Below, piece by piece: positions 1 through 64,000 of a DNA stretch of 64,000 nt (position 1 is its first letter; each line of letters starts with the position of its first letter). Origin of the DNA: an uncultured Bacilli bacterium (GTDB lineage: Bacteria; Bacillota_I; Bacilli_A; RF39; UBA660); assembly GCA_934148535.1 (NCBI GenBank), contig CAKPDF010000003.1, positions 29,515 to 93,514 of the forward strand. Reading direction: 5' to 3'. The notes below the pieces were generated by a model, which saw nothing but the letters and a program-made list of their open reading frames with translations, searched no databases and was not told where the DNA came from. The position numbers and the translations under genes were made by a program.

Positions 1-174
1 TAAAATAACCTTTTCACCATTATACTCATATATCTCATAATTACCATTAAATTTTTTCTTGGAAACAGAAATATTCTTCTTACTAGCAATATAATCTATT
101 AAAGAAAATCCAATATTATGCCTAGTATTTTCATACTCCTTACCAGGATTACCTAATCCAACTATCAATTTCAT
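1..174 (-). CDS. pth: peptidyl-tRNA hydrolase, N-terminal part (gene runs off the window start)
   Basis: Reverse translation from the ATG at 172-174 reads [23 protein letters not shown]..., the canonical Pth N-terminus. The ATG overlaps the rsmI stop (TAATG). It is absent from the ORF track because it is open-ended. Confidence 0.8.
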
Positions 175-1037
175 TACTTACTCTCCTTATGATACATAGA
201 ATATACATCACTCTTTTTCATTTTTCTTTCCTTAGATACTCTTTTAATTGCAGACATAGTATCCATACCATCATCTATATATGAATTAATTTTACTTACA
301 ATATCAATTTCATCATCATTATTTTCAAAATAAGTACCATCATTACCAGATACAACAATAACAAATTCACCCTTAATATTTTCTAAAGTTGGAATTAAAT
401 CAGATATTTTACCACGATAAACACTTTCAAATTTTTTAGAAATCTCTCTAGAAAGACTAACCTCTCTATCACCAAAAATTTCTAACATCATCCCCATTGT
501 TTTTAATATTCTATGAGGTGCCTCATAAAAAATAATAGTATTAGAAACATCCTTTAAACTCCTAAGCTCTTTTTCCTTTTTACTATCTTTACTATCAAGA
601 AACCCATAAAAAGTAAATGGTTGTGGTGCAATACCAGAAACTATTAAAGCAGGAACAAATGCATTAGCACCAGGTAATCCAACAACATTAAAACCATTTT
701 CACTAACATATTTAACAGTTTTATAACCAGGATCACTAATAATAGGTGTTCCTCTATCAGTAACAATACCAACACTCATACCATTTTTTAAATATTCTAA
801 CACCTTATCCTTAACAATATCTTCATTATGATCATGTAGCGCAATTAATTTCTTATGAATATTAAAGTGTTGTAATAATTGCAAAGTAACTCTAGTATCT
901 TCACTAAATAAAATATCAACATTTTCTAATGTCTTCACTGCTCTATATGTCATATCATCCATATTACCAATCGGAGTAGGAATTAAATATAAACAAGGAC
1001 TACCATCATAATTTTTTTGCCACATACTCACCACCAT
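174..1037 (-). CDS. rsmI: 16S rRNA (cytidine1402-2'-O)-methyltransferase RsmI (YabC)
   Basis: [10 protein letters not shown]...DMT.RA...L..VD.LFSEDTR N-terminus and a tetrapyrrole-methylase fold pattern. Synteny with yabB/yaaT/holB matches B. subtilis. Confidence 0.9.
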
Positions 1038-1042
1038 ACTTT

Positions 1043-1759
1043 CTAAGAAAACATAAGTTTAATATTATCACAATAACTACCATCTTTATTATGAATAACA
1101 ATAGCAGGCATCACTTTTAATCCAGGTTTCCCATTTTTAGTAGCTTCAATCAAAAATAAATCACTTTCTCTACCATCTTTAGGATAAATAAACTGTACTT
1201 TTTTAGGTTCTAAATGATATTCTTTCATTTTTTCAACAATTGAAATAAACCTAGAAATCCGATGAACCATAGCAAAATTACCACCATTTTTAAGTAAGTA
1301 AAAAGCACTATTTAAAACATCATCTAATTTCAAAGTTACCTCATGTCTAGCAAGCATCTTAACGCTATTTTCATTAAAATAACCATCACTATTAGTAGAA
1401 AAATATGGTGGATTACATAAAACAGTATCAAAAGAATCCTGATCATAATAATCAGATATATTTCTAACATCACCACATATTAAATTAATTCTATCATTAA
1501 GATTATTTTCATTAATAGATTGAATACCTAAATCATAAACACATTTCTGTAATTCTATAGCATCTATTTTAGCATTTGTTTTAGTAGTAAGAAGCATTGG
1601 AATAGGTGCATTACCACTAGCTAAATCCATTATATGCTTGCATTTTAAATTTAAAGTTACAAAATTAACCAATAAAACTGAATCCAACGAAAACTTAAAA
1701 TAATCGTTATCTTGATAAATAACCATATCAAAATCAAGCAATCTATTTTTTTGCTTCAT
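1043..1759 (-). CDS. SAM-dependent N6-adenine methyltransferase, YabB/TrmN6-like
   Basis: NPPYF catalytic motif and a DLASGNAPIP SAM-binding loop. The position between yaaT and rsmI matches B. subtilis yabB. Confidence 0.75.
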   Translation of the reverse strand: MKQKNRLLDFDMVIYQDNDYFKFSLDSVLLVNFVTLNLKCKHIMDLASGNAPIPMLLTTKTNAKIDAIELQKCVYDLGIQSINENNLNDRINLICGDVRNISDYYDQDSFDTVLCNPPYFSTNSDGYFNENSVKMLARHEVTLKLDDVLNSAFYLLKNGGNFAMVHRISRFISIVEKMKEYHLEPKKVQFIYPKDGRESDLFLIEATKNGKPGLKVMPAIVIHNKDGSYCDNIKLMFS

Positions 1760-2531
1760 CTACACACACTTCCATAACAGATCTATCATCAAAAGAAACA
1801 AAATATTTTCTCTTTAAAACATCAACAGAAATAACCTTACCATTCTTATTATCAATTTTAACTTTATCACCAACACTAGGAACACCCTTATGATACTCAG
1901 AATAAACATCATTTTCATATTTTAAGCAACATAAAAGTCTACCACAAACACCATTAATTTTAGAAGGATTTAAAAGTAAACTTTGATTTTTAGCCATATT
2001 AATAGAAATACTATCAAATGAAGTCAAAAAACTACTACAACACAATCTTCTTCCACAAGGACCTATACCACCAATTTCTTTAGCCTTATCCCTAATACCA
2101 ATCTGCCTTAACTCAATTCTAGTTTTAAAAACTGAACCCAATTCTTTAGCAAGAGTTCTAAAATCAACCCTCTCATCAGCAACAAATCTAAATAAAAGTT
2201 GACTTCTATCAAAATTATATGAAGAATCAATAATATTCATATTAAGTTCATACTTACTTATAAGCTCCTTACATTTACTAATTGCGTTTTTAGCGTCTTT
2301 TAAATTTTTAATATGCTGAGAAAAATCCTTTTTAGAAGAAATTCTAACGACACTTCCCATATTATCAATATCAAAACCTAAAGTATCTTCAATTATGTTT
2401 ACAACAGTACCAAACATAAGTCCCCTATCAGAAGAAACAATAACTGTTAAATTTTTCTTTAATTTAAAACCATTATCAACATAATAAGAAGTATTCTTTG
2501 CATTATCAAAACTAATTTCTACAATATTCAC
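1743..2531 (-). CDS. yaaT: PSP1-domain protein YaaT/RicT (stage 0 sporulation / RNase Y regulator)
   Basis: Cys cluster GPCGRRLCCSSFL...CGRLLCCLKYE is typical of the PSP1/YaaT family. The gene lies immediately downstream of holB. Confidence 0.85.
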   Translation of the reverse strand: MNIVEISFDNAKNTSYYVDNGFKLKKNLTVIVSSDRGLMFGTVVNIIEDTLGFDIDNMGSVVRISSKKDFSQHIKNLKDAKNAISKCKELISKYELNMNIIDSSYNFDRSQLLFRFVADERVDFRTLAKELGSVFKTRIELRQIGIRDKAKEIGGIGPCGRRLCCSSFLTSFDSISINMAKNQSLLLNPSKINGVCGRLLCCLKYENDVYSEYHKGVPSVGDKVKIDNKNGKVISVDVLKRKYFVSFDDRSVMEVCVDEAKK

Positions 2532-2536
2532 AAAAT

Positions 2537-3490
2537 CTACTCTCCTAACTCGATAACTAAACTATCCATAAGTAAATTCAAATTCAAATTATACTTAATT
2601 AATTCCATATATTTTATTAAAACATTAATCCTATTAATTACATCATCAGTTTTCAACATATTAGCAATTTTAATAACCTTTACTTCATAATCAACATAAA
2701 ACTCCAATTTGTCATATAACTTATACTTTAATATATCATAATATAAAGAAATAAGCAATTGAAAGCCAATAATAAAAGAAATTCTATCACTAAATATATC
2801 TAACCATAATTTCTTCATATACACTATAGTACCATTTTTATGCTCCTCAAAATATAAAGAGAATTTTAAAATAGAATTAACATAATTATCAACCTCTATT
2901 TCTTCTATTTTACTATCTTTAGTAATTTCAAAAATCAAGTTTTTAGCATAATCTAAAGTATTATTAAATTTACTATTATTAACAAGTTTAATATATTGAC
3001 ATCTTGAAACAATAGTAGGCAATATTGAATCAATATTAGAAGTAACTAAAATAGCAACAATATTAGAAACAGGTTCCTCTAAAAATTTCAAAATAGAATT
3101 AGAAGCTTGTACATTCATTTTTTCGCAATTCCAAATAACATAAACCCTTCTATTTCCTTCAATACTAGATAAGTTAAACTCTTCCTGTAAATCTTTTAAT
3201 TGCTCCTTTTTAATATAAAGACCATCAGGATAAACATATCTAACCTCTGGATCATTACCATTTTCTATTCTCATACACCTACTACATTCACCACAGTTTG
3301 AATTATTTGAATAACCATAAGGACAAAGTAATAACTTAACAAAAGATGAAATAAAACCATTAATATCAGTAAAATTATTACTATCAATTAAATACGCATG
3401 AAATACCCTATTCATAAGTATTGAATTTTTTATCATTCTATATGCAACACATTGACTATCCTTATAATCATCAAACATAAACTTCACCAC
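2537..3490 (-). CDS. holB: DNA polymerase III delta' subunit
   Basis: HAYL motif, a CxxC zinc module (CGECSRC) and a SRCQ sensor motif (TIVSRCQYIKL). Synteny supports the call. Confidence 0.85.
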   Translation of the reverse strand: MVKFMFDDYKDSQCVAYRMIKNSILMNRVFHAYLIDSNNFTDINGFISSFVKLLLCPYGYSNNSNCGECSRCMRIENGNDPEVRYVYPDGLYIKKEQLKDLQEEFNLSSIEGNRRVYVIWNCEKMNVQASNSILKFLEEPVSNIVAILVTSNIDSILPTIVSRCQYIKLVNNSKFNNTLDYAKNLIFEITKDSKIEEIEVDNYVNSILKFSLYFEEHKNGTIVYMKKLWLDIFSDRISFIIGFQLLISLYYDILKYKLYDKLEFYVDYEVKVIKIANMLKTDDVINRINVLIKYMELIKYNLNLNLLMDSLVIELGE

Positions 3491-3688
3491 CTATATCAAA
3501 AAAGAAAAAAGTATTAAACAAAACAAAGCTGGAATACCAAATAAAGTAACTAAAAATAAAGTAATAAAATTAATAGGTACAACCCCACCAGAAAAGACAT
3601 TAATAGAATTATAAGCATATAAAAGCAAACCTGCCAAAACAAATTTTTTACAAATATTAAAAACTCTTTTCAACATAAATATCACCAC
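3491..3688 (-). CDS. bofA: BofA-like small membrane protein (pro-sigmaK processing inhibitor family)
   Basis: A two-TM 65-aa protein. KFVLAGLLLYAYN...GVVPINFITLFLVTLFGIPALF resembles remembered B. subtilis BofA (KFVAGALLLVCVN...GIHVPINLVT...GILGIPGIA). It sits after recR, as in Bacillus. Confidence 0.6.
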   Translation of the reverse strand: MVIFMLKRVFNICKKFVLAGLLLYAYNSINVFSGGVVPINFITLFLVTLFGIPALFCLILFSFLI

Positions 3689-3712
3689 TAAATATTATGC
3701 TAAATCTACCTA

Positions 3713-4309
3713 TTAATTCACACTCTTTCTTTGCTCTAAAGCCATTTCTAAAGTTAAAGAATCTATATATTCTAAATCGGTGCCCATAGGAACCCCTGTA
3801 GCAAGTTTAGACACTTTAACATCATAAGAACTTAAAATCTTAGTAATATATTGCATAGTTGTCTCGCCCTCAAGACTAGGTTTAAGAGCCAAAATCACTT
3901 CTTTAATATTATTATTTTTAATTCTTGCTACCAAAGATGAAATATTTATATCCTCAGGACCTATTCCATCCATTGGAGAAATAACCCCATCTAATATATG
4001 ATATACACCATCATAAATACCTAATTTTTCAAAAGAAATAACATCTTTTGCCTTTTCAACAACAAATACAGTATCTTGTCTCCTCATCTTATCAGCACAA
4101 ATACTACAAATATCAGATTCAGAAATATTATTACAAACAGAACATTTAACAATTTTATCTCTTACTCCTATTATAGCATCAGAAAAATCAGTAAGAACAT
4201 CATCATCAAAATTGAGCATAGAAAAAGCCAACCTTTCAGCAGTCTTTTCTCCTATACCAGGTAAATATTTAAATGAATCTATTAATTTTCTAACAGAATT
4301 AGGTAACAT
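3713..4309 (-). CDS. recR: recombination protein RecR
   Basis: LPGIGEKTAERLAF helix-hairpin-helix, a C4 zinc finger (CSVCNN...CSIC) and a Toprim region. Confidence 0.95.
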   Translation of the reverse strand: MLPNSVRKLIDSFKYLPGIGEKTAERLAFSMLNFDDDVLTDFSDAIIGVRDKIVKCSVCNNISESDICSICADKMRRQDTVFVVEKAKDVISFEKLGIYDGVYHILDGVISPMDGIGPEDINISSLVARIKNNNIKEVILALKPSLEGETTMQYITKILSSYDVKVSKLATGVPMGTDLEYIDSLTLEMALEQRKSVN

Positions 4310-4311
4310 TA

Positions 4312-4611
4312 TTACATCAACCCATTTAAAGCAGAACCATATTTACTCATTTTCTTTTCTTTATCAGCATCAGCTTTCTTAATAGCATCATTTACAGCAA
4401 CTAAAATCATATCTTCTAACATTTCAACATCATCTTTTGTAATATCGTCATCAATATTAATCTTTATACTTTTAAGTTTCTTATTACCATCAACAACTAC
4501 AGATACTATAGAAGATTCCCCAGTATACTCAGTTTTATTTAACTCCTCTTGAGTCTTCATTAAATCTTTTTGCATTTTTTGAGCTTCTCTCATTAAATTT
4601 TGAATATTCAT
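4312..4611 (-). CDS. yaaK: nucleoid-associated protein YbaB/EbfC (YaaK)
   Basis: MNIQNLMREAQKMQ... start. The ATG at 4611 has the AGGAGAGG RBS at correct spacing, whereas the track start at 4620 abuts the RBS. dnaX-yaaK-recR synteny supports the call. Confidence 0.9.
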   Translation of the reverse strand: MNIQNLMREAQKMQKDLMKTQEELNKTEYTGESSIVSVVVDGNKKLKSIKINIDDDITKDDVEMLEDMILVAVNDAIKKADADKEKKMSKYGSALNGLM

Positions 4612-4632
4612 AACTATCATCCTCTCCTTATT

Positions 4633-6303
4633 TTATATATATTCAATCTTATCACTACCAATGATATCAATAATTTTATCAATATCGCTATCACTCTTAG
4701 ATAATGATTTATCTAATTCATCATCTTTTTCTTCTACATAAACATACTTATACCCTTTTTGAATATTTTCAATATATTTACTTTTTTCATATTTCCACTC
4801 ATCATTAGCAAGAAATACAACCCTATACTCCTTATTTAGAAGATTATAGATTAATTTTTCAATCGCTAATATATTGGTATATAATCTATCTAATAAAGTA
4901 TCATATTTAGCAAGTAACATTAAATTATTATCCCCTGCAACAATAATATCAACATCTTTTAACATTCCAGCTATAGCACCATATTCCGCATCTAACAACA
5001 AATTATCTAAATTTTTCCAAGATTTTTTTACTTCTAACAATCTTTCTTTAGAAGCACTAGAAAAAGTATTATTAATTCTAATTTGCCTTTTCTTTTCATC
5101 AAAAAAATTATTATTATCAACAATTTTTGTTAAATTAGAACTTACAATACAACTTGAATTATCAGTATCTTTTGTATCAGTAGCATTTTTTTTAACCTCT
5201 TTATTATTATCATTATTATCCTTTTTGACATCTACAGACAAATTTTCAGATATTTTAATCAAAGATACACCTAACAATACATATGGAACAGTTGATCCTT
5301 TAATATTAGTAAGTAAATCATTTAAATAAAGCATTAAATCATAAAACTTAGAAACACTATATAAATTAGAAATCTTTTCAATATTTTCATTTTCTATATT
5401 ATTATAAGTACCAGTAGTTTTAAAATAAATAACATCTCTAATATAATATAAAAATTCTTCCAAAAACTTAGAAACATTTTTACCAGTAGTATTAACATTT
5501 TCAGAAAATGAAATAATATTATCATATTCCTTATTAAATAAATAACTTACCAACTTATATAATTCTTCATAAGAATATGTACCACTCAACTTATAAATAT
5601 CATCTAAAACAATTTTTCCATTACCAAAAGAAGACAACTGATCCAACATATTTATAGCATCTCTCATTCCACCATCAGATAATCTTGCAATCTCAAATAA
5701 AGAATCATCATCTACATCAATATTTTCCAATTTAGCAATTGTTTTAAGCCTAGAAACAATTGCATCATTTGAAACTCTAGTAAATTGAAATTTCTGACAT
5801 CTAGAAACAACAGTAACAGGAATCTTAAAAAATTCAGTAGTTGCCAATATAAAAATAACATGACTAGGCGGTTCTTCTAATGTTTTTAATAAAGCATTAA
5901 ATGCTTGAGTAGTAAGCATATGTACTTCATCTATTATATAAACCTTATATTTGTTGCCAGAAGGAACTAAATTAACCTTATCCCTAAGCTCCCTAATTTC
6001 ATCCACTCCATTATTAGAAGCAGCATCAATTTCAACAATATCACTACTAGAATCAAAATTTTTACAAGATTCACAAACACCACAAGGCATACCATCAGAA
6101 CCTAAATTTTCACAATTAACCATTCTAGCCATTATTTTAGCAGTAGTTGTCTTCCCAGTACCCCTAGGGCCAGCAAATAAATATGCATGAGATACTTTAT
6201 TATTAAGAATTTCCCTCTTAATAACTTCAATCACCTCATTTTGATCAACCATATCTTCAAAATTATGTGGTCTATATTTTCGATATAAAGCCAAGTATGA
6301 CAT
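4633..6303 (-). CDS. dnaX: DNA polymerase III gamma/tau subunit
   Basis: Walker A GPRGTGKTT, a Zn module CGVCESC, IIDEVHML and SRCQ motifs. Confidence 0.95.
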   Translation of the reverse strand: MSYLALYRKYRPHNFEDMVDQNEVIEVIKREILNNKVSHAYLFAGPRGTGKTTTAKIMARMVNCENLGSDGMPCGVCESCKNFDSSSDIVEIDAASNNGVDEIRELRDKVNLVPSGNKYKVYIIDEVHMLTTQAFNALLKTLEEPPSHVIFILATTEFFKIPVTVVSRCQKFQFTRVSNDAIVSRLKTIAKLENIDVDDDSLFEIARLSDGGMRDAINMLDQLSSFGNGKIVLDDIYKLSGTYSYEELYKLVSYLFNKEYDNIISFSENVNTTGKNVSKFLEEFLYYIRDVIYFKTTGTYNNIENENIEKISNLYSVSKFYDLMLYLNDLLTNIKGSTVPYVLLGVSLIKISENLSVDVKKDNNDNNKEVKKNATDTKDTDNSSCIVSSNLTKIVDNNNFFDEKKRQIRINNTFSSASKERLLEVKKSWKNLDNLLLDAEYGAIAGMLKDVDIIVAGDNNLMLLAKYDTLLDRLYTNILAIEKLIYNLLNKEYRVVFLANDEWKYEKSKYIENIQKGYKYVYVEEKDDELDKSLSKSDSDIDKIIDIIGSDKIEYI

Positions 6304-6407
6304 ATTATCACCTCAAATTGCACACTAAATATTATAGCATAAAATTAAAATAAATGTATAATAATTTACTAAAAATTAAGCAAACAAACGTTTGCAATAT
6401 ATTTTCA

Positions 6408-6486
6408 AAAAAAGACGCACACAATAAGAGGTTGTTAAAGCTGCTATCTTCCAATCCTGACTTGGTTCCAACATTATTATTGCGTC
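6408..6486 (-). ncRNA. ffs: small (4.5S-type) signal recognition particle RNA
   Basis: The minus strand reads GACGCAAUAAUAAUGUUGGAACCAAGUCAGGAUUGGAAGAUAGCAGCUUUAACAACCUCUUAUUGUGUGCGUC followed by a U-run. It contains the conserved domain IV core ACCA-GUCAGG-nnn-GGAAG-nn-AGCAGC with a GGAA tetraloop. The closing stem is GACGCA/UGCGUC. It lies upstream of dnaX, as scr does in B. subtilis. Confidence 0.85.
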
Positions 6487-6492
6487 AATAAA

Positions 6493-6521
6493 ATAATACA
6501 ATAATAGTAAAAAAAAAGCAA
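6493..6521 (-). promoter_or_regulatory. sigmaA-type promoter of the SRP RNA
   Basis: Minus strand: TTGCTT (6516-6521), a 17-nt spacer, TATTAT (6493-6498), then 6 nt before the G at 6486. Confidence 0.45.
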
Positions 6522-6570
6522 GTAATTATTAATAAAAAATAAGTTTTTTTTAGTTTTTAAAAATTTAATT

Positions 6571-6639
6571 ATTTCCCAACATCAATTTTAATTTTTCGAT
6601 TATTTCCCAATAGTATTTTTAATTTTTTTAATATTTCCC
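6571..6639 (+). repeat. three phased ATTTCCC half-sites (Noc-site half) with 31-bp spacing
   Basis: ATTTCCC occurs at 6571, 6602 and 6633. Each sits inside the unit ATTATTTCCCAAnnnnATTTTTAA, and all are in the same orientation. Confidence 0.7.
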
Positions 6640-6673
6640 AAGGCAAATTTTTAAAATTCAAAAAAATATTTTA

Positions 6674-6689
6674 TGTTTCACGTGAAACA
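6674..6689. promoter_or_regulatory. parS site 1 (perfect TGTTTCACGTGAAACA)
   Basis: A 16-bp perfect palindrome identical to the Firmicute ParB/Spo0J consensus tGTTnCACGTGAAACa. Confidence 0.8.
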
Positions 6690-6815
6690 TCACTTTAACA
6701 TTCTCTAAATTAAATAAAAGAATAAAAAAATATATATATTTATAAGCAAAAAAATATGTAAAAATACAATTAAAATAAAATAACATATTAGAATATAGAA
6801 TACAACATTTTTTTT

Positions 6816-6831
6816 AGTTTCACGTGAAACA
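6816..6831. promoter_or_regulatory. parS site 2 (AGTTTCACGTGAAACA)
   Basis: 15/16 match to the palindromic consensus. The mismatch is at the outermost base. Confidence 0.7.
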
Positions 6832-6917
6832 TAACAAAAAATATAGATTAAAGCAAAAATAATTATAAAATATATTATATAAAAATATTAAACATAAAAT
6901 ATAACATAAAAGAACCA

Positions 6918-6933
6918 TGTTTCACGTGGAACT
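6918..6933. promoter_or_regulatory. parS site 3 (TGTTTCACGTGGAACT)
   Basis: Core GTTTCACGTGGAAC. The T/C alternation at the N position is as in B. subtilis parS. The outer base is mismatched. Confidence 0.65.
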
Positions 6934-7085
6934 TAGGGATAAATAATATCATTAAAATACAAAATTGCATGACAAAAAAGTTAAAAACAATTACTCTTAG
7001 CATCAAATAACTATGAAAATGTTTAGTAATAAGAAAAATGCAAATATTTTTTTTATTTTTGAAGCAAATACAAATATACAGAAAA

Positions 7086-7101
7086 CGTTCCACGTGAAAC
7101 A
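7086..7101. promoter_or_regulatory. parS site 4 (CGTTCCACGTGAAACA)
   Basis: Core GTTCCACGTGAAAC is identical to the B. subtilis spo0J-internal parS core. Confidence 0.7.
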
Positions 7102-7147
7102 TAAATTAATATTGAAATAACTATTAACTATAATATTAATAGATTTT

Positions 7148-7161
7148 ATTCTCTGAGAAAT
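7148..7161. promoter_or_regulatory. decayed NBS-like palindrome (ATTCTCTGAGAAAT)
   Basis: It aligns positionally with the NBS palindromes of the two younger repeat units, but it has 4 substitutions in the CCCGGG core. Confidence 0.35.
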
Positions 7162-7187
7162 AATAATTTTATTATAATTTTATAATT

Positions 7188-7224
7188 ATTTTCAAGCTAA
7201 TTTTTTCAAATTTAATTATTTTCC
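7188..7224 (+). repeat. two decayed half-sites (ATTTTCA 7188, ATTTTCC 7218)
   Basis: The flanks (..CAAGCTAATTTTTT.. and ..CGACAnTGATTTTAAA) are homologous to the half-site units at 7871 and 7902. Confidence 0.5.
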
Positions 7225-7329
7225 GACACTGATTTTAAATATTTAAATACTAAAAAAATAGAATTAGTCAAAAAAACTATATTTACTTTGAACTAAATAT
7301 ATATAATTTAAAAATAATAAAATATTAAA

Positions 7330-7345
7330 AGTTCCACGTGGAACA
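7330..7345. promoter_or_regulatory. parS site 5 (AGTTCCACGTGGAACA)
   Basis: The 14-bp perfect palindrome GTTCCACGTGGAAC fits the parS consensus. Confidence 0.7.
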
Positions 7346-7485
7346 TAACTACATAAAAATACATACTATTATAATAAATAATTAAAATATTAAATATTAT
7401 TTTTAGATTTAAAAAGTATAATAAAAAATATATTACTAAATTGAAAAATATAACTTAAATCAAGATAATTAATTTTAAATATTAA

Positions 7486-7494
7486 TTATCAACA
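7486..7494 (+). promoter_or_regulatory. DnaA-box-like TTATCAACA inside repeat unit 1
   Basis: This is the same 9-mer variant that dominates the oriC clusters flanking dnaA. Confidence 0.4.
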
Positions 7495-7512
7495 GATTTT
7501 TTAATCTATTTT

Positions 7513-7526
7513 ATTTCCCAGGAAAT
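7513..7526. promoter_or_regulatory. NBS-like palindrome ATTTCCCAGGAAAT (1 mismatch to the Noc site)
   Basis: 13/14 match to the B. subtilis Noc-binding sequence ATTTCCCGGGAAAT. Confidence 0.55.
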
Positions 7527-7547
7527 AATAATTTTGAATTTTAAATT

Positions 7548-7585
7548 ATTTCCCGAACTATTTTTTTAAAATTCGATTATTTCCC
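7548..7585 (+). repeat. two phased ATTTCCC half-sites (7548, 7579)
   Basis: Spacing is 31 bp. They share orientation and flanks with the other half-site units. Confidence 0.65.
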
Positions 7586-7653
7586 GACATTAATTTTTAA
7601 TATCTAATTAAATTAAATAAATATATATATTTTAAAAATAATGAAATGTTTAA

Positions 7654-7669
7654 TGTTTCACGTGAAACA
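7654..7669. promoter_or_regulatory. parS site 6 (perfect TGTTTCACGTGAAACA)
   Basis: A 16-bp perfect palindrome identical to site 1. Confidence 0.8.
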
Positions 7670-7808
7670 TACTACATAAAACATATAATATTTTAATAGA
7701 TAATTAAAATATTAAATATTTATTTTAGATTTAAAAAATATAATAAAAAATTATATTACTAAATTGAAAAATATAACTTAAATTAAAATAATTAATTTTA
7801 AATATTAA

Positions 7809-7817
7809 TTATCAACA
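7809..7817 (+). promoter_or_regulatory. DnaA-box-like TTATCAACA inside repeat unit 2
   Basis: Positional homologue of 7486-7494. Confidence 0.4.
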
Positions 7818-7835
7818 GATTTTTTAATCTACTTT

Positions 7836-7849
7836 ATTTCCCGGGAAAT
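7836..7849. promoter_or_regulatory. exact Noc-binding-site palindrome ATTTCCCGGGAAAT
   Basis: 14/14 identity to the published B. subtilis NBS consensus. The flanking T/A extends it to a 16-bp palindrome (7835-7850). Confidence 0.65.
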
Positions 7850-7870
7850 AGTAATTTTGAATTTTTGATT

Positions 7871-7940
7871 ATTTCCCAAGCTAATTTTTTAAAATTCGAT
7901 TATTTCCCGACATCAATTTTAAAAAATCAAATTATTTTCC
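7871..7940 (+). repeat. three phased half-sites (ATTTCCC 7871, 7902; decayed ATTTTCC 7934)
   Basis: Spacing is 31-32 bp, all in the same orientation. Confidence 0.65.
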
Positions 7941-7966
7941 AAACAAATTTTTAAAATAAAAATTAG

Positions 7967-8037
7967 TTATCAACAAAAATAATAACTAATTTAAAAATAA
8001 ATTTATTTATCTTTTATTTAAAAAAGAGTTTTCCACA
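7967..8037 (+). promoter_or_regulatory. two DnaA-box-like 9-mers (TTATCAACA 7967-7975, TTTTCCACA 8029-8037)
   Basis: These are the same box variants found in the oriC clusters. They lie just downstream of the gyrA stop. Confidence 0.35.
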
Positions 8038-8061
8038 GAAAAATAAGAAAAATAAAAAAGA

Positions 8062-10614
8062 CTATTCATTAGTCTCTTCTATTATATCAACCTTTGGTTC
8101 ATTATCACCAATATTTTTTAATTCCTCATCTTCGTTTTCTTCCTTATCAATAATGGCAGTAGAACTTACAATTTGATTTTCTCTAAGATTTATTAACCTA
8201 ACTCCCTGAGTAACTCTACTCATAGTAGAAATTTGATTAACATCTAAACGAATTATTACACCCTCATTAGTAATAATCATCAAATCTTTATCATTATCAA
8301 CAGTTTTAAATGAAACTATTGAACCATTCTTCTCTGTAATATTTATAGTTTTTACACCTTTTCCACCACGATTAGTAATTCTATATTCAGCTACAGGTGT
8401 CTTTTTACCATAACCATTCTCAGTTACTACTAAAACATCTTGTCCCTCTTCAACAACTTCCATACCAACTAAAGAACTTCCATCACTTAAATTAATACCT
8501 CTAACACCACTAGCACCTCTACCCATAACTCTAATAGCATCTTCATTAAATCTAACCATTCTGCCATTTGATGAAGCCATAAGTATTTCATTAGTACCAG
8601 TAGTCTTTTTAACAGATATCAACTCATCATCCTCTTTTAAAGTTAAAGCTTTTTTACCATTATTTCTAATACTATCAAACTCAGTAATCTCTGTTCTCTT
8701 TATTAATCCTTGTTTTGTAGCAAATACTAAGTACTTAAATTCATCATCATTTGAAGTTTTCAACAGAGAAGTAACTTTTTCATCTTTATCTAATTTAAGT
8801 AAGTTAACTATAGGTAATCCTTTTGATTGTCTAGCATATTCTGGAATTTCATATCCTTTTATTCTAAATACTCTTCCCTTACTAGTAAAGAATAAAATAT
8901 AATCATGACTCTTAGCATTTATTAAATGCTCCACAAAATCTTCCTCGTTAGTAGACATACCTTTAATTCCAACGCCACCACGATTTTGAATTCTATAAGT
9001 ATCACTAGGAACTCTCTTAATATATCCTTTATTAGTCAAAGTCAAAACCACATTTTCCACAGGAATTAAAGATTCATCCTCAATATAATCTACCGCAGTC
9101 ATATCAATATGTGTTCTTCTAGGATCTGCATATTTATCCTTGATTTCAAGCATTTCCTTTTTAATTATTCCGTAAATCTTTTCTTCACTACCCAAAATTT
9201 CTTCTAACTCTTTTACTAATTTCTCAAGTTCAGCGATTTCATCCTCAATCTTAGATTTTTCTAATCCAGTTAATCTCTTCAATCTCATTTCCAATATAGC
9301 CTGAGCCTGAACTTCACTAAGACCAAATTCATCAATTAAACCTTTTTTAGCAACATCATCATCAGCAGATTCCCTAATTATTTGAATTACTCTATCAATA
9401 TTATCCAAAGCAATTTTCAATCCATCTAAAATATGTAATCTATCTTTATATTGTTTCAAATCAAATTGACACCTACGATAAATAACATTTCTTTGATGTT
9501 CAACATATTTTTCTAATATTTTTCTCAAACTCATAGTACGAGGAGTACCATCAACAAGCATTAAAAAATTAATACCATAAGTAGTCTGCAATTGCGTATG
9601 CTTATATAAATTATTTAATACAACATTAGCATTAGCTTCTTTCTTAACATCAATAACAATTTTTATTCCCTCTAAAGCAGATTCATCATTTAAATTAGAA
9701 ATACCATCAATAACCTTATCTCTTACCAATTCACCAATTCTTGTAATTAATGCCTTTTTATTAACTTGATAAGGTATTTCAGTAATAATTATTCTATCCT
9801 TACCATGATGTTCTTCTATTTTTGCCATACCTCTAATAGTAATAGTTCCACGACCTGTTTCATAAGCCTTCTTAATACCACTATTACCTAAAATAACACC
9901 AGCTGTTGGAAAATCAGGTCCCTTAATATATTGCATTAACTCAGTAACAGAAATATCATTATTATCAATATAAGCAACACAACCATCAATAACTTCTCCT
10001 AAATTATGTGGTGGTATATTAGTAGCCATACCAACAGCAATTCCCATATTACCATTAACTAATATATTAGGAAATCTACTAGGTAAAACAGTAGGCTCTT
10101 TTCTCTGATTATCATAGTTAGCATCAAAATCAACAGTATCCTTCTTTATATCTCTCAATAATTCCATAGATATCTTAGCAAGCCTAGCTTCTGTATAACG
10201 AGAAGCAGCTGCCCCAAAACCATCTATAGAACCAAAATTACCATGACCATCAACTAAACAATGACGATAAGTAAAATCTTGTGCCATACGAACCATTGAA
10301 TCATATATAGCAGAATCACCATGTGGATGATAATGACCCATAACCGCTCCAACAGCATTAGCGCTTTTTTGATATTTTTTATCAGGTGTCATACCTTCTT
10401 CATATAAAGTATATAAAATTCTTCTATGAACAGGTTTAAGACCATCTCTAACATCAGGTAACGCACGAGCAACAATAACACTCATAGAATATTCTAGAAA
10501 AGATTGACGCATTTCACCAACAATATTAACTGCAACTCTTCTATCCTTCTCTGTACTATTATCTTCACCCATATTCTCTATTTCAATATCTTTATCAAAC
10601 TTATTTGTTTCCAT
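8062..10614 (-). CDS. gyrA: DNA gyrase subunit A
   Basis: [11 protein letters not shown], the HPHGD quinolone-resistance region and C-terminal beta-pinwheel repeats. Confidence 0.97.
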
Positions 10615-10623
10615 ATAAACCTC

Positions 10624-12540
10624 CTATATATCCAAATTATCAACAAGTAAAGCATTATCTTCAATAAATTTTCTTCTAGGCTCTACTTCTTCACCCATAA
10701 GTAATTGGAAAGTTTCATCAGCAGCTATAGCATCATCCATAGTAATTTGCTTCAAAATTCTTCTATCAATACCCATAGTTGTCTCCCTTAACTCCTCAGG
10801 ATCCATTTCACCTAAACCTTTCATACGACCTACTTCATACTTAGTAGTTTCAGGCAAAGTAGAAACATATTCTGAAAGCTCATCATCATTTAAAACATAT
10901 TTGACCATTTTACCATGTTTCACAGCATATAAAGGAGGTTGGGCAGCATATATATGTCCATTTTCAACAAGTGGCTTAAAATACCTATAAAACAGCGTTA
11001 AAAGCAATGTTCTAATATGAGCACCATCAACATCGGCATCAGTCATAATAATTATTTTATAATATCTTAATTTAGAAATATCAAATTCATCACCAATACC
11101 AGTACCCAAAGCTGTAATCATAGTTCTAATTTCTTCATTAGCAAGAATTCTATCTAATCTAGCCTTTTCAACATTCAAAATTTTTCCTCTAATAGGCAAT
11201 ATTGCTTGAGTAATAGGATCTCTACCACTAACAGCACTTCCTGCTGCAGAATCACCCTCAACTATAAACATTTCTGATATAGTAGCATCTTTAGAAGAAC
11301 AATCAGTTAGTTTTCCCCAATAATTAGTAATCTCAAGACCACCTTTTCTTCTAGTAAGTTCTCTTGCTCTTTTAGCAGCAACCCTTGCTCTAGCAGCAGT
11401 CATAGACTTTTCAACAATTATCTTTGCATCATTAGGATGTTCCATTAAAAATCTTTCAAATTCTTTACCAAAAATACTAGCAGCAACTTTTCTAACTTCA
11501 CTATTTCCAAGTTTAGTTTTTGTTTGACCTTCAAATTGAGGTTCAGGAACCTTAGCGGATATTACCATAGCAATTCCCTCTCTAACATCATCACCATTTA
11601 AAGGATCATCATTATCTTTAAGTATTTTATTATTTCTAGCATAATTATTAATAATCCTAGTTAAAGCATTTTTAACACCATCCTCATGAGTACCACCTTC
11701 AGGAGTAATAATATTATTAACAAATGAATAAACAGTAGGATTATATCCATCATTATATTGTAAAGCTACCTCTATAGAAATATCATTTTCCATACCTTCA
11801 ACGTAAACTACATCATTATGAATAGGTGTTCTTTTTTCATTTATCCAATCAACAAACTCTTTAATACCACCTTCATAAATAAAAGTTTCTTTTTTACCAT
11901 CTCTGTCATCCATTAAAATAATTCTAAGTCCTTTATTCAAAAAAGCCAATTCACGAACTCTATTCCTTAGTGTTTCATAGTCAAAAACAGTAGTTTCTCT
12001 AAAAATTTCTTCATCTGGAGTAAAAGTTACTGTTGTACCAGTTCTATCTTCACTACAATCACCAATCACAGTAAGAGGTTGAACTGTTTTTCCACCATTA
12101 GCAAACTTAATATTATAAATTTTACCTTCTTTATAAACAGTGACTTCAACCTTTTTACTTAAAGCATTAACCACAGATGCACCTACTCCATGTAGTCCTC
12201 CAGATACCTTATATCCTCCACCGCCAAACTTACCACCAGCATGAAGTACAGTATAAACAGTCTCAACTGTAGATAATCCTGTTTTTGGATGAATTCCAAC
12301 AGGTATTCCCCTACCATCATCTTTAACAGTTACAGAACCATCTTTATTAATAATGATCTCAATATCATCGCAATAACCTGCTAATGCCTCATCTATAGCA
12401 TTATCAACAATTTCCCATACCAAATGATGTAATCCTTTTGAACTAGTAGATCCTATATACATACCAGGTCTTTTCCTAACAGCCTCTAAACCCTCTAATA
12501 CTTGAATGTCCGAAGCATCATAATGTTCATTATTTGCCAT
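10624..12540 (-). CDS. gyrB: DNA gyrase subunit B
   Basis: GHKL ATPase motifs ([22 protein letters not shown]), the Toprim EGDSA motif and [12 protein letters not shown]. Confidence 0.97.
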
Positions 12541-13666
12541 TTTGTATCACTTTCCTCTCAACTTCTTTAACTATTTTTCCACTCTCAACCTCAAAAATTT
12601 TAGCCTTATTAACTAAAACTTCATCAATCATATGTAAGTCAGTAGTAGTAATAATAGTTTGAACATCATCAATAATATATTTAATCAACCTATTCTTCTT
12701 TTTTAAATCTAATTCACTAAAAATATCATCCAAAAGTAAAATAGGTTCATCATCAGTGTTTTTTCTAAAAATTTCAATCTCAGATAGTTTTAATGCTAAA
12801 ACTGCTGCCCTCAATTGTCCTTGAGAAGCATACACTCCCATCTCTTTATCTCCTATAAAAAACTTAAAGTCATCTCTATGAGGTCCTATTAAAGTAAGGC
12901 CATACAATACATCTTTATCAATATTTTCATTTAAATACTTATTAAAGTCTTGTATCATTTCTTGCTCTTCATTTTTCCACAATATTGTGGAAACATACTT
13001 TACTTGACAATTGTCAACATCCATAATTTCACTATAAATTTCACTTAAATACTCATTAACTAAAGAAATAAACTTATATCTTTCTCTAATTACACTTACA
13101 GCAAATAAAGAAAATTTTTCATTAATTATTTCCAAATAGTCATAATTAATTTTCTTAGACATCCTACAAATCTTCAAAAATTCATTTCGTTGTTTTAATA
13201 GCGCATTATAATTCTGCAAACTTCTAACATATCCATTATTAATTTGACCTATTTCAACATTTAAGAATTTTCTCCTAACATTAGGACTATCCTTAATCAT
13301 TCCAATATTATCAGGACTAAATAAAATAACTCTAAAATGAGAAAAATAATCAACTAACTTCCTTATATCTTTTCCATTAATTTTAACATGTTTCTCTTTT
13401 TCTGTAATCAAAATATTAAGTTTAAAATTACCCTCATTAGAGGATATTTTAGATTCTAATAAGCAGCAATCATTCCCATCCTTAATTAAATTTTTATCTT
13501 TTACACTTAAATAAGATTTTGTAACAGCAAGTACATAAATTGATTCTAAGATATTTGATTTACCTTGAGCATTATCACCAATAAAAATATTTAATTTATC
13601 ATCTAAATTAATATTCAAATTGTTATAATTTCTGTAACTTTTTAATTTTAAATTTTTAATTTTCAT
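12530..13666 (-). CDS. recF: DNA replication/repair protein RecF
   Basis: Walker [10 protein letters not shown], signature SQGQLR and Walker [12 protein letters not shown]. Confidence 0.93.
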
Positions 13667-13761
13667 AAATAGTCTTTTTTTTCATAATCATCACCAAAAA
13701 TCAATTCACGTATCCCTATATACATATAAAATTATACCATAAAAACGCCCAAAAAAAAAGA

Positions 13762-14229
13762 CTATACAGCCTTTTTTCTCTTATTAAATTCAAGTTTTAA
13801 CCTATTACATCTAATAATTTGATTGCTCAAAACAAATATACTTACATCAACTGAAACAATACTACCATTTTTAAACTTTATAGTACTTGTTCTACTATCA
13901 TTTTTTTCATGATATTCATAATTATTATAAGAAATCCAAATACAATTATTACAAATATTAGACGTAGTAGGAAAGAAAATTAATTGAGTAATTTCTTCAA
14001 TAATAATTGGCAATTTATAATTAGCATTTAATAAATCAACACTAAATTTCTTTCTCCCATCAAAAGTGCTTCCAAAAAACAAACAACTTCTTTTAATAAT
14101 ATCTGAAGATGACATATTTACCTCAAAACAATCTTCAAATTCATAAACAAAAGATCTATTTTTATCAATTGGAACAATACACAAAGTAGAAGCATTAATC
14201 TCATAACAATCCATAATATTTTCCCCCAT
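13762..14229 (-). CDS. comK: ComK-family competence transcription factor-like protein
   Basis: YEINASTLCIVP, IIKRSCLFFGSTFDGRK and LPIII...QLIFFPTTS...CIWIS parallel remembered B. subtilis ComK (IVDRSCRFFGSSYAGRK, PPIMV...IFLFPTLS...CGWIS). Confidence 0.7.
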   Translation of the reverse strand: MGENIMDCYEINASTLCIVPIDKNRSFVYEFEDCFEVNMSSSDIIKRSCLFFGSTFDGRKKFSVDLLNANYKLPIIIEEITQLIFFPTTSNICNNCIWISYNNYEYHEKNDSRTSTIKFKNGSIVSVDVSIFVLSNQIIRCNRLKLEFNKRKKAV

Positions 14230-14353
14230 TTCTATACATTAAAAAATGTATGACAAATATTAAAACACTGCAGACTGTCGAATTTAATCGTTTTATGTCG
14301 AGAATATAAAAAAAATAAAAAATCATACCATTTTTTGGTACAATTTCTTGATT

Positions 14354-15469
14354 TTAATATGTTTTTATTGGTAAAACTAACTCTACAAGAGATTCATCAT
14401 CAATAGATTTAACTATTATAGGAGCACTATCACTATTCATATACAATGTAATATTAGAAGTTCCAAAACTCTTTATACAATCTAACATATACTTAGAACT
14501 AAATGAAATAGATATAGCATCATCACTATCTACAGCCATCTTTTCTTCTACCTTACCTATTTCTGGAGAATTTGAAGAAATTATCATCTCTTTATTAACA
14601 AGTTCTAACTTAATAGTATTCTTATCTCTATCAGAAGTAAGTAATGAAGCTCTATCAATCATATCATAAAATGTATTACAATTACATTCTACTTCAATTT
14701 TAAATTCATTAGGAATAATAGATGATGTAGCAGGATAAGTACCAGCAAGTAATCTAGATAAGAATAATATATTTTTATATTTAAATAATATCTTATTTTC
14801 AAATATATGTAACTCTAAATTTTCTTTATCATCATCAATAATTTTAGCAAGTTCCATCAAATTCTTTCCTGGAATAACTATATTTACTATATTTTCTAAC
14901 TTTTTATCAATAGTAATACTCTTTTTAGCAAGTCTATAACTATCAGTAGCAATTACTTCTAACATATTACCTTCTATTCTAAAATTAATACCTGTTAAAA
15001 GTGGTCTTGATTCATTTTGAGAAGTAGCAAAGAATGTTTGAGATATAATAGTTTTAAACATATCTGTTTGTAATATAATTGGTTCACTAGTTTCTTCCAA
15101 ATCCAAATTAGGGAATTCATTAGGATTAATACCATTTAAGTTAAATTCAGTATTATTAGTACTAATAATCATTTTATACCCATCTAATACTTCAATAGTA
15201 ATATCTGTATTCGGTAACTTTCTAACTATCTCTACTATATACTTACCTCCAATAACAATACTTCCTAACTCTCCTACTTCAGTTATTTTTTCTCTTGGTA
15301 TAAAACATCTTATAGATATATCAGTATCACTAGCGGATAAGTATAATCCTTCATCTTTTAAATCAAATTTAATTCCTGTTAATATTGGAATTAGATTTCT
15401 TGGTGATATAGCTTTTGATGCATGTGTTAAACTTTCTAATAATATATCTTGTTTAATTATAAATTTCAT
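14354..15469 (-). CDS. dnaN: DNA polymerase III beta sliding clamp
   Basis: Length is typical, the N-terminus MKFII.QD.LL..L fits the family, and it lies immediately downstream of dnaA. Confidence 0.95.
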   Translation of the reverse strand: MKFIIKQDILLESLTHASKAISPRNLIPILTGIKFDLKDEGLYLSASDTDISIRCFIPREKITEVGELGSIVIGGKYIVEIVRKLPNTDITIEVLDGYKMIISTNNTEFNLNGINPNEFPNLDLEETSEPIILQTDMFKTIISQTFFATSQNESRPLLTGINFRIEGNMLEVIATDSYRLAKKSITIDKKLENIVNIVIPGKNLMELAKIIDDDKENLELHIFENKILFKYKNILFLSRLLAGTYPATSSIIPNEFKIEVECNCNTFYDMIDRASLLTSDRDKNTIKLELVNKEMIISSNSPEIGKVEEKMAVDSDDAISISFSSKYMLDCIKSFGTSNITLYMNSDSAPIIVKSIDDESLVELVLPIKTY

Positions 15470-15484
15470 TTTTATTTCCTTCTT

Positions 15485-15618
15485 TCTTTTATTATATATA
15501 TTATTGTTATTATTATACTGTGGATATTGTGGAAAACTGCCTCAATACCATATATTATATACGTTTTTATTTCCACAGCCATGTGGAAAACTTTCAATTT
15601 TATCAACAGTTATCAACT
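15485..15618. promoter_or_regulatory. oriC part 2 (dnaA-dnaN spacer): AT-rich unwinding stretch plus DnaA boxes
   Basis: An AT-only run spans 15485-15518. The boxes are TGTGGATAT 15519, TGTGGAAAA 15528, ATTTCCACA 15569, TGTGGAAAA 15582, TTATCAACA 15600 and TTATCAACT 15610. Confidence 0.8.
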
Positions 15619-15620
15619 TT

Positions 15621-17006
15621 TTAAGTGGATAATTGTTTTTTTAGGTCGTTAATAACTACTTTCAACTGTTCATTTTTTTCTAAATCTTTCTCAATTTTTT
15701 GATATGAACTAATAATTGTTGAGTGATCTCTACCTCCAAAATAAGTTCCTATCTTTGGAAAAGATTCATTAGTAAGTTGTCTGCATAAATATATAGCAAC
15801 TTGTCTAGGGTAATTGATATTTTGACTTCTCTTTTTCCCTTTTAAATCATCAATTGTTATTTTAAAGTAATCGCATACTACTGTCTGTATTCTATGAACA
15901 TCATTCTTATAGCCACCTTTATCAATTAATTGATCTTTTAAAGCATCTACTGCAGTATCTAAATCCACCTTCCCCCTATTCATCATAAGAGAATAAGCAA
16001 AAACTCTAGTAATAGCGCCTTCAAGTTTTCTAACATCGCTAGCAAAATTATTAGCTATATATTCAATAACCTCGTTTGGAACATCATTAGCAGATTCTTG
16101 ATGTGCAATTTTTTTTCTTATTATATTAACCCTAAGTTCAAAATCAGGAGGAGTTATATTAGCAGTAAGGCCCCAATTAAATCTAGTTAAAAGTCTATTT
16201 TCTAATGTTTTCAAGTCATCAACAGACCTGTCGGAAGCAATAACTATTTGCTTATTTTCATTATATAGTTCGTTAAAAGTATGAAAAAACTCTTCTTGTC
16301 CCTTAGTAGCATTCCCTAAAAATTGAATATCATCAATCATAAGTACATCAATATTTCTATACTTATTTTTAAATGTATCAATTTTGTCATAGTTATCTTT
16401 ATCGTTTCTAACAGCGTTAATAAAATCATTTACAAACTTATCACTAGATATATATAGAACTCTTAAATTAGAGTTTTTGATAATATAATTTCCAATGGAA
16501 TGCATTAAATGTGTTTTACCAAGTCCACTTTTACCATATAAAAATAAAGGATTATAAGCCTTACCAGGTTTTTCAGCAACAGCCATTGAAGTAGTATAAG
16601 CAAATTTATTAGAATCACCAACTATAAATGAATCAAAGGTGTACTCAGGATTTAAATTAGCCTCCAATGGTGATTGAGCTAAATTTTCCTTTTGATGTTC
16701 ATTTCTATCTTCTTCATCATAAGGTTCTTCAAATATATCCTCATTTTTTTCATCTTCCCATTCTTCTTCAACTACAAATTTAAAAGTAAAGTTAGAACCG
16801 TTCACTTCTTTTAAAGTATTCTCCATAATTTCTTGATAATTTTCCATTAAATGTTTTTTATGAAGTTCCATTGGGACAATAACAATAGCGCAATTATCAC
16901 GAATTGATACCAGTTTAGTATCCTGAAACCAAGTTTCATAAGACAATGCCGACACATATTCTTTAATTTTCTTGAGGAAATTGTTCCATAGCATATCTAA
17001 ATTCAT
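15621..17006 (-). CDS. dnaA: chromosomal replication initiator DnaA
   Basis: Walker A GKSGLGKTHL, IDDIQFL, and the C-terminal DNA-binding domain (IAMYL-like VAIYLCRQLT, GGRDHSTI). Confidence 0.97.
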   Translation of the reverse strand: MNLDMLWNNFLKKIKEYVSALSYETWFQDTKLVSIRDNCAIVIVPMELHKKHLMENYQEIMENTLKEVNGSNFTFKFVVEEEWEDEKNEDIFEEPYDEEDRNEHQKENLAQSPLEANLNPEYTFDSFIVGDSNKFAYTTSMAVAEKPGKAYNPLFLYGKSGLGKTHLMHSIGNYIIKNSNLRVLYISSDKFVNDFINAVRNDKDNYDKIDTFKNKYRNIDVLMIDDIQFLGNATKGQEEFFHTFNELYNENKQIVIASDRSVDDLKTLENRLLTRFNWGLTANITPPDFELRVNIIRKKIAHQESANDVPNEVIEYIANNFASDVRKLEGAITRVFAYSLMMNRGKVDLDTAVDALKDQLIDKGGYKNDVHRIQTVVCDYFKITIDDLKGKKRSQNINYPRQVAIYLCRQLTNESFPKIGTYFGGRDHSTIISSYQKIEKDLEKNEQLKVVINDLKKQLST

Positions 17007-17095
17007 TATCTACTCCTCCCAACGTCTTAATTTCATTTTAACACAATAAAAAAAAAAGTCTACAAATTTCATTACAGAGTAACAAAAACTTTTTC

Positions 17096-17299
17096 TGTGG
17101 AAAACTATTGTTGGAAATACAAAAAATTGCAATTTATCAACAGAGTTATCAACAAATACATACATATAAAAATCCCTTATATTATAAGGGATTAAAATAC
17201 TTATCAACAAAATTCAACAGAAAAGTTATAAACAGCCCTGTGGAAAACTCGAAAATTGTGGATAAAAAAACTGTGGAAATCTGTGGAAAGTGTGGAAAA
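17096..17299. promoter_or_regulatory. oriC part 1: DnaA-box cluster upstream of dnaA
   Basis: At least 11 boxes are present. They are TGTGGAAAA 17096, TTATCAACA 17134/17146/17201, TGTGGAAAA 17239, perfect TGTGGATAA 17257, TGTGGAAAT 17272, TGTGGAAAG 17282 and TGTGGAAAA 17291. An inverted repeat ATCCCTTATATTATAAGGGAT lies at 17172-17192. Confidence 0.85.
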
Positions 17300-17328
17300 A
17301 AAGACCAAAGCATTATAAACTTTGGTCT
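17295..17328 (-). terminator. rho-independent terminator of the HerA-like gene
   Basis: On the minus strand, AGACCAAAG / CTTTGGTCT forms a 9-bp stem followed by a T-run, directly after the stop at 17336. Confidence 0.65.
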
Positions 17329-17335
17329 TAGCATT

Positions 17336-19090
17336 CTAACTTTTCCACTCCACCATCCACTTGTTATACACAGATGCATTTGAACTCTGTGGTTCTGGGT
17401 TAGGTAATTCCATTTTTACAATCATTGGTATCTTCATCATTCTACCAAAAGCAACACAAGTACCAGATTGTAATGATTTTTGTTTTTCAATAACATCAGC
17501 ACTGATATTAGGAACCATCTTTCTAATATATTCCAAATCAGTAGGATGTGTAATTTTAAATATTAAAAAGTTACTACACTGAGATATAACCGATTCTGAT
17601 AATTCAGTAGGTCTTTGAGTAATTAAATCTAATACTACTCCAAACTTACGCCCCTCTTTAGCAATTCTTTCAAATATATTATATCCCAAAATATTAATAT
17701 CGTTATCTCTTTGAACATATCTATGAGCTTCTTCTAACATAAGATGAATAGGCATAGCACCTCTTTCTTGAAGTCCTTTACTAAATTTAAATATTAATCT
17801 ACAATATACCTTAACAATAGCTTTAGCAAACCTATCATCAATATCCTCAAGAACAAAATTAATTATTTGAGCTCTCTTTGTTTGGCCAACCATAACTATA
17901 TCTGTGATAAATTCAGAAATAGAAATAAATCTACCATAATCAAAATATTTCTTATTAGAACTATTATTTAAAGAATGTAATTTTACTTTTAAAGCAGTAG
18001 CCTCACTATAAGATTTTTCATTTAATAAAAGTCCCTCTGAAATTAAAGCAAAATTTAAAGCAACTTCCAAATCATCTAAAGTAAAATATATAGGAACATA
18101 GTCTTCATTCCATTTAGTATTGTTATCAACGAACTGTTGAATATATCCAGTAATTAAAATTCTTTCTACAAACTCTCCCTTACTATCTATATCAAAACAT
18201 TTTCTAAATTGTCTAGTATAACCAACACCAGGAACATCAACATCTAAGTTTAATTCTGGACTATTACAATTAGTAAGTATAGAAAATATCTGATCTCTTA
18301 TTCTAGAAGGAGTTTGGTTAGTATATAATACAGATATAATAGCAGAAGCAATTAGATGATTTTTATATTTAGCGGATTCCTCATCTTTTCTAGCAAATAC
18401 TGAAACTAAACTAAGCATTTTTTCAATAATAGATAATTGGGTATATTCAGTAGCATCTAATAAATTAGCATAATCATCAACTGATAATAGCCATAATGGT
18501 AATTTTATTATCTCACTATTTCCCTCACCACTTGTTGAATACATCTTGTAATTAAAATTAGGATTATATTGATTAATACTCTTGAAAGCATTATCATATT
18601 CATTTGTATTGTTAAAAATAAATATATTACTGTTAAAAGGAATTTTTCCTTTCATAACAAATAAATTTTGAACTAATCTTGCAACACCATAGGTTTTACC
18701 ACTACCAGTATTACCAAATATTGCACTATGATTACTCCACATATCATCAATATTAATTTTAATAGGAAAATTATTATAAAGAGGAGATAAACCTAACATC
18801 ATAGATTTATCGTCATTAGCACCTGTTAATTCTGATAATTCATCTTCGTTGATAAGTCTAATTTTAGTATTTAAACTAGGTTTTCTAATAATACCTCCAA
18901 AAAATTTTCCTTCATGAAACTCTCCAAGAAAACTAATTTTTACCTCATCCCCATCGATTTCCTCAATTTCACCTAATATTTTTTTATTATCTTCAAAAAT
19001 AACATTCATATTAAGTAAATCATCTGTAGTAGTATTTTCAATTTTAACCATTGCAAAATTCTTACTAACCGCGGTTATTTCTTTAAACAT
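17336..19090 (-). CDS. HerA/DUF87-like (FtsK-HerA superfamily) P-loop ATPase
   Basis: Walker A GNTGSGKTYG and Walker B-like IHLMLEEAHRY. The C-terminal ITQRPTELSESVISQCSNFLIFKITHPTDLEYI is typical of HerA/DUF87. The N-terminal region resembles a small beta-barrel (HAS-like). Confidence 0.65.
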   Translation of the reverse strand: MFKEITAVSKNFAMVKIENTTTDDLLNMNVIFEDNKKILGEIEEIDGDEVKISFLGEFHEGKFFGGIIRKPSLNTKIRLINEDELSELTGANDDKSMMLGLSPLYNNFPIKINIDDMWSNHSAIFGNTGSGKTYGVARLVQNLFVMKGKIPFNSNIFIFNNTNEYDNAFKSINQYNPNFNYKMYSTSGEGNSEIIKLPLWLLSVDDYANLLDATEYTQLSIIEKMLSLVSVFARKDEESAKYKNHLIASAIISVLYTNQTPSRIRDQIFSILTNCNSPELNLDVDVPGVGYTRQFRKCFDIDSKGEFVERILITGYIQQFVDNNTKWNEDYVPIYFTLDDLEVALNFALISEGLLLNEKSYSEATALKVKLHSLNNSSNKKYFDYGRFISISEFITDIVMVGQTKRAQIINFVLEDIDDRFAKAIVKVYCRLIFKFSKGLQERGAMPIHLMLEEAHRYVQRDNDINILGYNIFERIAKEGRKFGVVLDLITQRPTELSESVISQCSNFLIFKITHPTDLEYIRKMVPNISADVIEKQKSLQSGTCVAFGRMMKIPMIVKMELPNPEPQSSNASVYNKWMVEWKS

Positions 19091-19251
19091 AAATATCCCT
19101 CCATATCTTTATCTAATTATATCAAAAAAGTTAAATCTTTAAAATAGTTTTTTACTTTTTTTGTTTACAATACATAATTATTTAGAAAGATTAACTAACA
19201 ATTAAAAGTACTTATAAATAGTAATTTTCTAACTTTTTGTATAAAATTTCC

Positions 19252-19280
19252 TTGACATTAACTAAAATACCATATATAAT
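19252..19280 (+). promoter_or_regulatory. sigmaA promoter of rpmH
   Basis: TTGACA (19252-19257), a 17-nt spacer and TATAAT (19275-19280), both perfect consensus. A GGAGGTG RBS lies upstream of the ATG at 19312. Confidence 0.7.
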
Positions 19281-19311
19281 AAAATAGCAATTTGATTCGG
19301 AGGTGTTATTT

Positions 19312-19452
19312 ATGGCAAAGACTCAAGGTCCAACTTATCAACCAAATAAAGAGAAAAAAGCTAAAAAATGTGGATTCCGTGCTCGTAAAAATGGTAAAGG
19401 TAATATCTTAAACAAAAGAAGAGCTAAGGAAAGAAAAAAATTATGTGCTTAA
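19312..19452 (+). CDS. rpmH: 50S ribosomal protein L34 (divergent)
   Basis: A 46-aa ORF not in the track: MAKTQGPTYQPNKEKKAKKCGFRARKNGKGNILNKRRAKERKKLCA. It contains the L34 cores T(F/Y)QP and GFRAR...RRAKGR-like. It sits before rnpA. Confidence 0.85.
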   Translation: MAKTQGPTYQPNKEKKAKKCGFRARKNGKGNILNKRRAKERKKLCA

Positions 19453-19455
19453 TAG

Positions 19456-19478
19456 AACTACAGAAGTAGTTTTTTTTT
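19456..19478 (+). terminator. hairpin plus T-run after rpmH
   Basis: AACTAC-agaa-GTAGTT followed by TTTTTTTT. Confidence 0.5.
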
Positions 19479-19540
19479 AAATTATTAATTAATTTTTTCT
19501 TTCCTATATTATATATATAAATTTATAGGAGGCTATCACA

Positions 19541-19882
19541 GTGAAAAAAATAAACATAATAAAATCATCAAGAGAATATACTGAAATAATTAAACAATGT
19601 CCCTATGTAAAAAATAAAGATTTTATTATTTATTATAGAGAAAACAAAGATAAAAATAGATATGGAATTTCAGTTCCAACCAAAATAGGCAAAGCTAATA
19701 TTCGTAATAAACTTAAAAGAAGAACAAAAAATATAATAGATAATCAAGATTTAACTATACAAAGAACCTATGATTATGTTATAATAATTAGGAAGAGTTT
19801 ATTAGAGGCAACTTATCAAGATATGAGTTTAAGTTTAACTAGCCTACTAAAAAAGATTGGAGCACAAAATGAAAAAAAATAG
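19541..19882 (+). CDS. rnpA: RNase P protein component
   Basis: GTG start after an AGGAGG RBS. The protein is basic, 113 aa, with an RNR-like KLKRR motif. rpmH-rnpA-yidC synteny supports the call. Confidence 0.85.
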   Translation: MKKINIIKSSREYTEIIKQCPYVKNKDFIIYYRENKDKNRYGISVPTKIGKANIRNKLKRRTKNIIDNQDLTIQRTYDYVIIIRKSLLEATYQDMSLSLTSLLKKIGAQNEKK

Positions 19883-20804
19883 AAAATTTAAACAGATATT
19901 AATAATCTTACTATGTGTATTCTGTTTAACAGGTTGTACAAAAACTTTAAAAGATAAAGATAAGCAAATAGTAAGAAATGAAGAGACAGGACAAGCAGTA
20001 ACTGAAAATATTATTTGTAGACCAACAAATAAAAATATGATAAAAATATACGAGGATAATGATGTAGATATATCTAAATTACCAGAGTGTAAAAACTTTA
20101 CACCATTGTCAAATTATGAAGGATTATGGACAAGTTTGTTTGTAAAACCTTTAGCGTGGGTAATAATTAAAATATCTAATTTATTTAATTCTTCAGGTAT
20201 AGCGCTAATATTTACTTGTATCTTAATCAGATTAATTTTATTTCCAATAACGAAGAAAACAGCAATGCAATCAGAATTAATGAAAAAGGCTCAACCAGAA
20301 TTAGCAAAATTAGAGAAAAAATATGCCGGTAAAGATTCACAAGAAGATCAAACAAGAAAAGCGCAAGAAATGATGATGATATATCAAAAGTATAAAATTA
20401 ATCCAGTTTCAGGATGCTTATTATCATTTATTCAAATACCTTTATTATTTGCTTTTTATGAAGCAATAAACAGAACTCCTTCAATATTTGAAGAAAAATT
20501 CTTAAAAGTATTTGAAATGGGAACTACTCCATTAAAAGGTATAACAGAAAATGGTAATTATTGGTATATTTTATTAGTATTATTAATTATAGGTACAACT
20601 TACCTATCATTTAGAAAAACCTTAAAAGACCAATCAGGACAAATGGCAACAGGAATGCAAATGAAATATACAATATATTTTATGATGGCCTTAATAGGAA
20701 TTTCATCATTTACCCTACCTTCTGCTTTAGGTGTTTATTGGATATCATCTAGTTTATTTACAATATTCCAAAATATATATGTAGAAAGAAAGAAGGCAAA
20801 GTAG
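19869..20804 (+). CDS. yidC: membrane protein insertase YidC/SpoIIIJ (lipoprotein)
   Basis: The ATG at 19869 follows a GGAG RBS. Lipobox LLCVFCLTGC is present, with a conserved 60-kDa-IMP core (LIRLILFPIT, QMPLLFAFY-like). Confidence 0.9.
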   Translation: MKKNRKFKQILIILLCVFCLTGCTKTLKDKDKQIVRNEETGQAVTENIICRPTNKNMIKIYEDNDVDISKLPECKNFTPLSNYEGLWTSLFVKPLAWVIIKISNLFNSSGIALIFTCILIRLILFPITKKTAMQSELMKKAQPELAKLEKKYAGKDSQEDQTRKAQEMMMIYQKYKINPVSGCLLSFIQIPLLFAFYEAINRTPSIFEEKFLKVFEMGTTPLKGITENGNYWYILLVLLIIGTTYLSFRKTLKDQSGQMATGMQMKYTIYFMMALIGISSFTLPSALGVYWISSSLFTIFQNIYVERKKAK

Positions 20805-20805
20805 T

Positions 20806-21417
20806 ATGAATAAATATATTTATGAAGGAAAAACATTAGAAGAAGCTAAAAATAAGGCTTTAACAGAATTAAATTTAACAGAAGAAAATGTTATAATTAA
20901 TATCTTAGAAGAGAAAAATGGTTTACTTAAAAAAAGTGTAAAAATAGAATTAGTTGACATAAATGCTATAATTACAGAAATAAAAGATACTATAAATGAA
21001 ATAATATCATTAATGGGATTGACTTCGAATTTAGAAGTTAGAAGAAGAGAAAATAATATAACAATTACTATATTTTCAAATAATAATTCTATTTTAATTG
21101 GAAAAAATGGCAGAACCATTTCTGCAATTCAAACAATTATCAGACAAATTATTCATTCCCAAGTAAAAAGTAACCTACAAATAATTATAGATGTAGAAAA
21201 TTACAAAGAAAAAAGAATAAAAAATCTAGAATATTTAGCAAAAAAAGTAGCAAAAGAAGTAGCGCATACTAAAGTAGAAACTAAACTAGACCCAATGAAT
21301 TCTTACGAAAGAAGAACAATACATAATGTTTTATCCCAAAATAAATATGTTTATACGGAGTCAGAGGGTATTGAACCTAATAGATATGTAGTAATAAAAC
21401 CAAAAGAAGCTGAGTAG
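20806..21417 (+). CDS. jag: Jag/KhpB RNA-binding protein (KH + R3H)
   Basis: GKNGRTISAIQ (KH-like) and the C-terminal R3H motif ERRTIHNVL. It lies downstream of yidC. Confidence 0.88.
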   Translation: MNKYIYEGKTLEEAKNKALTELNLTEENVIINILEEKNGLLKKSVKIELVDINAIITEIKDTINEIISLMGLTSNLEVRRRENNITITIFSNNNSILIGKNGRTISAIQTIIRQIIHSQVKSNLQIIIDVENYKEKRIKNLEYLAKKVAKEVAHTKVETKLDPMNSYERRTIHNVLSQNKYVYTESEGIEPNRYVVIKPKEAE

Positions 21418-21527
21418 CTTCTTTTCTTTACAATTAAATATGTAAAATTATGTAAATTTAAATTATTTAATTGCATATACTAAAGCAGTGTGTTATAATC
21501 TTTGTTCCACCAAAAGGAAGTGATGAA

Positions 21528-22385
21528 ATGAAGTATTTAAATGAAATAAGTAGCATTTTAAATATAGAAGAGATTTACATAATTTTAAGTATTAAAACAT
21601 TATTTTATATATTAATAATAACAATAATAGAAAAAATTGGAATAAAATTACTAAAGAAAAATAAAGATACAAAAAAAGAATATATATATACTCAAAAGTT
21701 CAAACTATGTATGAATCTTTTAAAAGTATGTATACTATTTTTATTTTGGGGACAGTATATTAAAAATCTTCTAACTTTTATAAGTGTAATATCAGCAGCC
21801 TTTACAATAGCACTAAGAGATTTAGTTTTCAACTTTTTCTGTGGATTATACATAAAGATAGCAAAGCCATTTGAAATAGAAGACCGAATAGAAATAGATG
21901 AATATAAAGGTGATGTAATTAATATAAAATCAATGAATTTCGAGGTATTAGAAGTTAAAAATAATGATTTTACAGGTCAAAGTACCGGGATAATAATACA
22001 TCTACCTAATTCAATAATTTTTAAAAGTCCCCTAAAAAATTATAATAAAGCATTTAAATATATATGGGATGAAATAACAATTAAAGTACCTCTTGATTGT
22101 AATTTACCAAAAACAAAAAGTACATTATATAAAATAGTAAATTCTAATGATATAATAAAAAATATCCCTCCTAAAATGAAAAATCAGATTAACAATATCT
22201 CTAATAACTATAGAATATATTACAATAAATATGAACCAATTATATATACTAAAATAAAAGATGAACATATAGAATTAGAAATAAGATACTTAATACATCC
22301 TAAAAAGGCTAGATTTGTTGAGTCAACTATATGGAATAAAATAATTGAAGCCTATAAAAATAATGAAATAGAATTATATAAGTAA
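21528..22385 (+). CDS. MscS-family mechanosensitive channel-like protein
   Basis: The likely start at 21528 follows AAGGAAGTG. TM helices are followed by ...KPFEIEDRIEIDEYKGDVINI, which is typical of the MscS beta domain. An extended -10 TGTTATAAT lies at 21491. Confidence 0.6.
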   Translation: MKYLNEISSILNIEEIYIILSIKTLFYILIITIIEKIGIKLLKKNKDTKKEYIYTQKFKLCMNLLKVCILFLFWGQYIKNLLTFISVISAAFTIALRDLVFNFFCGLYIKIAKPFEIEDRIEIDEYKGDVINIKSMNFEVLEVKNNDFTGQSTGIIIHLPNSIIFKSPLKNYNKAFKYIWDEITIKVPLDCNLPKTKSTLYKIVNSNDIIKNIPPKMKNQINNISNNYRIYYNKYEPIIYTKIKDEHIELEIRYLIHPKKARFVESTIWNKIIEAYKNNEIELYK

Positions 22386-22446
22386 ATATAAACTTTTTTT
22401 TTAAATAAATTTATGATAAAATAAACACATAAAGGACGTGATATAT

Positions 22447-23799
22447 ATGGATGATACAATAGCAGCAATATCTACAGCCCTAGGAATAGGCGCTATATCA
22501 ATAATAAGAGTTAGTGGAGATGAAAGTATTAATATAGTTAATAGTATTTTTAAAGGAAAAGACTTAACTAAAGTAGAAACTCATACAATTCACTATGGAC
22601 ATATAGTAGATAACGAAAATATAATAGATGAAGTATTAGTAACAATAATGAGATCTCCAAAAACATTTACTAAAGAAGATATAGTAGAAATAAATTGTCA
22701 TGGAGGAATAGCAACGACAAATAAAGTATTAGAATTACTCCTCCTAAAAGGAGCTCGTTTAGCAGAACCTGGTGAATTTACAAAAAGAGCATTTTTAAAT
22801 GGAAGAATAGATTTAGTAGAAGCTGATGGAATAATGAATTTAATAAATTCTAAAAGTGAGCAAACAAGAAAAATGTCAATAAATCAATTAAACGGAACTG
22901 TATCTAATAAAATAAAAGAATTAAGAGATGACTTAATTCAAATGATTTCAAATATAGAAGTAAACATAGATTACCCAGAATACATAGATATAGAAGAACT
23001 TACTAATGAAAAAATATTACCAAGTATTTTAGATTTTAAAAGTAAATTAGAAAAAATAATTAAAGATTCTAGTGATGGAAAGTTATTAAATGAAGGAATA
23101 AATGTAGGTATTATTGGGAAACCAAATGTAGGAAAAAGTAGTCTCTTAAATGCTTTATTAGAAGAAGAAAAAGCAATAGTAACAGATATAGAAGGAACAA
23201 CAAGAGACATAGTAGAAGGAAAAATAAACCTAGGAGGCTTAATACTTAATATAATAGATACTGCAGGAATAAGAAATACAGATAACATAGTAGAACAAAT
23301 AGGAGTAGAAAAAAGTAAAGATATAATAAATACTTCAGATTTAGTAATATTTATGTTAAATAACAATCAAGAATTAACAGAAGAAGAAGAAAAAATCTTA
23401 AAACAAATAGAAAATAAACCAAGTATTATAGTAATAAATAAAATAGATCTAGATTGTAAACTAATCTTACCTAAAATAAATAAAGATATAATTAAAATAA
23501 GTATAAAAGAAGGTACAGGAATAGATAAATTAAAAGATACTATTAAAAAAATATATAATCTAGAAGAAATAGAAGTAAAAGATTTAACTTATTTAAGTGA
23601 TGCTAGAAGTATATCATTATTAAAGAAATCTCTAGAAAAAATAGAAGATGCAATTAATAATATAAAAGATAATAGCCCAATTGATATGGTAGAATTAGAT
23701 CTTAAAAATTCTTGGGAATTATTAGGAGAAATCATAGGAGAAACATATACAGATGAATTAATAGATGAATTATTCTCTAGATTCTGTCTAGGAAAATAA
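22447..23799 (+). CDS. mnmE: tRNA modification GTPase MnmE
   Basis: DTIAAISTA N-terminus, G-domain GKPNVGKSSLLN / DTAG, and the C-terminal CLGK motif. Confidence 0.95.
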   Translation: MDDTIAAISTALGIGAISIIRVSGDESINIVNSIFKGKDLTKVETHTIHYGHIVDNENIIDEVLVTIMRSPKTFTKEDIVEINCHGGIATTNKVLELLLLKGARLAEPGEFTKRAFLNGRIDLVEADGIMNLINSKSEQTRKMSINQLNGTVSNKIKELRDDLIQMISNIEVNIDYPEYIDIEELTNEKILPSILDFKSKLEKIIKDSSDGKLLNEGINVGIIGKPNVGKSSLLNALLEEEKAIVTDIEGTTRDIVEGKINLGGLILNIIDTAGIRNTDNIVEQIGVEKSKDIINTSDLVIFMLNNNQELTEEEEKILKQIENKPSIIVINKIDLDCKLILPKINKDIIKISIKEGTGIDKLKDTIKKIYNLEEIEVKDLTYLSDARSISLLKKSLEKIEDAINNIKDNSPIDMVELDLKNSWELLGEIIGETYTDELIDELFSRFCLGK

Positions 23800-23830
23800 C
23801 TATTAGAACCAAAACTAATAGTTTTAATTT
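23800..23830 (+). terminator. terminator after mnmE
   Basis: CTATTAG-aaccaaaa-CTAATAG followed by TTTTAATTT. Confidence 0.5.
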
Positions 23831-23962
23831 ATTTTTATTATTTTAAGTAACGCCTATTCCCTATCTTATCTATGGCGTATTAACCAATAACGTTAACTAA
23901 TACTTTCTTTTTTTTAAATTATATGATAAAATATAAAACGATTAAGAAAAGAAGTGATATTT

Positions 23963-25840
23963 ATGAATAAAGAATATGAAATAATAGTTGTAGGAGGAGG
24001 ACATGCTGGATGCGAAGCAGCTTTAGCATCAGCTCGTATAGGTCATTCTGCCCTATTAGTAACAGGTAACATAAACAATATAGCAACAATGCCATGTAAT
24101 CCATCTATTGGAGGATCTGCCAAAGGTATAATAGTAAGAGAAATAGATGCCTTAGGAGGAGAAATGGGAATTAACGCTGACAAAACATTAATTCAAATGA
24201 AAATGCTAAACTCCTCAAAAGGCCCATCAGTTCACTCTTTAAGAGCCCAAGCCGATAAAATAACATATCCCAAAGAAATGTTAAAAACCCTAAAAAATCA
24301 AGAAAATCTAGAAATATTAGAATCAATGGTAGAAGATCTAATAGTAGAAAATAATAAAGTATTAGGTATAGTACTTTCAGATGGTACAAAAATAAATTCC
24401 AAATGTGTAATATTAACAACAGGAACATACTTAAAAGCAGATATATTAAGAGGGTCAACAAGAACTAGAAGTGGTCCTCATGGAGAAAAGCCTTCAATGC
24501 ATTTAAGCGATAATCTAAAAAAATATGGCTTTGAGATTTTAAGACTAAAAACAGGGACTCCACCTAGAATAGAAAGATCTTCAATAGATTATAGTAAAAC
24601 TCAAAGAGAAGATGGAGATAAAACACCATACACATTCTCACATGATATAGAACCACTTTACGACGTTAATAATCAAGAACCATGTTATCTAATTTATACT
24701 AATAAAAAAACTCATGAAATTATATTAAATAATCTATCAAAATCAAGTATGTATGGAGGATTAAATGATATAACTGGAGTAGGACCAAGATATTGTCCAT
24801 CTATAGAAGACAAATTAGTAAGATTTAAAGATAAAGAAAGACATCAATTATTCTTAGAACCAGAAAGTCTATATTATGATGATATATACTTACAAGGATT
24901 TTCAACTAGTATGCCAGAAGATATTCAAGAGCAAATGGTTCATTCCCTAGAAGGATTAGAACATGCTAAAATATTAAAATATGCCTATGCTATAGAATAT
25001 GATGCTATCTACCCTACCCAAATAAAAGCTTCTTTAGAAACAAAAGTACTAGAAAATTTATTTACTGCAGGTCAAATCAATGGAACCAGTGGCTATGAAG
25101 AAGCTGCTTGTCAAGGATTAATCGCAGGAATAAATGCTTCTTTAAAAATAGAAAATAAGAAACCATTAGTATTAAAAAGAAATGAAGCATACATTGGAGT
25201 ATTAATAGATGATTTAATAACAAAAGGAACAATAGAGCCTTATAGAATGTTAACTTCTCGTGCTGAATATAGATTATTACTAAGACACGATAATGCTGAT
25301 TTAAGATTAAGAGAATATGGATATAAAGTAGGATTAATAGATGAAGAAAGACATAATAAATTAATAGAAAAAATAAATGATATAGACAAATTAAAAAATG
25401 AATTAAAAAATAAAAAAATAACTCCAACTAAACAAATAAATGAATTATTTCAAAAATTGAATACACCTATTTTAAAAGATGGAATTACTTTATATGATTT
25501 ATTAAAAAGAAATGAAATTACAATAAATACCTTAAAAGAAAATAATCTTTTTACATCTAGTTATTCTAAAGAAGTAGAAAACCAAGTAGAAATACAAATA
25601 AAATATGAAGGATATATAGCAAAAACACAAAGAGAAGCAGAAAAAATGCTAAAAAATGAAGAAAAACAAATACCAGAAAATATTGATTATTCCAAAGTAA
25701 CAAATCTAGCAAGTGAAGCAAGACAAAAACTAGATAAAGTTAGACCAACATCAATAGGTCAAGCCTTAAGAATAAGTGGTGTAAACCCTGCTGATATTTC
25801 TATATTAATGGTATATTTAAGGAAGAATTACAATGAATAA
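23963..25840 (+). CDS. mnmG: tRNA uridine 5-carboxymethylaminomethyl modification enzyme MnmG
   Basis: FAD motif VVGGGHAGCEAA, plus GPRYCPSIEDK. Confidence 0.96.
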   Translation: MNKEYEIIVVGGGHAGCEAALASARIGHSALLVTGNINNIATMPCNPSIGGSAKGIIVREIDALGGEMGINADKTLIQMKMLNSSKGPSVHSLRAQADKITYPKEMLKTLKNQENLEILESMVEDLIVENNKVLGIVLSDGTKINSKCVILTTGTYLKADILRGSTRTRSGPHGEKPSMHLSDNLKKYGFEILRLKTGTPPRIERSSIDYSKTQREDGDKTPYTFSHDIEPLYDVNNQEPCYLIYTNKKTHEIILNNLSKSSMYGGLNDITGVGPRYCPSIEDKLVRFKDKERHQLFLEPESLYYDDIYLQGFSTSMPEDIQEQMVHSLEGLEHAKILKYAYAIEYDAIYPTQIKASLETKVLENLFTAGQINGTSGYEEAACQGLIAGINASLKIENKKPLVLKRNEAYIGVLIDDLITKGTIEPYRMLTSRAEYRLLLRHDNADLRLREYGYKVGLIDEERHNKLIEKINDIDKLKNELKNKKITPTKQINELFQKLNTPILKDGITLYDLLKRNEITINTLKENNLFTSSYSKEVENQVEIQIKYEGYIAKTQREAEKMLKNEEKQIPENIDYSKVTNLASEARQKLDKVRPTSIGQALRISGVNPADISILMVYLRKNYNE

Positions 25841-26534
25841 AGAATTATTTATAAATAGTTTAAAAGAGTTAAATATAAATATTACTGATGATGCTCTTAA
25901 TAAATTAGAAGAATATTATAATATATTAATAGAAGAAAATAAAAAATATAATCTAACAAATATTACAGATAAAGAACAAGTATATTTAAAACACTTTTAT
26001 GATAGCCTAACCATTACTAAAATAATTAATATAGAAAATATGTATATATGCGATATAGGATCAGGAGCAGGATTCCCAGGTATAGTTTTAAAAATAGTAT
26101 TTCCAAAAATAAAAATAGATTTAGTAGAAGCAACAGAAAAAAGATGTAATTTTCTAAAATTAGTAATAGAAAAATTAAATTTAAAAGATATATCAGTCAT
26201 AAACGAAAGGGCAGAAATATATTCTAAAGAAGTAAGAGAAAAATATGACTTAGTAACATCACGTGCAGTAGCGCCATTAAAACATTTACTAGAGTACTCT
26301 ATCCCACTAGTTAAAGTTAATGGTTATTATGTAGCAATGAAAGGCATAGTAGATAAAGAACTAGATAATATAGATAATTATTATAAAAAATTAAATATTA
26401 ATTTAATAAAAGAAATAAAATTTTTATTACCACAAGAATTAAGTAATAGAACTTTATTATTATATAAAAAAAATAATATCACTAATTTAAAATATCCAAG
26501 AAGATATAATGAAATAAAGAAAAAAGATATTTAA
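25833..26534 (+). CDS. rsmG: 16S rRNA (guanine527-N7)-methyltransferase RsmG
   Basis: HFYDSL, and DIGSGAGFPGI as the SAM motif. It overlaps the mnmG stop. Confidence 0.92.
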   Translation: MNKELFINSLKELNINITDDALNKLEEYYNILIEENKKYNLTNITDKEQVYLKHFYDSLTITKIINIENMYICDIGSGAGFPGIVLKIVFPKIKIDLVEATEKRCNFLKLVIEKLNLKDISVINERAEIYSKEVREKYDLVTSRAVAPLKHLLEYSIPLVKVNGYYVAMKGIVDKELDNIDNYYKKLNINLIKEIKFLLPQELSNRTLLLYKKNNITNLKYPRRYNEIKKKDI

Positions 26535-26637
26535 AAAAAATTTCTTGACAATGCTAAACGGTTAATGTTAAAATTACATTGTAAGAATAGCAAAGATTAT
26601 TTTTAACAATTCTTAGAAAAAAGGAGCACAAAATATT

Positions 26638-27465
26638 ATGAAAAAAAATAATAATACAATAATATTAATAATAATACTAATAATATTATTAATAGCAACC
26701 TCTATATTAATTTACGTTAAAAGTAATAACAATAACAAAGCATCATCAACTATTTCAAGTAAAATTACAGTTTCAAGTTTAATAAAAAATTCCAAAGTAT
26801 TCAAAGCAAATAGCGAAGAAACTAATGATGAAATAGGATTATATAAGTTTAATGATGATGGAACATTCGAATATTCAAATGCCCAAACAATTACAAAAGA
26901 AAATCAAATTTTAACTATGAAAGGTAAATATAAAATAGAAAATAATACTCTAATACTTACAATAGAAGATAAAAGAATAACGGCACAAGGTTATTTAAAA
27001 ACAAACGAAGATAGTAGTAATTTATGTGAGTATAAAATTGAAACAGATAATACTGTAGAAGAACAAAAATATAATTTAAAAGTAATAGATAATAATTATC
27101 TAAAAGGTGACAACTTGACTTTATATCCTTCTTCAAATAATAATGAAGATAACTTAGATAATAATACTTTGAACATTCCAAGATGTTTTGAAAATTACAC
27201 AATAGAAGAAATAAAGACCAAAGCATTAGATTATTTCAAAAAAAATCAATTGGAAAAATCGGGATTAGATCAAGAAACAGAATTTACTATAGGAGTTTCT
27301 TTAAATAAAAATGATATTCCAGAAGAATATAATAACTATGATATGTATATAGAAATAAGGCATATTTATAAAGGACACGACACTGTTGACGCAAGATATT
27401 TCATAAATGCAGAAAATTTAACAGGTATAGATGTAAATAATCAAGAAATAAATTTAAATAACTAA
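26638..27465 (+). CDS. membrane-anchored hypothetical protein
   Basis: A single N-terminal TM (IILIIILIILLIATSILIY) is followed by an Asn/Ser-rich linker and an extracytoplasmic domain. No family was recognised. A TTGACA-17-TAAAAT promoter lies near 26549. Confidence 0.5.
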   Translation: MKKNNNTIILIIILIILLIATSILIYVKSNNNNKASSTISSKITVSSLIKNSKVFKANSEETNDEIGLYKFNDDGTFEYSNAQTITKENQILTMKGKYKIENNTLILTIEDKRITAQGYLKTNEDSSNLCEYKIETDNTVEEQKYNLKVIDNNYLKGDNLTLYPSSNNNEDNLDNNTLNIPRCFENYTIEEIKTKALDYFKKNQLEKSGLDQETEFTIGVSLNKNDIPEEYNNYDMYIEIRHIYKGHDTVDARYFINAENLTGIDVNNQEINLNN

Positions 27466-27470
27466 AAATA

Positions 27471-27501
27471 AATCAATGCTAAAATAATGCATTGATTTTT
27501 T
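27471..27501 (+). terminator. terminator after the 275-aa membrane protein gene
   Basis: AATCAATGC...GCATTGATT stem followed by TTTTT. Confidence 0.6.
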
Positions 27502-27592
27502 CAATTTCTAAAAAAATTAATTCTAACTACTTGAAAAAATAAAATATTTATAGTATCATTAAAGAGAATAAAGAGAATTGAGAGGGATTGTT

Positions 27593-29308
27593 ATGCAAGA
27601 GAATAATGAAATTAAGTATATTGATCTTGTTGATATTATTCCAAATAGACTACAACCTCGAACAGAATTTGATGAAGAAAAACTTAATGAATTAGCAACT
27701 TCTATCAAGCAATATGGAATAATAAATCCATTATTAGTGCGCAAAGTTGGAAATAAGTATGAAATTATAGCAGGTGAAAGAAGATTTAAAGCTGCTAAAA
27801 TAGTAGGACTAGAAAGAGTACCAGTAATTATTTCTAATATGGATGAAAAGACAAGTGCTGAAGTAGCAGTAATAGAAAATATTCAAAGGCAAGATTTATC
27901 TGCTCTAGAAGAGGCAAGGTCATATCGCAAATTATTAGATCAAGGTAATATTACTCAAGAGCAATTAGCAACCAAAATGGGAAAGAGTCAATCTACTATC
28001 GCTAATAAAATGCGTTTGTTAAACCTATGTGATGAAGTTCAAGAAGCATTAGATAATAATCAAATATCAGAAAGACATGCTAGAAGTTTGTTACAACTAA
28101 AAAATATAGATGATCAAAGAAATGCTTTAGAGAAAATAATAAAAGAAAGATTAACTGTAAAAGCAACAGAAAATCTTATAAAAGAAATATTGCAATCAAA
28201 AACCCTTAACTCTCAAGAAAATATGCAACAAAATAAAACATCTTTACCAGGTAAAGAAGAAAATTTTACTGATACAATATATGGTAGTGATGTAGTAAAT
28301 ATTGCAGATTTAAATAAAAAAGAATTAGAAAAGGAAAATGATAATATGAATAACGAACAAAATACACAAATGAATAATAATATGCCTAATCCAGGAATAG
28401 TCAACCAGCAACCTAACGAACAAGTACAACAACCTGCTTTTGGTGGAAGATTCTTCCCATCATTAGAAGATAGTGAAGTAAATGTAAATTTAGCAAATCC
28501 ATTTGCACAACAACAACCAGCTCAAGCTCAACCAATGATGGCAAATTTAGTTGATACACCACAACAAACTCCAGTAGCCCCAACAATTCCATCATTCGTA
28601 ACAGACAGCACAACTGTTCCAAGTAGTAATACAGTATCTCTAGATAGTTTAAATAAAGAACCAGTTATGCCTACTATTAACCCATTACAACAAAATTTTG
28701 AAAGTCCAATATCAGAACCTGTTAATAATATAGTAGCAGAACCAATTATTAACCCAATTGCTTCTTCTGCACCAACACCAGGACCAATTCCAGAAAGCCA
28801 ACCAAATCCATTATTTGGAAATAATGTTCCAGAACCACAACCAGAGCCAACTACCCCAACAATTCCAAATTTACCAAATGTGGAAAGTAATTCTTTTGGA
28901 CAAATGACACCTAATATGGAAACACCAGTACAACCTACAATACCAACTCCAGAACCAATTATTCCAGAGCCTGCTGTTGCACCACAACCTATAATGGAAC
29001 CATCAGCACCACAACCTATAGTAGAACCAACCTCACCAATAACTCCTGATCCAGTTATACCAGATATTCAAATGCCACAAAATAACTTTACAGTGCCATC
29101 TCCAGAAGTTCCTACGCCAGAACCAGCTCCAATAGTTGAAAAAACACCAGAAGTAGCACCAACAATAAAAACTACTGATAATATTATAAATGCAATAAAT
29201 GCTATAAAAAATTTAGGATTAAGTATAGAGTCAATTGGATATAAAATAAATATCAGCGAAGAAGATACCCCTACTTCTTATAAAATAACAATTGAATTAG
29301 AAAAGTAA
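27593..29308 (+). CDS. noc: Noc/ParB-family CTP-switch DNA-binding protein with a long Pro/Gln-rich insertion
   Basis: IPNRLQPR box and GERRFKAAK (the GERRxRA CTP motif). HTH GKSQSTIANKMRLLNL...ISERHARSLL resembles remembered Noc, not Spo0J. Residues ~200-520 are low-complexity P/Q/N/E. The C-terminal ...YKITIELEK resembles the Noc C-terminus. The ATG at 27593 follows a GAGAGGGA RBS (the track start is TTG 27578). Confidence 0.8.
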   Translation: MQENNEIKYIDLVDIIPNRLQPRTEFDEEKLNELATSIKQYGIINPLLVRKVGNKYEIIAGERRFKAAKIVGLERVPVIISNMDEKTSAEVAVIENIQRQDLSALEEARSYRKLLDQGNITQEQLATKMGKSQSTIANKMRLLNLCDEVQEALDNNQISERHARSLLQLKNIDDQRNALEKIIKERLTVKATENLIKEILQSKTLNSQENMQQNKTSLPGKEENFTDTIYGSDVVNIADLNKKELEKENDNMNNEQNTQMNNNMPNPGIVNQQPNEQVQQPAFGGRFFPSLEDSEVNVNLANPFAQQQPAQAQPMMANLVDTPQQTPVAPTIPSFVTDSTTVPSSNTVSLDSLNKEPVMPTINPLQQNFESPISEPVNNIVAEPIINPIASSAPTPGPIPESQPNPLFGNNVPEPQPEPTTPTIPNLPNVESNSFGQMTPNMETPVQPTIPTPEPIIPEPAVAPQPIMEPSAPQPIVEPTSPITPDPVIPDIQMPQNNFTVPSPEVPTPEPAPIVEKTPEVAPTIKTTDNIINAINAIKNLGLSIESIGYKINISEEDTPTSYKITIELEK

Positions 29309-29331
29309 AAAATAAATAATATGTATTGTAA

Positions 29332-29368
29332 AAACGATAAAAGACCAAAAATCTAATATCGTTTTTTT
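29332..29368. terminator. bidirectional hairpin between convergent noc-like and PBP genes
   Basis: AAACGATA...TATCGTTT with a large loop, flanked by an A-run and a T-run. Confidence 0.4.
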
Positions 29369-31376
29369 AATTACCATCTTCATTCGAAGAATTATCATCT
29401 GTAATAACTTCACTACTATTCTCTTCTTTAAAAACAGACTCAAAATTATAAGAATCATTATAACCAGGCTCAGTTCCCTTTAAATAGTAAAAAATTTTCT
29501 TCTTCTCACTATCATCAGTAGCAATCTCTCCATTAATAGGATTAACTAAAACCCCAACAACATTATCAGGAATATCATACCAACTATTATCCTTATCCTT
29601 ACAATATTCTTCCATAGTATCTATCCAAATATCCTTATGAATACCACTATCACTCTTACTTAATTTTCTATTATCATCATACCCACTCCAAATAGATAAA
29701 ACAGCATTTTTATTATATCCCATAATCCACATATCACAATCTGTAGTCCCAGTTTTAATTGCATATTTATTAGTAATTTTAGGAAGAAGCCCAATTACCG
29801 TAGGATAATTATAATCAATAAAGTCTTTATCATAAGTATAAGTAAGCATTTCACTAAGTATATAAGTTAAACTCTGATTAAGTACCATATTCTTTTCATT
29901 TTTAAACTCATATAAAACATTATCATCCTTATCACAAACCTTTGTAATAAAATGACTCTTAACCTCATAACCACTATTAGCAAAAGTAGAATACGCAGAA
30001 ACCATCTCCAACATACCAATTTCCCCAGTACCAAGTGCTAAAGAAGGAACAGCATCAAGCTTACTAGATATCCCCAATCTATTAGCCATATTCACAAGAC
30101 CATCTTCTCCCAAAAATATATCAGTTTTAACAGCATAAATATTATCTGAATATGATATAGCGGCTCCCATAGTAATAGGTCCATTAGCATAATTATTATT
30201 ATAGTTATTAGGCGTATAAGTCTTATTAGAAGAAAAATTAAAAGTAGTTCTCTCACTAGTAAAAGTAGAAGAAGAAGTAAAACCATTCTCCAAAGCATAA
30301 TAATATAATATTGGCTTCATAATAGAACCAACCTGTCTTTTAGACTTCACAGCCCTATTATATTGACTCTTAGAATAATCAAATCCCCCAATTAAAGCCA
30401 TTACTCCCCCATCATTAGGATTCATCATTATTCCAGAAACCTGCAACTCACTATCACTATTTTCTTTGCTCTTAACAGCACTCTCTAAATCCTTCTGTGC
30501 TTCACTATCCAAAGTAGTATATACCTTTAACTCTCCAGTATCAATCATAGATTTAGGAATAGAATCTATTGAATATAATTCCTCTACCACTGCATCCCTA
30601 AAATATAAAATATTCTGTAATTCACCTTCTTTAATCTTTCCAATATAACTTAAAGTAGTATTATAAGCCTCATTAACATCATTCTCTGTTATTTTTTTAT
30701 TATTTTTCATAGCAATAAGAACAACTTTCTGCCTTTTTTTAGCAAGACTTTCATTTACTAAAGGAGAATAATTAGAAGGTGATTGTGGAATACCTGCTAG
30801 CATAGAAGCCTCAGCAAGATTAAGATCCTTAGCACTCTTCCCAAAATAATACCAACTAGCATTCCCTATTCCATATATACCTCCATAATTTATAGTATTT
30901 AAATATCCCTCCAATATCTCTTCCTTAGAATAATGTGTCTCTATCTCAGCAGCCAGAATAGCCTCATCAAATTTTCTAGACCAAGTCTTATCATAATTTA
31001 AAAATAAATTTCTAGCATATTGTTGCGTAATAGTAGAAGCACCCTCATTCAAACTACCACTCTTAATATTATTAACCATAGCCTTCAGTATTCTAAAATA
31101 GTCAAATCCCAAATGTTTATAAAAATTCTTATCCTCAACACTTATAGTAGCGTCTATTAAATATTTACTAATATCATCAAGCTTAGCCCAATCATCCTTA
31201 CTATCTATAAGTATCTGCCCCTTATTATCATATAAATAATAAGATTTATTCTTAGCTAAAGATATTCTAGGAGTAATATAACAATATAAATAAAGTCCAA
31301 CATGAAATAAAATAAAAACTCCAATAAATATCAAAACTATATTTCTAAAAACCTTTAATTTCTTCATAAATTTCAC
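29367..31376 (-). CDS. class A penicillin-binding protein (GT51 transglycosylase + transpeptidase)
   Basis: N-terminal TM, GT51 motifs SVEDKNFYKHLGFD and GASTITQQ, and transpeptidase motifs (SIMKP as SxxK, KTGT). Confidence 0.9.
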   Translation of the reverse strand: MKFMKKLKVFRNIVLIFIGVFILFHVGLYLYCYITPRISLAKNKSYYLYDNKGQILIDSKDDWAKLDDISKYLIDATISVEDKNFYKHLGFDYFRILKAMVNNIKSGSLNEGASTITQQYARNLFLNYDKTWSRKFDEAILAAEIETHYSKEEILEGYLNTINYGGIYGIGNASWYYFGKSAKDLNLAEASMLAGIPQSPSNYSPLVNESLAKKRQKVVLIAMKNNKKITENDVNEAYNTTLSYIGKIKEGELQNILYFRDAVVEELYSIDSIPKSMIDTGELKVYTTLDSEAQKDLESAVKSKENSDSELQVSGIMMNPNDGGVMALIGGFDYSKSQYNRAVKSKRQVGSIMKPILYYYALENGFTSSSTFTSERTTFNFSSNKTYTPNNYNNNYANGPITMGAAISYSDNIYAVKTDIFLGEDGLVNMANRLGISSKLDAVPSLALGTGEIGMLEMVSAYSTFANSGYEVKSHFITKVCDKDDNVLYEFKNEKNMVLNQSLTYILSEMLTYTYDKDFIDYNYPTVIGLLPKITNKYAIKTGTTDCDMWIMGYNKNAVLSIWSGYDDNRKLSKSDSGIHKDIWIDTMEEYCKDKDNSWYDIPDNVVGVLVNPINGEIATDDSEKKKIFYYLKGTEPGYNDSYNFESVFKEENSSEVITDDNSSNEDGN

Positions 31377-31535
31377 TCTTTTCTATCAAATAAAAGACTA
31401 ATTTATCTCATATTTATATTATTAGTAAAAAAAATTAAAATATAAGTTTTATTTTTTAAAAACTTATGGTATAATGTCTACTGAATTATTTATAAGTTTG
31501 GAGGAGATATTACGAGAATAAAATTAGATGGATAT

Positions 31536-31883
31536 TTGCACAATTTAACAGAAAATACTAAAGATAATTTTAATGTTAAAGGAATTAAAAATAAAAACAA
31601 TATATCCTATATTCAAGATGATACAAAATTCAAAATAAAAATAATTAATCAAAACAAATTAATACTTACAAGAGAAAATAAAGAAATGATGCATACTTTT
31701 ATCTTTGATAAAAATAACCATACTCTATCTACTTATACCTTAAAAGAAAATATGATTAGTGTAGATATAGAAGTAATTGTAGATTTATTAGATATAAAAG
31801 AAGAAGAAATTAAAGTACGCTACCAAATACCAGATACACAAACTCTTTATGAATATAAAATAGAAATGAGGAATAACTTATGA
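31536..31883 (+). CDS. DUF1934-like small beta-barrel protein (YwiB-like); start uncertain
   Basis: Its size and its position overlapping the start of argS match ywiB-argS in Bacillus. The track start is a TTG. The frame stays open upstream to a GGAGGAG RBS (31499), so a non-ATG start near 31509 is possible. Confidence 0.5.
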   Translation: MHNLTENTKDNFNVKGIKNKNNISYIQDDTKFKIKIINQNKLILTRENKEMMHTFIFDKNNHTLSTYTLKENMISVDIEVIVDLLDIKEEEIKVRYQIPDTQTLYEYKIEMRNNL

Positions 31884-33514
31884 GTATAAAACAAACTATA
31901 GTACATATTATAAAATGTAGTTTAGATAAATTAAATATAGACACTATAGAAGATAACATTGTAATTAATATTCCATCCAATAAAGAAAATGGAGATTACT
32001 CTTCAAATATTGCCCTAATTTTAGCATCAAAACTACATAAAAATCCAATTGATATAGCGCAAACTATTGTAGAAAATATTGAAGATAATGAAGTAATTGA
32101 TAGTATAGCTATAGCAAAACCTGGATTTATTAATATCTTTATAAAAAAAGATTATTTATTAAAAGGTATAAAAGAAATATTAACCTTACAAAATCATTAT
32201 GGTGACAGCACTATTGGTAATAATGAAAAAATAAATGTAGAATTCGTAAGTGCTAATCCTACAGGTATCCTACACATAGGTCATGGAAGAGGTGCAGCTT
32301 ATGGAGATAATCTAAGTAGAATATTATTAAAAAATGGCTTTGATGTAACCAAAGAATACTATATCAATGATGCTGGAAATCAAATGAATAACCTAGGTAT
32401 ATCTATAAAAGAAAGATATAGAGAATTATGTGGCTTAGAATGTAACTTACCAGAAAATGGTTATCATGGAAAAGAAATAATAGAACTAGCCAAAAAATTA
32501 CATGATGAATATGGAAATACCTTATTAGATAAAGATATAGAATACTTTAAAAAACAAGGATTAAACGTATTATTAGAGCAAATAAAAAAAGACTTAGACA
32601 GATTTAGAGTAAATTTCAACGTATTTACAAGTGAACAATCATTATATGATAGAAATGCTGTAGAAGAAGTATTAACAGAATTAAAAAATACTGATCATTG
32701 CTATATAAAAGATGATGCCCTATGGTTAAAAACAACAGAATACGGAGATGAAAAAGACAGAGTCTTAGTTAAAAATGATGGTGATTATACATACTTCTTA
32801 CCAGATATAGCATATCATAAATATAAATATGAAAGAAACTTTGATAAATTAATAGATGTATTAGGTTCAGATCATCATGGCTATATTAACAGATTAAAAG
32901 CTGCTATGAAAATATTAGGAGAAGATAGTGATAAACTAGAAATAAAAATACTACAAATGGTAAGGCTTATCAAAGATGGAGCAGAATTCAAATTAAGTAA
33001 AAGAACTGGAAAATCAGTAACCCTAATGGAATTATTAGATGATATAGGAATAAATGCTACAAGATATTTCTTTGCATCTCATAGTCTTGATACAAGTATG
33101 GATCTAGATTTAGATTTAGCATTAAAACAATCAAATGAAAATCCAGTATATTATATAGAATATGCCAATGCAAGAATATGCTCTATCATTAAAAATAGTA
33201 AATTTAGAATATCAGAACTTCAAAATATAGATAAATTTGTAACATTAACTAGTGATATGACATATAGTATTTTGAATAAACTATATGAGTATCCTGACTT
33301 AGTAATAAGTGCTGGAATAAAAGAACAACCACATATTATAGCAAATTACGCTTATTCTTTAGCAGCGCTATTCCATTCTTATTATCAACAAGAAAAAATA
33401 ATTACTAGTGATACTCAAAAAACAAAAGAAAGAGTTGCCTTATTAATGGCTATAAAAATAGTACTTAATAATGCCTTAGATTTAATAGGTATTATACCAA
33501 GAGAGGAAATGTAG
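31880..33514 (+). CDS. argS: arginine--tRNA ligase
   Basis: Class I HIGH motif (PTGILHIGHGRG), DHHGY, and the MSTR-like KLSKRTGK. Confidence 0.95.
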   Translation: MSIKQTIVHIIKCSLDKLNIDTIEDNIVINIPSNKENGDYSSNIALILASKLHKNPIDIAQTIVENIEDNEVIDSIAIAKPGFINIFIKKDYLLKGIKEILTLQNHYGDSTIGNNEKINVEFVSANPTGILHIGHGRGAAYGDNLSRILLKNGFDVTKEYYINDAGNQMNNLGISIKERYRELCGLECNLPENGYHGKEIIELAKKLHDEYGNTLLDKDIEYFKKQGLNVLLEQIKKDLDRFRVNFNVFTSEQSLYDRNAVEEVLTELKNTDHCYIKDDALWLKTTEYGDEKDRVLVKNDGDYTYFLPDIAYHKYKYERNFDKLIDVLGSDHHGYINRLKAAMKILGEDSDKLEIKILQMVRLIKDGAEFKLSKRTGKSVTLMELLDDIGINATRYFFASHSLDTSMDLDLDLALKQSNENPVYYIEYANARICSIIKNSKFRISELQNIDKFVTLTSDMTYSILNKLYEYPDLVISAGIKEQPHIIANYAYSLAALFHSYYQQEKIITSDTQKTKERVALLMAIKIVLNNALDLIGIIPREEM

Positions 33515-33526
33515 GAGAGGATAAAT

Positions 33527-33970
33527 ATGAAATTAGATAAAATGACAAAAGAAGAATTAGAATTAATGCCTTATACAGAGTTAGCAGCCCTTTATTTAAA
33601 AGAACATGGTAAGACTATGAATACAGCAGATTTATTTAAAGCAATATGTAATTTATTAGAATTACCAGAATCAGTATATGTAGATAAAATAGCAGATTTT
33701 TTTGCATCACTTACAACTAATAAAGATTTTATTCTTTTAGAAGATGGAACTTGGGATTTAAAATCTAATCATTCAGTAAAACTAAATATGGATGATATCT
33801 ATGAAGAAAAAGAAGATTTAGAAGAAGAAAATACTGACAATGAAGATGAAGTAGAAGATGCAGAAGAACCAGATGATATAGATTCATTAGATGATGAAAA
33901 TTATATAGATGACGATGATGATGACTTAGCAGAGTTAACAATAGTTAATGATGATGAATTAGAAGAATAG
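33527..33970 (+). CDS. rpoE: RNA polymerase delta subunit
   Basis: An N-terminal HARE-HTH-like domain (ELELMPYTELAALYLKEHG...) is followed by a long Asp/Glu tail. Confidence 0.85.
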   Translation: MKLDKMTKEELELMPYTELAALYLKEHGKTMNTADLFKAICNLLELPESVYVDKIADFFASLTTNKDFILLEDGTWDLKSNHSVKLNMDDIYEEKEDLEEENTDNEDEVEDAEEPDDIDSLDDENYIDDDDDDLAELTIVNDDELEE

Positions 33971-34035
33971 CACATTTATGTGTTATTTTTTTAAAGTACA
34001 ATACATAATATTTATATTAAAATCTTAATATATGT

Positions 34036-34087
34036 AAAATTCGGAATACAATTCCGAATTTTCTAAAGAGCCTTGCTCTTTTTTCTT
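34036..34087 (+). terminator. two tandem hairpins after rpoE
   Basis: The first is the perfect inverted repeat AAAATTCGGAAT-aca-ATTCCGAATTTT. The second is AAGAGC-cttg-GCTCTT plus TTTT. The first could also be an operator. Confidence 0.5.
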
Positions 34088-34138
34088 ATGTTCTAATAAT
34101 TTTATTACTACATATATTTAAACGAAGGGAGAATAAAT

Positions 34139-35065
34139 ATGAGTAATAATAAAATAACAATAGGAATTCCCAAAGGACTTTTGTATTATAGATATAATAC
34201 TTTATGGACAACTTATCTAAAAAAATTAAATTGTAATATAATATACTCTAGTGATACCACTAAAAATACTATAGAATTAGGAAAAAAATATTTAGTAGAT
34301 GAAACCTGTCTACCATCTAAAATATATTTGGGACATGTAAAAGAATTAGTAGGTAAATGTGACTATATTCTAGTACCAAGAATATCAGACTATGGAAGAA
34401 AAGAAAAAGTATGTGTTAGATTTAATGCAACTTATGACATAATACACAATGCCTTTCCCAATCAGAAAATACTTGATTATAACATAGAGTATACTCACCA
34501 TCACAAAGAATCTTTATCCTTAATATTATTAGGACTAAAAATAAATAAAAATATCTTTAAAGTAATATTTTCGTATTACCAAGCAAAATTAGAAGAAAAG
34601 AAATATAATAAAATACGTTTACTAAATCAAAATAAATTACTAAATAACAATTCTATTAAAATATTAATAGTCTCCCATCCCTATAATATATATGACAAAT
34701 ATATAGGATATCCAATCAAAAATTTCCTAAAAAGCCAAAATGTAGATTTAATATATGCAGATGTTTTAGATAAGAAAATAGCAAAAGCGTATTCAGAAAA
34801 ATTATCCCCTACTCTTTATTGGACTTATTCTAAAGAATTAATAGGAGCAATAGAATATTACAAACATTCTGTAGATGGCATAATATTTATAACCTCATTC
34901 CCCTGTGGTCCAGATTCCTTAGTAAATGAATTAATGTTAAGAAAAATAACTGATATCCCCAAAACCAACATCTTAATAGATGAATCGTCAGCAGAAGCAG
35001 GAATCCAAACAAGGTTAGAAAGTTTTATAGACATAATAAAAGGAAAGAAGGAAAAAGATGACTAA
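34139..35065 (+). CDS. acyl-CoA dehydratase activase-related protein (DUF2229-type)
   Basis: IGIPKGLLYYRY..LW..Y...L...I..S..T.K...LG.K..VDE.CLP.K...GHV is the N-terminal pattern I associate with this family. Confidence 0.5.
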   Translation: MSNNKITIGIPKGLLYYRYNTLWTTYLKKLNCNIIYSSDTTKNTIELGKKYLVDETCLPSKIYLGHVKELVGKCDYILVPRISDYGRKEKVCVRFNATYDIIHNAFPNQKILDYNIEYTHHHKESLSLILLGLKINKNIFKVIFSYYQAKLEEKKYNKIRLLNQNKLLNNNSIKILIVSHPYNIYDKYIGYPIKNFLKSQNVDLIYADVLDKKIAKAYSEKLSPTLYWTYSKELIGAIEYYKHSVDGIIFITSFPCGPDSLVNELMLRKITDIPKTNILIDESSAEAGIQTRLESFIDIIKGKKEKDD

Positions 35066-36128
35066 AACAATAACATTTCCCCATCTAGGAGATTATTATA
35101 TACCAATTTCCTACCTATTAAAAAATATAACTAAACAAAATATTTTAATTCCGCCAAAAATAACAAAAAAGACAATAGAATTAGGAAGTGCTAACTCTCC
35201 TGACTATGTCTGTGTACCATTTAAATATAATTTAGGTAATTTTATAGAAGCATTAGACTTAGGAGCGGATACGATTCTTCAAGCAGGTGGAGGATGTAGA
35301 TATGGATATTATGCAGAACTTCAAGAACAAATCTTGAAATCATTAAACTACAAATTTACACTTATAAATTTCATTAAAGATAATCATGTCTCCATAAATA
35401 ATATATATAAATTTGCCAAAGAAAATAATAAATCATTGACTAGAATAAAGTTTTATTATTATTTATTAAACACTGTATTAATGGTAATTATAATGGATAA
35501 ATTGGGAAAATATCCCAGAGAGAATATGGGATTTGAATTAGAAAAAAATTCATATATAAACACCGAAAAAAAATTATTTCTAGAATTACAAAATAAAATT
35601 AATCCCTTCAAACTATTAAAAATATATAAAAAGTATAAAAGAAAGTATAAAAATATTAAAATAAATAAACCCAAAAATTGTATAAAAATAGGAATAGTAG
35701 GAGAATTATACTCTATTATGGAACCATATTGCAGTAGTAATGTAGAAAGAAAACTAGCATCACTTGGAATAGAAGTTCATAGATTTACTACCCTAACCTA
35801 TCTTTTATTTATTAAAAAATATAAATTAAAATATTATCTCCATAAAGGTAAAAAATATCTAAAGTACCACCTCGGCGCGGACGCAACAGAATCGGTAGTA
35901 TTATCTAATATCTTAGCAAAAAAGCATTATGATGGAATAGTACACATAAAGTCATTTGGTTGTACCCCAGAATTAAATGCTATGCCAATATTAGAAAAAA
36001 TAAGTCTAGATTACAACATCCCAATAATATATTTTAGTTTTGATGCTAATGATAATGAAACAGGATATAATACCAGAATAGAAGCATTTTATGACATGTT
36101 AGTCCAAAAGAAAAATAAACAAAAGTAA
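35058..36128 (+). CDS. 2-hydroxyacyl-CoA dehydratase / CoA-enzyme activase-related family protein
   Basis: FPHLGDYYIP...PP.T.KT.ELG...SPD.VC.PFK...GN.IEAL, and C-terminal SFGC.PE. It overlaps the preceding gene, so it is likely co-translated. Confidence 0.45.
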   Translation: MTKTITFPHLGDYYIPISYLLKNITKQNILIPPKITKKTIELGSANSPDYVCVPFKYNLGNFIEALDLGADTILQAGGGCRYGYYAELQEQILKSLNYKFTLINFIKDNHVSINNIYKFAKENNKSLTRIKFYYYLLNTVLMVIIMDKLGKYPRENMGFELEKNSYINTEKKLFLELQNKINPFKLLKIYKKYKRKYKNIKINKPKNCIKIGIVGELYSIMEPYCSSNVERKLASLGIEVHRFTTLTYLLFIKKYKLKYYLHKGKKYLKYHLGADATESVVLSNILAKKHYDGIVHIKSFGCTPELNAMPILEKISLDYNIPIIYFSFDANDNETGYNTRIEAFYDMLVQKKNKQK

Positions 36129-36304
36129 GTAAATACAAAACATAATTATAATTACAATAAGTTAAATATTTATCATATAAAAAATAATTAACAAAAGTTA
36201 ATTGTTTTTTTAAATATTAAAATAATGACTTTTTAAGAAAAATTTGCTACAATTAATAAGTAATAATAACAAACGAAGAAAGTAGTTTTATTTAAGGAGG
36301 CATT

Positions 36305-37807
36305 ATGAAAAATATAATTAAAAATTATCACTTACTTTATAGTATTTTAATAATATTATGCATTTGCTTTTTAAGTATAGGATTTTCAGCTTTTCAAAAC
36401 AAATTATATATCGATGATATAGGATTAACAGTAAAAGTCGATAAAGATATTAGAATTATGGGAGTACAAATTGACTCAGTTAATAATGCTATTAGTACAT
36501 ATGAAGATTATAATGTATCTAATATTAATTCAAATATAAAATTAGAAAGTGAAGATTCTTATATAATATATAATGTTGACATATATAATTTAGGTAACGT
36601 AGAAATGGGATTAAAAGAAATAAATATTAATAATGAAAATTTAAAAGTAGAAATTATTAACTATAATTTAAAAACAAAACTATGTGAAGATAACGATAAA
36701 TGTAGCTCAGGAGCTAAAATAAAATTAAAAGTAAAAGTATCATATCAAAATGGGAAATATGATAATACAGCAACAATGTATAATATTAAAATAGACTTTT
36801 CTTTTGGAAGAATTTATAACATTAATTATAATGATATTGACTCCACTAATTTACCAAAGGAAATAATAGAAGGAGAAACATTAAATGTAAATATTACTAA
36901 TCAAATTGATTATTTTTTAAAAGTATTTATGAATAACAAAAAATTATCCAGTGAAAGTGATTATCAATATGAAAATGATAATTTGATTGTTCCAAACGTT
37001 AATGGAGATATCAATATTTATTTTAAAATGCCAATTTGTCAAAGAGCAACTACACTACATACTGAAGAATGTATGGGAAATTATTGCGCTGGAATGGGAT
37101 ATAAAGTTGATGGTAGTATGGGAACAAAAACAATTACATTTGGTTCCTTAGGAACATCAGGAACATTATCATCTGGGGATGCCTTTGATTGCGATGTAAA
37201 TGGAGATGGAATATATGATTCTACAACCGAAAGATTTTATTATGTTACCGATATGGAAAAAGATATTGCTGTTTTAATATATTATAACAATGTTAGCGAG
37301 GGAAAACCTGACAATAGTAAATTTTATCCATATGATGCTTCAAAAGAAAACTGGCATGGACCAAGAAGTGCAATAGAACAACTCCCAACGAAAAGTCAAT
37401 GGAGCAATGTAAAATTGTACAATACCGAAAAAATTATAAAAAATGAATATGATACTACAAGTAATAAAGACGGAAATACTTATCCAGAAGTATTTAGTTA
37501 TTCAAAGTATGCAGCAAGGATTTTAACACTAAAAGAATTAAAAGGCATTGTTGATTTCTATATCCCATCATGGAAAACTGGAGAATTTGACAAACATCTT
37601 TACCTAGTTGAGAATACTAATTTTTCTAAAAAAAATAATTCAAACTTCGATGGTTATTGGTTAGAGACTCCTAGAAATACTATGTCAACTTATGCTTGGA
37701 TGGTTTATGCTACAACAAGACGTGTTCATAGCGTAGAAGTTAATAGAGATGATATTTTAGGAGTACGTCCCGTAATAGAAGTTCAAAAAAGTGATATATC
37801 ATATTAA
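36305..37807 (+). CDS. membrane-anchored extracellular protein, function unknown
   Basis: An N-terminal TM anchor, a Cys-containing middle region, and a C-terminal ...GYWLETPR...GVRPVIEV motif seen in many uncharacterised Firmicute surface proteins. Confidence 0.5.
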   Translation: MKNIIKNYHLLYSILIILCICFLSIGFSAFQNKLYIDDIGLTVKVDKDIRIMGVQIDSVNNAISTYEDYNVSNINSNIKLESEDSYIIYNVDIYNLGNVEMGLKEININNENLKVEIINYNLKTKLCEDNDKCSSGAKIKLKVKVSYQNGKYDNTATMYNIKIDFSFGRIYNINYNDIDSTNLPKEIIEGETLNVNITNQIDYFLKVFMNNKKLSSESDYQYENDNLIVPNVNGDINIYFKMPICQRATTLHTEECMGNYCAGMGYKVDGSMGTKTITFGSLGTSGTLSSGDAFDCDVNGDGIYDSTTERFYYVTDMEKDIAVLIYYNNVSEGKPDNSKFYPYDASKENWHGPRSAIEQLPTKSQWSNVKLYNTEKIIKNEYDTTSNKDGNTYPEVFSYSKYAARILTLKELKGIVDFYIPSWKTGEFDKHLYLVENTNFSKKNNSNFDGYWLETPRNTMSTYAWMVYATTRRVHSVEVNRDDILGVRPVIEVQKSDISY

Positions 37808-37919
37808 AAAATATCAATTATTTAATTCACTAAATAAAAAAATAAAATAAATAATAAAATTACTTTTGTATCCTAAATATTTATGATATAATATTAATGA
37901 ATAAAAAGGAGAATGCAAT

Positions 37920-38588
37920 ATGAATATATTAATTTATTTTTGTATCCTATTATTATCTTTATTAACAATATATATAGCAAATAAAAATAAAGATAAAATA
38001 GGACTAATAGTATCATTTGTTATAATGAACTTATTATCATTTATACTAGCATTTAAATATATAACAATATCAAACCTAACTATTAATGCTAACTCTATAA
38101 CATATATAACTTTGCTAAGTATATTATATCTATATCTAGAAAAAACAAACAAAAAAGAAACAAAAAAACTAATAAACATAAATACAACTATAAATATATT
38201 TATTGTCTCTCTATTAGCATTAATGTCTCTTTATATTCAGTCATTAGATGATACAATAGGAATTAATATGAAAAATGTATTTTTAGATAACTATAGACTT
38301 TTAATAGCATATCCCCTATCAACAACATTAAGCTTTTATGGAATATTATGGATATATGAAAAAGTTAAAAATATATATGATAATATGTTTATAACAAACA
38401 CTGTAACATTTTTACTAATAGGCTTAATAGATCTAATAATATTTGCATCTATTGGATACTTATTTACACTTAGTATTAAAACAATAATAAAATTAATATT
38501 ATCCACATATATGTTGAAAATATTATTAACAGTAATATATTCTATCTTCTTAATGTTAATTCAAAATAAAAAGAAGGTGAAAAAATGA
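37920..38588 (+). CDS. VUT/DUF165-family (YhhQ-like queuosine-precursor) transporter, paralog 1
   Basis: About 6 TM helices over 222 aa. The pattern R.LIAYPLST...Y..W.Y.K.....N.F.TN.V..L.....D..IF resembles VUT-family signatures. Confidence 0.45.
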   Translation: MNILIYFCILLLSLLTIYIANKNKDKIGLIVSFVIMNLLSFILAFKYITISNLTINANSITYITLLSILYLYLEKTNKKETKKLININTTINIFIVSLLALMSLYIQSLDDTIGINMKNVFLDNYRLLIAYPLSTTLSFYGILWIYEKVKNIYDNMFITNTVTFLLIGLIDLIIFASIGYLFTLSIKTIIKLILSTYMLKILLTVIYSIFLMLIQNKKKVKK

Positions 38589-39250
38589 ATATAGTATATC
38601 TAATAATAGAATTATTAATATGTTTCAGTGTCATAACATACCTATATAAAAAATATTCTTACAATGGATTATATGTATATGCAACCACTTCATTAGTTTT
38701 ATCAAATTTGATGTCATTAAAAACAATAGATATATTTGATTTTACATTAAATCTAGGATTAATCCCATTTGTCTCTTTATTTATAGTAGCAAATATTATT
38801 GTCCAAAAAAAAGGAATAGAAGAAATAAAGAATTTAATAATAATATTATTAATTACCTCTGTTCTATCCTACATAATATTACTATTAGTAAGTAAAATGG
38901 ATTCTAGTATTATTAATCAATGGACAAGCGCATCATATGATAATATATTTATTAATAGTCCAAGAATATATTTTGCAAATATTGTAACAATGCTATATAT
39001 GTTATATTTAAATTCAATATTATATTACTACTTAAAAAAAGAAAAAAATAAAATATGGATAAGTAATATAGTATCAACAGTAATAATTCATTTTTTTGCC
39101 ACTATAGTATTTATTTCACTAGCGTATGCTATAACAACAAAAATAGATAAAATAATAGGAATGTTATTAATAAGATACATATTAAGTATTGTAATAGGTT
39201 TATTTGGCACTATAATAATTTATATAAATAATAATATAAAAGAAAAGTAA
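38585..39250 (+). CDS. VUT/DUF165-family transporter, paralog 2
   Basis: Same size and topology as paralog 1, with ISNIVSTVIIHFFATIVFISLAY. The start overlaps the stop of paralog 1 (ATGA). Confidence 0.45.
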   Translation: MNIVYLIIELLICFSVITYLYKKYSYNGLYVYATTSLVLSNLMSLKTIDIFDFTLNLGLIPFVSLFIVANIIVQKKGIEEIKNLIIILLITSVLSYIILLLVSKMDSSIINQWTSASYDNIFINSPRIYFANIVTMLYMLYLNSILYYYLKKEKNKIWISNIVSTVIIHFFATIVFISLAYAITTKIDKIIGMLLIRYILSIVIGLFGTIIIYINNNIKEK

Positions 39251-39263
39251 GGAAGTATGTATT

Positions 39264-39929
39264 ATGAGAACAAGAAAACAAGAACTAATAAGTGATGAAC
39301 TAAAACCACTAGTAAGCAAACTAATAAAAGAAAACAGAGTTAAATATAATTACTCCCTAGAAGATTTAGCAAAAGCCCTAAATTACCAAAAAAATAGACA
39401 AACACTACATAAATATGAAACTGGAAAATTAAATATACCATATGATATTTTATTTGAAACATGCAGAATATTTAATATAAGTAATTTAGAATTTCAAAAT
39501 GCTCCAATCACAGAAGAAGAACAAAAAAAATTAGAAAAGAAGATGGTCAAAGAATATGTAACTAGTCTAAGACCAGATAAAAATCTAACTCCTCAAATAG
39601 AAAAAATAATTAACACTTACAAAAATGCTAATTATGATGCCGTAACTAATAGAAGTGAATTATATGTAAAAGTATCAGATGACTCTATGTCTCCAGTATA
39701 CTTAAAAAATGATAGAGTTTATTTTGAAAAAAAAGAAGATTATCAAAATGGTGATGACGTTGTAATAGCAGTTAAAAATAATACTTTATCAATTAGAAGA
39801 CTATATAGATACCCAAAAGGTATAATATTACAAGCTCTAAATCCTAAATATCCAACAATAAATGTTAATGTAGTAGCAAATAACATGATATTAGGATGTG
39901 TTACATCAATATATAGAGAAATGAAATAG
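39264..39929 (+). CDS. XRE-type HTH + S24 (LexA/CI-like) peptidase-domain repressor
   Basis: The N-terminal HTH (YSLEDLAKALNYQKNRQTLHKYETG) and the C-terminal VSDDSMSPVY...GDDVVIAV...LSIRRL align to the LexA GDSM...VKRL. Confidence 0.75.
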   Translation: MRTRKQELISDELKPLVSKLIKENRVKYNYSLEDLAKALNYQKNRQTLHKYETGKLNIPYDILFETCRIFNISNLEFQNAPITEEEQKKLEKKMVKEYVTSLRPDKNLTPQIEKIINTYKNANYDAVTNRSELYVKVSDDSMSPVYLKNDRVYFEKKEDYQNGDDVVIAVKNNTLSIRRLYRYPKGIILQALNPKYPTINVNVVANNMILGCVTSIYREMK

Positions 39930-39958
39930 TTATCCACACTTTTGTTGATAACTATTTT
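39928..39958 (+). terminator. hairpin built from inverted DnaA-box-like 9-mers
   Basis: AGTTATCCACA-cttt-TGTTGATAACT followed by ATTTTT. It contains a perfect TTATCCACA (39930-39938). Confidence 0.55.
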
Positions 39959-39963
39959 TAATA

Positions 39964-39987
39964 TAAAAAAATAACTCTTACGAGTTA
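39964..39987 (-). terminator. hup terminator
   Basis: Minus strand: ATAACTC-gtaa-GAGTTAT followed by TTTTTTT, directly after the stop codon. Confidence 0.65.
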
Positions 39988-40260
39988 TTAGTTTAAAGCG
40001 TCTTTTAATTTAGCTCCAGCCTTAAATCCAGGAACTGTACGAGCAGCAATTTCAACAGCTTCTCCAGTTTGAGGATTACGACCAGTACGTGCTTCTCTTT
40101 CTTTAGCAGTGAAAGTTCCGAATCCAACTAAAGTAACTTTACCTTTAGTCTTTAATCCTTCAGTAACTCCTTCAATCATAGCGTCTAATGCTCTTCCAGC
40201 ATCAGCCTTTGTTAAATCTGCATTTTCAGCAATAAATTCTACTAATTCAGCTTTTGTCAT
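39988..40260 (-). CDS. hup: DNA-binding protein HU
   Basis: [12 protein letters not shown]...GFGTF...[14 protein letters not shown] is the classical HU sequence. Confidence 0.97.
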
Positions 40261-40309
40261 ATTTTTTTACCTCTCAATCTATAATAAGCATCTCTATGCT
40301 TACAACATA

Positions 40310-40338
40310 AAGATACCACGAATAATACTTTAAATCAA
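40310..40338 (-). promoter_or_regulatory. candidate sigmaA promoter of hup
   Basis: Minus strand: TTGATT (40333-40338), a 17-nt spacer and TATCTT (40310-40315). The 5' UTR hairpin AAGCAT-agag-ATGCTT follows. Confidence 0.35.
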
Positions 40339-40471
40339 GACCTTTAAAATAAAAAATAAAGAAAATCACCATTTTTTAACTATGTGTTTTCATTAAAAAA
40401 TATTATTAAAAGTCTAAAAAACTATAAGTAAACAAATTAACTAACAAGATACTAAAATTTTAAAAAAACTA

Positions 40472-40500
40472 TTGCATAGTACAATATTCTATGATACAAT
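40472..40500 (+). promoter_or_regulatory. strong-looking orphan promoter (TTGCAT-17-TGnTACAAT)
   Basis: -35 TTGCAT at 40472-40477 and an extended -10 TGATACAAT at 40492-40500. No ORF of 25 aa or more lies downstream before three + strand terminators. Confidence 0.45.
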
Positions 40501-40901
40501 ATAATTGCTTAGATAGAAAGAGTATGTAAAATAAGTGAATTTTATGAAATGTTTATCATTTCCTATATTCTCTAAATATTATAAATTAATTATTTATTTA
40601 ATATTTTAAATAAAATTAATTAATATAAATAATCATTTAGTTTATATAGTTATTATAAAATATTATTTATTTCATATTAGTTCTTATGGAAGAAAAATCA
40701 TTAGAGATGATTCTTATCTCCACTAAGTAAAGCAATTGTTTTAAGAAAGAAAAACTTATAAGATAAGAAAATTGAACTAGATACTGATAATATCTAAATA
40801 ATTTAATCAATTTTTACTCATCAAGTTATTATATCCAAACGATAATATATTTAAATAATATATTATGATTAGGGTTTGATATAATGACTTGTAATATAAA
40901 G

Positions 40902-41022
40902 ATTGATTAAAATCAATTTTTTTCAAAACTCGGACCAGTTAGTTTTATCAGAACTAATTGGTTTTTGTGTATAATAATATATAATAATAAGAGATATCAA
41001 CACATTTGTGGATATCTCTTTT
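40902..41022 (+). terminator. three consecutive + strand hairpin/T-run terminators
   Basis: The hairpins span 40902-40923 (ATTGATT/AATCAAT + T7), 40935-40967 (ACCAGTTAGTT/AACTAATTGGT + T4) and 40991-41022 (GAGATATCAACA/TGTGGATATCTC + T4). The last also serves spoIVA on the opposite strand. Confidence 0.5.
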
Positions 41023-41026
41023 ATAA

Positions 41027-42493
41027 TTATAAAACTATTGCAATCATGTTATTAGAGCCTTTATTAATTACCTTAGTTAAAGTTTGACCAAGTTTATATC
41101 TGATATTATCAGGCATCATAGATAATTTAGCTTGTATTCCCTCTTGAACAATAACATCTAAACTTCTACCAAATATTTCACTCTTCCAAATATCATTATT
41201 ATCATCCTTAGTAAGATAATCGATAAGTTCCTTGCTCTGAAGTTCACTACCAATAATAGGTTCAAAAGTAGATTCAACTTCGACTTTAATCATATGTATA
41301 GAAGGAGCTTTAGCTTTCAATTTAACACCATACCTAGAACCTTGTTTAATTATCTCTGGCGTTTCTAACTTCATATCTGCTAAAGTAGGAGTAGCAATAC
41401 CATATCCAGTCTGTTTAACCATTTTCAAAGCACCCTTAATTTGATCATATTCCTGTTTTGTTTCATTAAACTCTTGGAATAACGCTAACATTTTAGCACG
41501 TGATCCAATATCTGTCCCAATTACTTCATTAAGAATCTGATTATATAACCCATTAGGAGCTTCTAATTGAATAGTAACCTCACCCAAAGATGCATCAACA
41601 TTTGATATGTATGCCTTAGAAATAACTTCACAATTTCTAAATCCTTCCGTAATACTATCTATATCCTTTAATTTATTAACCTCTACTACACTCTCTTTAA
41701 TCTTACTAATATATTCTTTTTTCAAATAATGATTAGGACTTAAAATAGTAATCCATTCAGGCATATTAACTTTAACCTCTTCGATAGGAAATTCATATAA
41801 AGCTTCCTTTAAAATTCCATACATATCTCTTTCTTGCATATTTTCAACACTAATAGGAATAACAGGAACCCCATACTTTTCTTTTAAATTAGAAGCCAAC
41901 TTTTCAGTTTCAGGAAGCATAGGATGAACAGAATTTAAAATAACAATAAAAGGTTTATTAATACTCTTTAATTCTTCAATTACACTTTCCTCAGCACTGA
42001 CATAATCAGATCTATCAAATTCTCCAATAGAACCATCAGTAGTCATCACAATTCCTATAGTAGAATGATCACGAATAACCTTTTCAGTACCAATTTCCGC
42101 AGCTTCAACAAAAGGAATAGCCTCTGAAAACCATGGAGTCATAACTAATCTAGGACCATTTTCATCTTCATATCCTTTAGCAGAATCTATAACATACCCA
42201 ACACAATCAATCATCCTTATATTAGCGCTAAAATCATCTATTTGAATTTTAGCAGCAGTAGCAGGAATAAATTTAGGCTCAGTAGTCATAATAGTCTTAC
42301 CACCAGCAGATTGAGGAAGTTCATCTAATGCCCTTTTTCTTTCAGATTCATCACTTATATTTGGGATAACTAAACTCTCCATAAATTTCTTAATAAAAGT
42401 ACTCTTACCACATCTCACAGCGCCTACTACCCCTAAATATATATCACCACCACATCTAGAAGCAATACTCTTCATAACGTCTATTTTTTCCAT
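41027..42493 (-). CDS. spoIVA: stage IV sporulation protein A (spore coat basement-layer ATPase)
   Basis: IYLGVVGAVRCGKSTFIKKFME Walker A, plus full-length similarity to the remembered SpoIVA pattern (LPQSAGGKTIMTTEPKF). Confidence 0.93.
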   Translation of the reverse strand: MEKIDVMKSIASRCGGDIYLGVVGAVRCGKSTFIKKFMESLVIPNISDESERKRALDELPQSAGGKTIMTTEPKFIPATAAKIQIDDFSANIRMIDCVGYVIDSAKGYEDENGPRLVMTPWFSEAIPFVEAAEIGTEKVIRDHSTIGIVMTTDGSIGEFDRSDYVSAEESVIEELKSINKPFIVILNSVHPMLPETEKLASNLKEKYGVPVIPISVENMQERDMYGILKEALYEFPIEEVKVNMPEWITILSPNHYLKKEYISKIKESVVEVNKLKDIDSITEGFRNCEVISKAYISNVDASLGEVTIQLEAPNGLYNQILNEVIGTDIGSRAKMLALFQEFNETKQEYDQIKGALKMVKQTGYGIATPTLADMKLETPEIIKQGSRYGVKLKAKAPSIHMIKVEVESTFEPIIGSELQSKELIDYLTKDDNNDIWKSEIFGRSLDVIVQEGIQAKLSMMPDNIRYKLGQTLTKVINKGSNNMIAIVL

Positions 42494-42518
42494 AATAACC
42501 TCACTCTCTATTCATTAA

Positions 42519-42546
42519 ATACTATGTAATCGCTAATTTAATATTA
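42519..42546 (-). promoter_or_regulatory. candidate sigmaE-type promoter of spoIVA
   Basis: Minus strand: AATATT, 13 nt, then CATAGTAT, compared with the remembered sigmaE consensus (ATATT...CATACA-T). The -10 lies ~25 nt upstream of the ATG. Confidence 0.3.
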
Positions 42547-42673
42547 CTAAATAAGATAATATTTTTATAACTATTTAATCATTAGACTTACAATACATCA
42601 TACTAATTTTATGACTTACTAATATAAAAATATCTCCAAATAGCGCTAAAAAAATAACCTTATTAAAATCATC

Positions 42674-42735
42674 AGCTAAAATGTAAAATAAAAATGAGCC
42701 AAAATGTAAAATGAAATTCAGCCAAAATGTAAAAT
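42674..42735 (+). repeat. three direct repeats AGCyAAAATGTAAAAT at 23-bp period
   Basis: The copies start at 42674, 42697 and 42720, about 180-240 bp upstream of spoIVA. Confidence 0.8.
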
Positions 42736-42962
42736 AATATATTAACAAAATTAAAAGAGTATTCTTAATGGTACTAAAATAGTGCAAATAACTCATATAA
42801 ACGAGATGACAGAATATATGTAGTATCAATTGGAAATTTAAAAAATTAGTTGTAAATTAATAAAATAAAATATAATATAAGACTCTTAAGTTATATCGAA
42901 TCAAGCACTTTATATGCAAATGTTCTAATCGTATGTTAAGTACGAGATTCCTTAGGCAGAAA

Positions 42963-42987
42963 AGTAATCCAAAAGGGTTACTTTTTT
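42963..42987 (+). terminator. + strand terminator with no upstream gene
   Basis: AGTAATCC-aaaa-GGGTTACT (one G-U pair) followed by TTTTTT. Confidence 0.5.
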
Positions 42988-42994
42988 CATATAG

Positions 42995-43018
42995 AAAAAA
43001 CCTCAGATTAACTGGGGT
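42995..43018 (-). terminator. terminator of the flavodoxin gene
   Basis: Minus strand: ACCCCAG-ttaat-CTGAGGT followed by TTTTTT. Confidence 0.55.
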
Positions 43019-43083
43019 TCGATTTATCTTAACATAATAATCCTTTCAAAATAAAATCTCTTTTATATACTACTAATTACTTC

Positions 43084-43584
43084 CTAAATCCATTGCTTTA
43101 ATTCATCATCACATAAACTAGCCTTACAGCCTCTAATAGCAAGCCCATCTTTTATGATAGCGCCTTTACATAACTTATTAACATCACTAATAACACTACC
43201 TAAACCAGATCCTTCATGAGTAGAAAAAGGTTTAACTATCTTACCATTAAAATCTATTTTTTCTAATAAAGTAAACATAGCCATTGGATAATGTCCCCAC
43301 CAAACAGGCCCACCAATATAAATAGTATCATACTCATCAATATTATCAAGAACATTTTTAATCATAGGTCTTGCATCATTATTAAGTTCCTCTTTAGCAA
43401 CATCACAGCACTCCCTATATCCGAATGGATAATCATTAACAGGGATAACCTTAAACATATCAGCTCCAGTTAAATCCCTTATCTTTTCAGCAACAATTTC
43501 AGTATTTCCCTTATCAATATTTCTAATACCATTTTCCATATAATTTTCTCCAGTATGAGAAAAATAAATAACTAAACTTTTCAT
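43084..43584 (-). CDS. flavodoxin-family protein
   Basis: MKSLVIYFSHTGEN..., YIGGPVWWGHYP and THEGSGLG. Confidence 0.8.
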   Translation of the reverse strand: MKSLVIYFSHTGENYMENGIRNIDKGNTEIVAEKIRDLTGADMFKVIPVNDYPFGYRECCDVAKEELNNDARPMIKNVLDNIDEYDTIYIGGPVWWGHYPMAMFTLLEKIDFNGKIVKPFSTHEGSGLGSVISDVNKLCKGAIIKDGLAIRGCKASLCDDELKQWI

Positions 43585-43665
43585 AATCTTATCCTCTTTT
43601 CTAAATATAAAATAAAAATAAATGTTGATAATTTGTTTAATTCTTTAAAACTAGATACATTCTAT

Positions 43666-44397
43666 TTATTTTTCATCTTTAATCTTAATATAATTAATAG
43701 TCCAATCTTCACCAAGTATATTTTTTTCAGTTACAGTTTTAGTTACTACAATTTTACCTATATTTTTTAAATAATCAATTCTACTTTTATAACATACATC
43801 CATATCAAAATTTAAAAAATGAGTTACCATACAGTTTACGACCAAAGACCATTCTTTCATTTCTCCTAAAGAAGATAATTTATTAAGAATTGCATTATCA
43901 AAAAACTCATAAGATTCACTTATTATTTCATTGTTATTTAAAAATCGTACTTCTGAATTTTCATCATAAATTTTATTCCACTTTAAAATATATTCTTGTA
44001 TTTCTTCTTTTGTTAAAGTTTTACTTTCCTTAACTAAATCTTTTATCTCCTCATCTGCATAACCCGAAACACCAGTTCTTTGATAGCCATCAACAACTTC
44101 AATATTCTTATCACTACATAAATAAACTACATACATCATTGATAAATATTCCTCATTAACATTACTCGCATACCATATTCTAATATTTTCATAATCTTTA
44201 ATTTTATTTTTTAATTTACTTATTTCACTCGGAACATTTGCTTCCATATCACCAATAATTCTTTTTATTTGATGTTCAAAGTCATCAAGTTTTCCCATAG
44301 ATAAAAGAAATGTTAAACTCAAAATATCATCTTTATTAAATAAATTACTCCTTTCTAATAATAATTTTTCTGAATCACTAAAAACTATTTCTAACAT
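43666..44397 (-). CDS. DUF1835-like protein
   Basis: The N-terminus MLEIVFSDSEK resembles the MLHI.FG.SA.G start of DUF1835 proteins. No catalytic motif was recognised. Confidence 0.4.
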   Translation of the reverse strand: MLEIVFSDSEKLLLERSNLFNKDDILSLTFLLSMGKLDDFEHQIKRIIGDMEANVPSEISKLKNKIKDYENIRIWYASNVNEEYLSMMYVVYLCSDKNIEVVDGYQRTGVSGYADEEIKDLVKESKTLTKEEIQEYILKWNKIYDENSEVRFLNNNEIISESYEFFDNAILNKLSSLGEMKEWSLVVNCMVTHFLNFDMDVCYKSRIDYLKNIGKIVVTKTVTEKNILGEDWTINYIKIKDEK

Positions 44398-44492
44398 TTT
44401 ACATTCACCTCAAAAACATTATATCATCAAAAAAAGATATTATAAATACTTCTTTTGAAACGTCAATTCCAAGTTTCTCTTTTCTATCTATA

Positions 44493-44717
44493 TTATAAAC
44501 TATCTATCCATCTTGAAATTTCATTATCACTAGTAATAAGTCTATTACTCTTATAATCAGTATCAAATACAATATTCATTCCATCATCAACCATACCAGA
44601 AGAACACATCTTTTTCATATCATTAAAAGTATGACCTAACCATCCTGCGTTAGTAGCAAACAATCTAATCTCTTTGCCACTTAAATCATTCATTTTATTA
44701 TATATTTCTTTCATCAC
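44493..44717 (-). CDS. hypothetical protein (74 aa)
   Basis: An ORF on the local coding strand with plausible composition. No family was recognised. Confidence 0.4.
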   Translation of the reverse strand: MMKEIYNKMNDLSGKEIRLFATNAGWLGHTFNDMKKMCSSGMVDDGMNIVFDTDYKSNRLITSDNEISRWIDSL

Positions 44718-44735
44718 ACTATTTTTTAAATTTTA

Positions 44736-45137
44736 TTATTCTATTTCATTAATAGATAATTTTACTGTATTAAAAAACGAACTTTGCTTTAATAGTATAT
44801 TTGTGTTTTTTCTTATTGTTAATTCGTTCGAAACAGCAAAAGGATATATTTTTGTATCATAAAAATTAAAATTAATTGCAAAAATATTTGTTTGATTACT
44901 TTGAGAGGTTAATTTAATTGTTTCTCCATTCTTAATTGGATATATTGGAATTTGGCTAATTATAGTATTATATTTTTTAAAAATGTATTCCTTTTCAGAA
45001 GTATCTTTGCAATTATTAATTTCAATATTTAAATTTTTAATTAGTTCAATTAGTTTTTCTTTTTCATAGTCAACTACTATACCAAAAGGAACTAAAATGC
45101 TTGCAAACTGTTTTTTTCTATAAACATTTATTTCCAT
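44736..45137 (-). CDS. hypothetical protein (133 aa)
   Basis: An ORF with an AGGAGGAAAAT RBS before the ATG. No family was recognised. Confidence 0.5.
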   Translation of the reverse strand: MEINVYRKKQFASILVPFGIVVDYEKEKLIELIKNLNIEINNCKDTSEKEYIFKKYNTIISQIPIYPIKNGETIKLTSQSNQTNIFAINFNFYDTKIYPFAVSNELTIRKNTNILLKQSSFFNTVKLSINEIE

Positions 45138-45197
45138 ATTTTCCTCCTATACTATTATCAACTATATTTTGTTATATTTTTTGTAATTATTTTCTTC

Positions 45198-45656
45198 TTA
45201 ACCTAAATGCTTTGTTATTTCTTGTATCATTTCCAATATAAGGTCTTTTTCTTGAGCGCAAATAATTCCTTTTTCCCTATACGCTTTGTCCATAGTATCA
45301 AATTCTTTTGTAGATATACCAAGTTCTCTACAGTCTGACATTATATTACCAGAATATTCGTCAGCTATAAACTCCCAAAAATTAAATAATGATTCTAAAA
45401 TATCTTCTATTACTATATCAGGTTTATTTAATCTGCCTATAATATTATTTTTTAATATTTTTCTTCTTGAATTCATAATGAAATTTTCGTCTCTTTCAAA
45501 ATTATAAATTGAAATTTCATTTTCTAAAAATAAAAGTAAGTCTTTTATTTCTTGTATTGTCATCGACTTTGACCATAATTTGTTACTATCTACTGAATTT
45601 ATAAAATCAGTTCTCTTTAAATAGTTTTTTTTCTTAAATCCAAACATATTTATCAT
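45198..45656 (-). CDS. hypothetical protein (152 aa)
   Basis: An ORF on the local coding strand. No family was recognised. Confidence 0.45.
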   Translation of the reverse strand: MINMFGFKKKNYLKRTDFINSVDSNKLWSKSMTIQEIKDLLLFLENEISIYNFERDENFIMNSRRKILKNNIIGRLNKPDIVIEDILESLFNFWEFIADEYSGNIMSDCRELGISTKEFDTMDKAYREKGIICAQEKDLILEMIQEITKHLG

Positions 45657-45717
45657 TCACCCTAAATAAATTATAAACTATTTTTCAAAAAAATGATACA
45701 TTAACAAAAAAATATTG

Positions 45718-45870
45718 TTAATTTTTATTTAATTTTAAAATTAATCCATCAATAAGTTCTGTATAGATACCTTGTTTTAATTTATCATTTTTAAATTGTA
45801 TTAAGGCATTTAAAATTATGTTAGTTTCTATATCTTTAATAGGTAGTTTTATTTTTTTCGTTATAACCAC
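45718..45870 (-). CDS. possible 50-aa ORF or gene remnant (GTG start)
   Basis: Minus-strand frame: VVITKKIKLPIKDIETNIILNALIQFKNDKLKQGIYTELIDGLILKLNKN. It looks protein-like, but the RBS spacing to the GTG is poor. Confidence 0.2.
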   Translation of the reverse strand: MVITKKIKLPIKDIETNIILNALIQFKNDKLKQGIYTELIDGLILKLNKN

Positions 45871-45979
45871 ACTTCCTCTGTTTGTTATCTATATTATATA
45901 GGAATATGGTTAATAAGTTAATTATGCGATTAGTTTATGAAGGATTTAATGAATAAAAAATAGTTAATAGTCGTTTTTA

Positions 45980-46270
45980 TTAAGCATTTATGGGGTTCCC
46001 ATATCGCATTGTACCCCACCAAACAGGACTACCAATAATAATCTCATCATAATTATCTAAATTAATACCTATATCTTGAATTTCAATAATCTTATCAGCG
46101 CTATTACTATTTTGTTCCTCATCAACAACTTTTTGATAATCATCACTATATGCTATCTTAGGTTTTAATTCCAAAGTGTCACAATTTAATCTTTCTGAAA
46201 TTTTCGTAGCAATCATTTTAGCATGACCAGTATAAGAATAAAATACAACTAATTTTCTTTTATTATTCAT
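45980..46270 (-). pseudogene. C-terminally truncated flavodoxin paralog
   Basis: MNNKRKLVVFYSYTGHA...IIGSPVWWG then stops 10 codons later. The intact paralog at 43084-43584 continues ~70 aa past PVWWG. The start overlaps the merR stop. Confidence 0.55.
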
Positions 46271-46652
46271 AAACATCCTCCGTAAAATTTTTTCTTTTAC
46301 CACTTAATATCTCATCATAAATATTAATCTTGTAATCTAATCTATCTATAGTAGAATTAATATTATCTAATTTCTCTTGTAGCTTTTCTCTTTGTTCTAC
46401 AAGTAAATTTCTTCTAGCAAGAGCAGTTTCTTTTCCACTCTCAAATAAATTCATATATTCTATTAATATTTCTATTTCTACACCAGCACTACGCATACAT
46501 TTAATAAATTCTATCCTTTTACAAGATTCATCATCATAATTTATAATTCCATTTTTATTCCTAGGAACATTTTTAATAAGGCCTATTCTTTCATAATATC
46601 TTAAAGTATCAGCACTTATATCATATTTTTTAGAAACTTCTGCTATAGTCAT
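46263..46652 (-). CDS. MerR-family transcriptional regulator
   Basis: MTIAEVSKKYDISADTLRYYERIGL HTH, followed by a coiled-coil C-terminus. Confidence 0.9.
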   Translation of the reverse strand: MTIAEVSKKYDISADTLRYYERIGLIKNVPRNKNGIINYDDESCKRIEFIKCMRSAGVEIEILIEYMNLFESGKETALARRNLLVEQREKLQEKLDNINSTIDRLDYKINIYDEILSGKRKNFTEDVYE

Positions 46653-46656
46653 AATA

Positions 46657-47400
46657 TCACTTTCCTAACTTATTATATTCACTATCACTAACAGGTTCTA
46701 ACCAAACATTAGATGTATTTTCACCAGGAACTTCAATTGCTAAGTGACTAAACCAACTATCCTTGCTAGCGCCATGCCAATGTTTAACATTAGGTTTAAT
46801 TACCACAACATCGCCCTCTTTCAAACTAACAGGTTCACATCCTTCTTCCTGATACCAACCATGTCCTGCAACTACTATTAAAATCTGTCCACCATCTTTA
46901 GAAGATTTATGAATATGCCAATTATTTCTACATCCTAGTTCAAAAGTAACATTAGCAATAAATACACTAGAGTCACTACCAGTCAAAGGATTTAGATAAG
47001 ATTTTCCAATAAAATATTTAGAATATTTTACATTTTCCTCACCTAATCCAAACATACCCCCTCTTAAATCATTAGAGATATCATCTTGATATACCTCTTT
47101 AGCCATATTGAATGCAGCCCAAGCATTAGGCCATCCACAATAAAATGCTAAATGAGTAATCATCTCAGAGATTTCTTCCCTAGTTATTCCATTCTTCTTT
47201 CCTTCCAACAAATGATACTTTAAAGAACTATCAACTATCCCCTTTCCAATAAGAGCAGAAATAGTTATCATACTTCTATTCTTTAAAGATAACTTATCTT
47301 CTCTAGACCAAACACTTCCAAATAAAACATCATCATTTAATTCTGCAAACTTTGGAGCAAATTCTCCTAGACTATCTCGTCCTGCAGTTTGTTTAACCAT
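46657..47400 (-). CDS. carboxymuconolactone decarboxylase (AhpD-like) / cupin fusion protein
   Basis: The N-terminal CMD pattern (LSLKNRSMITISAL...THLAFYCGWP) is joined to a C-terminal cupin (NNWHIH...GGQILIVVAGHG...HWHGA). Confidence 0.75.
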   Translation of the reverse strand: MVKQTAGRDSLGEFAPKFAELNDDVLFGSVWSREDKLSLKNRSMITISALIGKGIVDSSLKYHLLEGKKNGITREEISEMITHLAFYCGWPNAWAAFNMAKEVYQDDISNDLRGGMFGLGEENVKYSKYFIGKSYLNPLTGSDSSVFIANVTFELGCRNNWHIHKSSKDGGQILIVVAGHGWYQEEGCEPVSLKEGDVVVIKPNVKHWHGASKDSWFSHLAIEVPGENTSNVWLEPVSDSEYNKLGK

Positions 47401-47436
47401 AATTTATTCCACCTTTCTTTCTTAAACCTAACTATA

Positions 47437-47467
47437 TTAATATCACTTAGAGTTTACTCAAAGTCAA
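47437..47467 (-). promoter_or_regulatory. MerR-type promoter/operator (19-bp spacer with inverted repeat)
   Basis: Minus strand: TTGACT (47462-47467), a 19-nt spacer and TATTAA (47437-42). The spacer holds the 7/8 inverted repeat CTTAGAGT-tt-ACTCAAAG (47446-47463). The over-long spacer is the classic MerR architecture. Confidence 0.6.
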
Positions 47468-47585
47468 GGCTTTTTTAATAATTTTTTTAGAAAATTACAA
47501 TACATCGTATAAATCTTTATATTACTTATGAAACAAAAATTAAAATTTATGTATTTAATATTCTAAAATATAAAAGAAAGATTAA

Positions 47586-48236
47586 TCACTTGTCATGACT
47601 AATCTTTCTTTTAATAACTTCCTTTAAAAAATAATCATATATACTACTCATATTATCCATATCCTCAGGATGCCATTGAACTCCTAATACGAAATGATCA
47701 TTATCTATATATTCTATTCCCTCTATTGTTCCATCTTCTGCTATAGCAGAAATTTTATAATTATTGCCAACTTCTTTATTAGCATACATATGTCTACTAT
47801 TAACCTCTATTTCACTACCTAATAAATTATATAGTAAACTACCATTTATTAAAGTATTTTTATGATGAATATCAGCACCACAATGATTATTAACTTTAGT
47901 TAAATATTCATCACTATTCTTATTAATACTATAAAGTCCAATTATCTCACATCCCATACATATCCCTAGTACTGGAATATTATTTCTAATAGCAAAGTCT
48001 AAAATTTTAAAATGATATGGATAAATATCACGACCACCAGGAATAATAATTCCATCAACTAACTCTAATACATTAGGATCAAATTCATTATTATAATTCA
48101 TAACTCCAATATAACTGCACTTATTATATAAATACTTCATATTATTATTAGGAATTGCTTTATATTTAGTATCATTAATTTCCTCTTCTCTTAAAACAAT
48201 ACCAATAACAATATTATTCATTAAAATATTTATCAA
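47586..48236 (-). CDS. class I glutamine amidotransferase, gamma-glutamyl hydrolase (peptidase C26/PuuD-like)
   Basis: GICMGCEIIG nucleophile elbow and GVQWHPE. The true start is probably MNNIVIG at 48221. Confidence 0.8.
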   Translation of the reverse strand: MINILMNNIVIGIVLREEEINDTKYKAIPNNNMKYLYNKCSYIGVMNYNNEFDPNVLELVDGIIIPGGRDIYPYHFKILDFAIRNNIPVLGICMGCEIIGLYSINKNSDEYLTKVNNHCGADIHHKNTLINGSLLYNLLGSEIEVNSRHMYANKEVGNNYKISAIAEDGTIEGIEYIDNDHFVLGVQWHPEDMDNMSSIYDYFLKEVIKRKISHDK

Positions 48237-48462
48237 TATCTTTAGGTACTTGATTATTTAATACTGTATCAATAATTTTCTGTTCCTTTTCCTTAGATAC
48301 TTCCCTTCCTGTAATTCTAGATATATCAGAAATAACTTCTTTTAAAGTCCCCTCATCTTTCATATTGCCAGCCTGTAATTTATTTGCTAAAGATAAAATA
48401 GTTTGTTTATCTACTTTAGTTTTCTTTTCTATTTTATCAAAAAAACTATCAGAAAAAGCCAT
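48214..48462 (-). CDS. spoVIF: stage VI sporulation protein F-like
   Basis: From the ATG at 48462 (GGAGG RBS): MAFSDSFFDKIEKKTKVDKQTILSLANKLQAGNMKDEGTLKEVI... This parallels remembered B. subtilis SpoVIF (FFKNIEKKTGV...L..A.FKDE.T). Confidence 0.55.
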   Translation of the reverse strand: MAFSDSFFDKIEKKTKVDKQTILSLANKLQAGNMKDEGTLKEVISDISRITGREVSKEKEQKIIDTVLNNQVPKDIDKYFNE

Positions 48463-48479
48463 AAATTTACCTCCTACAT

Positions 48480-48506
48480 TAATATATGTATAATATAAGG
48501 TTATGT
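48480..48506 (-). promoter_or_regulatory. candidate sigmaK-type promoter of spoVIF
   Basis: Minus strand: AC (48505-06), 16 nt, then CATATATTA (48480-88), compared with the remembered sigmaK consensus AC-N16/17-CATAnnnTA. Confidence 0.3.
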
Positions 48507-48622
48507 TTCGTAACAAAATTTATTTTAGGTTATTTGTTGATATTTTTATCAAAATAATGTACAATTATATTAAAATAGTAAACCTATAATTATCAGTTGA
48601 TAAAAAAGAAAGAAGTGAAAAA

Positions 48623-49615
48623 ATGATAGAAGTTAAAAATAATATAACAGAGCAAGAGTTAAATCATAGTATAGAAATAATAAATTCTATAACAAAATAC
48701 TATTCAAAAAGAATTGTAGGACAATTAAATTTAGAAAAGTCTTTATTAATATCATTAATAGCAAATGGACATATTCTACTTGAATCAGTACCTGGTTTAG
48801 CTAAAACAACAGCAGCAAAAGTATTGACAGAAGCAGTAAATGGTAAATTTTCAAGGATACAATGTACCCCAGATTTATTACCAAGCGATATAATTGGAAC
48901 GCAAATATTTAATTATTCAACAAATAATTTTGAAACAAAAATTGGACCTATATACTCAAATTTCGTATTATTAGATGAAATAAATCGTTCAAGTGCTAAA
49001 ACCCAAAGTGCAACCTTAGAAGCAATGCAAGAAAAACAAATAACAATAGATGGAAAAAATTACAAATTACCATCAATTTTCATTGTAATAGCAACTCAAA
49101 ATCCAATTGAACAAGAAGGTACATACTTATTAGCAGAAGCGCAATTAGACAGATTTTTATTAAAAGAAAAATTAGAATATCCAACAGCTAATGAAGAAGT
49201 AGAAATTATGAATAGAATTGAAGGTAAGGTATTTGATAATAAAGAAAATATCTTGAATTTAAGTGATTTAGAATATTTACAATCTTTGGCAGAAAAAGTA
49301 TATATAGATGAATCAATAAAAAAATATATATCTCAAATAATTCTAGCTACTAGATATCCTCAAAACTATATAGATAAATCCCTTGCGGAGTATGTTGAAT
49401 TAGGATCAAGTACTAGAGGTTCAATTGCATTTTTAAAATGCTCTAAAGCATTAGCGTTATTAAATGGAAGAACTCATGTAATTCCTGAAGATATTAAGGA
49501 ATTAAGATATACAGTATTAAGACACAGAATCTCTCTAAATTTCTCAGCTTTAGCAGATAATATAGAAGTAGAACAAATAATTGATGCAATATTTGGAGCA
49601 ATACCTACACCATGA
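48623..49615 (+). CDS. MoxR-family AAA+ ATPase
   Basis: Walker A-like ESVPGLAKTT, Walker B LLDEINR, and the ATQNPIEQEGTY..LPEAQLDRF signature. Confidence 0.92.
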   Translation: MIEVKNNITEQELNHSIEIINSITKYYSKRIVGQLNLEKSLLISLIANGHILLESVPGLAKTTAAKVLTEAVNGKFSRIQCTPDLLPSDIIGTQIFNYSTNNFETKIGPIYSNFVLLDEINRSSAKTQSATLEAMQEKQITIDGKNYKLPSIFIVIATQNPIEQEGTYLLAEAQLDRFLLKEKLEYPTANEEVEIMNRIEGKVFDNKENILNLSDLEYLQSLAEKVYIDESIKKYISQIILATRYPQNYIDKSLAEYVELGSSTRGSIAFLKCSKALALLNGRTHVIPEDIKELRYTVLRHRISLNFSALADNIEVEQIIDAIFGAIPTP

Positions 49616-50484
49616 AATTAAATTATATAAATAAAATTAAAAAAAATATTACAATAAGTTCTACAAAAAAAACTAGCAACATATTAGACGGAGTATATAA
49701 ATCTGTATATAAGGGAAAAAGTATGAATTTTGAAAATTTAAGAGAATATGTCATAAATGATGACATAAAAGATATAGATTGGAAGGCATCAGCACGAAGT
49801 GGGAATCTATATGTAAAACAATTTATAGCAGAAAAAAAACATAATATACTCTTAATAATGGACACTGGTAAGAAAATGGATGCAGTAACTGATATGCATG
49901 AATCCAAAAAAAATATAGCTTTATTTACAGCGGGTACATTAGGCTATATAGCAATAAAGAATAACGATTACATAGGAATGATATATTCTAATCAAAATAA
50001 GATAGAATATAAATCATTTAAATACAATTTATATAATCTAGAAGAATATCTTTGTGATTACGAAAAAAATGCCATTGTAAAAAATATAGACATAAATGAA
50101 CTAATAGAATATAGTTTGAAAACAGTATTAAAAAAAACAATTACTTTTATAATAACTGATATTAAAGGATTAAATGATATCAAAAGTAATAATATTAAAA
50201 AAATGTCAATAAGGCATGATGTTATGATAATAGTAATTAAAGATAATTATATGACAGGAGAAAATATATATGATTTAGAAGAAATGCAATACATTCCCAA
50301 ATTTTTGTTAAATGATCCAAAAATTTATGAAACAGAAAAAGAAGCAAAGGAGAAAATATATAAAACTAAAAAAGCAAAATTAAAAAAATATAATGTTAAT
50401 GTAGTAACAATAAGTTCAATAAAAGAAATAAATAATCAAATAATAAATTTATTGGAGGAACATAGATATGCAAGTAAAAACTGA
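49612..50484 (+). CDS. DUF58-domain protein (MoxR partner, VWA-like)
   Basis: LREY..GDD.K.IDWKASAR.G.LYVK.F is the DUF58 hallmark. It overlaps moxR by ATGA. Confidence 0.88.
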   Translation: MKLNYINKIKKNITISSTKKTSNILDGVYKSVYKGKSMNFENLREYVINDDIKDIDWKASARSGNLYVKQFIAEKKHNILLIMDTGKKMDAVTDMHESKKNIALFTAGTLGYIAIKNNDYIGMIYSNQNKIEYKSFKYNLYNLEEYLCDYEKNAIVKNIDINELIEYSLKTVLKKTITFIITDIKGLNDIKSNNIKKMSIRHDVMIIVIKDNYMTGENIYDLEEMQYIPKFLLNDPKIYETEKEAKEKIYKTKKAKLKKYNVNVVTISSIKEINNQIINLLEEHRYASKN

Positions 50485-50935
50485 ATTAAGACCAATGTTT
50501 TCATATAATATAATATTAATAATAATAGCAATTTTATTAATAATAATAGCAGTATTTTTAAAATTATTTTTAGAAAGAAAGTCAAAAACAAAAAATATTA
50601 AAGAGATTATAAATACACCAACTAAGGCAGAGCTAACTACAATAAAATCAAAGTATTTAAAAGAAATAGAAGAATTATCAAAAACATATGAAGAAGGTCA
50701 CATTACCAGTAGAAAAGCATATCAAAAATTAAGTAGTATTATAAGAAATTTTATTTTTGAATCAACAAATATAAAAGTTCAAAATTATACCTTAAAAGAA
50801 ATAAAAAAAATTAATATACCCATTTTATATGAATTAGTCAGCGAGTATTATAATCCAAAATTTGCCTCATCATCAAATGGTAATATAATATTATCAATTA
50901 ATAAAACAAAGGTTGTGATTGAAAAATGGAATTAA
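50468..50935 (+). CDS. single-TM membrane protein of the Bat-like operon
   Basis: One N-terminal TM. Its position between DUF58 and the VWA genes is typical (DUF4381-like placement). Confidence 0.5.
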   Translation: MQVKTELRPMFSYNIILIIIAILLIIIAVFLKLFLERKSKTKNIKEIINTPTKAELTTIKSKYLKEIEELSKTYEEGHITSRKAYQKLSSIIRNFIFESTNIKVQNYTLKEIKKINIPILYELVSEYYNPKFASSSNGNIILSINKTKVVIEKWN

Positions 50936-51930
50936 GATATCAATATGCAATTATTGTTATATTAATAATAATAATTTTATGGTTATTTATTTTTAAAAAT
51001 AAAAAGAATATATTTAAAAATGGATTAAAAATAGCTAATACACAGTATTTAAAAAATACAGAATATTATCAAAAACAAATTAAAAAATACCAGATGTTAA
51101 GAAAAACAATTATATTTTTCTTCATAATTGCCATTATATGTTCTACAGTATTAATATCAAGATTAACAAAAGTAGAAACTAAAAATATCAATAAATATAA
51201 TAGAGATATCTACTTATGCATGGATGTCTCTAGATCGGTTGATGATTTAAATATGGAATTAATAGAAAGTTTAAAAACTACAGTAAGTAATCTAAAAGAA
51301 GAAAGATTTGGAATTTCAATTTTTAATTCTTCATCAGTAATTGTAGTGCCACTTACTGATGATTATGATTACATTATAAGTATGTTAAATGACTTAAAAA
51401 AAGCAATTCAAATTTTTAATCCTCAAAAATATGGTACATACTCAGGAGATGATAGATTATATTTAAGAGGATTAGTCATGAGTGGTACATTAGAAGGAAA
51501 TAATAATGGTAGTTCTCTGATTGGAGATGGTTTAGCCTCTTGTGCATATTCATTTTCAAATTCTAGTGAAGGAAGAACAAAAATAATAATTTTTTCAACT
51601 GATAATCAACTAGAAGGAACTCCATTAGTTTCAATAGATAAAGCAGCAAAAATATGTAAAAGTAAAGATATTAAAGTATTTGGAATTGGAACAGAGAAAA
51701 TCACAAACAAAAACAAAAATGAGTTAAAAAATGCAATAGAATATACAGGTGGAAATTTTTATGAACATTCCTTGAAAACGGCAAACGAGATTGTTAAGGA
51801 TATTGAAAGCACTTCAAAGTCATTATTAAAAGATCAAATAAAAACAACTAAAGTAGATATCCCACAAGTACCATTTATAGTATTGTTACTATCGATAGTA
51901 GGAATTATCACAATAGGTAAGAAGGTGTAA
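50926..51930 (+). CDS. VWA-domain membrane protein (BatA-like)
   Basis: N- and C-terminal TM helices flank a VWA domain with the MIDAS-like motif DVSRS. Confidence 0.75.
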   Translation: MELRYQYAIIVILIIIILWLFIFKNKKNIFKNGLKIANTQYLKNTEYYQKQIKKYQMLRKTIIFFFIIAIICSTVLISRLTKVETKNINKYNRDIYLCMDVSRSVDDLNMELIESLKTTVSNLKEERFGISIFNSSSVIVVPLTDDYDYIISMLNDLKKAIQIFNPQKYGTYSGDDRLYLRGLVMSGTLEGNNNGSSLIGDGLASCAYSFSNSSEGRTKIIIFSTDNQLEGTPLVSIDKAAKICKSKDIKVFGIGTEKITNKNKNELKNAIEYTGGNFYEHSLKTANEIVKDIESTSKSLLKDQIKTTKVDIPQVPFIVLLLSIVGIITIGKKV

Positions 51931-51932
51931 AG

Positions 51933-52883
51933 ATGAAATGTTTTCCAATTATTCCAATATGGATTATGATTATTATTTGTATTTTTTTAATTATAGTAAT
52001 ATTAAAAACTAACAAAAAAGATATTATAAAAATATTAATTATTATTTTACTATTTTTAATTAATTTAAGAATAATGATACCTTCAAAAAATTCACAAACT
52101 TTATCAAACAACTTAGATGTTTTGTTTGTAATAGATAATACGCTTAGCATGAACACAGAAGATTATGATGGTAATAAAACTAGAATGTATGCTTTAAAAA
52201 AAGATTGCAAATATATTATGAAACGATTAAATGGTGCAAAGTTTTCGATAATAACATTTAATAATAATGCTAGAATATTACTTCCATATACTAATGATAT
52301 AAATTTATCTATTGAAGCAATAGATTCAATAACATTTCCAAGTACAAATTATGCACTTGGTTCTTCATTAAATACGCCAAAAGAGACAATAATTACTACT
52401 TTAAAATCATCAATGAAAAAAGATAATAGAATTAGAATTATATTTTTTATCAGCGACGGAGAAATAACCGATGATACAAAATTAGAAAGTTATAGTGAGA
52501 TTTCTAAATATATAGATAATGGAGCAGTTTTAGGATATGGTACCACAAAAGGTGGTTATATACAAGACCCCAAATCTTATAGTGATAAAACAGAATACAT
52601 TAAAGATTATTATAATGCAACTTATCAAGAAAAATATAAGGCAATCTCAAAAATGGATGAAGAAAATTTAAAAAAAATAGCTTCTGATATAGGTATTAAA
52701 TATATAAATATGAAATATCAAAGTAAAATTAATAAAAAATTACAAGAAATTAAAAATTTAATTTCTGAAGACATTGAATTAAACAATATAAGTGATTATG
52801 AAGATACGTATTATATTCTAATAATACCTCTTTTAATATTATTATTAATAGAATTTAATAAAATCAGGAGGCAAAATTTATGA
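51933..52883 (+). CDS. VWA-domain membrane protein (BatB-like)
   Basis: TM helices flank a VWA domain. The motif is VIDNTLS (D.T.S type), with ISDGE. Confidence 0.7.
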   Translation: MKCFPIIPIWIMIIICIFLIIVILKTNKKDIIKILIIILLFLINLRIMIPSKNSQTLSNNLDVLFVIDNTLSMNTEDYDGNKTRMYALKKDCKYIMKRLNGAKFSIITFNNNARILLPYTNDINLSIEAIDSITFPSTNYALGSSLNTPKETIITTLKSSMKKDNRIRIIFFISDGEITDDTKLESYSEISKYIDNGAVLGYGTTKGGYIQDPKSYSDKTEYIKDYYNATYQEKYKAISKMDEENLKKIASDIGIKYINMKYQSKINKKLQEIKNLISEDIELNNISDYEDTYYILIIPLLILLLIEFNKIRRQNL

Positions 52884-53545
52884 AAGCAAAAATAAAAATA
52901 ACATGCATAATTTTAATATCCATAGTAGTAATGAGATTAATATTATCATTTTTTATAAATAAATTAATTATTTCAAATTATAACAAAGAAATATATAATC
53001 ATAATTTAGTAAAAAGTCTTTATGTATTAAACATTAATCAACCATATATTGCCTATTATAATGATGCAAACATATTATACAAAAAAGAAAAATATAGCGA
53101 TTCAATAATTAAATATAAAAAAGCTTTAAAAAAGAATCCACCACAAGACAAGGTATGCGACATAAGAATTAACTTGTCTTTAGCAATGATAAAAAATATT
53201 AAATTAGATTCTTCGAAAGAAGATATTTACAATGATTTAGAAGAAGCCAAACAAAATCTATATGAAAATAATTGTGCCAATTCCAATGATGATAGTGGAT
53301 ATAGTAAAGAAGCAGAGCAATTAGAAAAAGAAATAATAGAATTGCAAAAACAAATTACCAATAGTAATAGTAATCAATCTCAAGAAGAGCAAGATGAAAG
53401 TAAAGAGGATTATTCAAATATTGAAGAAAAATTAAAAGAACAACAACAAGAAACAAATTCATCTAGACAAGAATATTTAAATGATACTTACTCAGAATCA
53501 GCATATATAAATAAAGGAGAAATATACAAAGGTAAAAAGTGGTAA
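52880..53545 (+). CDS. TPR-like membrane protein with acidic/Gln-rich tail (BatC-like)
   Basis: An N-terminal TM and a TPR-like YNDANILYKKEKYSDSIIKYKKALKKNP. It is the last gene of the operon. Confidence 0.6.
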   Translation: MKAKIKITCIILISIVVMRLILSFFINKLIISNYNKEIYNHNLVKSLYVLNINQPYIAYYNDANILYKKEKYSDSIIKYKKALKKNPPQDKVCDIRINLSLAMIKNIKLDSSKEDIYNDLEEAKQNLYENNCANSNDDSGYSKEAEQLEKEIIELQKQITNSNSNQSQEEQDESKEDYSNIEEKLKEQQQETNSSRQEYLNDTYSESAYINKGEIYKGKKW

Positions 53546-53578
53546 AAGAGTTATCAACAAATTTGTTGATAACTCTTT
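53545..53578. terminator. perfect 34-bp palindrome between convergent batC-like and der, built from inverted TTATCAACA boxes
   Basis: AAAGAGTTATCAACAAA/TTTGTTGATAACTCTTT touches both stop codons. Confidence 0.7.
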
Positions 53579-54894
53579 TAATATTCTTCACTTTTATTTT
53601 TAAATTGAATAATAATAGGTGTTCCCTCTAAATCGAAATTTTCTCTAATTTTATTTTCCAAGTATCTTTGATATGAAAAATGAACTAAATTTTTACTATT
53701 AACATGCATAGTGAATTTTGGAGGCTGAGTACCAGATTGATTAACAAAATATATTTTCAATCTTTTACCCTTGTAAGAAGGTGGTTGATTTAACATAACA
53801 GCGTCTCTAATAACGTCATTTAATAAACTAGTTTTAATCTCTTTTTTAGAATTTTCATAAACTCTACACACCTCTGGCATTAAAGTATGAATTCTTTTCT
53901 TAGTTAAAGCAGATAAAAATACAATAGGAACATAACTTAAAAATTGAAATTCATTTCTAACTAAAGTAGTAAATGATTTTATATCGTTTTTATCATTAAC
54001 AGTATCCCATTTATTAACAACTAACACAACAGGCTTTCCTGCCTCTATAGCATATCCTGCAATATGCTTATCATGTTCAATAATTCCCTCTTCAGCATTA
54101 ATTACCACAACACACACATCACTGCGTTCTATTGCCTTCATACTTCTAAGAACACTATATTTTTCTATATTTTCATAAACTTTTCCACTTTTTCTAATAC
54201 CAGCAGTATCAATAGCAACAAAATCTTTTCCTTCATATCTAAATTCAGTATCAACAGCATCTCTAGTAGTACCAGCAACATCACTCACTATAGCCTTATC
54301 TTCATTTAATATAGCATTTACTAAACTACTCTTACCAACGTTAGGTCTACCAATGATACAAAATTTTATTTTATCATCGCTATATTCATTATCCTCTACT
54401 GGCTTAAAGTAAGAAACAATTTTATCTTCCAAATCTCTAATACCAATATTATGTTCACCACTAATTCCAATAACATCTCCAAAACCTAATTCATAAAAAT
54501 TATAAATATTGTCTTCTCTTTTTTTACTATCAATCTTATTAACGGCAACTATAACTTCCTTATTAGCTTTTCTAAGCATATCCCTAATAACAAAATCATT
54601 TCTATTTAATTCTTCCTTACCATCGACAATAAATACAACAATATCAGCTTCGTCTATAGCAATACTAGTCTGAATTTTAATCTCATCATTAAACAACTCT
54701 TTACTAACATCAATTCCACCAGTATCAATCAAGTGAAATTTATAATTTAAATAACTAACATCACCATAAATTCTATCTCTAGTAACACCAGGAGTATCTT
54801 CAATAATTGATATTCTCTCTCCAACTAATCTATTAAATATTGTACTTTTTCCAACATTAGGCCTTCCAACTAAAGCAACTGTAGGCATCTTCAT
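53578..54894 (-). CDS. der: ribosome-biogenesis GTPase Der (EngA)
   Basis: Two G domains (GRPNVGKST / GRPNVGKSS, DTGG / DTAG, NKID / NKWD) plus a KH-like C-terminus. The likely start at 54894 follows AGAGGTGA. Confidence 0.95.
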   Translation of the reverse strand: MKMPTVALVGRPNVGKSTIFNRLVGERISIIEDTPGVTRDRIYGDVSYLNYKFHLIDTGGIDVSKELFNDEIKIQTSIAIDEADIVVFIVDGKEELNRNDFVIRDMLRKANKEVIVAVNKIDSKKREDNIYNFYELGFGDVIGISGEHNIGIRDLEDKIVSYFKPVEDNEYSDDKIKFCIIGRPNVGKSSLVNAILNEDKAIVSDVAGTTRDAVDTEFRYEGKDFVAIDTAGIRKSGKVYENIEKYSVLRSMKAIERSDVCVVVINAEEGIIEHDKHIAGYAIEAGKPVVLVVNKWDTVNDKNDIKSFTTLVRNEFQFLSYVPIVFLSALTKKRIHTLMPEVCRVYENSKKEIKTSLLNDVIRDAVMLNQPPSYKGKRLKIYFVNQSGTQPPKFTMHVNSKNLVHFSYQRYLENKIRENFDLEGTPIIIQFKNKSEEY

Positions 54895-54906
54895 AATTAT
54901 CACCTC

Positions 54907-55332
54907 TTATGTATATAAACTAATTCCATTATCTATAATTTCTTCTACATTATAAATAATCTCTCCATCATAAATACTATCATTATCATAAACCTTATAA
55001 AACTTATTTTTATAATAATATAAATGAGTATTCTTTTTACAATTAAAATAATCAACTTCTATTAAAAAGTTACAATCTAAATGGAATATTATTTTAGTAT
55101 TAATATTATTACCATATAAATTTTTATTATAAACATCCATTATAATCCCGTACATTGGATCTAAATAAAAATTAATTATAACATCTCCTCTAATTTTGTA
55201 TTTTTTAATTAGTTTACCAAATACAACCTTAAAGAAATCTAACATATTATCTTCATCAAGGGAAAAATATTCACTGACATTAGGTATCTTAACTAAATAA
55301 TTATTCTCTCCTATCCTAGATAAAATCATCAA
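54907..55332 (-). CDS. hypothetical protein (141 aa)
   Basis: An ORF tightly packed upstream of der. No family was recognised. Confidence 0.45.
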   Translation of the reverse strand: MMILSRIGENNYLVKIPNVSEYFSLDEDNMLDFFKVVFGKLIKKYKIRGDVIINFYLDPMYGIIMDVYNKNLYGNNINTKIIFHLDCNFLIEVDYFNCKKNTHLYYYKNKFYKVYDNDSIYDGEIIYNVEEIIDNGISLYT

Positions 55333-55369
55333 ACCACCTAGAATAATTTATGATAAAAATAAAATTATG

Positions 55370-55963
55370 TTAAACACCTATAATATTTTCTATTTTTTGA
55401 TAAACATCTTGTTTTCCAAGTTTACTAACAGAAGAAAACAAAATAATATCATCATTTTCATCTAAATTTAAAGTTTCTCTAATAATTTTTTCATTCTTCA
55501 CATAACTATTTTTACTTACCTTATCACTCTTTGTAGCAATAATAGTAACTGGTATTTTATAATATTTCAAATAATCGTACATTAATACATCATCATTAGT
55601 AGGTTTATGTCTAAAATCTACCAACATAAATACCATCTTTAAATTTTCTCTATCTTTTAAATAATCTTCTATAATTACTCCAAATTTATTCTTAAGACTT
55701 TTACTAACTTTAGCAAATCCATATCCAGGAACATCAACTAAATAAAAATTATCATTTATCAAAAAGAAATTTAAAGTTTGAGTTTTACCTGGAATAGAAC
55801 TAATTCTAGCAATATTTTTTCTATTAACTAAAGTATTAATAAAACTACTCTTTCCAACATTACTTCTACCAATCATTAAAAATTCTGCCTTTTTATCTTC
55901 AGGATATTGACTCTTCCTAACAGCAGAAGTAACAAAATCAACACCAGTAATTTTCATGAGCAT
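55370..55963 (-). CDS. engB: ribosome-biogenesis GTPase YsxC/EngB
   Basis: GRSNVGKSSFIN, DVPGYGFA and TKSDK. Confidence 0.93.
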   Translation of the reverse strand: MLMKITGVDFVTSAVRKSQYPEDKKAEFLMIGRSNVGKSSFINTLVNRKNIARISSIPGKTQTLNFFLINDNFYLVDVPGYGFAKVSKSLKNKFGVIIEDYLKDRENLKMVFMLVDFRHKPTNDDVLMYDYLKYYKIPVTIIATKSDKVSKNSYVKNEKIIRETLNLDENDDIILFSSVSKLGKQDVYQKIENIIGV

Positions 55964-56036
55964 ATCTCCTCCTCATTTCAACTATTATAACAAAAAAATA
56001 AAAAATAAGCAAATATGCTCATTTTAACTATTAAAT

Positions 56037-56306
56037 TTACTTTTTCTTTCTACGATTAAAATTTTGATTTATTTTACATAAATAACGATTATCTCTTTCA
56101 AAACGATCAAAAACACCTATAGCACTATTAACGACATCAGAATTGTATTTCTTAGCATTTCTTAAAATATTATAAGCTTCATGTAAAGCAAGCACCTGAT
56201 TTTCAGAAACATTACATTTAATCTTATTATTTAAAAGAGCTTTATAATACTTTAAACATCTAATAACCTTATTATAACTATACCCTAAATTACCATTATC
56301 ACTCAT
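56037..56306 (-). CDS. hypothetical basic protein (89 aa)
   Basis: An ORF separated by only 3 nt from the upstream ORF. No family was recognised. Confidence 0.4.
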   Translation of the reverse strand: MSDNGNLGYSYNKVIRCLKYYKALLNNKIKCNVSENQVLALHEAYNILRNAKKYNSDVVNSAIGVFDRFERDNRYLCKINQNFNRRKKK

Positions 56307-56309
56307 ATT

Positions 56310-56666
56310 TTATCTTCCCCTAGGCTTAACTTCTTCTTCTGCAAAAGAGTCACCAGGTTTCTTCTTGTTATAAATATTATACTTATCTGCTAATTCCATG
56401 ATTTTTTTAGTAGCAGCAAATCTATCTATTCCTTCAGCATCTCTATCAATTAATATACTAGCAGCACGTAAAATATAAATTTTATCTTCATCACTAGTAG
56501 GAAAATTTATTAATATTCTAGTATCCTTTAAAGTTTTTAATCTCTTTGGATAAGCATCATGATACTCAAGATTACTAAAATCTCTCTTATGACTCTCTAT
56601 TTCTCTACTTAAAAAAGCTGTTTCTTCATCAATTTGTTTTACTAAATCCATATTATTATTTTCCAT
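56310..56666 (-). CDS. hypothetical protein (118 aa)
   Basis: An ORF with a GAGGAGGAAAT RBS. No family was recognised. Confidence 0.45.
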   Translation of the reverse strand: MENNNMDLVKQIDEETAFLSREIESHKRDFSNLEYHDAYPKRLKTLKDTRILINFPTSDEDKIYILRAASILIDRDAEGIDRFAATKKIMELADKYNIYNKKKPGDSFAEEEVKPRGR

Positions 56667-56705
56667 ATATTCATTTCCTCCTCATTTACCCCAATTATAG
56701 CATAT

Positions 56706-57344
56706 TTAATCCTTTATTTCAATTCCAAGCAAACTAAGAAGCATAATTCCTTGATTAGGATTAACAATTATCCCTTTTACATCCTTAGTATTTATCCTAA
56801 TATCATCAATAATAGAATTACTAAAATCAACGCCATTTAAAGAAATATCAAAAAATTCTGACTTACTAAAATCACAGTTATCAAAATAATAATCATTTCC
56901 CTCAATATCAATAAATCTCCCTTCATTAATAACAGAATTACTTATTTTAAAATGTTTTATATTACTACTAGCAAAATTGATATAACTACACTTAGATTCA
57001 TCTATAGTAACATCACTAATTCCACTATTAATAAAATTAGTAAGAGTCATATTACATTTATTAAATGATACCCTATGAACTGAACTATTAGAAAAGTCCT
57101 TATTAGACAAATCACAATGTTCAAAAATACAATCCAAAAAATTGATATTATCAAATTTGCACTTACTAAAATCAATATTTTTAAATATACATCCATTAAA
57201 TTCTATATTACTAATATCAAAATCAATATCTTGACTTTCTATTAAAGCATCTATTATGTCGTCATTAATCATATCTTTTGTTAATGTAATACTATCAATA
57301 TATTTACTAACTTTAGGTTTAATAATTTTAATTTTTTCTTTCAT
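56706..57344 (-). CDS. pentapeptide-repeat protein
   Basis: Runs of A(D/N)LS/FxNxx-type pentapeptides (FSKCKFDNINFLDCIFEHCDLSNKDFSNSSVHRVSFNKCNM...). The likely start at 57344 follows GAGGT. Confidence 0.8.
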   Translation of the reverse strand: MKEKIKIIKPKVSKYIDSITLTKDMINDDIIDALIESQDIDFDISNIEFNGCIFKNIDFSKCKFDNINFLDCIFEHCDLSNKDFSNSSVHRVSFNKCNMTLTNFINSGISDVTIDESKCSYINFASSNIKHFKISNSVINEGRFIDIEGNDYYFDNCDFSKSEFFDISLNGVDFSNSIIDDIRINTKDVKGIIVNPNQGIMLLSLLGIEIKD

Positions 57345-57447
57345 CCCTACTACCTCTAATAAAATTTTATCACATATTATTTGTTTAATCAATTTACAAC
57401 TTCTAATATAAATGCTATAATAGCCCTAATTTGACAAGGAGAAAACT

Positions 57448-59178
57448 ATGAAAAAAATTAAAGAATTATTTAGAAATAATCCCATGTTAATATCTGGTAT
57501 ATTAATAGTTATTATTTTAACAACATATTATATTTATTCAAAAAATACATATTATAAAGTTAAAAAAATAAATTCTAAAAAAGATATATTTGAAAATACT
57601 ACTATAAAAGTAGAAAAAAAAGACCTAGATAAAGCATCAAATAGCACAAAGGAAGGTGAAGAATATTTAATAGAAGGAGATTTTTTAAGTGATAATATCG
57701 TAACAGATGAAGAACTAAAAGCTATGGAACATAATACAAAAGTATTACAATTATTAGTGGATTCAGCAGAAGAAAATGAAGTAATTACCCTAAAAGAAGG
57801 AGTATATTATTTTACCAAAGGAGGAAGTAATACCAAAGGTAATGAAGACTACGTAATTAAGCTTTCAAACAACGTAAATATAACAGGAGCAGGAACTTCC
57901 AAAGAAATATCAACAATATTAAAACCATATGCTAAAGAAAATACAATTGAATATGGTTTAGATATGTTTTATTATAATGAACTAATTGACTCACAAGGAA
58001 CTAATCCGCAATATTTAGAAAATGTAAGTTTTAGCAATTTCATAATAGATGGTATTAGTGTTAGAGGTAAAAATTACAATACATCAGGAAAAGGATTTAT
58101 GATAAACTTATGTAGAAATTGTTTTTGGAACAATATTACTATTCAAAATACCGACGCCACAGGCTTTGGTATGGATAATATTATAAACGGAAAAATTTCT
58201 AACAGTACTGCAATTAATTGCGGGAAAAATGCTAGTGCTAATTCTGAAGGGGCATCTGGATTTGGAATAGGTACTGGATATAGTAATGAAGAGTCAGTAA
58301 TAATAGAAAACTGTAAATCAATCGGAAATAAAAAATATGGGTACTTTTTTGAACATCAAGGAATATTCAATAGATATTATCAAGCAAATTCATCGAAAGG
58401 ATTTATCGTAAGAAATAGCACCGCTACAGGTAATTTATATAATTTTGGAGGAAGAAGAGCCAATGATACAAGTTACATAAATTGTACTTCTACCACAGAT
58501 ACTACAGACCAAGATGGTACTCCAATTAATTATACTAAACAAGACATATATTTTGATGATCAATCAAGAAGAACTTTAATTCAAAATTTTCAGATAGACA
58601 AAATTCCATTTAATGATGTAAACCAGAATAGCTATTATTATAAAGCTATAGAATGGGCTTATAAAAATAGTATTACATATGGAACTGATAAAAATAATTT
58701 TGGAATTGGAAAAGAAATATCTAGAGCAGAAGCAATAACTTTACTATGGCGTTATTCCAATAGACCTGGTGATGTTCTTGTAGACAATTTAGTTAGTACT
58801 AACAGTCTAAAACAATCAAATATAGATACTGGATTTATAGATGTATCAAAAGATGCATGGTATGCACAGGCAATTAAATGGGGAAAAGAACAAGGAATAA
58901 CTAATGGAACAACAGTAGAAAATTTTAGTCCAAATTCATCAATTACTAGAGCACAATTTGTTACAATGTTATATAGGTATGCAGGAAGTCCAAAAGTAAA
59001 TTCCACAAATAATTTTGCTGATGTTAAATCAAATTCATCATATTATGATGCCATAAATTGGGCTGCTAATAAAGGAATAACTAATGGAACAACTACAACT
59101 ACCTTCTCACCAGATAAAAACTGTACTAGAGAAGAAGTAATAACTATGTTATATAGATATAATAATATTATAAAGTAA
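57448..59178 (+). CDS. secreted/anchored beta-helix protein with three C-terminal SLH domains
   Basis: N-terminal TM/signal sequence. The central region has repetitive N..I.N / G.G turns. Three repeats of F.DV....YY..AI.WA...GIT.G......F.P....TR.. match the SLH pattern. Confidence 0.65.
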   Translation: MKKIKELFRNNPMLISGILIVIILTTYYIYSKNTYYKVKKINSKKDIFENTTIKVEKKDLDKASNSTKEGEEYLIEGDFLSDNIVTDEELKAMEHNTKVLQLLVDSAEENEVITLKEGVYYFTKGGSNTKGNEDYVIKLSNNVNITGAGTSKEISTILKPYAKENTIEYGLDMFYYNELIDSQGTNPQYLENVSFSNFIIDGISVRGKNYNTSGKGFMINLCRNCFWNNITIQNTDATGFGMDNIINGKISNSTAINCGKNASANSEGASGFGIGTGYSNEESVIIENCKSIGNKKYGYFFEHQGIFNRYYQANSSKGFIVRNSTATGNLYNFGGRRANDTSYINCTSTTDTTDQDGTPINYTKQDIYFDDQSRRTLIQNFQIDKIPFNDVNQNSYYYKAIEWAYKNSITYGTDKNNFGIGKEISRAEAITLLWRYSNRPGDVLVDNLVSTNSLKQSNIDTGFIDVSKDAWYAQAIKWGKEQGITNGTTVENFSPNSSITRAQFVTMLYRYAGSPKVNSTNNFADVKSNSSYYDAINWAANKGITNGTTTTTFSPDKNCTREEVITMLYRYNNIIK

Positions 59179-59544
59179 AAAAGTATTTTTTCTGTAATTT
59201 AAAAAATTAGTCTTAAAAATTAATCAAAAATTTAAGAACCTCTAAATAGAAATTTAAAATCTAATTCCCAAAGTATATCAATATATTAATAACTAATATT
59301 AATGAGTATTAAAAATTAAAAAACATCAATTTGTATAATTAAATTAAATATGGTATTATTCAAAACGAAAGAGGCAATTATTCATATATTTAAACATTAA
59401 TTATAATTGCTACTCCCCAATATTCGTTTGTACTTCTTTTAAAAATATGCCTCTTTCATAAATATTATTAAAATATCACCTTGACTAATTTACAAGTATT
59501 AAAATATTTGCTATACTTAAATAGAGCCGCTGGTTCTCGTATGA

Positions 59545-61183
<1,639 letters not shown>

Positions 61184-61185
<2 letters not shown>

Positions 61186-61213
61186 AGCAATAAATCATAG
61201 CATTTATTGCTCT
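61184..61213. terminator. bidirectional terminator between pyrG and cysS
   Basis: AGAGCAATAAAT-catagc-ATTTATTGCTCT, a 12-bp perfect stem. Confidence 0.65.
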
Positions 61214-61218
61214 ATTCT

Positions 61219-62616
61219 TTAATTTACCTCATAAACAGTTCCTTCTCTAGTATCTTTAATAACTATTCCCTTTTGCAAAAGTTCATCTCTTACTTTATCA
61301 GCGCTAACAAAATCTTTATTTTTTTTGTATTCATTTCTTTTATTAATCATATTTTCAATATATATTTTTAGTTCATCATCTATAATATTTTCATCTTCTT
61401 TTAGCAAGTCTAAACTAAGAACACTATCAAAAGACTTAATTAATTCTATTTTAGTAGTACCAGACATATCACTATCTTTTAGCACATCATACATTATAGT
61501 AATACAAGAAGAAGTATTTAAATCATTGCTTAGTGCATCTTTAAATCTATCATTGTACATATTAAACTTATCAATCTCAAGTTTCCCTTCATTTTTTATT
61601 GCTTGCACTCTATTTTTTAACTTTTTATATTCATTCATAGCGCCATCTAATATATCATAACTAAAAGTCAAAGCATTATGATAATAACTATTTAAACATA
61701 AATAACGATAAGCCAAAGGATTATATCCTTTTTCCTCCAATAAAGAAACAGTTAAGAACTCTCCCCTACTCTTACTCATCTTACCATTTTTATCGTTTAA
61801 AAATCCCATATGAACCCAAAAATTACACCATTTATGTCCTAAATAACATTCACTTTGTGCAATCTCATTAGTATGATGTGGAAATATAGCATCTTCAGCA
61901 CCACAATGAATATCCAAATATTCACCAAGATATTTAATACTAATACCAGAGCACTCAATATGCCAACCAGGGTATCCTCTACCCCAAGGACTATCCCATT
62001 GTAATTCTTGATTATTAAATTTAGAATTAGTAAACCAAAGACCAAAATCAAAAGGATTCTTTTTAGAAGTATCTTCTTTAATATCTTCTCTAACTGCTAC
62101 CATTAAATCTTCTGGATTTCTACCAGATAAATGATAATAGTCATCATATTTAGAAGTATCAAAATAAACATTACCATCACTAATATAAGCATATCCATCC
62201 TCAAGTAATTTAGAAATAATTTTAATATATTCATCTATATTATCAGTAGCAGGACTAACAGTATCAGGCCATCTTATATTTAATTTTTCACAATCACTCT
62301 TAAATGCATCAGTATAGAATTTAGCAATATCCATAGAACTCTTATGTTCTCTTTTAGAGGCAACAAGCATCTTATCTTCTCCAGAGTCCCCATCACCTAC
62401 TAAATGACCAACATCAGTAATATTCATAACTCTATCAACATCGTATCCTAAATATTTTAAACCTTTTTCTAAAATATCTTCAGATATATAAGTCCTTAAA
62501 TTACCAATATGAGCATAATGATATACAGTTGGACCACAAGTATACATTCTAACCTTTTTACCATCTCTAGGTTTAAATTCTTCTACTCCTTTATTCATTG
62601 TATTATATAATTTCAT
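61219..62616 (-). CDS. cysS: cysteine--tRNA ligase
   Basis: MKLYNT... start, the HIGN motif ([10 protein letters not shown]), the KMSKS motif and the CGPT zinc site. Confidence 0.95.
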
Positions 62617-62733
62617 ACGTATCCCTCCAATAAAACTTATCAAAATTATACTCCAAAAATACTAAAAAATCAATTGCACTCTAAATAAAACTATAGTATA
62701 ATAAAACTGTAGAGTAGAAAGTGAGGTAAAATT

Positions 62734-63369
62734 ATGAATAAAAAATCATCAATATTAAATTTAGATGCCAATATAGTTGTATTAATCGCATATTTAGGAG
62801 GATTAGTTTTCAGATGGCTCCATATATTATGCTATTTAGCATGGATAATTCCATTAATAATATATTTATGTGAATCAAAAAATGAATTTGTAAAAAAACA
62901 ATCAGCTCAAGCAACATTATTATATTTAGTAAGTTCATTATTATCAGTAGCAGTATATATGCTTTTAATAATATTTGCGCCTAGCAAATCTCAAGATATA
63001 TATAATATGATAATAACAGGATCATTATTTTTAGTAGGAGTAATATCAATTTTAGCAACTATAATAGCAATAACAATAACAATATTTGGAATAGTAGCAA
63101 TAGTAAAAACATATAACTATGAAGATTATGAAATACCATATTTATCTAAATATCTATCTAAATTTAGAAGTTATTTAGAAATATTAGAAGGTAAAAATAA
63201 ACAAAAAGCAGAACCATGTCATTGTGAAGAATGTCATTGCACTGAAGAACAACCAAAGGAAGATATTAAAACAATAAAGATAAGACCACATAAAATAAGA
63301 AACAGAAAAGAAAGTAATACTACATCAAGATCAAGAACAAAAGTTCAAAAAATTCATAAAGAAAAATAG
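62734..63369 (+). CDS. polytopic membrane protein (DUF4870-like) with a Cys/His-rich, basic C-terminal tail
   Basis: Three to four TM helices are followed by ...EPCHCEECHCTEEQPKE... and a Lys/Arg-rich tail. Confidence 0.45.
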   Translation: MNKKSSILNLDANIVVLIAYLGGLVFRWLHILCYLAWIIPLIIYLCESKNEFVKKQSAQATLLYLVSSLLSVAVYMLLIIFAPSKSQDIYNMIITGSLFLVGVISILATIIAITITIFGIVAIVKTYNYEDYEIPYLSKYLSKFRSYLEILEGKNKQKAEPCHCEECHCTEEQPKEDIKTIKIRPHKIRNRKESNTTSRSRTKVQKIHKEK

Positions 63370-63459
63370 ATTTATATTATATTCTTTGCGAAAGTTTACA
63401 AATAATATTAAAAACTTTCGCAAATTTTAAATAAACATAATAGAAAAAAGGGTGATAGT

Positions 63460-64000
63460 GTGAAAATAACATTGTTTTTAAATGATAGACTTATAAATTT
63501 TGAATTACCACAAGAAATTTCTGGAAATTACACTTTTGATGAAAATCCAAATGAAGAATCAAAACTAATAAATATAGAAGCAAGAGATAATAAATGGTAT
63601 ATTTATTCGACTGAAGATACAAAAATAGTAGATAATAATATAGAAAAAAAAGAAAAAGAAATTTCTGATAATATGTATATAAATCTTAAAAGATTTGATA
63701 AAGTATATTTAATATATATTAATATAACTAAAAATGATAAAATGATGACATATAAATTTAGTCAAGAATTAAATATGTTAATAGGAAATGATAATTCATG
63801 TAATATTGTATATAACAATCAATTTATAAATTCATTAGTAGCAAAAATTTCTTACAAAGAAAATAAGTTAGTCTTAGAAGCATCAACAAATACACTTATA
63901 TATATAAATAACAAAAGATTAGAAAATCAAGAATATAATATAAATGTAGGTGATAAATTAAGTATATTCAACTTGAATATAACATTTTTAAATGGATTAT
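63460..64000 (+). CDS. FHA-like domain protein, N-terminal part (possibly an EssC/FtsK-SpoIIIE-type T7SS ATPase); runs off the window
   Basis: GTG at 63460 follows AAGGGTGA. The open frame runs to the window end: VKITLFLNDRLINFELPQE...LIGNDNSCNIVYNN...LIYINNKRL...VGDKLSIFNLNITF. This is the FHA pattern seen at EssC N-termini. Confidence 0.35.
   Translation, partial: MKITLFLNDRLINFELPQEISGNYTFDENPNEESKLINIEARDNKWYIYSTEDTKIVDNNIEKKEKEISDNMYINLKRFDKVYLIYINITKNDKMMTYKFSQELNMLIGNDNSCNIVYNNQFINSLVAKISYKENKLVLEASTNTLIYINNKRLENQEYNINVGDKLSIFNLNITFLNGL

Follow-up and report, generated by a model that had tools for sequence, protein, structure and literature searches.

A composite parS and Noc-site array between gyrA and dnaX, a putative chromosomal centromere in uncultured gut Bacilli

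We analysed a 64,000-nucleotide stretch of DNA from an uncultured Bacilli bacterium (the window; GCA_934148535.1 CAKPDF010000003.1:29515-93514) and found that the 1.5-kb, gene-free spacer separating gyrA from the SRP RNA gene is packed with palindromic sites of two related kinds, six parS sites of the ParB type and, between and around them, Noc-binding sites (NBS) and NBS half-sites. Related genomes and metagenome contigs, well over 100 in all, show the arrangement at the same locus. Its recurrence at this spot in relatives marks the spacer as a candidate chromosome centromere. We estimate, from sequence comparison, a probability of about 0.7 that the gyrA-SRP RNA-dnaX spacer serves as the chromosomal centromere of this clade, organized as a composite parS/NBS array in which the NBS are cognate to a Noc-type paralogue and the parS sites belong to a putative separate ParB.

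Sites in the gyrA-SRP RNA spacer

A parS site is a 16-bp palindrome of the form tGTTNCACGTGAAACa, and six sites in the window fit this description, two of them perfectly. Searching the 64 kb with TGTTTCACGTGAAACA at up to three mismatches returned six matches, every one within 6674-7669, while shuffling the window gave an expectation of 0.15 matches and never reached six in 100 shuffles. The deviations of the sites at 6816, 6918, 7086 and 7330 are confined to the outer bases and to a tolerated T/C position. An earlier reading of the DNA, made from the sequence only, had described just these six sites and had called those at 6674 and 7654 perfect, and the search agrees on both points.

The NBS is a 14-bp palindrome, ATTTCCCGGGAAAT, which is found twice in the window at up to one mismatch (exact at 7836, one mismatch at 7513), as compared with 0.01 matches in shuffles. 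At three mismatches the NBS count in the window was no higher than chance. Of the three NBS that had been proposed in the sequence-only reading, these two therefore stand as described, while the third (7148-7161) carries four mismatches and is counted as an NBS only because it sits in copy three of the repeat module. One-sided half-sites of the NBS are also present. The half-site ATTATTTCCC occurs in six exact copies, all on the plus strand and all within the spacer (0.40 expected), and the spacer holds all eight exact copies of TTATTTCCC in the 64-kb window, in agreement with the at least eight copies reported before. These half-sites are arranged in arrays with a 31-bp period (Table 1). The larger 323-bp unit runs in the order parS, a spacer of ~150 bp, TTATCAACA with a short hairpin, NBS and half-site repeats. 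With 1.9 copies of this unit, the array has the build of a sopC-like centromere, that is head-to-tail repeats with one ParB-type inverted repeat each.

In the window species, no parS (up to two mismatches), no NBS (up to one mismatch) and no half-sites were found outside the spacer anywhere in the 117-kb contig of the oriC region. Site density had been set beforehand as a check, and no comparable density was found in the shuffles, in these 117 kb or in the flanks of relatives. The possibility of an assembly artefact was rejected because the spacer recurs base for base in two further assemblies obtained from different samples.

The interval from gyrA to dnaX has the SRP RNA gene as its sole conserved gene. 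The spacer contains only unconserved ORFs of at most 75 aa, and gene prediction run independently on two further assemblies found nothing there, as the sequence-only reading had led us to expect. A hidden gene was considered for these ORFs and dismissed, since their weak tblastn matches were merely the parS palindrome in translation ('MFHVKH'). The origin of replication lies nearby: dnaA extends from 15621 to 17006, the closest DnaA-box cluster (15519-15632) is ~7.6 kb from the array, and the GC-skew minimum falls at ~18-20 kb in the window. The array is thus origin-proximal, as a chromosomal parS centromere should be. The window also encodes SpoIVA.

Table 1. Coordinates of the array, its component sites and the surrounding features, counted from the first nucleotide of the window.
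Feature	Position	Strand	Remark
dnaX	4633-6303	-	downstream boundary of array; in-frame NBS copies in relatives
SRP RNA gene	6399-6496	-	
Three 31-bp repeats	6554-6653	+	one NBS half-site (A)TTATTTCCC per repeat
parS 1	6674-6689	.	perfect TGTTTCACGTGAAACA
parS 2	6816-6831	.	AGTTTCACGTGAAACA, deviates at outer base
parS 3	6918-6933	.	TGTTTCACGTGGAACT; A/G position varies across clade
parS 4	7086-7101	.	CGTTCCACGTGAAACA
Decayed NBS	7148-7161	.	4 mismatches; in degenerate third copy of repeat module
Lone 31-bp repeat unit	7201-7238	+	degenerate half-site ATTATTTTCC
323-bp tandem duplication	7294-7920	.	1.9 copies, 90% identical
parS 5	7330-7345	.	AGTTCCACGTGGAACA; first parS of 323-bp tandem unit
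DnaA-box-like 9-mers (4)	7486-8037 (7486, 7809, 7967, 8029)	+	one mismatch each; weak
NBS, one mismatch	7513-7526	.	ATTTCCCAGGAAAT
Two 31-bp repeats	7537-7600	+	NBS half-sites ATTATTTCCCG; directly past NBS 7513
parS 6	7654-7669	.	perfect; in copy 2 of 323-bp unit
NBS	7836-7849	.	exact ATTTCCCGGGAAAT
Three 31/32-bp repeats	7854-7954	+	NBS half-sites; directly past NBS 7836
gyrA	8062-10614	-	upstream boundary of array
oriC	15519-17372	.	two DnaA-box clusters, 15519-15632 and 17096-17372, either side of dnaA
Noc-type ParB-family protein	27593-29308	+	specificity residues QKNR; predicted NBS reader

The locus across related genomes

The clade comprises uncultured gut Bacilli of ~25% GC, which carry public labels such as 'Tenericutes', 'Mycoplasma sp. 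CAG' or 'Bacilli bacterium'. Their gene order, dnaA-dnaN-comK-recF-gyrB-gyrA-(array/SRP)-dnaX-recR, is kept across relatives, and the array may precede or follow the SRP RNA gene. Among 77 related species genomes, the gyrA-dnaX interval held at least one parS in 74 and at least two in 70, with arrays of 2 to 14 parS in relatives. Summed over the 77 genomes, 317 parS were found in 83 kb of this interval and none in 1.29 Mb of flanking sequence. That a large clade keeps parS in precisely this place bears out the earlier description of the block as centromere-like. For NBS the corresponding figures were 46 in the 83-kb interval and 85 in 1.29 Mb outside, an enrichment of ~8-fold. NBS lay within the spacer in 28 of the 77 genomes, so that interleaving is frequent without being universal.

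In several lineages parS and NBS have been amplified together in one repeat unit, which strengthens the original claim that the two site types are interleaved. The composite unit measures 63 bp in L077, ~69 bp in L080, ~148 bp in L070, ~275 bp in L014 and 323 bp in the window; composite units carry different filler sequence in different lineages, and the parS and NBS within them are 22-45 bp apart. Other arrays are built from shorter units, namely 14 x 40-bp units with parS only in L041 and 40-41-bp units in L052 and L057. The clade's sites sort cleanly into 328 pure parS (consensus ATGTTYCACGTGRAACAT, 18 bp) and 132 pure NBS (consensus extending to 24 bp). Not one of these ~460 sites was a mixed palindrome joining a parS half to an NBS half, which implies two separate readers.

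NBS in relatives are not restricted to the block. Relatives carry 131 exact copies; NBS are densest within the array and a short way past it, inside dnaX, and extra copies lie at the recF/gyrB junction. Within dnaX, the NBS is translated in two reading frames, as ISREI 21 times and as YFPGN 13 times, indicating that selection acts on the DNA and not on the peptide.

We also scanned 241 million metagenome records by pattern only, asking for parS within 8-38 nt of an NBS. At least 120 stretches with such a tight pair were recovered, and 77 of the 80 contigs examined among them were flanked by gyrA, dnaX or the SRP RNA gene. The same pattern gave no matches in 2.9 million viral contigs. Given these fixed chromosomal flanks, which are gyrA and dnaX at all genome loci as well, and the lack of viral matches, we rejected a mobile or plasmid origin; no plasmid- or phage-borne parA-parB operon was found next to the array either. 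The array interrupts many metagenome assemblies directly past gyrA, where 27 of 80 loci stop.

Three other explanations of the spacer were weighed. If it were simply a safe harbour, the only large piece of non-coding DNA close to oriC in which repeats can expand, then parS (for ParB) and NBS (for the Noc-type protein) could have gathered there independently, since both systems favor origin-proximal sites, and their adjacency would have no function. Such a history would fit the 49 of 77 genomes that have parS arrays but no spacer NBS, the parS-only units of L041, the NBS in dnaX and at the recF/gyrB junction, and the placement of the array on either side of the SRP RNA gene, like a freely evolving repeat. 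We nevertheless consider it unlikely, because the close spacing of parS and NBS in composite units was amplified independently in at least five lineages with different filler, because the tight pair recurs in the metagenome stretches, and because NBS are so much denser in the spacer than in the flanks. The palindromes could alternatively be RNA or transcription signals, either forming hairpins in a non-coding RNA or serving as terminators or attenuators in the spacer from gyrA to the SRP RNA gene. The flanking genes are all co-oriented, so the spacer is possibly transcribed, and one parS scores as terminator-like. This explanation is scarcely credible, however, since an Rfam scan of the spacer returned the SRP RNA as its sole family even at E<=1, and since conservation follows palindromes that are invariant and lack compensatory changes while their number, spacing and flanks are free to vary, the opposite of RNA covariation. 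Retention of the same 14-mer in two frames of dnaX speaks against it as well. Sigma-70-like sites numbered 22 where 23.3 were expected, a result that also led us to discard a promoter array. Finally, the spacer might titrate DnaA or provide auxiliary replication control, as do the DnaA-box clusters (DBCs) of B. subtilis or datA of E. coli. In favor of such a role are the four one-mismatch boxes at 7486-8037 and a box density of 1.78/kb in relatives' spacers versus 1.03/kb in their flanks. No box is perfect, however, two of the four are copies produced by the 323-bp duplication, the 1.7-fold excess matches what is expected of TTATCAACA in an AT-rich spacer, and the oriC clusters are far denser, with 13 boxes in two stretches of ~100-280 bp. 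As evidence for a DnaA-box cluster or a second origin this signal is weak, and we regard a DnaA locus as very unlikely and the four 9-mers as probably incidental.

Candidate readers of the two site types

The sequence-only reading had put forward the product of 27593-29308 as a ParB candidate. By its sequence this protein is Noc-type and not ParB-type. At the four positions that discriminate parS from NBS it has Q, K, N and R, the NBS-type set (Q173, K179 and/or K184, R201), and 120 of its best 120 homologues read QK[NSGA]R. The corresponding residues are RTAG in ParB and QKKR in Noc (PMC7383237). Position 184 is N here and not K, and the specificity rules were worked out on a ParB scaffold from Caulobacter, so that they may hold only approximately for this protein. 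R173 is invariant among parS binders, and the two bases specific to NBS are recognized by Q173 and R201 (PMC7383237). For its loading and spreading, B. subtilis Noc depends strictly on NBS and does not use parS (PMC8429893). The best solved relatives of the window protein were Noc (7NFU, 2e-58; 7OL9, 6e-50), followed by Spo0J (6SDK, 8e-49). It carries the GERR and ENxQR CTP-binding motifs as well as a P/Q-rich linker of ~330 aa. Its gene sits beside rsmG/gidB in the origin region, in the order mnmE, mnmG, rsmG, a 275-aa membrane protein and the Noc-type gene, which is the same in relatives; noc of B. subtilis likewise lies downstream of mnmE-mnmG-rsmG. A Noc-type reader is thus encoded in the same window as the array, in support of the earlier interpretation, and is predicted to read NBS and not parS.

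Two features of known relatives are missing from this protein. An N-terminal amphipathic membrane-targeting helix, 10 aa long in B. subtilis, was not found: residue 5 of the window protein aligns with residue 28 of B. subtilis Noc, the ORF can be extended by only 5 codons upstream, and 115 of the 120 best homologues have just 15-19 residues ahead of PNRFQPR. The name 'Noc sites' in the sense of nucleoid occlusion is therefore not justified for this clade. The ParA-stimulating peptide of ParB is also absent from the clade's Noc-type protein. Because it has neither the helix nor the peptide, we infer that it would serve as an additional clamp at the centromere and not as a nucleoid-occlusion factor of the classical, membrane-tethering kind.

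We searched for the ParB that would read parS in several ways. With ParB and Noc domains as tblastn queries, the window yielded no ParB-family protein besides the product of 27593-29308. Neither the window nor any of 160 array loci, each taken with up to 10 kb of flank, yielded a canonical ParB or ParA. Following the flanking proteins along the window species' 126-kb contig, we covered 5994-122989 (117 kb around oriC) and again came upon neither ParA nor ParB. Homologue searches with the N-terminus of the Noc-type protein gave QKxR proteins only, and those with the canonical ParB of L081 gave that lineage alone, at 85-100% identity. None of the 150 canonical ParBs among 50%-identity representatives could be tied to the clade, the named ones being Haploplasma and Spiroplasma, and the parAB loci of two other low-GC Bacilli contained neither parS nor NBS. 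One low-GC gut Bacillus encodes both a Noc-type QKSR protein, 65% identical to the window protein and among its closest, and a canonical ParA-ParB (RTNG). The platform shared or contested by two clamps that had been suggested earlier is thus supported in part, for its parS array and NBS; since a ParB-type reader turned up neither in the window nor in the 117 kb, the second clamp, and with it the platform, is one that we infer.

If the clade had instead lost its canonical ParB, then the Noc-type protein, with neither helix nor ParA-stimulating peptide, would be the sole ParB-family clamp. It would read parS as well as NBS, with the composite array as its own centromere, or else parS would be read by a non-ParB protein. 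The stretch of 117 kb around oriC without ParA or ParB, in the usual place of Firmicute parAB, and the lack of the very helix that defines Noc function are both in line with such a loss. Dual specificity is also attainable, since 82 of 362 strong NBS binders in a mutational scan were dual-specific (PMC7383237). In that same scan, however, Q173 was incompatible with parS binding and the dual binders mostly had T or S at 201, not R (PMC7383237). A dual-specificity dimer should moreover accept mixed palindromes, of which the clade has none, and a related lineage encodes both proteins. We consider the loss of ParB quite unlikely. Were it true, the clade would present a natural example in which a ParB paralogue of altered specificity has assumed the centromere role or has a share in it, and a living intermediate of ParB-to-Noc neofunctionalization in which specificity switched before, or without, grafting of the helix.

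In the two-reader model that we favor, the array, which lies 8-10 kb from oriC and holds all parS of that region, would be a fast-turnover tandem repeat of canonical parS. A canonical ParB, whose gene would lie outside the window, would nucleate on parS, close into CTP clamps, spread over the origin region and recruit SMC. The NBS between and around parS, which in the window species are joined by one-sided half-sites, would be served by the paralogue whose gene lies 20 kb off. Two paralogous CTP-switch clamps would then be loaded next to each other, at a distance of 22-45 bp, within a few hundred bp. The Noc-type clamp might mark or insulate the ParB domain, or it might act on oriC like S. aureus Noc.

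Relation to known systems

The two motifs and their protein families are textbook knowledge, and for model organisms parS and NBS are described as two distinct, dispersed sets that are read with exquisite mutual exclusivity. In this order-level group of uncultured gut Bacilli, all origin-region parS are gathered in one array in which NBS are repeatedly co-amplified. We found no published description of a composite parS/NBS array at gyrA-dnaX, consistent with the original impression that the arrangement is undescribed. The spacer is probably a real, clade-wide composite centromere and a variant of known systems. Why and how parS sites cluster is a question raised in the ParB field (PMC7333895), for which the array offers a natural substrate, and it would equally be a natural test of whether two paralogous CTP clamps impede, insulate or assist one another when they are loaded at neighboring sites. 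The helix-less Noc-type proteins bear on the order in which Noc made its gains, with DNA specificity present and the membrane helix absent. As a compact pair of orthogonal loading sites, the composite unit could be used for DNA labelling.

The array shares with the Firmicute ParB(Spo0J)/SMC centromere, as in B. subtilis and S. pneumoniae, the identical 16-bp tGTTNCACGTGAAACa, the origin-proximal location and the multiple copies. The parS sites of B. subtilis are spread over hundreds of kb and lie mostly within genes, whereas here they form one intergenic tandem array of 0.3-2.5 kb at a fixed gyrA-dnaX locus, with no parAB operon nearby. The sopC of the F plasmid consists of 12 x 43-bp repeats with one SopB-binding inverted repeat each. 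Head-to-tail repeats with one ParB-type palindrome each (L041, L052/L057) and rapid copy-number turnover recall sopC (named in PMC7333895). Unlike sopC, the array is chromosomal, fixed in locus clade-wide, absent from viral contigs and without an adjoining partition operon, and its units can hold sites for two different paralogues. Clusters of several consensus parS, origin-proximal and mostly intergenic, are also known from other phyla, with ten parS in 35 kb in C. glutamicum (PMC7083940), and 20-23 parS sites are reported for Streptomyces and Listeria (PMC7333895). In comparison with such clusters the sites here are 10-100 times denser, at distances of 40-300 bp, the array consists of tandem repeats, and a second site type is interleaved.

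With the Noc-NBS system of B. subtilis and S. aureus (PMC8429893, PMC5540599, PMC7383237), the clade shares the 14-bp NBS core, Q173/K179/R201, the position of the gene after rsmG and the CTP motifs. It differs in the missing N-terminal amphipathic helix, in residue 184, which is N, S, G or A and not K, and in the reach of its NBS consensus to 24 bp. The distribution of NBS may differ as well, since in the 117 kb covered for the window species they occur in the putative centromere only, whereas NBS of the Noc system are scattered across the origin-proximal chromosome and missing near the terminus. The RacA-ram system can be cited by analogy only, as a further group of palindromic sites that are concentrated near the origin of a spore-forming lineage and bound by a protein of their own. 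The ram sites of B. subtilis are spread over ~600 kb, and both their motif and their protein family are unrelated to those described here.

Sites, repeat units and conservation of the gyrA-dnaX block

The source genome belongs to the Bacillota and has ~25% GC, and the window covers its replication-origin region. On the minus strand, dnaA, dnaN, a comK-family gene, recF, gyrB and gyrA are followed by a 1.56-kb spacer, the SRP RNA gene, dnaX and, further on, recR; the plus-strand order is yidC, jag, mnmE, mnmG, rsmG, a gene for a small membrane protein and the ParB-family gene. By two DnaA-box clusters and the GC-skew minimum, oriC is located around dnaA, and 7.6-10 kb separate it from the block.

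Coordinates of features in the window and in related loci (L numbers, loci fetched from other genomes)
Feature	Position	Strand	Remark
dnaX	4633-6303	-
SRP RNA	6399-6496	-
parS	6674, 6816, 6918, 7086, 7330, 7654		6674 and 7654 perfect
NBS	7836		exact
NBS	7513		within one mismatch
NBS copy	7148		decayed
gyrA	8062-10614	-
ComK-family gene	13762-14229	-	Pfam ComK, 1.7e-35
DnaA-box clusters	15519-15632; 17096-17372
dnaA	15621-17006	-
HerA/DUF87-type ATPase	17336-19090	-	weak FtsK/SpoIIIE match
Noc-type (ParB-family) gene	27593-29308	+
P/Q-rich linker of Noc-type protein	28200-29180	+	~330 aa
Class A PBP (PBP1A)	29367-31376	-
Rfam PGK RNA motif	40706-40797	+	RF03040, 67.6 bits
SpoIVA	41027-42493	-
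NBS in dnaX of relatives, examples	L034:14610; L002:15104; L027:5326-5422; L015:8835-9054
(ATT)n microsatellite	L017:11600-11680		long
Canonical parA-parB	L081:196-1858; L087:9217-10879		adjoin rpmH

All sites named in the sequence-only reading were recovered at their positions, and the block was, as that reading held, without a credible ORF. With ≤3 mismatches allowed, parS matched six times in 64 kb, always within 6674-7669, against 0.15 in shuffled sequence; with ≤1 mismatch allowed, NBS matched twice, against 0.01. Since NBS matches at three mismatches were no more numerous in the window than expected by chance, the copy at 7148, which had been described as a decayed NBS, draws no support from the site count and was admitted solely for its place in the repeat module. 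This module is a 323-bp unit; there are 1.9 copies of it, and upstream of them lies a third that has decayed. In sequence the unit comprises a parS, ~150 bp, TTATCAACA with a small hairpin, an NBS and two to three 31-bp repeats bearing one NBS half-site apiece; three more 31-bp repeats stand ahead of the first parS. The half-site motif ATTATTTCCC occurred exactly six times, on a single strand and with every copy in the spacer (0.40 in shuffles). Comparable site density was sought elsewhere, and the remainder of 117 kb of the species' oriC-region contig held no parS, NBS or half-site motif, while shuffled sequence stayed far below the observed counts. The spacer was not enriched in promoter-like sites, and its sequence was identical in two assemblies from different samples.

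We compared 80 species-level genomes whose GyrA was 63-99% identical to that of the window. The order dnaA-dnaN-comK-recF-gyrB-gyrA-...-dnaX-recR was kept in all of them. Site counts were restricted to the 77 genomes with ≥150 bp past gyrA; at least one parS core lay between gyrA and dnaX in 74 of these and at least two in 70. Together they held 317 parS in 83 kb of spacer and none in 1.29 Mb of flanks, whereas exact NBS 14-mers numbered 46 and 85, respectively, and were thus 8-fold denser inside. Both site types occurred inside the spacer in 28/77 genomes, and several unrelated lineages had amplified units that each pair one parS with one NBS at a spacing of 22-45 bp. Arrays contained 2-14 parS; some lay on one side of the SRP RNA gene, some on the other. 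Because tandem-unit length (40, 63, 69, 148, 275 or 323 bp) and filler sequence both differed by lineage, the array is maintained at this locus but turns over rapidly. The repeat array is a recurrent MAG assembly breakpoint directly after gyrA: many contigs break off within it or shortly ahead of it, and in 27 of the 80 loci the sequence stops short of dnaX.

In a pattern-only scan of a metagenome collection, parS followed by NBS within 8-38 nt was found in at least 120 stretches. Among the matches listed, gyrA, dnaX or SRP RNA flanked 77 of 80 loci, and the other three were contigs of <2 kb; the same pattern was absent from 2.9 million viral contigs. Given these flanks and the lack of viral matches, tight parS/NBS pairing is essentially specific to the gyrA-dnaX locus of this clade.

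Relatives also carried one to three exact NBS 14-mers in the low-complexity linker of dnaX (codons ~340-395); the window's own dnaX had none. These words were kept whether read as ISREI (21 times) or, in a second frame, as YFPGN (13 times), which shows that selection acts on the DNA word itself. Recurrent near-origin NBS positions in relatives were the array, dnaX 2-3 kb beyond it, the recF/gyrB junction and a position beyond oriC. The clade consensus extended parS to ATGTTYCACGTGRAACAT and NBS to AAATTATTTCCCGGGAAATAATTT. In its extended left half, AAATTATTTCCCGGGAAATAATTT agrees with the one-sided repeats of the window, (A/G)ATTATTTCCC(G/A).

Two side observations concern the related loci. 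The L017 spacer held seven NBS (two with one mismatch) and then eight parS, in two separate blocks without interleaving, and a long microsatellite lay within its NBS part. Record labels of close relatives were inconsistent. Contigs clearly of this Bacilli clade were filed under Oribacterium, Paludibacteraceae, Muribaculaceae and Clostridium bins (L001, L007, L014-L016, L022 and others), probably through mis-binning.

Proteins predicted to read the two site classes

Four residues set specificity for parS or NBS; they are RTAG in ParB but QKKR in Noc. All parS binders carry R173, and, given K179 or K184, the two NBS-specific bases are read by Q173 and R201 (PMC7383237). The window's ParB-family protein has Q, K, N and R at these positions, and QK[NSGA]R was found in 120/120 of its closest database homologues. 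Its closest solved structures were Noc proteins, then Spo0J, the GERR and ENxQR nucleotide-binding motifs were kept, and its gene lies one small gene past mnmE-mnmG-rsmG. In B. subtilis, noc lies directly 3' of gidB (rsmG). On these grounds the product, previously taken as ParB, is instead a Noc-type, predicted NBS-specific CTP-switch protein.

The protein has no N-terminal extension, with only 16 residues ahead of PNRLQPR; 115 of the 120 homologues had 15-19 there, compared with ~40 for Noc of B. subtilis and 48 for a canonical ParB of the L081/L087 lineage. With so short an N-terminus, the window protein lacks both the 10-residue membrane-targeting helix of Noc (PMC8429893) and the ParA-stimulating peptide of ParB. 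At 571-576 aa this species' Noc-type protein exceeds the 120 homologues (290-350 aa), and its P/Q-rich linker, probably disordered, is unique to it; it is in this species, too, that one-sided NBS half-sites form arrays.

No ParB or ParA gene was found in the window, in 117 kb around the species' oriC or beside any array locus. A low-GC gut Bacillus, whose Noc-type protein (QKSR) is among the closest homologues, also encodes parA-parB (RTNG). In the related lineage of L081 and L087, canonical parA-parB adjoin rpmH and lie away from the Noc-type gene, and no parS or NBS occurred within 10 kb of them.

Proposed mechanism and alternatives

The sequence data show an array of consensus parS that is unique, close to the origin and conserved in the clade; NBS are enriched within and next to this array, and a Noc-type protein is encoded by the same genome. 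By analogy with established ParB biochemistry, ParB dimers would nucleate on the parS units, bind CTP and close into clamps, which would slide over the origin region ~8 kb off and recruit SMC there. The Noc-type protein would load likewise from NBS units; loading of B. subtilis Noc is confined to NBS (PMC8429893). Because the sites lie so close together in the paired units, site-bound dimers of one kind would sit in the path of the other kind's clamps, and the array would be a forced meeting place. Classical membrane tethering is unlikely without the helix. The Noc-type protein may instead delimit or reinforce the ParB domain, mark the origin region or, like S. aureus Noc (PMC5540599), act on initiation. 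In this species the half-site repeats could be decayed palindromes spread by tandem duplication, or weak landing sites.

The most serious rival, though an improbable one, is that both site types accumulated independently in the sole permissive non-coding stretch near oriC. Still less probable is a single reader in a lineage that has lost ParB. A dual-specificity dimer would tolerate mixed sites, yet among shared-core sites across 1.44 Mb (328 pure parS, 132 pure NBS, nine other off-types) no palindrome joined a parS half to an NBS half. This points to two different homodimers as readers of the two classes and, together with the gut Bacillus that has both proteins, leads us to infer a canonical ParB encoded elsewhere in the genome, although the nearby search was empty. 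RNA or terminator signals are a weak alternative: the palindromes were invariant while their number, spacing and flanks varied, which is the opposite of the RNA covariation for which we had checked, and the spacer held no further RNA family. A DnaA titration locus is likewise a weak candidate.

The block is a real, conserved feature and a variant of known systems. It resembles the Firmicute ParB system in motif and origin-proximal position, but its tandem packing at a single locus is closer to plasmid centromeres such as F sopC than to any described Firmicute chromosome; known chromosomal parS clusters are far looser, C. glutamicum for instance having ten parS spread over 35 kb. NBS motif, specificity residues and gene position are those of Noc, but the defining membrane helix is absent, and we therefore stop short of calling the protein a functional Noc. 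Our full-text literature search found no account of gyrA-dnaX parS arrays, of units combining parS with NBS, or of Noc-type proteins lacking the helix. The block bears on two open questions, parS clustering and the origin of Noc from ParB.

Other features of the origin region

SpoIVA and PBP1A are consistent with walled, possibly sporulating members, though lineage records often read Tenericutes or Mycoplasma, and they fit the uncultured Bacilli orders, walled and in part sporulating, that PMC10868615 discusses. The HerA/DUF87-type ATPase gene is located towards rpmH/rnpA from oriC and adjoins the upstream DnaA-box cluster. The ComK-family gene kept its position between dnaN and recF in every related locus spanning that interval (L001-L080), a place occupied by yaaA in B. 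subtilis. No obvious plus-strand gene of ≥120 aa follows the PGK RNA motif. At 1-20 kb past the window's right end (L089, L213, L214), small WXG100-like genes accompany two EssC-type FtsK/SpoIIIE ATPases, indicating type VII secretion loci.

Follow-up and report, generated by a model that had tools for sequence, protein, structure and literature searches.

What kind of protein is encoded by a Noc-like gene of about twice the usual length, and what could a putative CTP clamp do with some hundreds of residues inserted ahead of its dimerisation domain? This question is raised by a locus in the genome of an uncultured, spore-forming gut member of the Bacilli with low GC content (~25 %), of which a stretch of 64 kb (the window) was analysed. 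A first-pass annotation of this DNA had drawn attention to the length of the protein, its low-complexity insertion, the lack of a membrane-targeting helix, and specificity residues of apparently mixed type. The features of the locus are listed in Table 1.

Table 1. Features of the long-linker Noc-like locus (window coordinates; res, residues of the protein)
Feature	Position	Strand	Remarks
Long-linker Noc-type ParB-family gene	27593..29308	+	571 aa; stop codon 29306-29308
Promoter-like site TTGAAA-17-TATCAT	27531-27559	+	consensus match only
Ribosome-binding site AGAGGG	27581-27586	+	consensus match only
ParB N-terminal CTPase-fold domain	27608..27886	+	res 6-98; Pfam PF02195 (ParB_N), 107 bits
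HTH DNA-binding domain	27890..28192	+	res 100-200; PF17762 (HTH_ParB), 117.5 bits
Intrinsically disordered linker	28193..29167	+	res 201-525, ~325 aa; acidic; Pro/Asn/Gln-rich
Linker motif a, IYGxDVVxIxDLNKKELEKExxNMNNE	28277..28360	+	res 229-256; weak predicted helix 237-247
Linker motif b, PAFGGRFFPSLEDSEVNVNL	28433..28492	+	res 281-300
Linker motif c, QPMMxNLVD	28529..28558	+	res 313-322
Noc-type C-terminal (dimerisation) domain	29168..29305	+	res 526-571, 46 aa; one helix and two strands
NBS/parS array, probable loading region	6550..7960	.	origin-proximal, non-coding, between SRP RNA gene and gyrA

Unusual length and composition, and nothing else, would speak for an assembly, frameshift or chimera artefact or for a pseudogene, and such an origin can be practically dismissed. 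At least six independent gut-metagenome assemblies contained the same gene of 571-579 aa with unchanged surroundings, a conserved C-terminal domain (CTD) followed in frame after variable linkers in more than 100 homologues, and dN/dS was below 1 in all parts of the protein; the frameshifted or chimeric linker against which the first-pass annotation had warned was thus not encountered. Its description of the protein as double-length is accurate, because canonical Noc-position proteins at 80 loci have 258-299 aa, with basic linkers of 9-22 aa. On the other hand, the impression of a one-off protein has to be given up. The architecture is common to the best 150 cluster representatives (242-848 aa, median 475), making the protein a typical member of a large family that comprises at least 150 clusters at 50 % identity and abounds in gut metagenomes of humans and animals. 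The long linker was present in 120 of 120 close homologues and in 146 of the 150 representatives.

The start codon is the ATG at 27593, located 7 nt downstream of AGAGGG, and the TTG at 27578 has an in-frame stop immediately 5' of it. By its sequence, the gene looks monocistronic. An inverted repeat with a T-run was read by eye 5' of the gene, where a terminator scan reported none.

Several comparisons place the protein in the Noc lineage rather than with Spo0J, with moderate support from the tree. TIGR04285 (Noc) was the best NCBIfam match with 283.2 bits, under the curated cut-off of 315, and the generic ParB model scored 177 bits. A sequence search of the PDB returned Noc of Geobacillus thermoleovorans (7NFU) with 201 bits and Spo0J of Bacillus subtilis with 170 bits. 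By using Foldseek, Noc and ParB structures were matched with E values down to 2e-21, the top four matches all being Noc, and the complex of the Noc DNA-binding domain (DBD) with NBS (6Y93) was matched at TM 0.91-0.94. In a neighbour-joining tree of 128 sequences, the Q-K-x-R proteins formed one split (bootstrap 0.52), and the long-linker clade was monophyletic (bootstrap 0.76), with the Noc-like protein of Holdemania as its sister and Bacillales Noc next. For the CTD, an HMM built from canonical Noc CTDs gave 19.3 bits, compared with 9.4 bits for Spo0J CTDs, and the domain could be aligned with Bacillus Noc C-termini, in agreement with the resemblance noted earlier for the last ~45 aa. Together with the position near rsmG and the synteny in relatives, these results bear out the Noc assignment of the first-pass annotation; a phylogenetic position inside ordinary Spo0J, the outcome that would have spoken against it, did not emerge, and the tree groups the protein with Noc.

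The motifs that had been quoted for the folded parts were all found in the translation. The landmarks of the ParB_N domain are IPNRLQPR (residues 16-23), GERR (61-64, within GERRFKAAK at 61-69) and, at the C-terminal edge, ENIQRQDL (95-102), and the conserved ParB boxes (PxxQPR, GERRxRA and ENxQR) were invariant columns in two homologue alignments. CTP binding and hydrolysis, as well as clamp closure, may be expected from this motif conservation. The DNA-binding domain carries GKSQSTIANKMRLLNL (130-145) and ISERHARSLL (158-167), and mapping to published data (PMC7383237) identified Q122, G130, K131, S132, N138 and R164 as DNA-contact residues in common with known proteins. The C-terminal sequence DNIINAINAIKNLGLSIESIGYKINISEEDTPTSYKITIELEK was also present. 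In the AlphaFold2 model, residues 4-210 and 528-571 were predicted with pLDDT of ~90.

The four-position code for parS and NBS that the first-pass annotation had given agrees with the published one, in which ParB has R173/T179/A184/G201 and Noc has Q/K/K/R (PMC7383237). The corresponding residues here are Q133-K139-N144-R161, of which Q133 and R161 are the base-reading ones, as in NBS-binding Noc, and K139 is permissive. This reading stood, yet its interpretation as a mixed specificity did not, given that the third position is variable in all Noc-position paralogues: K, H, Q, N, S, T, R, A and L were observed at position 184 in the sampled set, and QKNR itself is also carried by Holdemania filiformis and Paenibacillus proteins of normal length. 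The 80 loci yielded 128 ParB-family proteins, in which the paralogues upstream of soj were without exception Q-K-x-R and those downstream of it without exception R-x-x-G. The residues that distinguish Noc, namely Q173 and R201 with K at 179 and/or 184 (Caulobacter numbering), are in place, and the parS-reading R173 and G201 are replaced by Q133 and R161. It has been reported that a single K, located at either 179 or 184, is sufficient for NBS (Jalal 2020, PMC7383237), that parS binders always retain R173, and that dual parS/NBS binders mostly have T or S, not R, at position 201 (PMC7383237). In the text supplements of the deep-mutational-scan data, the QKNR combination was not found. As position 184 is variable, one Lys is enough and parS binders keep R173, the residues therefore point to plain NBS specificity, and NBS binding is predicted for this protein.

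Ahead of the P-N-R-x-Q-P-R box the protein has only 16 residues, and a stop codon and the promoter-like site lie upstream; no N-terminal amphipathic helix precedes the ParB_N domain. The ParA-binding peptide (L/F/I)G(K/R)G(L/F/I), present in all Spo0J downstream of soj at the 80 loci, is absent from the protein. Thus, both absences noted in the first-pass annotation were confirmed, with a correction to its count of about ten residues before the box. Loss of the helix is nevertheless no peculiarity of this protein, since the helix is missing from 120 of 120 close homologues, from 142 of the 150 family representatives and from the short Noc-position proteins found in Clostridia and Erysipelotrichales (Holdemania). 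Orthologues with an upstream start encoding a normal helix, which the first-pass annotation had named as a counter-argument, were not encountered.

What is new here is a clade-wide, always acidic and motif-bearing linker. The first-pass annotation had described a P/Q/N/E/T low-complexity insertion at about residues 200-520, which is real and disordered (pLDDT below 50 across residues 212-527); this description holds, although the conserved short linear motifs and the uniform acidity had gone unnoted. The composition of the linker is 19 % P, 11 % N, 9 % Q, 8 % T and 8 % E, with 9 K/R against 37 D/E, and its GC content is above that of the domains in a genome of 25 % GC. Linkers longer than 40 aa were net acidic in 145 of 145 family representatives. 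The proximal ~120 aa carry the conserved motifs, and residues 337-525 are conserved in composition only; no motif was docked onto the folded domains in the AlphaFold2 model. A tandem-repeat origin of the linker was considered and rejected, as the repeats detected amounted to no more than a 9-nt unit and a 27-nt unit, the latter present in 2.2 copies (28979-29038).

These data bear on whether the linker has a function of its own. It could be a tolerated spacer without one, the protein working like the short helix-less Noc-like proteins. Linker length is very variable, ranging from 74 to 376 aa in close homologues and up to ~600 aa across the family, 20-30 indel columns separate strains with 86-89 % identity, and dN/dS is 5-10 times that of the domains (0.34-0.51 in the linker and 0.03-0.09 in the N-terminal and DNA-binding domains). 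Asn-rich low-complexity runs are frequent in AT-rich genomes, and the distal ~190 residues, with many indels and no sequence conservation, display a pattern that neutral drift of a tolerated spacer would also give. However, no member of the clade has returned to the short form (even the shortest linker has 74 aa, compared with 9-22 aa outside), the charge has switched from basic to acidic in all 145 linkers, and the Pro enrichment opposes the AT bias. Moreover, dN/dS is clearly below 1; judged by these ratios, the linker is under purifying selection. Conserved motif islands, one of them (motif b) strongly enriched, likewise argue against a neutral spacer, which appears unlikely, though it deserves more weight than the other alternatives discussed here.

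Motif b has the family consensus (N/G)(K/R)FF(P/N)(S/F)LED(E/Q)xxN-hydrophobic, and its core, (N/G)(K/R)FF(P/N)xLED, was present in 44 of 150 family representatives compared with 0.6 expected in shuffled linkers, an enrichment of ~70-fold. The motifs are missing from many family members, including loci L001-L009 and the abundant group of 360-380 aa, and thus cannot account for the linker throughout the family. It is tempting to regard (G/N)(R/K)FF(P/N)xLED as an equivalent or descendant of the N-terminal helix of Bacillales Noc (FSRFFGLGEKE), which would make the protein a membrane-tethering nucleoid-occlusion factor with a relocated anchor. The motif is similar to the Bacillales N-termini at loci L010-L075, [S/N]-[R/K]-[F/L]-F-[G/N/P]-[L/F]-x-E, and its window has the highest helical hydrophobic moment in the linker (0.55, compared with 0.43 for MKHSFSRFFGL). 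In addition, a heterologous helix can substitute for the native one in B. subtilis, so that neither its exact sequence nor its context is decisive (PMC4331003). Several observations run counter to such a relocation, which is rather doubtful. An HMM of motif b retrieved no Noc N-termini above noise, no helix is predicted at the motif by AlphaFold2, and its central Pro, single basic residue and acidic tail are poorly suited to anionic membranes. At least 45 % of the family representatives do not have the motif, and the CTP-controlled release known for the N-terminal helix (PMC8429893) would be impossible from the linker. As a separate observation, a shared regular expression drawn up post hoc, and hence not an independent test, matched the Noc N-termini of two Paenibacillus proteins in a set of 2610 ORFs, which makes the homology of motif b to the helix a lead only.

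The gene sits after rsmG with a strain-variable ORF between them; in most relatives the Noc-like gene follows rsmG directly. The 275-aa membrane-anchored ORF upstream (26638-27465) was examined as a conserved partner and discarded, because other ORFs occupy this place in L093 and L094. In the relatives L005-L008 the order is rsmG, long Noc-like gene, soj and spo0J. A PBP gene lies directly 3' of the Noc-like gene in the window and in L001, L003 and L009, at the place where relatives have soj-spo0J. In line with the earlier reading that this is the only ParB-family ORF of the window, phmmer searches of all six-frame ORFs detected no other ParB-family ORF and no ParA/Soj ORF in the 64 kb, and neither soj nor spo0J occurs within 10 kb past either window end (~84 kb around oriC). 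A profile search with the Spo0J of L005-L008 gave matches limited to close relatives of those four.

An array with both site types exists, as the first-pass annotation had claimed, but it is not adjacent to the gene, lying 20 kb away at ~6550-7960. It contains two NBS palindromes (14-mers) at 7513 (one mismatch) and 7836 (perfect), and ten TATTTCCC half-sites including the palindrome arms, approximately seven of them outside the palindromes and often spaced by 31 bp. Ten of the 13 TATTTCCC octamers of the 64 kb window fall within 6570-7908, with a chance expectation of 2.9 for the whole window. Interleaved with the NBS sites are six parS-like palindromes (6674, 6816, 6918, 7086, 7330 and 7654), of which two are perfect and four near-perfect. 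The array is retained in the independent assemblies L090 and L091, and is the probable loading region for the Noc-like protein. The NBS sites are located 8-10 kb from dnaA, beside parS, which, as far as the 64 kb window goes, favours a role in origin-region organisation over nucleoid occlusion proper.

The missing partners and the composite array raise the question of whether soj-spo0J has been lost and the Noc-like protein serves parS as well as NBS as the sole centromere protein. The lack of any other ParB or ParA in the ~84 kb around oriC, the PBP gene in the place of soj-spo0J, and the interleaving of parS and NBS in one array would fit this view. It is nonetheless improbable. Q173 did not go together with parS binding in any of the parS-specific variants and natural ParB proteins tested, and the R at position 201 differs from the T or S of most dual binders (PMC7383237). 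The ParA-binding peptide is absent as well, and two perfect and four near-perfect parS sites at 25 % GC speak for a dedicated R-x-x-G ParB, maybe encoded elsewhere in the genome. A separate parS-binding Spo0J outside the region covered is expected.

The reading we favour, and consider somewhat better than evenly supported, is that of a Noc-lineage clamp that is loaded at NBS and whose long acidic linker acts as a tether presenting partner-recruiting motifs, all functional steps being drawn from homology. The protein would dimerise through its CTD and nucleate on NBS-type sites, such as the two palindromes and the TATTTCCC half-sites of the array, after which CTP binding would lead to closure into a sliding clamp and to spreading. 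The linker would uncouple both DNA-binding domains from the dimerisation domain and create a very large clamp lumen, possibly behaving as a flexible tether or as a brush repelled by DNA. Its DBD-proximal ~120 residues would display the motifs IYGxDVVxIxDLNKKELEKE, (G/N)(R/K)FFPSLED and QPMMxNL, which may recruit a partner or surface and thereby replace the membrane contact of the Bacillus N-terminal helix. A more elaborate version can be offered as speculation: in this family, Noc might have been converted from a clamp that binds membranes into a scaffold near the origin that loads on the composite array of NBS, 31-bp-spaced half-sites and parS. The ~325-residue linkers would then free the DNA-binding domains for separate half-sites and form an acidic brush or condensate, and (K/R)FFxxLED and its neighbours would serve as docking sites for a division, polar or membrane partner and so be a relocated or convergent substitute for the helix, possibly in a RacA-like anchoring of the origin during sporulation.

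Current models of Noc and ParB, the reference CTP switches, assume a short tether between DBD and dimerisation domain that sets the size of the clamp lumen and, for Noc, an N-terminal helix released by CTP. The present family has kept the DNA-reading residues of Noc, has no helix, and possesses a tether that is 5-40 times longer, of opposite charge and equipped with conserved motifs. It opens the question of how tether length and charge affect sliding, roadblock bypass, bridging and condensation, as well as the questions of helix-less nucleoid occlusion (or another role) and of the binding partners of the motifs. A non-exhaustive search of the literature did not turn up any account of Noc or ParB proteins with a long linker. 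For now, the long-linker Noc-like family amounts to a clearly delimited lead and not yet to a discovery, its proposed function being read from sequence.

Compared with Noc of B. subtilis and G. thermoleovorans (TIGR04285; 7NFU, 7NG0, 7OL9 and 6Y93), the protein has the same domains, a Noc-type CTD, 47-51 % identity over 200 residues and the same Q/K/R specificity residues; it is likewise encoded after rsmG at the origin, in a genome with NBS-type sequences. In contrast, it lacks the amphipathic membrane-targeting helix, which is needed for Noc function in B. subtilis (PMC4331003), and has a ~325-residue acidic linker instead of ~12-20 basic residues. It also differs in having N, not K, at position 184, no soj-spo0J downstream, a TIGR04285 score below the cut-off and, within the 64 kb seen, NBS sites clustered beside parS near oriC rather than scattered. 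The short Noc-position paralogues of Erysipelotrichales and Clostridia, such as that of Holdemania filiformis (L013, 258 aa), are the sister group in the tree and share the Q-K-x-R residues (in Holdemania the identical QKNR), the gene position and the absence of an N-terminal extension, but they have basic linkers of 14-22 aa without linker motifs. With chromosomal ParB/Spo0J it has in common the superfamily, the fold, the CTP motifs and probably the sliding clamp, whereas R173/G201, the LG(R/K)GL peptide, the extra C-terminal CTD helix and a neighbouring parA are features of Spo0J only. KorB of plasmid RK2 is a ParB-family CTP clamp that retains disordered segments in its functional complex and is modulated by its partner protein KorA (PMC5577506, PMC11790492). 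KorB, however, acts in transcriptional repression and partition of a plasmid and recognises other DNA sites. The Noc-like linker is much longer than the disordered segments of KorB. The C-terminal linker of FtsZ is a disordered tether of variable length and conserved composition that presents a short conserved docking peptide; the likeness is one of analogy only, as FtsZ is an unrelated protein, and in the Noc-like family the motifs are domain-proximal and a folded domain follows the linker.

Sequence comparisons place the 571-aa window protein in the ParB/Noc superfamily and, within it, in the Noc lineage rather than that of Spo0J, as the first-pass annotation had proposed. The best match was the NCBIfam Noc model TIGR04285 (283 bits, below the cut-off of 315), with 177 bits for the generic ParB model. 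The leading PDB sequence matches were Noc of G. thermoleovorans (201 bits) and B. subtilis (174), then B. subtilis Spo0J (170), and the first four Foldseek ranks were all Noc entries. By scanning one genome per species and extracting all ParB- and ParA-like ORFs, 80 loci were listed, in which every paralogue upstream of soj (the Noc position) has Q-K-x-R at the four specificity positions and every one downstream R-x-x-G. In a neighbor-joining tree (128 sequences, 197 columns), the Q-K-x-R proteins formed one split (bootstrap 0.52) and the long-linker proteins a clade (0.76), with the Holdemania filiformis Noc-position protein (258 aa) as its sister, followed by Bacillales Noc. The last ~45 aa, previously described as Noc-like, indeed align with Bacillus Noc C-termini, and the C-terminal 46 residues reach 19.3 bits with a Noc-CTD HMM versus 9.4 with a Spo0J-CTD HMM. 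Synteny agrees: in "uncultured Bacilli" MAGs (loci L005-L008) the genes are arranged rsmG - long Noc-like - soj - spo0J, with a Spo0J that carries RMNG residues and, N-terminally, a KRRALGRGLEELF peptide. In the window and in three relatives (L001, L003 and L009), the gene after the Noc-like one instead encodes a class A PBP. The Firmicutes ancestor has been inferred to possess an ORI cluster that included noc, parA and parB (PMC8136486).

The specificity code given in the first-pass annotation is correct: Caulobacter ParB has R173/T179/A184/G201 and Noc Q/K/K/R (PMC7383237). The window protein has Q133/K139/N144/R161 at these positions and all six shared DNA-contact residues. Its description as mixed in specificity did not hold up, since position 184 varies among Noc-position paralogues (K, H, Q, N, S, T, R, A or L), QKNR also occurs in normal-length Holdemania and Paenibacillus proteins, and one Lys, at either 179 or 184, is enough for Q173 to read A1 and for R201 to read C6 (PMC7383237). 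In the mutational scan, R173 was always retained in parS-specific variants, NBS-specific variants had K/R at 179 or 184 in ~91 % of cases and at both in only ~19 %, and dual binders mostly had T or S at 201 (PMC7383237). Thus, the variable position 184, the single-Lys rule and the scan data predict that the window protein is NBS-specific.

All sequence elements quoted earlier were recovered in the 571-aa translation, and the CTP motifs are intact. The AlphaFold2 model, based on an 80-sequence alignment, has pLDDT ~90 for residues 4-210 and 528-571. The sole other in-frame start, TTG 27578, adds five residues and immediately follows a stop. A terminator scan found none upstream of the gene, where an inverted repeat and T-run were seen by eye only. 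This stop, together with the inverted repeat/T-run and promoter-like site, excludes a start further upstream that would add an N-terminal helix. The helix is missing throughout the long-linker family and also from the short proteins at the Noc position in Clostridia and Holdemania. Every Bacillales Noc-position protein of this data set has MKxxFS(R/K)(F/L)FG(L/F)xE(K/R). It has been reported that B. subtilis Noc function needs this helix, which is under CTP control (PMC4331003, PMC8429893).

The distinguishing feature of the long-linker family is the linker itself. Residues 201-525 are rich in Pro (19 %), Asn (11 %), Gln (9 %), Thr (8 %) and Glu (8 %), with 37 D/E versus 9 K/R, and pLDDT stays <50 across 212-527, with only a weak helix at 237-247, in agreement with the low-complexity segment first noticed at ~200-520. 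Repeat analysis ruled out a tandem-repeat array. Canonical Noc-position linkers comprise 9-22 residues with 4-8 K/R and 0-3 D/E; those of the long-linker family comprise 74 to ~600 and are acidic without exception. Between strains 86-89 % identical, dN/dS was 0.34-0.51 in the linker, 0.03-0.09 in NTD+DBD and 0-0.12 in the CTD, and the linker contained 20-30 indel columns, implying that it is translated, length-polymorphic and under relaxed yet purifying selection. A tolerated spacer without function is unlikely. For window 27593-29305 versus L093 and L094, dS was lower in the linker (~0.15) than in the N-terminal domains (0.27-0.60), possibly reflecting codon constraint on Pro/Glu-rich sequence or intragenic recombination.

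Long-linker Noc-like proteins are not unique to the window. A 98 %-identical protein, P0001, is encoded with the same neighbouring genes in at least six human-gut metagenome assemblies (Hadza and others), all independent, and a word-indexed search returned >100 homologues of 322-623 aa with both Pfam domains. These assemblies and homologues, together with dN/dS, show a real gene and refute an artefactual long linker, for which practically no chance is left. An exhaustive phmmer search, in which residues 1-200 were compared with 1.84 billion cluster representatives, supplied the ortholog length survey that had been called for: the best 150 matches span 242-848 aa (median 475), with at least 320 aa in 146. 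Among these 150, only 14-18 residues precede the PNRxQPR box in 142, 129 match the canonical Noc-CTD HMM, and all 145 linkers >40 aa are net acidic. Members are named in databases only as "ParB/RepB/Spo0J family partition protein". Separately, Spo0J of some Clostridium and Lachnospiraceae (406 and 429 aa; L034:9491-10777, L072:1002-2288) has an acidic low-complexity insertion of 120-150 residues located elsewhere, after the N-terminal ParA-binding peptide and before the CTPase domain, so that disordered expansions recur in ParB-family proteins of gut Firmicutes.

Motif islands were read in the window subclade (16 sequences sharing 50-93 % identity with the window protein); in residues 337-525, composition alone is conserved. 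The 281-300 motif, generalised as [RKN]FF-x(1-4)-[LFMIY][EDS][ED] (consensus N-(K/R)-F-F-(N/P)-(F/S)-L-E-D-E-x-x-N-M), was found in 44 of the best 150 family representatives (0.6 expected from shuffled linkers), and its [RKN]FF core in 82 (10.2 expected). P0260, P0353, P0354 and P0356 (812-848 aa) share the architecture, with linkers of ~570-600 residues; several carry SFG(K/R)FFD(P/Q)xx(F/M)DD(E/D) and INPGF(V/M)DVDKIKExAxD, so that the FG(K/R)FF-acidic motif extends to members that have diverged widely. The RFF motif has the top hydrophobic moment of the linker and resembles the Bacillales Noc helix in sequence, as a membrane anchor relocated into the linker might; however, such relocation is distinctly improbable, given that an HMM of the motif did not retrieve Noc N-termini, that a Pro sits at its centre and its tail is acidic, and that AlphaFold2 predicted neither helix nor docking there.

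As first noticed, the array near oriC carries both site types. The window's parS-like palindromes, six in number (two perfect; 0.15 expected), all lie in it, as do two NBS palindromes and 10 of the window's 13 TATTTCCC octamers (NBS half-sites; 2.9 expected for the whole window), which are in direct orientation and often 31 bp apart. Within part of the array, a ~323-bp module with parS, NBS and two half-sites, in that order, occurs twice (7397-7600 and 7720-7923; 88 % identical). Independent assemblies L090 and L091 retain the array; the 20-kb loci of relatives L001-L009, which stop short of the equivalent region, contain no parS/NBS sites. The ORF was rightly called the only one of the ParB family in the window, and no other ParB or any ParA is encoded there or within 10 kb past either end. 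The intact parS sites are an argument for a canonical Spo0J encoded elsewhere in the genome, and a sole ParB also serving parS is very unlikely.

Strains differ in what lies between rsmG and the Noc-like gene, and in most relatives this slot is empty; the 86-89 %-identical strains have unrelated minus-strand ORFs there (L093:2-742, L094:1654-3303). The presence of SpoIVA indicates an endospore former. In L088, a WXG100-like gene lies near the FtsK/SpoIIIE-family ATPase, as would fit a type VII secretion locus.

Features of the window, its Noc-like protein and flanking loci
Feature	Position	Strand	Remarks
SRP RNA gene (bacterial small)	6399-6496	-	59.8 bits; upstream of dnaX
Non-coding array, 1.4 kb	6550-7960		between SRP RNA gene and gyrA
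NBS 14-mer, 1 mismatch	7513		array
NBS 14-mer, perfect	7836		array
dnaA	15621-17006	-	oriC region
HerA/DUF87-type ATPase ORF, 584 aa	17336-19090	-	between dnaA and rnpA-yidC-jag-mnmE-mnmG-rsmG block
N-terminally membrane-anchored protein, 275 aa	26638-27465		also in loci L081-L085
Inverted repeat, then T-run	27475-27505		upstream of gene; by eye
Promoter-like site	27531-27559		upstream of gene; sequence match
AGAGGG ribosome-binding site	7 nt before ATG at 27593	+	sequence
Long-linker Noc-like ORF, 571 aa	27593-29308	+	ORF translation
ParB_N	residues 6-98		Pfam
HTH_ParB	residues 100-200		Pfam
IYGxDVVxIxDLNKKELEKExxNMNNE	residues 229-256		linker; conserved in subclade
PAFGxRFFPSLEDxxxNxNLxNP	residues 281-300		linker; conserved in subclade
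QPMMxNLVD	residues 313-322		linker; conserved in subclade
IPxFV	residues 332-336		linker; conserved in subclade
PGK RNA motif	40706-40797	+	67.6 bits
SpoIVA	41027-42493	-
Protein with three SLH repeats	57448-59178	+
FtsK/SpoIIIE-family ATPase, 1521 aa	L087/L088 10727-15292		just past right window end

The protein combines Noc-type DNA-reading residues and CTD with a selected, acidic, disordered linker bearing conserved motifs, and NBS-type sites cluster near oriC. In the most likely mechanism it would dimerise through the CTD, nucleate at NBS-type sites, and close and spread as a CTP-dependent clamp. The linker would be a long DNA-repelled tether, enlarging the clamp lumen and decoupling the two DNA-binding domains, and its motifs might be displayed to a partner or surface, replacing the N-terminal helix. 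The family is large and its hosts are uncultured; its clear-cut features lend themselves to direct in vitro tests.

In the searchable literature, Noc or ParB proteins with a long linker were not found described, and a recent survey of the ParB-CTPase fold reported that Noc retains the canonical architecture (PMC12704722). The layout differs from that of B. subtilis in that parS and NBS are co-clustered here. Compared with Noc as defined by experiment and by NCBIfam, the window protein departs in two features: it lacks the N-terminal helix and it scores under the curated cut-off.
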